A stretch of 32,000 nucleotides of DNA. It comes from Paracoccus suum (GTDB lineage: Bacteria > Pseudomonadota > Alphaproteobacteria > Rhodobacterales > Rhodobacteraceae). Shown piece by piece: positions 1-32,000 of this stretch. The stretch covers positions 1,560,001 to 1,592,000 of the forward strand of contig NZ_CP030918.1 of NCBI RefSeq assembly GCF_003324675.1, in the 5' to 3' direction. The notes under the pieces were generated by a model that saw only the letters and a program-made list of their open reading frames with translations, did not search any database and was not told where the DNA came from. Every line of letters starts with the position of its first letter. The stretch's first letter is position 1. Both the position numbers and the translations under genes were made by a program.

Positions 1-1739
1 ATGGCCGCGCCGCGACCGTGCTGGACGGCGATGCGCTGCGTGAAAAGGGCGTTCAGACCCTGACCGAGGCGCTGCGCGAAGTTCCGGGCATCAGCCTGGT
101 CGGCAGCGACCCGGCGACCAACACCGCCCGTATCCGCGGCCATTCCGGCGCACAGACGCTCGTGCTGATCGACGGGGTCGAGCAGATCGCCGACCTCGGC
201 GGCACCGCGCTCGGCCGCTTGCCGATCGCCGACATCGCCCGGATCGAGGTGCTGCGCGGCCCGCAGGCGGCCAGTATCGGCACCGGCGCCGCGGCCGGCG
301 TCATCTCGATCGTGACCCGCCAATCCGCGCCCGGGCTGCACTACGGCGGCAGCGTCGAGGCGGGCGGGGCGCGCGGCGCCTCGGCCTGGGTCTCGCAGCG
401 CGGCGCGCGGGCTGGCATCCTGATGGCCACCGAATGGCGCGAGGATCTGGGCTGGGATGTCTCGGGCGACGGCGGCGAAAAGGACGGCGTCATCAGCCGC
501 GGCATCCGCCTCGCCGGGGACGCGGCGCTGACCGACGATCTGACCGTCGGCTTCAACCTGCGCCGCGCGACCGAGAGCTATGACTTTGACACCACCTCCT
601 TCGGTCCGACCAGCGAGTCCGACTACATCGTTGACGACCGCTATCCCCATGGCCGCGCCGACCGCCAACAGGGCCAACTGTGGCTGGAGTGGCGCGCCAC
701 CCCGGCGCTGACCCACCGGCTGTCCTATGACGATGCCCGTTACGAACGGACCAATGCCTTTTCCGCCGCCTTCCCGGCGACAGAAACCGACGTCTCGCGG
801 CGCGCGCTGCGCTATCGCCTCAGCTATGCGCTGGACGGTCGCGCGGCGCTGGAATCGACCAACCTCGTCAGCCTGATGGCCGAGCGGGTGGTCGATGACA
901 GCCCGTTGGACGACCGCTTTGACCGCGCCACCAACACGCTGGCGCTGGAATACCGCGGCGAGGTCGCGCCCGGCCTCAGCGTGCAAGGCGCGGTGCGGCG
1001 CGATGCCAACGACGCCTATCGCGATGCAACCTCGTGGAATGCGGCGCTGGCTTATGTGATCCCGGGCCGTGACATCAAGCTGCATGCCTCGGCCGGGGAT
1101 GGCCGTCGCAAGCCGGTATTCTACGAATTGTTTGGCGACGGCATCTACACCATCGCCAATCCCGACCTGGCGCCCGAGCGGGTGCGCAGCCTCGATGCCG
1201 GCGTCACCCTGCCGCTGGGCGGGCGCGGACAGGCCGACGTGACCCTGTTTGCCGAAAACGCGACTGACCGCATCGCCTACGTCAGCCAGCCGGATTTCAC
1301 CGGCCAGTACCGGAACGTGCCCGGCACCAGCAAGCGGCGCGGGGTCGAGGCCTCGTTCCAGTGGGAGGCGAGCGATCAGTTGGCCCTGCGCGGCCACGCC
1401 ACCTGGCTGCGCAGCACCGATCCGCAGGGCGAACAGGAACTGCGCATCCCGCGCAGCCAGATCGGCCTTGGCGCGACCTGGACCACCGCCGACGGCCGCG
1501 GCAGCCTCAGTGCCGATCTGCGCCACCTCGCGGGGCTGCGCGACATGGACCAGGTGCGTTTTGCGCCAGTCAAGCTGGACAGCTTTTCGGTGATCGATGC
1601 CGCTGGGCGCTGGGCGCTGAATGATGCCGTGGCGCTGACAGCGCGGGTCGACAACCTGACCGACAGCGCCGCCGTCGATGTCTGGGGATATGCCTCGCGC
1701 GGGCGCACGGCCTATGTCGGACTTGCGGCGAATTTCTGA
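1..1739 (+). CDS. TonB-dependent outer-membrane receptor, 5'-truncated by the window edge. Its size is BtuB-like; the substrate is unknown.
   Basis: Frame is open from the window start; the track's M at 18 is a GTG. Plug-domain-like N-terminus (LTEALREVPGISLV...IRIRGHSGAQTLVLIDGVEQ, IEVLRGPQAASIG). Long Gly/Asp/Tyr-rich beta-barrel-like body ending in the terminal aromatic residue (...YVGLAANF) typical of TonB-dependent receptors. Followed by a type-III ABC importer. Confidence 0.85.
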   Translation, partial: GRAATVLDGDALREKGVQTLTEALREVPGISLVGSDPATNTARIRGHSGAQTLVLIDGVEQIADLGGTALGRLPIADIARIEVLRGPQAASIGTGAAAGVISIVTRQSAPGLHYGGSVEAGGARGASAWVSQRGARAGILMATEWREDLGWDVSGDGGEKDGVISRGIRLAGDAALTDDLTVGFNLRRATESYDFDTTSFGPTSESDYIVDDRYPHGRADRQQGQLWLEWRATPALTHRLSYDDARYERTNAFSAAFPATETDVSRRALRYRLSYALDGRAALESTNLVSLMAERVVDDSPLDDRFDRATNTLALEYRGEVAPGLSVQGAVRRDANDAYRDATSWNAALAYVIPGRDIKLHASAGDGRRKPVFYELFGDGIYTIANPDLAPERVRSLDAGVTLPLGGRGQADVTLFAENATDRIAYVSQPDFTGQYRNVPGTSKRRGVEASFQWEASDQLALRGHATWLRSTDPQGEQELRIPRSQIGLGATWTTADGRGSLSADLRHLAGLRDMDQVRFAPVKLDSFSVIDAAGRWALNDAVALTARVDNLTDSAAVDVWGYASRGRTAYVGLAANF

Positions 1740-2571
1740 TGCTGTCGCGGCGGCGGGGCTGGCCCTCGCCGTTGCGGCCGGCGGTATCCCGGCCGCCGGC
1801 CCGGCCGTCCCGCAGCGCGTGGTTTCCATAAACCTTTGCACCGACCAGCTTGCGCTGATGCTCGCGGCGCCGGGGCAGCTCGCCTCGGTCACCGCCTTTG
1901 CCCAGGACCCGCGGCAATCGGCCATGGCAGACGCCGCGCGCGCGCTGCCGGCCAACCATGCCCGCGCAGAGGAGGTGTACCTTCTGCGCCCTGACCTGGT
2001 CCTCGCCTCGGACTTCACCAGCCCGGCCAGCCTTGCGATGTTGCGCCGGCTCGGGTTGCGGGTCGAGGCATTTCCCGCCGCGACGTCGCTTGCCGATGTC
2101 GATGCAGCCATCGGCCAGATGGGCCGCGCGCTGGGACGGCAGGACGCGGCGGCGACGATGCAGGCTCGCTTTCGCGCCGACCTTGCCGCCCTGCGCGCCG
2201 ACATTCCCGCGCGGCCGCCGCGCTCCGCCCTCTATGAGCCGAACGGCTACAGCCCCGGCCCGCAGTCCCTCGCCGGCGAGATCACAGCCGCCGCCGGGTT
2301 CTCCGACATCGCGGCGGAGGCCGGGCTGCCCTATGGCGGCACCCTGCCGCTGGAGCAGTTGGTAATGCTGGCGCCAGAGGCGATCATCTCGCCCGGTCCC
2401 GCGCCTGGCACTTCGCGTGGCTACGAGTTGTTGCAGCACCCCGCCCTGCGCAATCTGCGTGCCCGCGGCATTCCCATGCCGCGCAGCGACAGCGACTGGG
2501 GTTGTGCGGCGCCGCAGGTGCTGGACGCCGCAGGGCGCCTCGCGGCTGCCCGCAAGGCCGCCGGGCGATGA
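1714..2571 (+). CDS. Periplasmic substrate-binding protein of an iron-chelate/cobalamin-type (FecB/BtuF class) ABC importer
   Basis: ORF 1678-2571. Preferred start is the ATG at 1714, giving MSDLRRISDAVAAAGLALAVAAGG, a signal-peptide-like start; 1678 is also possible. The VVSINLCTDQLALMLAAPGQLASV segment resembles this binding-protein class. Its stop overlaps the permease start (ATGA at 2568-2571). Confidence 0.7.
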   Translation: MSDLRRISDAVAAAGLALAVAAGGIPAAGPAVPQRVVSINLCTDQLALMLAAPGQLASVTAFAQDPRQSAMADAARALPANHARAEEVYLLRPDLVLASDFTSPASLAMLRRLGLRVEAFPAATSLADVDAAIGQMGRALGRQDAAATMQARFRADLAALRADIPARPPRSALYEPNGYSPGPQSLAGEITAAAGFSDIAAEAGLPYGGTLPLEQLVMLAPEAIISPGPAPGTSRGYELLQHPALRNLRARGIPMPRSDSDWGCAAPQVLDAAGRLAAARKAAGR

Positions 2572-3584
2572 GCGCGCGCGGGTTTCTTCGCGGCGCTGCC
2601 GCGCGCCTGACGCTGGTCCTAGCGCTGCTTGTCGCGCTGCTGTTCGCGGCCAGCCTCGTGATCGGTCCCGCCGGAATCGCGCCGGGCGCCGGGCTGCGCG
2701 CGCTGTTCCTCGGCGGCGACGGCCCCGCGGCGATGGTCATGCGCGAGATCCGGCTGCCGCGCGCCCTGCTGGGCTTGATGGTCGGCGCCGGCCTCGGCCT
2801 CTCGGGCGCCGCCTTGCAGGGCTATCTGCGCAACCCGCTGGCCGAGCCGGGGCTGATTGGCGTCAGCGGCATGGCGGCGCTGGCGGCGGTGATTGCGATC
2901 CACACCGGCCTTGCCGCGGCGGCGCCGCTGGCATTGCCGGCGCTGGCGTTGCTCGGCGCGCTGACAGGTGTCGCGCTGCTAATGGCGCTAGCGGCTGGGC
3001 AAGGCGGCCCGCTGCTGCTGATCCTCGGCGGTATCGCGCTGTCGCAACTGGCGGCGGCGCTATCGGCGCTGGTGCTGAACCTGTCGCCCAATCCCTATGC
3101 CGCGCAGGAGATCGTGTTCTGGCTGATGGGCTCGCTCGCCGATCGCAGCATGTCCCATGTCTGGCTTGCGCTGCCGCTTATGGTGATCGGCTGGGCGCTG
3201 CTGCTCGGCACCGGCCCGGATTTGGATGCGCTGACGTTGGGCGAGGATGCGGCGGCGGCTATGGGCGTCAACCCGTCGCGTCTGCGCTGGCGGATCGTCC
3301 TCGGGACCGCCTTTGCCGTCGGCGCCGGGACAGCGGTTGCAGGCTCGATCGGTTTCGTCGGGCTGGTGGTGCCGCATCTGCTGCGACCTTTAGTCGGGGC
3401 GCGGCCGGGGCGGGTGCTGGCGGCCTCGGGCCTCGGCGGGGCGGCATTGCTGCTGATCGCCGACATCGCGGTGCGCCTGGTGCTGCCCGAGCGTGACCTG
3501 AAGCTCGGGGTGGTGACTGCCCTGATCGGCGCGCCGATGTTCCTGAACATGCTGCTACGCGCCCGACGCGAGGGCATGTCATGA
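2568..3584 (+). CDS. FecCD-family ABC transporter permease (BtuC/FhuB-like)
   Basis: ATG at 2568 overlaps the upstream stop. Highly hydrophobic multi-span protein with FecCD-like segments (REIRLPRALLGLMVGAGLGLSGAALQGYLRNPLAEPGLIGVS; VVTALIGAPMFLNMLLR). The part of the track ORF from 2502 lies inside the upstream gene. Confidence 0.9.
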   Translation: MSARGFLRGAAARLTLVLALLVALLFAASLVIGPAGIAPGAGLRALFLGGDGPAAMVMREIRLPRALLGLMVGAGLGLSGAALQGYLRNPLAEPGLIGVSGMAALAAVIAIHTGLAAAAPLALPALALLGALTGVALLMALAAGQGGPLLLILGGIALSQLAAALSALVLNLSPNPYAAQEIVFWLMGSLADRSMSHVWLALPLMVIGWALLLGTGPDLDALTLGEDAAAAMGVNPSRLRWRIVLGTAFAVGAGTAVAGSIGFVGLVVPHLLRPLVGARPGRVLAASGLGGAALLLIADIAVRLVLPERDLKLGVVTALIGAPMFLNMLLRARREGMS

Positions 3585-4330
3585 ACCTGCTCGACCTGCG
3601 CGATCTGACCGTCCGCCGCGGTGCGCGCACGGTGCTGGAGGGGGTCAGCCTGACCGTCGCTGCCGGCGAGGTGGTCGGCCTGATCGGTCCCAACGGCGCC
3701 GGCAAGACCACCCTGCTGCGCGCCGCGCTGGGACTGATCCCCGCCGCCAAGGGTAGCAGCAACCTCGCCGCTATGCCCGCTCGCACCCGGGCGCGGGCCG
3801 CCGCCTGGCTACCCCAGGCGCGCGAGATTGCCTGGCCAGTCAGCGTCACGACGCTCGTCGCCCTCGGCCGCCGGCCGCATGCCCCGGGTCCCGCTGACCA
3901 ACCGGCGATCGAGGCCGCGATCGCCGCCATGGATCTGGACGCCCTGCGCGCACGCCCGGCCACGCAACTGTCAGGCGGCGAGCAGGCGCGGGTGCTGATC
4001 GCCCGCGCGCTCGCGCAGGAGGCACCACTGCTGATCGCGGACGAGCCGACCGCGGGCCTCGATACCGCGCATCAACTGGCGCTGATGGCACTGTTCGCGG
4101 ACCTCGCGGCCAGCGGGCGGGGTGTTCTGGTAACGCTGCATGACCTGGCACTGGCGACGCTGACCTGCCACCGCGTGGTGGTGCTGTCTGCCGGCGGGCG
4201 CGTCATGGCCGACGGCCCCCCGTCCGAGGTGCTGAGCGACGCCCTGTTGGCCGAGGTGTTCGCGGTGGAGGCGGTGCGGATCGCGCGGCCGCAAGGCACC
4301 ATCTTGGCCCCGGTGCGCGCGCTGCGCTGA
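3581..4330 (+). CDS. ABC transporter ATP-binding protein (FecE/BtuD-like)
   Basis: ATGA overlap with the permease stop (3581-3584). Walker A GPNGAGKTT, ABC signature LSGGEQARV, Walker B LLIADEPTAGLD. Confidence 0.9.
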   Translation: MNLLDLRDLTVRRGARTVLEGVSLTVAAGEVVGLIGPNGAGKTTLLRAALGLIPAAKGSSNLAAMPARTRARAAAWLPQAREIAWPVSVTTLVALGRRPHAPGPADQPAIEAAIAAMDLDALRARPATQLSGGEQARVLIARALAQEAPLLIADEPTAGLDTAHQLALMALFADLAASGRGVLVTLHDLALATLTCHRVVVLSAGGRVMADGPPSEVLSDALLAEVFAVEAVRIARPQGTILAPVRALR

Positions 4331-4334
4331 ACGG

Positions 4335-5345
4335 CTACCGCGCCGGCCCGGTCGATTCGCGGACCACCAGATGAACGGGCAGGACGTGATGCCGACTCGC
4401 CGGCTCGGTCCCCGCGGCGAGGGAGAGGACGGTTTCCGCCGCCAGTCGCCCGATCTGCCGGCGCGGCTGGTGGATCGTCGTCAGGGACGGCAGCAAGTGA
4501 GGGGCAATGTCGATATCATCAAAGCCCATGACCGACACGTCCTGCGGCACGCGTAGCCCGGCGCGTTGAACCTCGGCCAGAAATCCGCAGGCCATCGCGT
4601 CGCTGAAGGCCAGCACCGCGCTGGGGCGCGGCTCCAGCGCGGCCCATTCGCGCGCCGCCGCGGCGCCCGAGGCGATGCTGAAATCGCCGGCGATCCGGGT
4701 CAGGGTAACGCGCGCCTCCAGCGCCGCCTCGCGCGCGCCGCGGTCCCGCTCGCGTGACAGCACGTTCTGGGCCGGCCCGCCGATCAGGGCGATTCGCTTA
4801 TGCCCCAGGCTGGCCAGATGCTGTACCGCCAATCGTGCGCCGGCGGCGTTGTCGATGGTGACCGAGGGCAGGGCGGTGCCGTCGATCCATTCGCAGGCGA
4901 CGACGAGTGGCGGTGTGCCGCGCCGGCCAGTGAGGTGCGCTGCCTCGACCCCGCCGTCGAACAGCACCGCGCCATCGCAGCGGGTCGGGTTCAGGAATGC
5001 CTCCAGCCCCGGGCGTGCACCGTCCTCGCCGGGGCGGGTATCGGCGATGATGAGGCCGGTTCCCGCCTCGGCGAGGGCCTCGCCCAGACCGGCAAGGATG
5101 CGCGAAAAGAATGGGTTGGCGAGGTTTGGCACCAGAGCCACGACCATGCCGCTGCGCTGCTGGCGCAGGTTGCGGGCGGCGTGGTTGACCCGGTAGCCGG
5201 TCGCGGCCACCGCATCCATCACCGCATCGCGCGTCGCCTGCGTGACCACCTCAGGCCGCGACAGCGTGCGGCTGACCGTCGCGACCGAGACCCCCGCCCG
5301 GTCGGCGACATCGCGGATTCGGGGGGGCACAAGGCTCTTGCTCAT
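4335..5345 (-). CDS. LacI-family transcriptional repressor
   Basis: N-terminal HTH IRDVADRAGVSVATVSRTL followed by a periplasmic-binding-protein-like effector domain. ATG at 5345-5343 verified. Transcribed divergently from the sugar module. Its stop (TAG, 4337-4335) lies 4 nt from the convergent ATPase stop. Confidence 0.9.
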   Translation of the reverse strand: MSKSLVPPRIRDVADRAGVSVATVSRTLSRPEVVTQATRDAVMDAVAATGYRVNHAARNLRQQRSGMVVALVPNLANPFFSRILAGLGEALAEAGTGLIIADTRPGEDGARPGLEAFLNPTRCDGAVLFDGGVEAAHLTGRRGTPPLVVACEWIDGTALPSVTIDNAAGARLAVQHLASLGHKRIALIGGPAQNVLSRERDRGAREAALEARVTLTRIAGDFSIASGAAAAREWAALEPRPSAVLAFSDAMACGFLAEVQRAGLRVPQDVSVMGFDDIDIAPHLLPSLTTIHQPRRQIGRLAAETVLSLAAGTEPASRHHVLPVHLVVRESTGPAR

Positions 5346-5384
5346 GGCGCAGGCATAGCCATCGCGGGTCAGGAAAAGAAGCCT

Positions 5385-5398
5385 TGTAATCGATTACA
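5385..5398. promoter_or_regulatory. Candidate LacI-family operator: perfect 14-bp palindrome TGTAATCGATTACA
   Basis: Read directly at 5385-5398 in the 110-bp divergent region between the LacI gene (start 5345) and the TIM-barrel gene (start 5456). It matches the general LacI/GalR operator pattern TGnAAnCGnTTnCA. Confidence 0.6.
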
Positions 5399-5455
5399 TT
5401 GCGGGTCAGCATGTCGGATAACCGCCCCCTTGCAACCAGGGAATCCGCGCTCGTG

Positions 5456-6523
5456 ATGCAGACGCTGAAAGGTCCGGCCCTGTTTCTGGCGCAGTTTGCC
5501 GGCGATGTCGCGCCGTTCAACAGTTGGGACGGCATCACCCGCTGGGCAGCAGACCTCGGCTATCGCGGGGTGCAAGTGCCCACCACCGATGCGCGGCTGT
5601 TCGATCTGCAATTGGCGGCCGAGTCGCAGGATTGGCGGGACGAGTTCCTGGGCATCGCACGCCAGAACGGCGTCGAAGTGAGCGAGCTTTCGACCCATCT
5701 GCAGGGCCAACTGGTGGCCGTCCATCCGGCGTATGATGCCGCTTTCGACGCCTTTGCCCCGGCCGCCCTGCGCGGCCGCCCCGCCGCCCGGCAGGAATGG
5801 GCCGTCGCGCAGATGGCACTGGCGATTCGCGCGTCGGCCGCGATGGGTTTGCGGGCGCTGCCGACCTTTTCCGGCGCGCTGGCCTGGCCCTATCTCTACC
5901 CTTGGCCGCAGCGCCCGCCCGGACTGGTCGAGGCGGCGTTCGATACCCTCGCCGCGCGCTGGCGGCCGCTGCTGGACCTGGCGGACACCCATGGCATCGA
6001 TCTGGCCTACGAAATCCACCCCGGCGAAGATCTGTGCGACGGCGCCAGCTACGAGATGTTTTTGGACCGCGTGGACCAGCACCCGCGCGCCTGCATGCTG
6101 TACGATCCCTCGCACTATGTCCTGCAACAGCTTGATTACCTGGCAAACATAGACATCTACCACGACCGCATCAGGGCGTTTCACGTCAAGGATGCCGAGT
6201 TTCGTCCCAACGGGCGGCAGGGCGTCTATGGCGGCTTTCAACCTTGGGTGGACCGCGCCGGGCGATTCCGCAGCCTCGGCGACGGGCAGGTCGATTTCGG
6301 CGCGGTGTTCAGCAAGCTGACCCAATACGGCTTTGACGGCTGGGCCGTTGTCGAATGGGAGTGTGCGCTGAAGCACCCCGAGGATGGCGCGCGCGAGGGC
6401 GCGGCGTTCGTGCGCGATCACATCATTCGCGTCACCCCGCACGCCTTTGACGATTTCGCTGCCGGCTGTGTCGATTCCGATGCCATCGCCCGCGCCCTGG
6501 GCCTTGCGGAGGAGGTCGCATGA
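5456..6523 (+). CDS. Sugar phosphate isomerase/epimerase family protein (xylose-isomerase-like TIM barrel)
   Basis: Track ORF is 5399-6523. Preferred start is the ATG at 5456 (MQTLKGPALFLAQFAGD...), which resembles the usual N-terminus of this family as I remember it. Contains DLAYEIHPGE, a metal-ligand-type motif. Its stop overlaps the next gene (ATGA at 6520-6523). Confidence 0.75.
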   Translation: MQTLKGPALFLAQFAGDVAPFNSWDGITRWAADLGYRGVQVPTTDARLFDLQLAAESQDWRDEFLGIARQNGVEVSELSTHLQGQLVAVHPAYDAAFDAFAPAALRGRPAARQEWAVAQMALAIRASAAMGLRALPTFSGALAWPYLYPWPQRPPGLVEAAFDTLAARWRPLLDLADTHGIDLAYEIHPGEDLCDGASYEMFLDRVDQHPRACMLYDPSHYVLQQLDYLANIDIYHDRIRAFHVKDAEFRPNGRQGVYGGFQPWVDRAGRFRSLGDGQVDFGAVFSKLTQYGFDGWAVVEWECALKHPEDGAREGAAFVRDHIIRVTPHAFDDFAAGCVDSDAIARALGLAEEVA

Positions 6524-7632
6524 GCGCGCCGATCCGCCTTGGGATGGTCGGCGGGGGCGAAGGCGCGTTCATCGGAGCCGTCCACCGGATCGCCGCGCGC
6601 ATGGACGGTCAGTTCCAACTGATCGCGGGGGCGCTGAGCGGCGATCCGGCCCGCGCCCGCGCCTCGGCCGAGGCGCTAGGGCTGGCGCGCAGCTATGACG
6701 ACTGGGCCGCGATGGCCAAGGCCGAGGCGGCACGCCCCGACGGAATCGAAGCGGTCGCCATCGTCACCCCGAACCACCTGCATGCCGGTCCAGCGGCGGC
6801 GTTCCTCGCCTCCGGCATCCATGTGATCTGCGACAAGCCCCTCGCCGCGACCGAGGAAGGCGCGCGGCAGATCGCCGAGGCCGCCGGCGCCTCGGACGCG
6901 CGGTTCTTTCTGACCCACAACTACGCCGCCTATCCGATGATCCGCGAGGCGCGTGCGATCATGGCCGAGGGCGGGATCGGAGACCTGAGGCTGGTGCAGG
7001 TTGAATATCTGCAGGACTGGCTGGCGAGCGATCCCGGCTCGAAACAATCGGAATGGCGGCTCGACCCGGCGCGCGCCGGCGCCGGGGCGCTGGGCGACAT
7101 CGGCACCCATGCCTGGCAACTCGCCGCCTTTGTCACCGGCCAGTATCCGAGCCAGATCGCGGCCGAGGTCAGCGCCCTGGTGCCGGGACGCGCGGTCGAC
7201 GACGATGCCCGCGTGGCGCTGCGCTATGCCGGTGGCGCGCGGGGCGGAATCTGGGTCAGTCAGGTCGCGACCGGCTGCGAGAACCGCCTGTCCCTGCGCC
7301 TTTACGGCAGCACCGGCGGTCTCGAATGGTCGCACGAGGTGCCGGACCGGCTGATCCGCACCCATCTTGGCCAACCCTCGCAAATCCTGACCCGGGCGCA
7401 GGATCGCAGCGCCAGCAGCCGGACTCCGCCCGGACACCCCGAGGGGTATCTCGAAGCCTTTGCAAATCTTTACAGCGATATAGCTGCGGTTATTCGTGGC
7501 GACTCAACGCCTGCCGCACGCCTGCCGGGACTGGCCGACGGGCTGTCAGGAATGGAATTCATCGCTGCCGCACGCCGCTCCTCCGAGGCGGGCGGCGCCT
7601 GGGTTGCGACCGGGACGGGGACCGCGACATGA
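6520..7632 (+). CDS. Gfo/Idh/MocA-family NAD(P)-dependent oxidoreductase
   Basis: N-terminal Rossmann motif IRLGMVGGGEGAFIGAVHR and the family-typical CDKPLA segment. GGAGG lies upstream of the ATG at 6520. ATGA overlaps occur at both ends (6520-6523 and 7629-7632). Confidence 0.85.
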   Translation: MSAPIRLGMVGGGEGAFIGAVHRIAARMDGQFQLIAGALSGDPARARASAEALGLARSYDDWAAMAKAEAARPDGIEAVAIVTPNHLHAGPAAAFLASGIHVICDKPLAATEEGARQIAEAAGASDARFFLTHNYAAYPMIREARAIMAEGGIGDLRLVQVEYLQDWLASDPGSKQSEWRLDPARAGAGALGDIGTHAWQLAAFVTGQYPSQIAAEVSALVPGRAVDDDARVALRYAGGARGGIWVSQVATGCENRLSLRLYGSTGGLEWSHEVPDRLIRTHLGQPSQILTRAQDRSASSRTPPGHPEGYLEAFANLYSDIAAVIRGDSTPAARLPGLADGLSGMEFIAAARRSSEAGGAWVATGTGTAT

Positions 7633-9131
7633 GCGCCGCCCCGATCCTTGCGCTGACCGGGGTGCGGCGCAGCTTTGGTCCGGTCGAGGTGCTGCACGGC
7701 GTCGATCTGCCCCTGCTGCCGGGCGAGGTTCACGCGCTGATCGGCGAGAATGGTGCGGGCAAGTCCACGGCGATGCGTATCCTCGCCGGTTACCTGCCGC
7801 CCAGCGCGGGCGAGGTGCGGCTGGCGGGCGCGCCGGTCGCCTTCAGCGGCGCGCCGCAGGCCGAGGCGGCCGGGATCGTCATGATCCACCAGGAGTTCAA
7901 CCTCGCCCCCGACCTCAGCATCGCTGCGAACATTTACCTGGGGCGCGAGATCGGGGGCTGGCGGCTGGATCACCAGGCCATGCGCGACGGCGCCGCGCGG
8001 CTGCTGGCCGATCTGGGCACGCCCCTCGATCCCCGCACGCGTATTCAGGACCTGACCGTCCCGCAGCGCCAGATGGTCGAGATCGCAAAGGCCGTCAGCC
8101 GCGCACCCAAGGTGCTGATCATGGACGAGCCCTCGGCCGTGCTGACGCATCGCGAGGTGGGTACGCTGTATGACCTGATCGACCGGCTGCGCGGGCAGGG
8201 GGTGGCGATCCTTTACTGCTCGCACCGCTTGGACGAGGTCGAGCGGCTGGCCGACCGCATCACCGTGCTGCGCGACGGCACCGTCGTGCGCAGCGCGCTG
8301 CGCGGCGAATTGACCCCCGATGCCATGGCCAACGCCATGGTCGGGCGCGAGCTGGAGGACATGTTCCCGCCCCGTCCCGCGGCGCCCACCGCGCCCGAGA
8401 TTGCCTTGTCGGTGCGAGACCTTTCGGTGCCGCCGCTTGTCAGCGGCGCCAGCTTTGATCTGCACCGGGGCGAGATGCTGGGCATTGCCGGGCTGGTGGG
8501 CGCTGGGCGGACCGAACTGGCGGAAGCGCTGGCCGGGCTGCGTCCGGCGCAGGGCGTCATCTCGCGCGGGAACGGCCGGGCTATCCCCCTTGGCGATCCG
8601 GCCGCCGCGACCCGGGCGCGCATCGCCTACCTGACCGAGGACCGCAAGGAAGCAGGATTACTGCTGGGAAAATCCCTGCGGGTGAACCTGACGCTGGCGG
8701 CGTTGCATCGCTTTGGCCGCGTGCTGATCGACCGTCCGGCCGAGGATGCGGCGCTGGCGCGCGCCATCCGCGATTTCGACATTCGCGCTGCGGATCCCAC
8801 TATGACGGCCGGCAACCTGTCCGGCGGCAACCAGCAAAAACTGCTTCTTGCCAAGATGTTGCTCAACGAACCTGAGGTGATCATCGTGGACGAACCGACA
8901 CGCGGCATCGACGTTGGCACCAAGCGGCAGATCTACTCCTTCCTGCGCGGGCTAACCGCCGCCGGGCGCAGCGTGATCGTCATTTCATCCGAACTGCCCG
9001 AGGTGATGGGCCTCGCCGATCGCATCCTGGTCATGCGGCAGGGCCGCATCGCGGGCGAGGTGCCCGGCGCCGGCGCGTCCGAGGCCGCCATCGTCCGGCT
9101 GATGATGGGTGTCGAAGGGGCCGCGGCATGA
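7629..9131 (+). CDS. Sugar ABC transporter ATP-binding protein with duplicated ATPase domains (RbsA/MglA type)
   Basis: Start re-assigned to the ATG at 7629 (MSAAPILALTGVRRSFG). The track ORF from 7053 overlaps the oxidoreductase out of frame. Walker A GENGAGKST; second-domain signature LSGGNQQK; Walker B VIIVDEPTRGIDV. 500 aa. Confidence 0.9.
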   Translation: MSAAPILALTGVRRSFGPVEVLHGVDLPLLPGEVHALIGENGAGKSTAMRILAGYLPPSAGEVRLAGAPVAFSGAPQAEAAGIVMIHQEFNLAPDLSIAANIYLGREIGGWRLDHQAMRDGAARLLADLGTPLDPRTRIQDLTVPQRQMVEIAKAVSRAPKVLIMDEPSAVLTHREVGTLYDLIDRLRGQGVAILYCSHRLDEVERLADRITVLRDGTVVRSALRGELTPDAMANAMVGRELEDMFPPRPAAPTAPEIALSVRDLSVPPLVSGASFDLHRGEMLGIAGLVGAGRTELAEALAGLRPAQGVISRGNGRAIPLGDPAAATRARIAYLTEDRKEAGLLLGKSLRVNLTLAALHRFGRVLIDRPAEDAALARAIRDFDIRAADPTMTAGNLSGGNQQKLLLAKMLLNEPEVIIVDEPTRGIDVGTKRQIYSFLRGLTAAGRSVIVISSELPEVMGLADRILVMRQGRIAGEVPGAGASEAAIVRLMMGVEGAAA

Positions 9132-10096
9132 ACTGGCGCGCGCTCCACTCGCTCGGCCCTGTCATCGCGCTGATCGCGCTGGTCATCATCGGCTACGCCT
9201 TGAATCCGGCTTTTCTGGCGCCGGGCAACGTCGTCAACGTCCTGGCACGCTCGGCCTTTACCGGGTTGATCGCGGTCGGCATGACCTTTGTAATCACGTC
9301 GGGCGGGCTGGATCTGTCGGTCGGCGCCATGGCGGCCTTTCTTGCCGGAATGGCAATCCTTGCCATGAATGCGCTGGCGCCGGTCACCGGGGTGAACTGG
9401 GGCACCGTGTTGCTCGGCATGTGCACGGCCCTGCTGGGCGGTCTGGTCGCCGGACTGATCAACGGGTTGCTGGTCACGCGCGCGGGGATCGAGCCGTTCA
9501 TCGTCACCCTCGGGACCATGGGCATCTTTCGCAGCCTCGTCACCTGGATCGCCGACGGCGGCACGCTCAGCCTAGATTCACAACTGCGCACGCTCTACCG
9601 GCCGGTCTATTACTCCGGCATCGGACCGGTCAGCTGGCCGATCATTGTCTTTGCCCTGGTCGCGGTTGGCGGCCATGTCCTGATGCGTCACACCCGCTTT
9701 GGCCGCCACGTCGAGGCCATTGGCAGCAACGAGCGCGTCGCCCGTTATTCCTCGGTCGACGTCGGGCGGGTGCAGCTGATGACCTATGTGCTGCTCGGCC
9801 TGCTGGTGGGGCTCGCGACGGTGATCTATGTCCCGCGCCTCGGCTCGGCCTCAGGCAGCACCGGCATCGGCTGGGAGCTGGAGGCGATTGCCGCTGTCAT
9901 CATCGGGGGCACTGCGCTGAAGGGTGGGCACGGCGTTGTCTGGGGCACTGTCGTCGGCGTCCTGATCCTGTCGCTGATCGACAACATCCTGAATCTGGCG
10001 GATCTGGTCAGCCCCTATCTGAACGGGGCGATCCAGGGCGTCATCATCGTTCTCGCTGTGATCCTGCAGCGGGACAAGCGCGCCGCGCGGGACTGA
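9128..10096 (+). CDS. Sugar ABC transporter permease (RbsC/branched-type family)
   Basis: ATGA overlap at 9128-9131. Multi-span hydrophobic protein with an RbsC-like core (TFVITSGGLDLSVGAM; IGGTALKGGHG). Confidence 0.9.
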   Translation: MNWRALHSLGPVIALIALVIIGYALNPAFLAPGNVVNVLARSAFTGLIAVGMTFVITSGGLDLSVGAMAAFLAGMAILAMNALAPVTGVNWGTVLLGMCTALLGGLVAGLINGLLVTRAGIEPFIVTLGTMGIFRSLVTWIADGGTLSLDSQLRTLYRPVYYSGIGPVSWPIIVFALVAVGGHVLMRHTRFGRHVEAIGSNERVARYSSVDVGRVQLMTYVLLGLLVGLATVIYVPRLGSASGSTGIGWELEAIAAVIIGGTALKGGHGVVWGTVVGVLILSLIDNILNLADLVSPYLNGAIQGVIIVLAVILQRDKRAARD

Positions 10097-10126
10097 CCCG
10101 CGGCAACCCTTGGGGAGGGAGAGCAC

Positions 10127-11116
10127 ATGCTTCGCAGGAATATTCTGGTCGCGCCGCTGGCGGTCGCGGCAGTCGCAACGCTCGGCAGGGCTGGCAAGGC
10201 CGCGGCGCAGGACGCAGCACCCGGTGGCGCGACCAGCGGCAAGGCCGTGATCGGCGTCGCCATTCCGTCGGCGACCCACGGCTTCATGGGCGGCCTGAAC
10301 TGGCACGCCCAGCAGACGATCGAGCGGCTGTCCAAGGTCTATCCCGACCTGACCTTCGTTCTTTCCACCGCGGGCGACGCTGGCAAGCAAGTCAATGACA
10401 TCGAAGACATGATGGCGACCCGCAACATCGACGGCCTTGTCGTGCTGCCGTTCGAATCCGAGCCGCTGACCGGCCCGGTCAAGGCCGTCAAGGACGCCGG
10501 GAAATGGGTCACGGTGGTCGACCGGGGCCTGTCCGAGGAGGGGATCGAGGATCTTTACGTCGCCGGCGACAACACAGCCTTCGGCAGGGTCGCGGGCGAG
10601 TATTTCAAGAACAACCTCAAGCCCGGCTCGAAGTTGGTGGTATTGCGCGGCCTGCCGACGACCCTCGACAACGAGCGGGTCGATGCGTTCCAGAAGGCGC
10701 TCGAGGGCGGCCAGGTCGAGGTGCTGGATATGCAGCACGGCAACTGGAACCGCGACGATGCCTTTAAGGTGATGCAGGACTACCTGACCAAGTATCCGCA
10801 GATCGATGCCGTATGGGCAGCGGACGACGATATGGCCATGGGCGTTCTGGAGGCGATCTCGGCCGCGGGCCGCGACGGCAAGATGGTGGTCGTCGGCGGC
10901 GCTGGCATGAAGGACATCGTCAAGCGGATCATGGATAAAGACCCGGCCCTGCCGGTCGACGTGACCTACCCGCCGGGGCTGATCTCGGCCGCGATCGAGA
11001 TGACTGCGCTGCACTTCACCTCTACCGCCCCGGTCATGGGCCGCTTCATCATCGGCAGCCAGCTGATCACCCCGGAGAACGCGGCGCAGTTCTACTTCCC
11101 CGACAGCCCGTTCTAA
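10127..11116 (+). CDS. Sugar ABC transporter periplasmic substrate-binding protein (RbsB-like)
   Basis: GGGGAGGGAGAG lies upstream of the ATG at 10127. Signal-peptide-like N-terminus (MLRRNILVAPLAVAAVATLG). The body resembles periplasmic sugar-binding proteins (VIGVAIPSATHGFMGG...VVLPFES...VTVVDRG). Confidence 0.85.
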   Translation: MLRRNILVAPLAVAAVATLGRAGKAAAQDAAPGGATSGKAVIGVAIPSATHGFMGGLNWHAQQTIERLSKVYPDLTFVLSTAGDAGKQVNDIEDMMATRNIDGLVVLPFESEPLTGPVKAVKDAGKWVTVVDRGLSEEGIEDLYVAGDNTAFGRVAGEYFKNNLKPGSKLVVLRGLPTTLDNERVDAFQKALEGGQVEVLDMQHGNWNRDDAFKVMQDYLTKYPQIDAVWAADDDMAMGVLEAISAAGRDGKMVVVGGAGMKDIVKRIMDKDPALPVDVTYPPGLISAAIEMTALHFTSTAPVMGRFIIGSQLITPENAAQFYFPDSPF

Positions 11117-11129
11117 GCCGGACAAGCGT

Positions 11130-11160
11130 GGGCCGCGCGCAAGGCGCGGTCCCGCCTTTT
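11130..11160 (+). terminator. Rho-independent terminator after the sugar ABC operon
   Basis: GGGCCGCGC-gcaag-GCGCGG(t)CCC: a 9-bp GC stem with one bulge, followed by gccTTTT. Starts 14 nt after the stop at 11116. Confidence 0.6.
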
Positions 11161-11180
11161 GACTTGGGTGTTGAACAAGG

Positions 11181-11220
11181 GAACGCCGCCGGAGCCTGTG
11201 GGCTCGGCGGCGTTCGTTTT
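11181..11220. terminator. Second strong hairpin terminator, possibly bidirectional
   Basis: GAACGCCGCC(g)GAGCC-tgtg-GGCTCGGCGGCGTTC: a 15-bp stem with one bulge, followed by GTTTT on the + strand. On the - strand it is followed by a weaker CCTTGTT. It lies between the convergent genes ending at 11116 (+) and 11326 (-). Confidence 0.6.
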
Positions 11221-11325
11221 CAGTCGCTTGCTCGGCCTATCCGATCTGCAACCTAAGTTGCGTCGGTTGGACCGACGGCCTCACCCTGTGCGCGGATGAA
11301 GCTGACCGCAAGCGGCGACCGTCAA

Positions 11326-11841
11326 TTACTCCGACTTGCGTGCCTTGCGCTTGGTGGCGGCGCCCTCGACCGGGTTCTCGCGAAGATAGCCGCGGACGAT
11401 GCGGCCGATCTGGTTCACGACCTTGGTCGCGCGCCCGCCCATGGGCTTGGGCCGATCGGCCATCTTTGCGGCGATGCCAGACAGGATCGCGTCCGTCCGC
11501 TCCAGCGCGCTCCTGCCGGCGGGGGTCAGCTGCGCGGTTTCCGGCTTTTCGGCCATCGTCACGAGGCCGAGGTCGGCCAGCGCGGCGAACATGGTGGCCT
11601 CGCGGCGCGGGCCGAGGGTCTGGCCGCCAGCGCCGGCATCGGCGAGCCCACGCAGGGCAGCCAGATGCTCCAGCGTCATGCGGGGCACGACCTGGCGCAG
11701 GCCCTTTTGCAGCGCGTCGGCCAGCGAGCGAGCGCTGATCGCCATGTCCAGCAGCGCGGCACCGTCCAGCGGCGCGGGCGGCGCCTTGGGCTCGGTGCCC
11801 ACAGTGGTTTCGCTCTGGGTCTTGATGTCGAAGTCACTCAT
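11326..11841 (-). CDS. Small (171 aa) degenerate MarR/winged-helix-like protein, a paralogue of the gene at 19328-20008. Function unknown.
   Basis: Start re-assigned to the ATG at 11841 (MSDFDIKTQ...), preceded by GGAGAG. The longer track ORF (to 11973) would overlap the GT4 gene. The segment MTLEHLAALRGLADAG...LADLGLVTMAEKPETAQLTPAGRSALE aligns by eye with LTLSQYAALEAINRAG...LESLGLVAFEGMEAGKRGVEVTATPAGAAHLD of the upstream regulator. Basic C-terminal tail ATKRKARKSE. Confidence 0.5.
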   Translation of the reverse strand: MSDFDIKTQSETTVGTEPKAPPAPLDGAALLDMAISARSLADALQKGLRQVVPRMTLEHLAALRGLADAGAGGQTLGPRREATMFAALADLGLVTMAEKPETAQLTPAGRSALERTDAILSGIAAKMADRPKPMGGRATKVVNQIGRIVRGYLRENPVEGAATKRKARKSE

Positions 11842-11860
11842 CACGGCTCTCCTCTGGAGG

Positions 11861-11885
11861 GTGCAGCCATCGGTCACGGCTGCAC
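11861..11885. repeat. Perfect 8-bp inverted repeat GTGCAGCC-N9-GGCTGCAC, about 20 nt upstream of the ATG at 11841
   Basis: Read directly: arms at 11861-11868 and 11878-11885. A second, weaker inverted repeat CCGCAG-N14-CTGCGG lies at 11895-11920. Both are in the 95-nt gap between the GT4 stop and the small winged-helix-like gene. Confidence 0.5.
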
Positions 11886-11936
11886 GAATAAATCCCGCAG
11901 CAGAGTCTGCCCAACTGCGGAATAAGTCAAGTCCGT

Positions 11937-13184
11937 TTACTCGCGGAGTGTAATCCCGCAAGCGCTCGCCCATTCATTAAGTACCTGATCGAGGCTTGCT
12001 GGCGGTGGGACTGCCGCGGCCAAGGCCGCCCAGCGCGCACCGTCGCCGGCGAGCGTGGCGATCAGACTCGCCAAGGCGCCGGCATCTCCGACCGGGAACT
12101 GCAGCCCCCAGCCAGCGGTCTTTTCCGCCATCCCGCCGATATCCGAGGCGATAACCGGGCGCCGTGCCGCGCGCGCCTCGTCGATCACCACGGGGGCGTT
12201 TTCCCACCAGGTCGAGGGCACGATCACCCAGCCCTGCCGCGCCATGCGTGCGGTCGCCTCTGCCGGGCGGTAGCGCCCGCGCAGGGCCAGCGTCGGCGGG
12301 ACGGAAAATCCCGGCAGGGCGCGGGCAAAGCCGGCGGCATCGACGCCATGCGCCTCGATCGTCACCTGGCCGGCGGCAGGGTCGACGGCCAGCCGGGCCG
12401 CCGCGTTCGCCAACACGTCGAGGCCTTTGGTCGGCGTGGCATTGCCGAAAAACGCAAAGCGGCGCGACAGGGCGTCCGCCTCTGCGCCTTGCGGGATCGG
12501 CGCGGGGTGGGGCGCGCCGTCGGACGGCAAGCCATTCTCGATCACCTGGATGCGGCCGGCCGGCACGCCCCAGTCCTCGTACCGACCGGCCAGAAAGCGG
12601 CTGGGCGCGATCAGCACGTCCATCAGCCCCAGCACCTCGAGCATCCGCGCCCGGCGGATGGCGAAGGACAGAGGGGCATGGGCCGGCAGGCAAGCTGCGC
12701 AATCGAGGGGCGTTGCCGCATCGCAGAGGCCGCCGTCTGCGCGCACCATTTGGCCCCAGAGGGCGCAGATCGGCGCCATCTCGTGCAGGGTCAGAACCAG
12801 GCGTGCCTGCGGCCGCTGCACGCGCAGGCGGCGGATCACCCCGGCGCCGATGTTCCAGACATGGTGAAAATGATAGATCCCGGCGTCAAACCGCAGGATC
12901 GTCGCCAGCAGACGATCCTCGGCAGCGGCGTCGGGCTGCTCCATCAGGAACGGGTCCATCGCGCCGGTGCGCAGGGCCAGATCGCGCGGGTCAAAGGCGG
13001 TCACGTCGCCCATCGTGCCGCCGAGACGCAGGCCATCGTCCCCCGCGACTACTCCGAGGAACCAGGCGTCAACGCCGCGCGCGCGCAGCCGGTCGAACTG
13101 GCGCCAAGCCGCGATCTCGCCGCCGCCAGCGCGCAGGCGGGGGTGGGAATGGGCGATGATGGCGACGCGCGGGGCCGTGGTCAT
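11937..13184 (-). CDS. Glycosyltransferase, family 4 type (GT-B fold, retaining)
   Basis: 415 aa. N-terminal VAIIAHSHPRLRAGGGE. C-terminal E-x7-E motif in WWENAPVVIDEARAARRPVIASDIGGMAEK. The ATG at 13184 overlaps the upstream stop (ATGA, 13181-13184). Confidence 0.85.
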   Translation of the reverse strand: MTTAPRVAIIAHSHPRLRAGGGEIAAWRQFDRLRARGVDAWFLGVVAGDDGLRLGGTMGDVTAFDPRDLALRTGAMDPFLMEQPDAAAEDRLLATILRFDAGIYHFHHVWNIGAGVIRRLRVQRPQARLVLTLHEMAPICALWGQMVRADGGLCDAATPLDCAACLPAHAPLSFAIRRARMLEVLGLMDVLIAPSRFLAGRYEDWGVPAGRIQVIENGLPSDGAPHPAPIPQGAEADALSRRFAFFGNATPTKGLDVLANAAARLAVDPAAGQVTIEAHGVDAAGFARALPGFSVPPTLALRGRYRPAEATARMARQGWVIVPSTWWENAPVVIDEARAARRPVIASDIGGMAEKTAGWGLQFPVGDAGALASLIATLAGDGARWAALAAAVPPPASLDQVLNEWASACGITLRE

Positions 13185-14674
13185 GGCGCGGCCTGCAGGG
13201 CGGCGTCGATGCGGGCCGCCGCAATGCCGGAATAGCGCCCGGGCCAGAACTCCGTCGTCGCGGCCGTGGCAATCTCAAGACGGCCTGCAGCGGCCAGCGA
13301 AGTTGCGGCGATGGCGAGGCTGCCTTCGGCGGAAAGAAGGCCGCGCGGAAGGGCGGCGAGCGCGGGGCCGAGCAGGTCGGAGGACAGGCGCAGCGTGAAG
13401 GGCAGCCCGGCGAGGTCAGCCGCGCGCAACTCGGTCTCCGCTGACAGGGCGCCGAGCGGGTTGTGGACTAGCGCCGCCGCCATGTTCGGTGCGGCTGGCG
13501 GCAGACCAAGCTGGAACAGCGCGGCGGCGCTGCCGGCGGCGACCTCGGTCCCCGGGGGCAGGTGCAGGTCTGGCAGGTCCGCGGCAGCGCAGGGTGGGGT
13601 CAGCGTACCGTCGCCGCGCCCCTCGGCCAAGGCGGCGCGCAAAGCGGCGGCTGCGGCGGCCGGCAGTGCATCCGACAGCGGAACGACCGTGACGGGCGGC
13701 GGAAGGTGCGGTAACAGCCAGCGCGGGATGTCTCGCAACTCGCGCGGTTCCGTGTCGGGGATCAGCAGCAGCGCGCTGCCGGCGCGGGTGTCGGTGACTT
13801 GGGGCAGCGGCGCCAACTCACGGCCAGGGCGCGGCGCGAGTCGGGCCAGCAGCGCCCGCGCGGCATCCCGCGGAAGACCGCGCAGGCCGGCAGCGAGCGA
13901 GGCGGTGACGACCGTCCCTGGCGCGCGCACCAGCGGGGTCGTCATCAGGCCAAAGCCGTGCGCCCCGTCGCGCGGCAGCAGGATCAGTTGCGCCGGGCGA
14001 TTATTTGCAGAGGGCAGGCGAAACACGGCCTGGTACCCGTCCGCGCCAGTGAGGGAGTAGCGCTCGCCATAGCCGGCGAGATCTGCCCGCTCGATGGAGC
14101 CGGTGTTGATTGCGACAGGGACCAGCGAAGTGCCATCGCCGACCAGCCCGACCAAGGGCGCGTCGGCCGCGTCATCGGTCAGCACCCAGCCGAGGACAAA
14201 GCCGTGCCCGCCGGGCGCAACCATCGCCTTGTCTGCGGCGGCGGCGATGCGGGTGTAATGCGCGGGCAGGGGCGCCGCCGTGGCCCGCGTACGGTCCACC
14301 AACCGGGCCACAGCGTCGGCCGGCAGCGGCCCGATCTGGCCCATGGCAATGGCGCGCAGCAGGGCGGCAAAGGTTTCGTCGAGGCAGGCGGAGATCAGTG
14401 CGTTGGCGCCGTCGGCTATTGCCTCGGCGTCCAGCACAGTGCGCGTATCGCCGGCCAGCAGCGCCGCGGGCATGCTACCCGGGGAGGCCACGGCCAGAAT
14501 GCCTAGCGCGGCCTCCGTGCCCAGATCGCCGCGGGCAAAGCGCGCGAGCACCGTCACGGGCTGACGCTTCCCCTCGGCGTCCTCGACTTGCAGGTTCAGA
14601 GGGCCGGCCTCAGCGTCCCAGCCGGCCAACACCAGCCGGCCGGCGTCATCGAGAAAGCCGAAATCGAGGTTCAT
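13181..14674 (-). CDS. Hypothetical protein, 497 aa, no family recognised. Contains two similar GW...R-x-DL modules.
   Basis: Track ORF is 13181-14917. Preferred start is the ATG at 14674 (MNLDFGFLDD...), preceded by GGGGG 8 nt upstream. An alternative TTG at 14743 sits 1 nt after the upstream stop. Same orientation as, and stop-start overlap with, the GT4 gene. No obvious signal peptide or long hydrophobic segment by eye. Confidence 0.7.
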   Translation of the reverse strand: MNLDFGFLDDAGRLVLAGWDAEAGPLNLQVEDAEGKRQPVTVLARFARGDLGTEAALGILAVASPGSMPAALLAGDTRTVLDAEAIADGANALISACLDETFAALLRAIAMGQIGPLPADAVARLVDRTRATAAPLPAHYTRIAAAADKAMVAPGGHGFVLGWVLTDDAADAPLVGLVGDGTSLVPVAINTGSIERADLAGYGERYSLTGADGYQAVFRLPSANNRPAQLILLPRDGAHGFGLMTTPLVRAPGTVVTASLAAGLRGLPRDAARALLARLAPRPGRELAPLPQVTDTRAGSALLLIPDTEPRELRDIPRWLLPHLPPPVTVVPLSDALPAAAAAALRAALAEGRGDGTLTPPCAAADLPDLHLPPGTEVAAGSAAALFQLGLPPAAPNMAAALVHNPLGALSAETELRAADLAGLPFTLRLSSDLLGPALAALPRGLLSAEGSLAIAATSLAAAGRLEIATAATTEFWPGRYSGIAAARIDAALQAAP

Positions 14675-14744
14675 CCGCCCAACCCCCAGGCGAGGTGGGA
14701 GAGTCCCCCATCCGGCTGGTGCCGGCGGCAGGGCGGGGCGCAAG

Positions 14745-15290
14745 TCAGACCGGCACCAGTGCCAGTTGGCGCAGCGTGATCTCGGCCGGCGGGCGGCGCA
14801 GCAGGACCACAATCTTGCGCGGGCGGCTGTCGTCCGGATCAAGCGGGACCTCGGCGACGGAAATCCCCCGGCCATCAAGCCGCCAGCTTTGCGGCGGCTG
14901 GTCCAGCCCGGTGCCATCGGCCTCTATGATACGCACGAATACCTCGGCGGCGATGGCGCGTTCGGCCAGCATCTCAGCCTCGATCACGCAGCGATCGGCA
15001 GTCGAGCCGGTTGGCAGCCAGCCCTCGAGGCTGAGCCAGTCAGGGAAATCGCTGTCGAGCGCGACCGCCGCCTGTTGCGGTCGCAGCGAGCGGACCTGCG
15101 CCCGTGCGCCCTGGGGCACACAGACGGCGAACCGCTCGCCCAAGTCGTGATAGCCGGTGATTTCGACCCCCGTCCCGGGCGCGGTTTCGTCCAGCGCCTC
15201 GGAAAGCAGGTCGATGCGCACATTGGTCAGGGTCGCCAGCAGGCGCGCGGCGGTGCGGTAGGCAGAGAGGGCGTCAGCCGTGAGGGTCAT
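14745..15290 (-). CDS. Hypothetical protein, 181 aa, no family recognised
   Basis: The ATG at 15290 overlaps the stop of the GT fusion gene (ATGA, 15287-15290). The amino-acid composition looks like the neighbouring real genes, not the Arg/Pro-rich shadow ORFs. No hydrophobic segment. Confidence 0.7.
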   Translation of the reverse strand: MTLTADALSAYRTAARLLATLTNVRIDLLSEALDETAPGTGVEITGYHDLGERFAVCVPQGARAQVRSLRPQQAAVALDSDFPDWLSLEGWLPTGSTADRCVIEAEMLAERAIAAEVFVRIIEADGTGLDQPPQSWRLDGRGISVAEVPLDPDDSRPRKIVVLLRRPPAEITLRQLALVPV

Positions 15291-17932
15291 GTGGCGAGGG
15301 CTCCAACGGAAATGGGCTCGGGCGAGGCTTCATCCCGCATATCGGCGATTGCGGCGCACCAGTCCAGCAGGGGTTGGGCCGCTTGCTGCCAGTCGCGGCT
15401 GGTGGCGGCTGCGGCCTCCGACATGGCCGCGAGGCGCGGCCGGTCTTGCGAGAGGTGCAGGATGTGGTCGGTGATCGCGGCGATGCAGTCATCCTCGGGC
15501 ACGACAAAACCGGTGCGGCCGTGGTCGATGGCTTCGCGCACCGCGCCGACATCGGTCGCGATGGGCACGCAGCCGACGCGCTGCGCCTCGAGCAAGACTA
15601 GCGGCAGCCCCTCGTAGCGCGAGGGCAGGATCAGGATATCAGCGCCGGCAAAGGCAGCGGTCAGCGCCTCGGGGCCCTCGACTGCCCCCAACACTTGCGT
15701 GCCGGGGGGCCAGTTCACGGGCTCAGCGCCGCCGACCACGGGCCGTCCGCCGACCGTCAGGCGGAAATTCGCGCCGCCGGCCCCAGCTAGCCGGGCAAAG
15801 ATCGCGGCGACGCGGTCGATGCCTTTCTGCTCGTCCAGCCGCCCGAGGTAGAGGACCGACAGCGGCCGTTCCGCCAGGGGATCGGCTCGCCCCGCGAGCG
15901 CGGCTGCGACATCGGCCGGGGCGAGCGGATAGCCGGGGGCGTTGACCAACGGCATCAGCTTGGCCTGCGGCACGCCGTGCGCGCCGAGCCAGTCGGACAG
16001 CGAGGTCGAGCAGGTCAGGATGCGGTCGTAGGCATTCTCATAGGCGAGGGCCAGCATGGGCGGGCCATAGCTGCGGCCATACTGGCTGACCTCGAGCAGG
16101 TGTTCGTGGCTGGCCATACGGGTGCCGCCCCGGCGCAGCGCCGCTGCGACCTTGTGGACCGCTGCAGCGTGGGCGTTGATGACCAGGTCCATCGGCCGCA
16201 GCAGCCCTTCGAGGTCAGAACGCTCCGTCGGATTGCCCCAACTCGGCTCGGCGGTGCCGAGGTAGGGTGTTCCGTGCCAATCGCCGGCGCTGGGATCGGG
16301 CAGGAAGCTGAGCGAGGCGAAAAGCGCCAGCTCGTCCGGATGCAGATGCGCTGGGCGGCCGCCGATGACGAACAAATGGCAGGCATGGCCAGCCTCATGC
16401 AGCGTGCGGGCCAGTTGCAGGACCACCTTTTCGACGCCGCCTTGGTCAAAAATCGGCACGGTAAAGCCGATCTCCAGGCGCGCGCCGGGCGTGCCGAGGA
16501 ACGGCAGCACCACGCCACCATGAGCCACCTGGCGGGGCGCGGTGATCGCCGCGGCGCGGGAGCGCGCGCCGCCCGGCTCGCGCCAGTCCCAGCGCTCGGC
16601 CAACGTGGCGCGGTAAGGGTGGGCGGCGAGGCCGGCCAGCAGGTGTTGGGCCTCGGTCGCACTGCCATCACCAGCGGGGCCGGTCGCGATGCTCGTCGGC
16701 AAGGTCAGCTGCGCCCGCGCTGCACCGGCGCGCAGGGCCGCGGCATCGGCCGGCACCTCGCCCTGCGCGGCGGCGCGGGCGATAATGGCGGGGCTTAGCG
16801 CGGTGATTGCCGGCGCGTCTGCGGCATCGCCAGCCTCGGTCCAGCCGAAGGTCGCATCAGAGGCAGCGATGCCGACGGTCATCGCTTCGCAGTCCGGATC
16901 GCGGGCAAAGCGGCGCTCGATGTTCCACAGGATGCCGCTCAGCAGACCGGCGTTTGTAAGGGCCGCGCGCAGGGCGTCTGGCATGACGATAACATAGGGC
17001 GGTGCGTGGTGGCGCAGCGGGGCGCCGAGATGGCGGAACAGCGCCGCCTGCAACTCGCCCGCAGGCCATGCGGCCATCAGGGCGGGATCGCTGCCCACCA
17101 CGGCCGGGCCGGTGGCCTGTGCAGTCAGCGCGTAGCGAGGGAAATCCGCTGCCTCGCGCGCCAGCAGGCCGCGCGGCTGGAACAGCCAAGGGTGGCGCTG
17201 GCGCAGATCCGCCCTCAGGCGGCTGTCGAGTTCGTGGCTGGCGGCCAGCATCGAGGCGGGACGCTTGCGATACTGCATCAGCGGCCGGCCAGCCGGCAGG
17301 CCAACCAGCCCGCGGCCGGTCGCGGCGAGGAAAAAGTCCCAATCCTCATAGCCTTGGCGCAGGTCCTCGGCAAAACGCAGGCCCGTGGCAAAGACGCGGG
17401 TGCGGATCAGGCTGCCGGCCTCGGAATGATTGGCGAGGATGTGCATCAAGGCCGAGGGCGCCGCCTCGCCCGCGTAGCTGCCGTCCTGGCCGAAGAAATC
17501 GAACGGTGGATAGAACCAGTCGCCCTCCGGGTGACCCTCCAGCAGCGCCGCGAAGGCGGCGCCAGCGCCAGGCGCAAAGCGGTTGTCGGCATCGAGCAAA
17601 AACAGCGCATCCGGTGGTCCTACGGGGTCCGCCAGTGCAACCTCGATCCCGGCGTTGCGCGCGGCACTGAGGCCGCGGTTGACCTGCGGCACGACCTTCA
17701 GCCGGTCCCGCCCGAGCGCCGCCGCCCAAGAGGCCAGCGCATCGCGCGTCTCGGCAAAACCGCAGCCGTCGTTGACGACGATGATGCGGCTGACCGTCCC
17801 CTCGTCGAGCAGCGCTGCCGCCGACGCAATCGCGTCGTCGACCAGTACCGGGTGACCCATGACGGGGATGACCACGCTGACACGCGGCGCCCCGCCGGCG
17901 GCGGGGCCGCCGCGAGGGTCGGGCGAGCTCAC
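15287..17932 (-). CDS. Bifunctional-looking glycosyltransferase fusion of 881 aa: N-terminal GT2 (GT-A) domain, an unassigned central region of about 230 aa, and a C-terminal GT4 (GT-B) domain
   Basis: Start re-assigned to the GTG at 17932, which overlaps the upstream stop (GTGA, 17929-17932) and has GGAAGG 8 nt upstream. GT2 signs: VSVVIPVMGH, IIVVNDGC, NRGLSAARNAG, DxD in FLLDADNRF, YEDWDFFL. GT4 signs: FDQGGVEKVVLQLARTLHEAGH, and E-x7-E in SRYEGLPLVLLEAQRVGCVPIATDVG. Confidence 0.85.
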   Translation of the reverse strand: MSSPDPRGGPAAGGAPRVSVVIPVMGHPVLVDDAIASAAALLDEGTVSRIIVVNDGCGFAETRDALASWAAALGRDRLKVVPQVNRGLSAARNAGIEVALADPVGPPDALFLLDADNRFAPGAGAAFAALLEGHPEGDWFYPPFDFFGQDGSYAGEAAPSALMHILANHSEAGSLIRTRVFATGLRFAEDLRQGYEDWDFFLAATGRGLVGLPAGRPLMQYRKRPASMLAASHELDSRLRADLRQRHPWLFQPRGLLAREAADFPRYALTAQATGPAVVGSDPALMAAWPAGELQAALFRHLGAPLRHHAPPYVIVMPDALRAALTNAGLLSGILWNIERRFARDPDCEAMTVGIAASDATFGWTEAGDAADAPAITALSPAIIARAAAQGEVPADAAALRAGAARAQLTLPTSIATGPAGDGSATEAQHLLAGLAAHPYRATLAERWDWREPGGARSRAAAITAPRQVAHGGVVLPFLGTPGARLEIGFTVPIFDQGGVEKVVLQLARTLHEAGHACHLFVIGGRPAHLHPDELALFASLSFLPDPSAGDWHGTPYLGTAEPSWGNPTERSDLEGLLRPMDLVINAHAAAVHKVAAALRRGGTRMASHEHLLEVSQYGRSYGPPMLALAYENAYDRILTCSTSLSDWLGAHGVPQAKLMPLVNAPGYPLAPADVAAALAGRADPLAERPLSVLYLGRLDEQKGIDRVAAIFARLAGAGGANFRLTVGGRPVVGGAEPVNWPPGTQVLGAVEGPEALTAAFAGADILILPSRYEGLPLVLLEAQRVGCVPIATDVGAVREAIDHGRTGFVVPEDDCIAAITDHILHLSQDRPRLAAMSEAAAATSRDWQQAAQPLLDWCAAIADMRDEASPEPISVGALAT

Positions 17933-19335
17933 GGCTCGAACCTTCCGACCGCCCGGAAGGCACGGAACAGGGCCCAGGCGTTGTCGTTGCTGGCGCCGCC
18001 GGCGACTGCGGTCGCCAGCGCCACGTCGCACCGCTCGCCGGACATTGCCGCGGCCTTGAGAGGCGCGTGCACCTCGCCCCAGCCGCCCGGCGGCAGCGTT
18101 ACCCAGGGGCCGAGGTGGTCAGCCCAGTTATCCTCGGTGATGTTGCCCGATTGGCTGACGCCCAGCGCAAAGGCCACGGGCGGTCCGTCGCGGCGGGCGG
18201 CGTGGACCACCGCGGACAGGCGCGTCAGGCCGGCCAGCGGCACCCGTTGCAGCAGCGCGCAGACGGGACCTCCAGCCGAGGGGTGGACGAGGATGGCGTC
18301 CTCGCCAGCCCAAAAGGCAGTCGCGACGTAGTCTTTGGCGCCCCGCGGGGTGGCGAGCAGGCTGGGCCGGGGCATATCGGCGGGACGGATGCGCTGGGCG
18401 AATGCATTGCCGGGTCGGCCTGCGCCGCCCTCCGTGATCGTCAGGCCGGCCCCGCCGGTCGCGCGCCAGACGCGCAGGGCGAGGGTCCGGTCGCTGTCCT
18501 CGCCGTCTTGGGTATCGGAGCCGTGCAGGGCAAAATCCGGGTCTGGCACCGCCGGGCCGAGGCCGAGGGAAAGCTTGGGGTCCGCACCAGACAGTTGCAG
18601 GCTGCAATCCTGGCGATCGCCTGCCAGCGGGGCAGGTGCGAGGAAACGCAGCCAGCCGTCGTCGCGGCGCAGGGCGCCGTCATCAAGCCGCAAGGCATGG
18701 ACGGTGCCCTCGCTGTCGAGGATTGCGACCGACAGTTCGCGCGCCTCGGACTCGCCGGCATCTGGCAGCCACAGATCGACAGCGGCGATGCCGGGGCTGT
18801 CGATCGGCAACCGCTGGGTAAGGACCGCGTCCGCCGCGGGCGCATGGGCGATGCGATCGGCAGGGGGCCAGTGCAGCGCCTGCATTTGCCGCGGCCCGCC
18901 GAGGCCCCAGATGAAGGCCTCAAGGGTGTTCAGGCGGCGGCTCACTTCCTCGGTTTCGCGGCGCAGCAGGGCGGCACTGCGGCGCGCGATGCCGGCGTCA
19001 CGCTCGGCCGCGGCCAGTCGCGCGGCGAGGGCGGCCGGCACGGCAGTGATGGCATCCTCCAGCGCCGCGACGGCGAGGTCGGGCAGGCCGGCCGCGTCGG
19101 CCAGATCGCGCGCCTGGGTCAGACTGGCGCGCGGCGCCAGCAGGAGGCGGGCTGGCGCCATGGCCGCGCGCAGGTTCGGATCGTCCGGTGCGGTGTCGAG
19201 GGCGACGGGCAGCAACTCAAAACCCGGCAGCGATGCGGCCAGATCTTCCGGCACGGATCCTGCGACCAGAAGCAGCGGCAGGGGCGACGTGTCCTGTCGG
19301 GCTGGGTCGGGGTCGATGGGGGCGGCTTCACTCAT
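17929..19335 (-). CDS. Hypothetical protein, 468 aa, no family recognised
   Basis: The ATG at 19335 overlaps the upstream regulator's stop by 8 nt (ATGAGTGA). Its own stop overlaps the GTG of the GT fusion. It has an Ala/Leu/Arg-rich helical stretch (AALAARLAAAERDAGIARRSAALLRRETEEVSRRLNTLEAF) followed by a region that looks beta-rich. No signal peptide by eye. Confidence 0.75.
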   Translation of the reverse strand: MSEAAPIDPDPARQDTSPLPLLLVAGSVPEDLAASLPGFELLPVALDTAPDDPNLRAAMAPARLLLAPRASLTQARDLADAAGLPDLAVAALEDAITAVPAALAARLAAAERDAGIARRSAALLRRETEEVSRRLNTLEAFIWGLGGPRQMQALHWPPADRIAHAPAADAVLTQRLPIDSPGIAAVDLWLPDAGESEARELSVAILDSEGTVHALRLDDGALRRDDGWLRFLAPAPLAGDRQDCSLQLSGADPKLSLGLGPAVPDPDFALHGSDTQDGEDSDRTLALRVWRATGGAGLTITEGGAGRPGNAFAQRIRPADMPRPSLLATPRGAKDYVATAFWAGEDAILVHPSAGGPVCALLQRVPLAGLTRLSAVVHAARRDGPPVAFALGVSQSGNITEDNWADHLGPWVTLPPGGWGEVHAPLKAAAMSGERCDVALATAVAGGASNDNAWALFRAFRAVGRFEP

Positions 19336-20008
19336 GGTCGAACTTCGTGCGGATCGGGGCGGGATCTTTCCATGGCATCGCCCCTCCCTCGGGCGCGGGC
19401 GGTGGCTGCGGGGTCACGCGTTTGCGGCGCGGGGCGGGCGATTCGGCCGGCGCATCTGGGCTGTCAGCCCCGGCCGCCGTCTCGGCCTCGTCCTGCAGCG
19501 CGCCGGCGGCATGGGCCAGCAGGCGTAGGCCGCGCCGGGTCGGATGCGGCTCGAAGCGCTCGCCCTTGGCGCCAGGCTCGCCGAGGCGTTCGGCGAGGCG
19601 ATCCAGCAGCGATGCGATGCCGTCCAGATGCGCGGCGCCCGCCGGGGTGGCCGTGACCTCGACCCCGCGCTTGCCGGCCTCCATCCCCTCGAAGGCGACA
19701 AGGCCGAGGCTTTCCAACCGCTTGCAGGTCTGCCACGCCAACTGTCGGGAGATGCGCTGCTGGCTTGCGAGGCGGAACGGGCGCAGCCGGCCGGCGCGAT
19801 TGATCGCCTCGAGCGCGGCATACTGGCTGAGCGTCAGGCTGGGATCGAGTTGCCGCAGCGCGCCGTCGAAGCTGGCGGAGACCAGCGCCACGAAGCCGAC
19901 GATGCGGCGGACATCGGCGGCATCGACATGGCTGCGACCCCGCGCCTCGGGTTGCCCGTCGTCATGTCCGTGCGGGGTACCGGTATGGCTATGATCGGTC
20001 CGCTGCAT
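19328..20008 (-). CDS. MarR-family-like winged-helix transcriptional regulator with a His-rich N-terminus and a Pro/Ala-rich C-terminal tail (226 aa)
   Basis: The track start at 20014 is a TTG; the ATG at 20008 is preferred. The core LTLSQYAALEAINRAGRLRPFRLASQQRISRQLAWQTCKRLESLGLVAFEGMEAGKRGVEVTATPAG matches the MarR wHTH layout. N-terminus QRTDHSHTGTPHGHDDG. Tail ADSPDAPAESPAPRRKRVTPQPPPAPEGG. It is the first gene of the co-oriented cluster. Confidence 0.65.
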   Translation of the reverse strand: MQRTDHSHTGTPHGHDDGQPEARGRSHVDAADVRRIVGFVALVSASFDGALRQLDPSLTLSQYAALEAINRAGRLRPFRLASQQRISRQLAWQTCKRLESLGLVAFEGMEAGKRGVEVTATPAGAAHLDGIASLLDRLAERLGEPGAKGERFEPHPTRRGLRLLAHAAGALQDEAETAAGADSPDAPAESPAPRRKRVTPQPPPAPEGGAMPWKDPAPIRTKFDHE

Positions 20009-20032
20009 GTCCAAACTTCTTCGTGTCCAAAC
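20008..20032 (-). promoter_or_regulatory. 9-bp direct repeat (minus strand GTTTGGACA-N7-GTTTGGACA) abutting the regulator's start codon. Candidate operator.
   Basis: Read directly: TGTCCAAAC at 20008-20016 and at 20024-20032 on the + strand. The last base of the proximal copy is the A of the ATG. A possible -35 TTGACT (20082-20077) and a weak -10 TAAGCC (20060-20055) with a 16-nt spacer lie upstream. Confidence 0.35.
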
Positions 20033-20105
20033 CGCGGGACCCCATTGTTACATGGGCTTAGCCGCAACAACTCCGAAGTCAACCCTGACGGGTAAAGCGG
20101 CGCTC

Positions 20106-23100
20106 TCAACCTGCCGCAGAGAGCAGGGCGGTATTGCCTCCCGCTGCGGTCGTGTCGATGCAGATATGCCGCTCAATCCGGCAGCGGGGCGTGATGTCGG
20201 CTTCGGTCAGCAACGGTATCAGCGGGCCGTGGCGGCTGGCAAGCGCGCGTCGCAGGGCTTGGGCTGCGGGATCATCTGCAGCACGCCAGGCAACCGCCGC
20301 CAGATGTGGCAGTCCCGCAACCAGCGCCGGGTCCAGCCAGCCGTCGATGGCGTGCGGGCCGCGTGCACCGGGGGCGACGATCAGCGCCGGCGCGCCGGCG
20401 GCGCGGGCCTGGGCTGCCTGCGCCTCTGCCTCGGCCAGCGTCGGGCCGAGGCAGAGCACGGGGCCCCGTCCATGGCGGGTCAGGCGGTTCGCCTCGCCGG
20501 TGGGGCCGGGCATGGTCTCGGCCTGAAGGTTACCAGCCTCGTCTGGCAGGGCAGCTAGCGCGGCTGCGACGGCGTCGGCGTCGGCGGGCACACCTTGGGG
20601 CGAGGTGAGCGCCTCCGGTTTCGTGTCGTGTGGCTGGACGAAGGCGGGGACGTAGGACGGGCCGCCGGCCTTGGGGCCGGTGCCGGACAGGCCCTCGCCG
20701 CCGAACGGCTGGCTGCCGACGACCGCACCAATCTGGTTACGGTTGACGTAGATGTTGCCGGCGCGGATCTTGCTCGCGACCGTCTCGACCCGGCCGGCCA
20801 TCCGCGAATGCAACCCGAAGGTCAGCCCGTAGCCCGAGGCATTGATCGCAGCGATCACCGTGTCCAGGTCGCGCGCGCGGAAGGTCGCGACGTGCAGGAC
20901 CGGGCCGAACACCTCGCGCGCCAGATCGGCGATGCCGCCGACGCGGACAAGCACCGGGGCAACGAAATGCCCCTCGGCCGGCGCGTTGAGGCGGTGCAGC
21001 ACGCGACCTTCGGCCTCGGCCGCCGATACGTAGTCGAGGATCGTGGCCCGCGCCTTGGCATCGATCACCGGGCCGACGTCCGTCGCCGCATCCCAAGGAT
21101 CGCCGATCCGCAGCTGGTCCATCGCGCCGGTCAGCATAGCCAGCACGGCCGGGGCGACGTCCTCTTGCAAATAGAGGCAGCGGAGCGCGCTGCACCGCTG
21201 GCCGGCCGATTGGAAGGCCGAGGCGATTACGTCGCGCACCACCTGTTCGGGCAGGGCGGTGCTGTCGACGATCATCGCGTTCAGACCGCCGGTCTCGGCG
21301 ATCAGGGGCGCGTCGGGCGCGAGGGCGCCTGCCATGGTCCGGTTGATCGACTGCGCCGTCGCGGTCGAGCCGGTGAAGACCACGCCGGCGACGCGCGGAT
21401 CGCCGGTCAGCACTGGGCCTAGGACGCTGCCCGCGCCGGGTAGCAGTTGCAGCGCGCTGCGCGGCACGCCTGCCTCGTGCATCAGTTGCACGGCGCGGTG
21501 TGCGATTAGCGGCGTTGTCTCGGCCGGTTTGGCCAGCACCGCATTGCCCGCCGCCAGCGCTGCGGCGATCTGGCCGGTAAAGATCGCCAGCGGGAAGTTC
21601 CAGGGGCTGATGGCGCTGATGATGCCGCGCGGCGCGGCGTCACCTAAGGCCTCGGCTTCGGCGGCGTAATAGCGAAGGAAATCGACCGCCTCGCGCAACT
21701 CGCCCAGCGCATCGGCCGGGGTCTTGCCGGCCTCGCGCGCCAGCAGGGCCGCGATCTCGCCGCGGTGGGATTCATAGAGGTCGGCTGCCCGGCGCAGCGC
21801 GTCGCCGCGCTCGGCCACCGGGGCGGACCAGGGCCAGGCGGCGGTCAGTGCGGCGTCCGCGTCAGCGGCGCTTGCCTCGCTCACGGTGCCCGGCCGGTCG
21901 TTCGGACGGGCCGGGTTCTCGACCGGCTGCGCGGTTGCCTCGGCACCCTCACGGGCCGTGGCGAGGATCGGGGCTGCATGCCATTCGGCCTGGGCGAAGG
22001 GCGCGCGCGCGGCCTCCCATGCGGCCAGCATCGCCGGCTCCTGTAGGTCGGCGCCGGCCGAGTTGCGCCGGCGCGGCGCGAACAGATCGCCCGGCGGGAT
22101 CACGGCGGTATTGCGCGGTTGCGCGGCGAGGCGGGCGAAGGGGTCGGCCGCTGCCTCGGCCGCAGGCACGTCGGGATCGACCACCTGATTGACAAAGCTG
22201 CTGTTGGCCCCGTTTTCCAGCATGCGCCGGGCAAGGTAGGCCAGCAGGTCCTTGTGCGGGCCGACAGGGGCATAGATGCGGCAGCGCGTGCTCTCGGCCC
22301 GGCGCACGATGTCGTGCAGCGCCTCACCCATGCCGTGCAGGCGCTGAAACTCCCACCCCTTGCGGTCGGGGGTCATCGCCAGGATCGCGGCAACGGTATG
22401 GGCATTGTGGGTCGCGAACTGCGGATAGATGCGGTCGGTCATGCCCACCAGCTTGCCCGCGCAGCACAGGTAGCTGACGTCGGTTGCGGCCTTGCGGGTG
22501 AAGACCGAAAAGCCCGGCGCGCCGTCGATCTGGGCACGCTTGATCTCGCTGTCCCAGTAGGCGCCCTTGACCAGCCGCACCATCAGTCGCCGGCCGCGCG
22601 TGCCGGCCTGATCGTAGAGCCAGTCGAGGACGGCGGGCGCGCGCTTGCCGTAGGCCTGCACGACCACGCCAAAGCCGTCCCAGCCTTCCAGTGCGGGATC
22701 GTCCAGCACGGCTGCGATCACGTCCAGCGACAGCTCCAGTCGGTTCTGCTCCTCGGCGTCGATGTTAAAGCCCATGCGCGCATCGCGCGCGGCGCGGGCG
22801 AGGCGGGTGACGACCGGCACCAGCTCGGCCATCACGCGGTCGGACTGGGCGGTCTGGTAGCGCGGGTGCAGCGCCGACAGCTTGATCGAGATGCCGGGGT
22901 TCTCGCGGATGTCGTCGCTGCGGCAATCGCCGGCCAGCCGCGCGATGGCGGTGCTGTAGGCCTGGTCGAAATGCTGCGCGTCGGCGGCCGTCATCGCGGC
23001 CTCGCCCAACATGTCATAGCTGTAGGTGTAGCCCTGCGCCTGCGGGCCGCGGCCGCGGCGCAGCGCCTCGGTGATGTCGCGGCCCAGCACGAAGGCATCG

Positions 23101-23609
23101 CCCATCTCGCGCATGGCGCGGGTCACGGCGCGGCGGATCACGGGGGCGCCGAGGCGGCGGACGGCGGCGCGCAGGGCGCCCGCGTCCTCCATGTCAGGGG
23201 CGAGCACGCCGCGCGTCAGCACCAGCCCCTCTGTCGCGGCATTGACGAGAGCCGAGCCGGAGCTGCGGCGATGCGCGCGCCAGTTGCCGGTGCCCACCTT
23301 GTCCGCGATCAGCGCATCGGCGGTGGCGCGGTCAGGCACGCGAAGCAGCGCCTCGGCCAGGGTCATCAGCGCGACACCCTCGCGGGTCGACAGCCCATAT
23401 TCGGCGAGGAACATTTCCATCAGGCCGGGACGCGCGCTGTCGCGGATCGCCTGCACCAGTTCGGCCCCGCGGGCGGTCGCGGCCAGCCGCTGCGCGGGGG
23501 TCGGGCCGAGCGGCGCCAGTGCTGCCAAAAGATCGGATTCCGTGGCAGCGTCAGCGGCGGTCATCACCGGGCGGGACTGGACGCAATGGGGCTGGGGAAT
23601 GTCGAACAT
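20106..23609 (-). CDS. putA: Bifunctional proline dehydrogenase / L-glutamate gamma-semialdehyde (P5C) dehydrogenase PutA
   Basis: About 1167 aa. The track start at 23627 is a TTG; the ATG at 23609 is preferred. Contains a proline dehydrogenase barrel region followed by an aldehyde dehydrogenase domain with the catalytic-Cys motif FQSAGQRCSALRCLYLQ. No N-terminal ribbon-helix-helix region is evident. Paired with a divergent Lrp-type regulator. Confidence 0.95.
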   Translation of the reverse strand: MFDIPQPHCVQSRPVMTAADAATESDLLAALAPLGPTPAQRLAATARGAELVQAIRDSARPGLMEMFLAEYGLSTREGVALMTLAEALLRVPDRATADALIADKVGTGNWRAHRRSSGSALVNAATEGLVLTRGVLAPDMEDAGALRAAVRRLGAPVIRRAVTRAMREMGDAFVLGRDITEALRRGRGPQAQGYTYSYDMLGEAAMTAADAQHFDQAYSTAIARLAGDCRSDDIRENPGISIKLSALHPRYQTAQSDRVMAELVPVVTRLARAARDARMGFNIDAEEQNRLELSLDVIAAVLDDPALEGWDGFGVVVQAYGKRAPAVLDWLYDQAGTRGRRLMVRLVKGAYWDSEIKRAQIDGAPGFSVFTRKAATDVSYLCCAGKLVGMTDRIYPQFATHNAHTVAAILAMTPDRKGWEFQRLHGMGEALHDIVRRAESTRCRIYAPVGPHKDLLAYLARRMLENGANSSFVNQVVDPDVPAAEAAADPFARLAAQPRNTAVIPPGDLFAPRRRNSAGADLQEPAMLAAWEAARAPFAQAEWHAAPILATAREGAEATAQPVENPARPNDRPGTVSEASAADADAALTAAWPWSAPVAERGDALRRAADLYESHRGEIAALLAREAGKTPADALGELREAVDFLRYYAAEAEALGDAAPRGIISAISPWNFPLAIFTGQIAAALAAGNAVLAKPAETTPLIAHRAVQLMHEAGVPRSALQLLPGAGSVLGPVLTGDPRVAGVVFTGSTATAQSINRTMAGALAPDAPLIAETGGLNAMIVDSTALPEQVVRDVIASAFQSAGQRCSALRCLYLQEDVAPAVLAMLTGAMDQLRIGDPWDAATDVGPVIDAKARATILDYVSAAEAEGRVLHRLNAPAEGHFVAPVLVRVGGIADLAREVFGPVLHVATFRARDLDTVIAAINASGYGLTFGLHSRMAGRVETVASKIRAGNIYVNRNQIGAVVGSQPFGGEGLSGTGPKAGGPSYVPAFVQPHDTKPEALTSPQGVPADADAVAAALAALPDEAGNLQAETMPGPTGEANRLTRHGRGPVLCLGPTLAEAEAQAAQARAAGAPALIVAPGARGPHAIDGWLDPALVAGLPHLAAVAWRAADDPAAQALRRALASRHGPLIPLLTEADITPRCRIERHICIDTTAAGGNTALLSAAG

Positions 23610-23732
23610 GGCGGCCTCGGGGTGCAATGGGTTGGCACAGCCATATGGCGGATCGAGCAGGAAAAGGGCCTGTCTTAGCGCCGGTTGCAGGCTTATGGTG
23701 CGAAGGATGGCGCAGGCTCAGGTCGAATACGC

Positions 23733-24200
23733 ATGAAACAGCCAAAGCACAGGCCGATCGACCGGATCGACGCCCGCATCCTGCGCGAGTTGGCGCGGGA
23801 CGGCCGCATGGCGGTCACCGACCTTGCCGCCCGGGTCGGGTTGTCCAAGTCGCCGACGCAGGTCCGGCTGGCGCGCCTGATCGAGGGCGGGGTGATCCGC
23901 GGCTTTCGCGCCATCCTCGACCCGGTGGCGATGGAGCGCGAGCATGTGGCCTTTGTCGAGGTCAAGCTGAAGGACACCTCCGAGGCCGCGCTGCGCGCCT
24001 TCAACGCCCGCGTGCGCGAACTGCCCGAAATCGAGCAGTGCCACATGATCGCCGGCGCGTTCGATTACCTGCTGAAAGTCCGCACCCATGATATCCGCGA
24101 ATACCGCGCGGTCTTGGGCGAGACGATCAGCGCCCTGCCGCATGTCGAGAGTACCTCGACCCATGTCAGCATGGAGGCGGTGAAGGATGTGTTGCTTTAG
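23733..24200 (+). CDS. putR: Lrp/AsnC-family transcriptional regulator, probably the proline-responsive activator of putA
   Basis: The ATG at 23733 gives MKQPKHRPIDRIDARILRELARDGRMAVTDLAARVGLSKSPTQVRLARLIEGGVIRGF, an AsnC-type HTH, followed by a RAM domain. The divergent putA/putR arrangement is known in Rhodobacter capsulatus and Agrobacterium. Confidence 0.85.
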   Translation: MKQPKHRPIDRIDARILRELARDGRMAVTDLAARVGLSKSPTQVRLARLIEGGVIRGFRAILDPVAMEREHVAFVEVKLKDTSEAALRAFNARVRELPEIEQCHMIAGAFDYLLKVRTHDIREYRAVLGETISALPHVESTSTHVSMEAVKDVLL

Positions 24201-24261
24201 CGTTTGGGCTGGGGAGGAGTTGGGGTGCGCGGCTGGCGGTACCTGATTACCACTCCGCCGC

Positions 24262-24309
24262 GCGCCCAGTGGCCTTTGGCCGCTACCCATTGCCGAGGGC
24301 CACTGGCGC
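24262..24309. repeat. Strong inverted repeat/hairpin in a convergent intergenic region
   Basis: CCAGTGGCC (24266-24274) and GGCCACTGG (24298-24306) form a perfect 9-bp inverted repeat. It extends by GCG/CGC if one base is bulged. Loop is 23 nt. No T-tract follows on either strand. Confidence 0.5.
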
Positions 24310-24466
24310 TGGTCATTGGCCACACCCGCTGACGAGCACAGTCTGCTGTTGTTAACCCGTGGCGTCCTGTCGTCAGGCTCGGGGTGCAGTCGGTTGGTCG
24401 TCTACCACCACACCGGCGGCCGGCCCGGCACAGTCGGAAATCACCCTCTCAACCTCAGCCCCAACC

Positions 24467-25903
24467 TCAGCCGCGCGCGTAAGCATCCTCGTAGCGGATG
24501 ATGTCGTCCTCGCCGAGATAGGCGCCGGTCTGCACCTCGATCAGGACCATCGGCACGCGGCCCGGGTTTTCCAGGCGGTGCAGCGCGCCCAAGGGTACAT
24601 AGATCGACTGGTTCTCGGCCATCAGGGTGACCTGCTCGCCGACCGTGACCCGGGCGGTGCCGCTAACGACGATCCAGTGCTCGGCCCGGTGCATGTGGCT
24701 TTGCAGTGACAGGGACGCGCCGGGGTGGACGACGATGCGCTTGACCTGGAACCGCTCGCCCAGCACCAGCGTCTCGAACCAGCCCCACGGGCGGTGGTCG
24801 CGCAGGAAGGCCTCGGCCTGGCGGGCGCCCTTGTCCTTGAGGGCGGCGACCGCGCGCCGCACCTCCTGCGCGCGGGACATGGGCGCGACGAGCACGGCGT
24901 CGCCCGTGGCGACAACCATGGTATCCTCGAGGCCGATGCCCACGACCTCGACCCCGTCGGCCTCGGATCGCAGCAGGACGTTCGTGCAATCGATGGCGGT
25001 CGAGCGGGGGTCGGTCACGCTGCCGCCAGCCGCGCCAGCGGGCAGTTGCTCGCGCCAGACGGCGTCCCAGCCGCCAAGGTCCGACCAATGCCCGGAAAAG
25101 CGAACGACGCTGAGGTTGGGTGCCTTCTCCATGACCGCGTAGTCGATCGAGAGGTCCGGCAGCCGTGACCAGGCCTTCGGGTCAAGGCGCAGGAAGCCCA
25201 GGTCGGTGGTCGCGCCCTTCAGCGCCGCCTCGACCGGCGGCAGAAAATCGGGCGCATGGGCGCGGAACGCATCAATCATGGTGCGCGCGGTGAAAAGGAA
25301 GATCCCCGCGTTCCACAGATAGCGCCCCTCGGCCAACATGGCGGCTGCGGCAGAGGCGTCGGGTTTTTCGACGAACCGGCGCAGCGGTGTCGGCCCGTCG
25401 CCGGGCGGCCCGTCGAGCTCGAGCCAGCCATAGCCGGTCTCGGCCCGGGTCGGGGCGATGCCGAAGGTGACGATCTGTCCGGCGCGCGCGGCCGGAACCC
25501 CGGCGGCGATACTCGCACCGAACGCCTCGGTATCGGGCACGACATGGTCTGAGGGCGCGACCAGCATCAGCGCATCCGGGTCGGTAGCGGCGGCATGGAG
25601 GGCCGCGGCGAGGATCGCGGGCGCGGTGTTGCGGGCCGATGGCTCGATCAGCACCGCCTGCGGGGCGATGTCGATCTCGGCCAGTTGCTCGGTCACGATA
25701 AAGCGGAAATCACCATTGGTGGTGACGATCGGTGCATCGAAGTGGGTACCCGACAGCCGCAGGGCCGAGGCCTGGAACAGCGATTGAGCCCCGAGGAGCG
25801 GCGCGAACTGCTTGGGAAAGGCCTTGCGCGAGACCGGCCACAGGCGTGTGCCGGCGCCGCCGACAAGCAGGACGGGAATGATCGCGGGCGTCGGATCGGA
25901 CAT
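24467..25903 (-). CDS. manC: Bifunctional mannose-1-phosphate guanylyltransferase / mannose-6-phosphate isomerase (type II PMI-GMP)
   Basis: Start re-assigned to the ATG at 25903 (MSDPTPAIIPVLLVGGAGTRLWPVSRKAFPKQF, the nucleotidyltransferase signature). C-terminal cupin HRPWGWFETLVLGERFQVKRIVVHPGASLSLQSHMHRAEHWIVVSG. 478 aa. Confidence 0.9.
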   Translation of the reverse strand: MSDPTPAIIPVLLVGGAGTRLWPVSRKAFPKQFAPLLGAQSLFQASALRLSGTHFDAPIVTTNGDFRFIVTEQLAEIDIAPQAVLIEPSARNTAPAILAAALHAAATDPDALMLVAPSDHVVPDTEAFGASIAAGVPAARAGQIVTFGIAPTRAETGYGWLELDGPPGDGPTPLRRFVEKPDASAAAAMLAEGRYLWNAGIFLFTARTMIDAFRAHAPDFLPPVEAALKGATTDLGFLRLDPKAWSRLPDLSIDYAVMEKAPNLSVVRFSGHWSDLGGWDAVWREQLPAGAAGGSVTDPRSTAIDCTNVLLRSEADGVEVVGIGLEDTMVVATGDAVLVAPMSRAQEVRRAVAALKDKGARQAEAFLRDHRPWGWFETLVLGERFQVKRIVVHPGASLSLQSHMHRAEHWIVVSGTARVTVGEQVTLMAENQSIYVPLGALHRLENPGRVPMVLIEVQTGAYLGEDDIIRYEDAYARG

Positions 25904-26206
25904 GGGCGGCCTCACTTGCTGCGGCTCGGTGATAGCCCGCGGCGCGGCGCGAGGCGAGGGGGTGCGGAGGGCGCGAGGGATTTCGGCGCTGGCGGTCGGT
26001 GGCCGCACCGGGAGGTTTCCCGGCGGTGGCAGATCGCAGGTCGCTGCCAATGCCCGCGCTGCAGCACGGCTGATGGTCGCCCATGCCGGGCCTCACTGAT
26101 CTCCGGGCCGCCGCGCGGTTCGGCTCCGTCGCCGGCTGCGGTGCCCGGCAGGTTCCCGCGGCACCCTCGTTTGTAGGGCGCCGCAGCCGCCGCGCTTTGC
26201 CAGCCG

Positions 26207-28012
<1,806 letters not shown>

Positions 28013-28125
28013 GGCGGGCTTCCTTTGGCGGCTGCGAGAAGGGCGAGGCGTCAGCGGTTAATAAGGTAAGTCGTTAGCGGTAACGGGGCAAGGGCAGGCG
28101 ACAGGCATCCGCCTCGCGTCGGCGT

Positions 28126-28542
28126 ATGGTCGGCCGCGTCGAAACCGGGGGCGGGCAGGTGCGCAATTTTGATTTCAGCTCGATGCATGGGCTGCTGACG
28201 ACCCTGATGGGGCTGGCGCTGTTCACGCTGATCGGGGTCGGCGTGCGAGTCCTGGTGATGCTGACGATCCAGGCACGCCAGCAGCGGGTGAACCGCCAGA
28301 TCAACGAGCGGCTGCGCACGCTGATCGCCGCCTACAAGACACTCGGCGGATCGTTTACCGGCGAGTTGACGGTCAGCCCGCGACATTTCCGCGAGGTGCG
28401 CGCCGCGGCGGGCGAGGATGGCGCGCCGGCCGATGCCGAGGCGGGAGATCGCGCCCGCCGCATTCGCGACGCGGTCGAGGCGGCACTGTCCGACATCCTG
28501 CTGCTGGGCACCGAGGATCAGGTACGGCTGACCCCGTCGTGA
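28126..28542 (+). CDS. Hypothetical small membrane-anchored protein with one predicted TM helix; possibly truncated
   Basis: ATG at 28126, with an alternative ATG at 28183 (MHGLLTTLMGLALFTLIGVGVRVLVMLTI). A hydrophobic helix is followed by a charged helical region (QARQQRVNRQINERLRTLIAAYK). About 295 nt of apparently non-coding GC-rich DNA follows. Confidence 0.4.
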   Translation: MVGRVETGGGQVRNFDFSSMHGLLTTLMGLALFTLIGVGVRVLVMLTIQARQQRVNRQINERLRTLIAAYKTLGGSFTGELTVSPRHFREVRAAAGEDGAPADAEAGDRARRIRDAVEAALSDILLLGTEDQVRLTPS

Positions 28543-28837
28543 CGGCTTGGGGTGGTCGGGCCACGGTGACAACTTGCGCGCCCGCTCGTGCCGCCTGACG
28601 CCGCAACCGCGCGGTCCGTGGTCCGAGGCGTTGGGCCACACGACGCGGCGCCCTTCTTGGGCTCCTCCTCCGGGCAGCACCGGTGTGGCCGAGGCCTCCT
28701 GTGTGCGACGGGCGCCCCCGTGCGGCGAGCATTGGATCCGGCGCGTCGGCCCGCTTTCACCGCACTCCGCCGCGCTCCGGTCCCACGGCACCGCGCCTTG
28801 CCCCCCGGACCCGGACCGTGGCACAGGGACGCGTTCC

Positions 28838-30049
28838 ATGTTTCAGCCAAAGGCCGCCATGCTGCCCATCTTCCGCCTGCGCCCCAAGACCAAGCCTCAG
28901 GCGATCCGGCACGGGTTTCCATGGGTTTATGCCGATGAGGTCGTCCTCGACCGCCGCACGAAGGGCATCGAGCCGGGCAGTTTCGCCGTCCTTCAGGATG
29001 ATGCTCAGCGGCCGATGGGGGTCGTGACCGTCAACCCGGTGTCAAAAATCGTCGCCCGGATGATGGACCCCGACCCGGAAGCGGTGATCGACCGGGCCTG
29101 GCTTGCCGGCCGGATCAGCCGCGCGCTGGCCCTGCGCGAGCGGCTCTACGACGCGCCGTTCTACCGTCTGGTCCATGCCGAGGCTGACGGGTTGCCGGGC
29201 CTGGTGATCGACCGCTTTGGTGATCTCGCCGTGATCCAGCCGAACGCCGCCTGGGCCGAGCGCATGTCTGGGGACATCGCCGCGGCGCTCGTGGATGTCT
29301 GCGGCCTTGGCACGGTCATCCTGAACGGTGCCGGCCGGGCCCGATCGCTCGAAGGCCTGTCCGAACGGATGGAGGCGTTGATTGGCGACGCGCCCGCCGC
29401 CCCGATCGAGGTGCCGATGAACGGCGCGATCTATCTGGCGGATGTGATGGGCGGGCAAAAGACCGGCCTGTTCTACGACCAGCGGCCCAACCACGCCTTT
29501 GCGCAGCGTCTCGCGGCCGGTGCGCGGGTGTTGGACGTGTTCACCCATGTGGGCGGCTTTGGCCTTGCTGCGCTGGCCGCCGGGGCGATGCATGCGACCT
29601 GCGTCGACGGCTCGGCCCCCGCGCTAGCGCTGGCCGAGGGCGGGGCGGCGGCCATGGGCGCCGCAGACCGGCTGACCACCCGGCGCGAGGATGCCTTTGC
29701 CGCGATGGAGGGGCTGGCGTCCGAGGGCGCCAGCTTTGAGCTGGTGATCTGCGATCCGCCCGCCTTTGCCCCCGCCAAGCCCGCGCTCGAGGCCGGGTTG
29801 CGCGCTTACGAGCGGGTCGCCCGCCTTGCCGCGCCGCTGGTCGCGCCCGGCGGATACCTGTGCCTTTGCTCTTGCAGCCATGCGGCCGATCTGGCGGCCT
29901 TCCGCAACGCCTCGGCCCGCGGCATCGGTCGAGGCGGCCGGCGGATGCAGCTCATCCACACCGGCTTTGCCGGGCCCGACCATCCGATGCTGCCGCAACT
30001 GGCCGAGAGCGGATATCTGAAGGCGCTGTTCTTTCGGCTGGACGGCTGA
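28838..30049 (+). CDS. Class I SAM-dependent rRNA methyltransferase (RlmI/RlmK-like, with a PUA-like N-terminal region)
   Basis: Start at the ATG at 28838, or at 28859. The track ORF from 28547 adds an implausible Arg/Pro-rich leader. N-terminus RHGFPWVYADEVV. SAM-binding segment RVLDVFTHVGGFGLAA. Motif ICDPPAFAP, typical of the RlmI family. Confidence 0.8.
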   Translation: MFQPKAAMLPIFRLRPKTKPQAIRHGFPWVYADEVVLDRRTKGIEPGSFAVLQDDAQRPMGVVTVNPVSKIVARMMDPDPEAVIDRAWLAGRISRALALRERLYDAPFYRLVHAEADGLPGLVIDRFGDLAVIQPNAAWAERMSGDIAAALVDVCGLGTVILNGAGRARSLEGLSERMEALIGDAPAAPIEVPMNGAIYLADVMGGQKTGLFYDQRPNHAFAQRLAAGARVLDVFTHVGGFGLAALAAGAMHATCVDGSAPALALAEGGAAAMGAADRLTTRREDAFAAMEGLASEGASFELVICDPPAFAPAKPALEAGLRAYERVARLAAPLVAPGGYLCLCSCSHAADLAAFRNASARGIGRGGRRMQLIHTGFAGPDHPMLPQLAESGYLKALFFRLDG

Positions 30050-30588
30050 TGCGGGCGGTGCTGGACGCCTGCGTCCTTTACCCCACCGTCCTGCGCGAGA
30101 TCCTGCTTGGCTGCGCCTCGCGCGGGCTGATCGAACCCGTCTGGTCGGCCCGCATCCTCGGCGAATGGACCCGCGCCGCCGCCCGCCTCGGACCCGAGGG
30201 CGCGCGCGTCTCGGGGGTCGAGGCGGCGCTCGCGCAGGCCGCCTTTCCTGCCGCGATGGCCGCCGATGACGGCAGCCGCGCCATCGGCCTTGACCTGCCG
30301 GACCCGGCCGACCGCCATGTGATCGAAGCCGCCCTGGCGCGCGGCGCGCCGCTGATCATCACCGCCAACCTGCGCGATTTCCCGCGCCACGCGCTGGCCG
30401 CCGTGGGGCTGGAGTCGCGCCACCCCGACGAGGTGTTGTCCTCGCTCTGGCGTAGCGCGCCGGAATCCGTCACGGCCGCGGTCCACGACGCCCATGCCCG
30501 GGCCGAGGCCGCGGGGGGGCCGCTGGAATTGCGCGATATGTTGAAACGCGCGCGCCTGCCCCGGCTGGCGAAACTGCTCCGGGACTGA
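30049..30588 (+). CDS. PIN-domain protein of 179 aa, with no cognate antitoxin visible
   Basis: The ATG at 30049 shares one base with the methyltransferase stop (TGATG). N-terminal acidic residue in MRAVLDACVLY, plus later LPDPADRHVIEAAL and IITANLRDF, match the layout of PIN acidic active-site residues. From memory it resembles a Rhodobacter-type PIN family; this needs a database check. Confidence 0.7.
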   Translation: MRAVLDACVLYPTVLREILLGCASRGLIEPVWSARILGEWTRAAARLGPEGARVSGVEAALAQAAFPAAMAADDGSRAIGLDLPDPADRHVIEAALARGAPLIITANLRDFPRHALAAVGLESRHPDEVLSSLWRSAPESVTAAVHDAHARAEAAGGPLELRDMLKRARLPRLAKLLRD

Positions 30589-30679
30589 TGCGGCCCCCGT
30601 CCCGATCCGCAGGCGTGCCTTGCCGCTGACACGCCGAGGGCTTATCCGCTGGACCGCCCGCTGTCAGAACGGAGGCAAC

Positions 30680-32000
30680 ATGGTCTCGCGCGTCATTCCA
30701 GTCGATGAGTTCGACCTCGTGATCTTTGGGGCGACCGGCGATCTGGCGCATCGCAAGATCCTGCCGGGACTGTTCCGGCGCTGGCTTGCCGGCCAGATCC
30801 CCGAAGGGGCGCGGATCATCGGCGCCGCCCGCACCCAGCAGGATGCCGCCGCCTTTCGGGCCGAGGCGATCGCCGCCATCAAGGAATACAGCGGCACGCC
30901 GCCCGATGCAGCCAGCCTCGACAGCTTTGCCGCGCATCTGGATTACATCGCCGTCGATGCCACCGGCGAGACGGGCTGGGACACCCTCGCCAAGACCATG
31001 CGGCCGGGAGTCATCCGGGCATTCTACTTTTCTGTCGCGCCGGCGCTGTTCGGCGCCATTGCTGAGCGTCTGGCGAGCCATGGCATCGCCGATGCGGACA
31101 GCCGGATCGTGGTCGAAAAACCCTTCGGCCGCGATCTGGAAAGCGCCCGGGCGCTGAACGGGACCCTCGCCCAGCACTTTGCCGAGGGGCAGATCTACCG
31201 GATCGACCATTACCTGGGCAAGGAAACGGTCCAGAACCTGATGGCCGTGCGCTTTGCCAACATGCTGTTCGAGCCGCTGTGGAACGCGCAGAACATCGAC
31301 CATGTGCAGATCACGGTGGCCGAGACTGTGGGTGTTGCCGGGCGCGGCAGCTATTACGACCAGTCGGGCGCGATCCGCGACATGGTCCAGAACCACATGA
31401 TGCAGCTGCTTTGCCTGATCGCGATGGAGCCGCCGTGGCATTTCGACCCCGACGCGGTGCGTGATGAAAAGCTGAAAGTGATCCGCGCACTGGCCCCTAT
31501 TGGACCGGAGGACATAGTGCGCGGCCAGTATCGCGGCCCGGCCGAGGACTACCGTGCCGATGCCGAAAACCCGGACAGCCGGACTGAAAGCTTTGTCGCC
31601 CTGAAGGTAGAGATCGCCAACTGGCGCTGGACCGGCACGCCCTTCTATCTGCGCACAGGCAAGCGGCTGCGGGCCCGCACTTCCGAGATCGCGGTGATCT
31701 TCAAGGAGCCGCCGCATTCGATCTTTGACGAGAGCGACCCTCCCGCCAATGCGCTCGTCATAAAACTGCAGCCCAACGAGGGCATGACGCTGCGCGTGAA
31801 CATCAAGGAGCCGGGACCGGGCGGTATGCGCCTCGTGCAGGTGCCCCTCGACATGAGCTTTGCCGAGGCGCTGGGGCCGGACGGGACCGACATGCCGGAC
31901 GCATACGAGCGGCTGATCATGGACGTGATCCGTGGCAACCAGACCCTGTTCATGCGCGGCGACGAGGTCGAGGCCGCCTGGGCCTGGACCGACCCGATCA
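30680..32000 (+). CDS. zwf: Glucose-6-phosphate 1-dehydrogenase, 3'-truncated by the window edge
   Basis: Absent from the ORF track because it has no stop in the window. GGAGG at 30671-30675 and ATG at 30680. Hand translation gives MVSRVIPVDEFDLVIFGATGDLAHRKILPGLF, the NADP-binding signature, and IDHYLGKETVQNL (about 31202-31240), the G6PD active-site motif. The frame is open to the window end. Confidence 0.95.
   Translation, partial: MVSRVIPVDEFDLVIFGATGDLAHRKILPGLFRRWLAGQIPEGARIIGAARTQQDAAAFRAEAIAAIKEYSGTPPDAASLDSFAAHLDYIAVDATGETGWDTLAKTMRPGVIRAFYFSVAPALFGAIAERLASHGIADADSRIVVEKPFGRDLESARALNGTLAQHFAEGQIYRIDHYLGKETVQNLMAVRFANMLFEPLWNAQNIDHVQITVAETVGVAGRGSYYDQSGAIRDMVQNHMMQLLCLIAMEPPWHFDPDAVRDEKLKVIRALAPIGPEDIVRGQYRGPAEDYRADAENPDSRTESFVALKVEIANWRWTGTPFYLRTGKRLRARTSEIAVIFKEPPHSIFDESDPPANALVIKLQPNEGMTLRVNIKEPGPGGMRLVQVPLDMSFAEALGPDGTDMPDAYERLIMDVIRGNQTLFMRGDEVEAAWAWTDPI

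What the first reader, a model, noticed from the sequence alone, without database searches (positions are those of the whole stretch)
11326..20032. Tightly coupled seven-gene glycosyltransferase locus with three family-less proteins, bracketed by two MarR-like paralogues, and lacking all export and priming genes
Seen in sequence: seven co-oriented minus-strand genes.

Junctions, read base by base:
- 19328/19335: 8-nt overlap, ATGAGTGA.
- 17929/17932: GTGA.
- 15287/15290: ATGA.
- 13181/13184: ATGA.
- 14674/14745: 70-nt gap.
- 11841/11937: 95-nt gap.

Gene order: MarR-like (226 aa), unknown (468 aa), GT2-X-GT4 fusion (881 aa), unknown (181 aa), unknown (497 aa), GT4 (415 aa), degenerate MarR-like (171 aa).

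Established knowledge: conventional EPS, capsule and O-antigen loci carry a polyprenyl-phosphate priming transferase (WbaP/WecA type), Wzx/Wzy or an ABC exporter, Wza/Wzc, and usually sugar-nucleotide-modifying enzymes. None of these is present here. By eye, none of the three unknown proteins has a signal peptide or a long uncharged hydrophobic stretch.

Inference: three glycosyltransferase active sites plus three soluble partners, made in fixed ratio through translational coupling, suggest a cytoplasmic glycosylation or glycan-assembly machine. The product could be a protein or small-molecule glycoconjugate, or an intracellular or periplasm-destined glycan that uses distant exporters. It does not look like a standard surface-polysaccharide locus. 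I cannot name a described system with this composition.
Basis: partly seen in the sequence, partly recalled or inferred. Interest (0 to 1): 0.75.

Follow-up and report, generated by a model that had tools for sequence, protein, structure and literature searches.

The report
Compact galactoglucan-type exopolysaccharide operon
This Paracoccus suum gene row is a stripped-down relative of the published Sinorhizobium meliloti galactoglucan (EPS II) exopolysaccharide cluster, so it is a polysaccharide operon rather than an unknown kind of machine, although how this pathway primes and exports its polymer is not explained in the papers I could read.

Summary
The seven co-oriented minus-strand genes and all six junctions are exactly as described. 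The interpretation needs correcting.

- **468-aa "unknown":** it is Pfam DUF6212 (E 6e-85), the family of S. meliloti WgaA/ExpA1.
- **881-aa GT2-X-GT4 fusion:** it is colinear with WgaB/ExpA23 (31% over 868 aa, E 2e-101).
- **415-aa GT4:** its best matches are WgeD/WgeG (ExpE4/E7, 35%).

The core therefore maps onto the published galactoglucan (EPS II) cluster. That cluster also has a MarR-type activator and a translationally coupled wgaA-wgaB pair.

The DUF6212 + fusion pair recurs across Alphaproteobacteria. The five-gene core (DUF6212, fusion, 181-aa, 497-aa, GT4) is conserved in Paracoccaceae, often beside pyruvyl- and sulfotransferases.

Models show non-catalytic partners:
- DUF6212 is a coiled coil plus two carbohydrate-binding-module-like jelly rolls.
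- The 497-aa protein is two Ig-like domains plus an α/β domain.
- The 181-aa protein remains unexplained.

There is no priming transferase or exporter in the window. The MarR "bracketing" is weak and not conserved.

Verdict: a new, reduced variant of a known EPS pathway; moderate interest.

The parts
19328..20008 (-). g7: MarR-like winged-helix protein (226 aa), candidate pathway regulator. Its stop overlaps the g6 start by 8 nt.
   Evidence: PF12802 MarR_2 at 29.2 bits (cutoff 27), E 1e-6. There is a 74% orthologue upstream of DUF6212 in the closest relative L007. It is absent from L001/L002 and shows no BLASTP similarity to S. meliloti WggR.
17929..19335 (-). g6: WgaA/ExpA1-like DUF6212 protein (468 aa). 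Small N-terminal α/β domain, a long helix (~aa 92-144), then two β-jelly-roll (CBM-like) domains.
   Evidence: Pfam DUF6212 E 5.7e-85. S. meliloti WgaA hits the same family at E 5e-126. hhalign against WgaA gives probability 96.6%, E 5e-10. AF2 model pLDDT 80.5 but pTM 0.41, so domain arrangement is uncertain. Foldseek top hit is the CBM22 tandem 4xup (E 4e-7), followed by CBM11/61/36.
15287..17932 (-). g5: WgaB/ExpA23-like bifunctional glycosyltransferase (881 aa). GT2 domain (~17153-17878), uncharacterised middle region X (~16463-17149), GT4 domain (~15362-16465).
   Evidence: Pfam GT2 + GT4. 31% identity over 868 colinear residues to S. meliloti WgaB, E 2e-101. The DAD, EDWDF and E-x7-E motifs are invariant in 18 homologues. 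X has no Pfam or PDB match.
14745..15290 (-). g4: 181-aa protein of unknown fold, specific to the Paracoccaceae five-gene core.
   Evidence: No Pfam, NCBIfam, PDB or profile relation. Orthologues occur next to the module in L001, L002, L003, L007 and L008. Genes of the same size (184 aa, no Pfam hit) sit at the same position in L017 and L018.
13181..14674 (-). g3: 497-aa accessory protein. Two Ig-like β-sandwich 'GW...RxDL' modules, a helical linker and a C-terminal α/β domain. Possible counterpart of WgeF/ExpE6.
   Evidence: AF2 model pLDDT 91.8, pTM 0.87. Foldseek hits are Ig-like and pullulanase N-terminal domains. The family has only 27 representatives among 1.84 billion proteins. Links to ExpE6 are weak: hhalign E 0.0095 (probability only 4.3%), and domain-HMM E 8e-4 to the Phyllobacterium ExpE6-like protein.
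11937..13184 (-). g2: GT4 glycosyltransferase (415 aa), WgeD/WgeG (ExpE4/ExpE7)-like, ATGA-coupled to g3.
   Evidence: Pfam Glyco_transf_4 + Glyco_trans_1_4. 35% identity to both S. meliloti GT4s, E 8e-60 and 3e-58. Not similar to WgcA.
11326..11841 (-). g1: 171-aa basic protein, a distant paralogue of g7. Probably a separate transcription unit and not part of the conserved module.
   Evidence: No Pfam hit. 27% identity to g7 over 94 aa, E 0.003. It has its own AGGAGA Shine-Dalgarno sequence, and there are hairpins in the 95-nt gap. No orthologue in L007 or other loci.
11181..11215 (.). Perfect 11-bp inverted repeat between the convergent g1 and the sugar-binding-protein gene: a terminator-like hairpin that would end the transcription unit.
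   Evidence: the repeat finder I5, 100% complementary arms with a 13-nt loop. On the minus strand it is followed by TTCCCTTGTT.

Best explanation
The locus is a compact operon for a galactoglucan (EPS II)-type heteropolysaccharide, built around the WgaA/WgaB module known from Sinorhizobium meliloti.

**Proposed roles (all inferred)**
- g5 is a soluble dual-domain polymerase. Its inverting GT2 domain would add a β-linked sugar and its retaining GT4 domain an α-linked sugar, alternately building a disaccharide-repeat backbone. S. meliloti EPS II has exactly such a β1,3-Glc/α1,3-Gal backbone.
- g6 (WgaA-like) is made in step with g5 through the GTGA overlap. It would act as a non-catalytic, probably oligomeric, glycan-binding partner that holds or measures the growing chain or hands it on.
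- g2 (WgeD/WgeG-like GT4) adds a further sugar, either in initiation or as a branch.
- g3 (tandem Ig-like domains plus an α/β domain) and g4 are lineage-specific scaffold or adaptor proteins.
- g7 is the likely pathway regulator, occupying the position that the MarR-type activator WggR has in S. meliloti.
- Priming and export are done by unlinked genes, most plausibly an ABC + HlyD-type (T1SS-like) system, as found next to the module in other lineages.

**Shown:** homology, domain architecture, intact catalytic motifs, gene coupling and synteny.
**Inferred:** the catalytic roles, the function of the partners, the sugar identity and the export route.
For: **Homology to the EPS II cluster**
- g5 against WgaB: E 2e-101, colinear over 868 aa.
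- g6 and WgaA are both DUF6212, with hhalign probability 96.6%.
- g2 is 35% identical to WgeD and WgeG.
- The annotated S. meliloti pSymB region shows MarR, GT4, DUF6212, fusion and pyruvyl transferase in a row. T1SS HlyD, a Ca-binding protein, a methyltransferase, GT4s and rfbACBD lie around them.

**Literature**
- EPS II is a Glc/Gal disaccharide repeat with α1,3 and β1,3 bonds. ExpA2 and ExpA3 are predicted β-glucosyl- and galactosyltransferases. ExpG is a MarR-type activator, and ExpD1/D2 plus ExpE1 are needed for production (PMC1403797; PMC3418255).
- wgaA-wgaB are translationally coupled and were deleted together to make an EPS II-deficient strain (bioRxiv 10.1101/2020.07.03.187138).

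**Distribution and linkage**
- The DUF6212 + fusion pair is conserved in Paracoccus, Ketogulonicigenium, Halodurantibacterium, Plastorhodobacter, Methylobacterium, Siccirubricoccus, Stellaceae, Phyllobacterium and Sinorhizobium.
- Fusion proteins join GT4, GT2 and the DUF6212 C-terminal part in one chain.
- Polysaccharide pyruvyl transferases or sulfotransferases sit beside the module in many loci.

**Protein features**
- Catalytic motifs are invariant.
- DUF6212 models as a coiled coil plus tandem CBM-like domains.
Against: - Only three of the ~22 EPS II genes have clear homologues here. WgcA (reported as critical for initiation), WgeB, the pyruvyl transferase, the dTDP-sugar genes and the T1SS/ExpE1 have no counterpart in the 32-kb window.
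- g5 is only ~31% identical to WgaB, so sugar specificity may differ.
- g7 shows no sequence similarity to WggR beyond family level.
- The links g3-to-ExpE6 and g4-to-ExpE5 are marginal or absent.
- No biochemical work on WgaA or WgaB was found in the held papers, so the polymerase and partner roles are inference.
- Nothing shows that P. suum makes such a polymer.
Confidence: 0.72

Rival explanations
1. One reading: a cytoplasmic glycosylation machine that decorates a protein or small molecule rather than making a secreted polysaccharide.
For: All seven proteins are predicted soluble. There is no exporter or primer in the window. In some lineages the module lies next to a T1SS with a secreted Ca-binding protein, which could in principle be a glycosylation target.
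Against: In S. meliloti the homologous wga genes are required for an exopolysaccharide of known structure. Polysaccharide pyruvyl transferases and sulfotransferases accompany the module in many genomes. No candidate acceptor protein is conserved with the five-gene core.
Confidence: 0.08
2. The enzymes make a cell-associated glycan that is not a free EPS, for example a lipid-anchored, capsule-like or periplasmic polymer, or an LPS-related chain.
For: The locus has no dedicated exporter or modification enzymes. In Ketogulonicigenium the module lies near KpsF-like (SIS+CBS) and IspD/short-chain-dehydrogenase genes, which are typical of capsule or teichoic-like pathways. A ManC gene lies 4.4 kb away in the window.
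Against: The only studied homologue makes a secreted EPS. None of the loci examined shows a KpsMT or Wzm/Wzt type transporter next to the module.
Confidence: 0.13
3. The locus is a decaying remnant of a larger EPS cluster and is no longer functional.
For: It is the barest version seen, lacking the pyruvyl- and sulfotransferases present in other Paracoccus loci and the T1SS present in rhizobia.
Against: All ORFs are intact with gene-like third-position GC of 0.82-0.83. Catalytic motifs are conserved. Start/stop overlaps are preserved. The same five genes are kept, at 69-85% identity, in the nearest relative.
Confidence: 0.05

Closest known systems
Sinorhizobium meliloti galactoglucan (EPS II) exp/wg cluster on pSymB: wggR-wgcA-wgaAB... 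and wgeA-H, wgdAB
   Same: - DUF6212 protein (WgaA) immediately upstream of, and translationally coupled to, a colinear GT2-X-GT4 protein (WgaB).
- A WgeD/WgeG-type GT4 that follows a large family-less protein with a 4-nt overlap.
- A MarR-type regulator gene upstream.
- No Wzx, Wzy or WbaP-type gene annotated in the ~42-kb S. meliloti stretch examined (PLSDB annotation is incomplete there).
   Different: - The P. suum locus is about 8.7 kb, against roughly 30 kb.
- It has no WgcA, WgeB, methyltransferase, pyruvyl transferase, glycanase, dTDP-sugar genes, T1SS (WgdAB) or Ca-binding WgeA.
- It has g4, and a shorter g3 in place of ExpE5/ExpE6.
- Identity to WgaB is only 31%, and the product is unknown.
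Dual-domain polymerases of ABC-transporter-dependent capsule and O-antigen pathways (for example chondroitin polymerase KfoC, PDB 2z86; WbdA-type mannan polymerases)
   Same: One soluble protein carries two glycosyltransferase domains, which could alternately build a disaccharide repeat in the cytoplasm. The g5 GT2 domain hits chondroitin synthase 2z86 by sequence (E 2.5e-11).
   Different: The domain combination is GT2 + GT4 with a ~230-aa unknown middle region. No KpsMT or Wzm/Wzt transporter and no KpsC/S-type linker enzymes are nearby. The obligatory partner is a DUF6212 protein, which those systems lack (the WbdA comparison rests on my own knowledge).
Wzx/Wzy-dependent EPS loci such as succinoglycan (exo) or colanic acid
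   Same: Several GT2 and GT4 glycosyltransferases. In relatives, pyruvyl transferases modify the polymer.
   Different: No polyprenyl-phosphate priming transferase, flippase, polymerase, PCP or OPX gene is in or near the locus.

Membership tests
WgaA/WgaB-type (galactoglucan/EPS II-like) polysaccharide cluster | DUF6212 (WgaA/ExpA1) protein encoded next to the glycosyltransferase | tested here: met
   g6 hits PF19717 at E 5.7e-85. S. meliloti WgaA hits the same model at E 5e-126. hhalign probability is 96.6%.
WgaA/WgaB-type (galactoglucan/EPS II-like) polysaccharide cluster | Colinear GT2-X-GT4 bifunctional glycosyltransferase (WgaB/ExpA23) with intact catalytic motifs | tested here: met
   BLASTP gives 31% over 868 aa, E 2e-101. 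DAD, EDWDF and E-x7-E are invariant.
WgaA/WgaB-type (galactoglucan/EPS II-like) polysaccharide cluster | Translational coupling of the wgaA-like and wgaB-like genes | tested here: met
   GTGA overlap at 17929-17932. The S. meliloti genes overlap in L014 and are described as coupled.
WgaA/WgaB-type (galactoglucan/EPS II-like) polysaccharide cluster | WgeD/WgeG (ExpE4/E7)-type GT4 | tested here: met
   g2 is 35% identical to both, E 8e-60 and 3e-58.
WgaA/WgaB-type (galactoglucan/EPS II-like) polysaccharide cluster | WggR/ExpG-type MarR activator | tested here: inconclusive
   g7 is a marginal MarR_2 hit in the equivalent upstream position but has no pairwise similarity to WggR. It is conserved only in the nearest relative.
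WgaA/WgaB-type (galactoglucan/EPS II-like) polysaccharide cluster | WgcA (ExpC) initiating GT4, WgeB, pyruvyl transferase, dTDP-sugar genes | tested here: not met
   tblastn against the S. meliloti region finds no counterparts. g2 is not WgcA-like. No such Pfam families occur in the window ORFs scanned.
WgaA/WgaB-type (galactoglucan/EPS II-like) polysaccharide cluster | T1SS WgdA/WgdB with secreted Ca-binding WgeA | tested here: not met
   None in the 32-kb window. The rest of the P. suum genome could not be searched.
WgaA/WgaB-type (galactoglucan/EPS II-like) polysaccharide cluster | Product is a β1,3-Glc/α1,3-Gal disaccharide-repeat polymer | not testable with these tools
   Needs chemistry on P. 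suum polysaccharide.
Wzx/Wzy-dependent surface-polysaccharide locus | Polyprenyl-phosphate priming transferase, Wzx flippase, Wzy polymerase, Wzc/Wza | tested here: not met
   No such Pfam domain in the locus or in the window ORFs scanned. No transmembrane segments in the seven proteins.
ABC-transporter-dependent capsule/O-antigen locus | ABC-2 exporter pair (KpsMT or Wzm/Wzt) linked to the polymerase | tested here: not met
   The only ABC systems in the window are binding-protein-dependent importers for iron-siderophore and sugar.
MarR family transcription factors | Winged helix-turn-helix matching MarR/MarR_2 above the curated threshold | tested here: inconclusive
   g7: MarR_2 at 29.2 bits against a cutoff of 27, and MarR at 16.4 against 24.6. 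g1: no hit, only 27% identity to g7.

The most novel reading that the evidence does not exclude
The WgaA/WgaB module may define a polysaccharide assembly route distinct from the Wzx/Wzy, synthase and classical ABC pathways. It would consist of a soluble GT2-X-GT4 dual polymerase with a coiled-coil, tandem-CBM-like partner, working without a recognisable polyprenyl-phosphate primer and using T1SS-type ABC/HlyD/TolC export. On this reading the Paracoccaceae five-gene set, with the tandem-Ig protein g3 and the orphan g4, is its minimal cytoplasmic core. P. suum, the barest example, would then be a convenient system for working out how EPS II-type polymers are primed, measured and exported.
Probability: 0.25. 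Interest if true: 0.7.

Novelty: new variant of a known kind. Interest (0 to 1): 0.4.

Why it matters
- It links Pfam DUF6212 and a widespread alphaproteobacterial GT2-X-GT4 protein to a genetically defined exopolysaccharide pathway, S. meliloti EPS II.
- It shows that the pair, not the whole 22-gene cluster, is the conserved unit.
- It gives structural hypotheses for the partners: a coiled-coil tandem-CBM protein and a tandem-Ig protein.
- The papers I could read do not explain priming, chain-length control or export of EPS II. A five-gene minimal version in a small genome makes those questions easier to test.
- For annotation, the finding is otherwise ordinary: these 'hypothetical' genes in Paracoccus belong to an EPS operon.

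Tried and rejected
- **Relations among the unknowns.** Profile-profile comparison of g3, g4, g6 and the fusion family found nothing (probability below 1%). The unknowns are not diverged copies of each other.
- **Sequence searches of PDB.** Family profiles of g6, g3 and g4 found nothing significant.
- **Pfam at E ≤ 10.** The g3 sub-domains, g4, the g5 middle region and the g6 N-terminus gave only noise.
- **Is g4 ExpE5?** Rejected. hhalign is not significant. By eye on the consensus, ExpE5 carries a GW module and a C-terminal hydrophobic (probably membrane-spanning) stretch that g4 lacks.
- **Is g7 WggR?** No pairwise similarity.
- **Is g2 WgcA?** No.
- **Is the g3 C-terminal domain a degenerate GT-A?** It looks so by eye, from the motifs and the β/α order. 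No Foldseek, Pfam or hhalign support was found, so this is left as a guess.
- **Database look-ups.** Megablast of the locus against plasmids found no match. The exact-protein look-up of g6 found nothing on record. The genome scan with the DUF6212 alignment returned only two loci because a single peptide pattern was used. Wider context came from homologues of the fusion instead.
- **Literature.** 'DUF6212' returned no papers. Becker et al. 1997 and Bahlawane et al. 2008 are not held. The 'wgaB' and Paracoccus EPS searches gave nothing useful.
- **RNA and signals.** Rfam found nothing. No sigma-70-like promoter was found, and terminator-like sites were fewer than expected by chance (2 found against 3.7 in shuffles).

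Full report

The window is about 70% G+C. It comes from the Paracoccus suum chromosome: the 468-, 497- and 881-aa products are 100% identical to NCBI proteins of that species, with the same lengths.

Seven minus-strand ORFs lie at the stated coordinates. The junction sequences are exactly as described:
- ATGAGTGA at 19328-19335;
- GTGA at 17929-17932;
- ATGA at 15287-15290 and at 13181-13184;
- gaps of 70 nt and 95 nt.

Pfam confirms GT2 + GT4 in the 881-aa protein (g5) and GT4 in the 415-aa protein (g2). No protein has a convincing membrane segment.

The surrounding genes are unrelated. They encode an iron-siderophore uptake system, a LacI-controlled sugar catabolism/import operon, PutA with its Lrp-type regulator, ManC, Edd and Zwf. 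No priming transferase, flippase, polymerase or exporter is present.

Two parts of the description do not hold.
- The 468-aa protein (g6) is not family-less. It is Pfam DUF6212 (E 5.7e-85).
- The 'MarR bracketing' is weak. g7 barely passes MarR_2. g1 has no family hit and is 27% identical to g7 over 94 aa. g1 has its own ribosome-binding site and is separated from g2 by hairpins. It has no orthologue even in the nearest relative.

**2. What is conserved?**

The core g6-g5-g4-g3-g2 recurs in these loci:
- Paracoccus sp. S-4012, also next to putA;
- a P. yeei plasmid;
- Ketogulonicigenium vulgare;
- a Logan contig at 69-85% identity;
- Paracoccus sp. TOH;
- Halodurantibacterium and Plastorhodobacter, where the gene order is rearranged.

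Outside Paracoccaceae only the pair DUF6212 + GT2-X-GT4 persists. It stands alone in Methylobacterium, sits with one GT4 in Siccirubricoccus, and has other partners in Stellaceae and a JGI contig.

Some proteins fuse GT4, GT2 and the C-terminal part of DUF6212 into one chain. That is a classic sign of functional linkage.

Polysaccharide pyruvyl transferases and/or sulfotransferases flank the module in P. yeei, P. versutus, Paracoccus sp. TOH, Plastorhodobacter, Stellaceae and Phyllobacterium. A T1SS-type ABC + HlyD pair or a TolC-like gene lies nearby in Stellaceae, a JGI contig, Phyllobacterium and Sinorhizobium.

**3. Mapping to a published system**

A protein search of plasmids with g5 found full-length matches on pSymB of 69 Sinorhizobium records. 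In an annotated S. meliloti pSymB the match lies in this gene row:
- MarR regulator, GT4, DUF6212 protein, 'glycosyltransferase' (893 aa), pyruvyl transferase, glycoside hydrolase, rfbACBD.

Across a divergent promoter region lies a second row:
- HlyD T1SS adaptor, Ca-binding protein, methyltransferase, GT4, two hypotheticals (234 and 738 aa), GT4, hypothetical.

This is the exp/wg galactoglucan (EPS II) cluster. The held papers describe:
- a MarR-type activator, ExpG/WggR;
- the wga, wgc, wgd and wge operons;
- predicted β-glucosyltransferase ExpA2 and galactosyltransferase ExpA3, now read as one gene, expA23 = wgaB;
- the ExpD1/D2 T1SS with the Ca-binding ExpE1;
- a product made of acetylated Glc and pyruvylated Gal joined by β1,3 and α1,3 bonds (PMC1403797; PMC3418255).

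wgaA (SMb21319) and wgaB (SMb21320) are reported as translationally coupled. They were deleted together to make an EPS II-deficient strain (bioRxiv 10.1101/2020.07.03.187138).

The direct comparisons are as follows.

| P. suum gene | S. meliloti counterpart | Result |
|---|---|---|
| g5 | WgaB | 31% over 868 colinear residues, E 2e-101 |
| g6 family | WgaA | hhalign probability 96.6%; WgaA hits DUF6212 at E 5e-126 |
| g2 | ExpE4 and ExpE7 | 35%, E 8e-60 and 3e-58 |
| g2 | WgcA | not similar |
| g7 | WggR | no pairwise similarity |

**4. The remaining unknowns**

*g6.* The AlphaFold model has mean pLDDT 80.5, but pTM is only 0.41, so the arrangement of the domains is uncertain. It shows a small α/β domain, a ~50-residue helix and two β-jelly-rolls. 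Foldseek matches the jelly-rolls to tandem CBM22 (E 4e-7) and to other carbohydrate-binding modules. TM-scores are low (at most about 0.24 over the query), so this supports the fold class only.

*g3.* The family is tiny, with 27 representatives among 1.84 billion proteins. The model is very confident (pLDDT 91.8, pTM 0.87). It shows two Ig-like sandwiches, each carrying a 'GW...RxDL' motif, then a helical linker and a C-terminal α/β domain. Foldseek finds only Ig-like and pullulanase N-terminal domains.

The same GW motif is visible by eye in S. meliloti ExpE5 and ExpE6. g3 also occupies the ExpE6-like position, just before the ExpE7-like GT4 and coupled to it by a 4-nt overlap. The statistical support is marginal: hhalign E 0.0095 with probability only 4.3%, and domain-HMM E 8e-4 to the Phyllobacterium ExpE6-like protein. 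I rate 'g3 is a shortened WgeF analogue' at about even odds.

*g4 and the middle of g5.* Neither has a detectable relative in Pfam, NCBIfam or PDB sequences.

**5. How it most likely works**

*Shown:*
- g5 has intact GT2 (DAD, EDWDF) and GT4 (E-x7-E) motifs that are invariant across 18 homologues.
- g6, g5 and g4, and separately g3 and g2, are linked by start/stop overlaps.

*From established knowledge:* GT2 enzymes invert and GT4 enzymes retain anomeric configuration. One protein with both domains can therefore lay down alternating β and α linkages. That is what the EPS II backbone contains.

*Inferred:*
- g5 is the backbone polymerase.
- g6 is a non-catalytic glycan-binding and oligomerising partner.
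- g2 adds an initiating or branching sugar.
- g3 and g4 are scaffolds.
- g7 regulates the operon.
- Priming and export are encoded elsewhere, plausibly by an ABC/HlyD-type system.

I put 0.72 on the general reading that this is an EPS II-type polysaccharide operon. I put much less, about 0.2-0.3, on the product being a true galactoglucan, given 31% identity and the missing modification and sugar-nucleotide genes.

**6. Rivals**

- A cytoplasmic protein or small-molecule glycosylation machine (0.08). The S. meliloti genetics and the polysaccharide-modifying neighbours argue against it.
- A cell-associated rather than released glycan (0.13). This cannot be excluded.
- A decaying remnant (0.05). 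Intact ORFs, gene-like codon bias, conserved motifs and conservation in relatives argue against it.

**7. Novelty and verdict**

The locus is a reduced variant of a known, genetically defined but biochemically unresolved EPS pathway. It is not a new class of system.

What is new or useful:
- the recognition that DUF6212 + GT2-X-GT4 is the conserved unit across Alphaproteobacteria;
- the fold assignments for WgaA-like and g3 proteins;
- a Paracoccaceae-specific five-gene core with two orphan proteins;
- the absence of linked priming and export genes, which in the held papers also goes unexplained for S. meliloti EPS II.

Interest 0.4.

Noticed in passing
window 24467-26050 (-): A ManC-type bifunctional mannose-1-phosphate guanylyltransferase/mannose-6-phosphate isomerase lies only 4.4 kb from the glycosyltransferase operon, beyond putA and its regulator. 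It could supply GDP-mannose to the pathway or be unrelated.
   Followed up: no
window 7053-9131 (+): The longest ORF for the sugar ABC ATPase carries a ~190-aa Arg/Pro-rich N-terminal extension that looks spurious. The real start is probably near MSAAPIL (~7629), directly after the Gfo/Idh/MocA-like gene at 6520-7632.
   Followed up: partly
window 11181-11215: A perfect 11-bp inverted repeat with a 13-nt loop lies between the convergent g1 and the sugar-binding-protein gene. It looks like a shared bidirectional terminator. Two further hairpins (11861-11885 and 11892-11923) sit in the g2-g1 gap.
   Followed up: partly
L014 6829-7533 and 4604-6820 (S. meliloti ExpE5/ExpE6); P0149: The 'GW...RxDL' Ig-like module that occurs twice in g3 is also visible in ExpE5 (which by eye ends in a hydrophobic, probably membrane-spanning, stretch) and in ExpE6. 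A 981-aa protein with a Peptidase_M10 hit matches it in five stretches. It may be an undescribed domain family associated with polysaccharide machinery.
   Followed up: partly
L015 (P. versutus pTAV3), L017 (Paracoccus sp. TOH), L018 (Plastorhodobacter), L012: In several relatives the DUF6212 + fusion module is surrounded by multiple sulfotransferases. P. versutus also has Glf (UDP-galactopyranose mutase). This suggests sulfated, possibly galactofuranose-containing, polysaccharide variants of the same pathway.
   Followed up: no
P0107, P0112 and the Azospirillum plasmid hits H65-H68: Proteins of about 650 aa match g5 over ~73-75% of its length (about a third for the Azospirillum hits) yet show only a GT2 domain in Pfam. 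GT2 plus the middle region therefore seems able to exist without a recognisable GT4 domain.
   Followed up: no
window 20009-20105: The putA-g7 intergenic region contains an imperfect palindrome, CCCATGTAACAATGGG, about 40 nt upstream of the g7 start. It is a candidate operator for the MarR-like proteins. The repeat finder did not report it at the settings used.
   Followed up: partly
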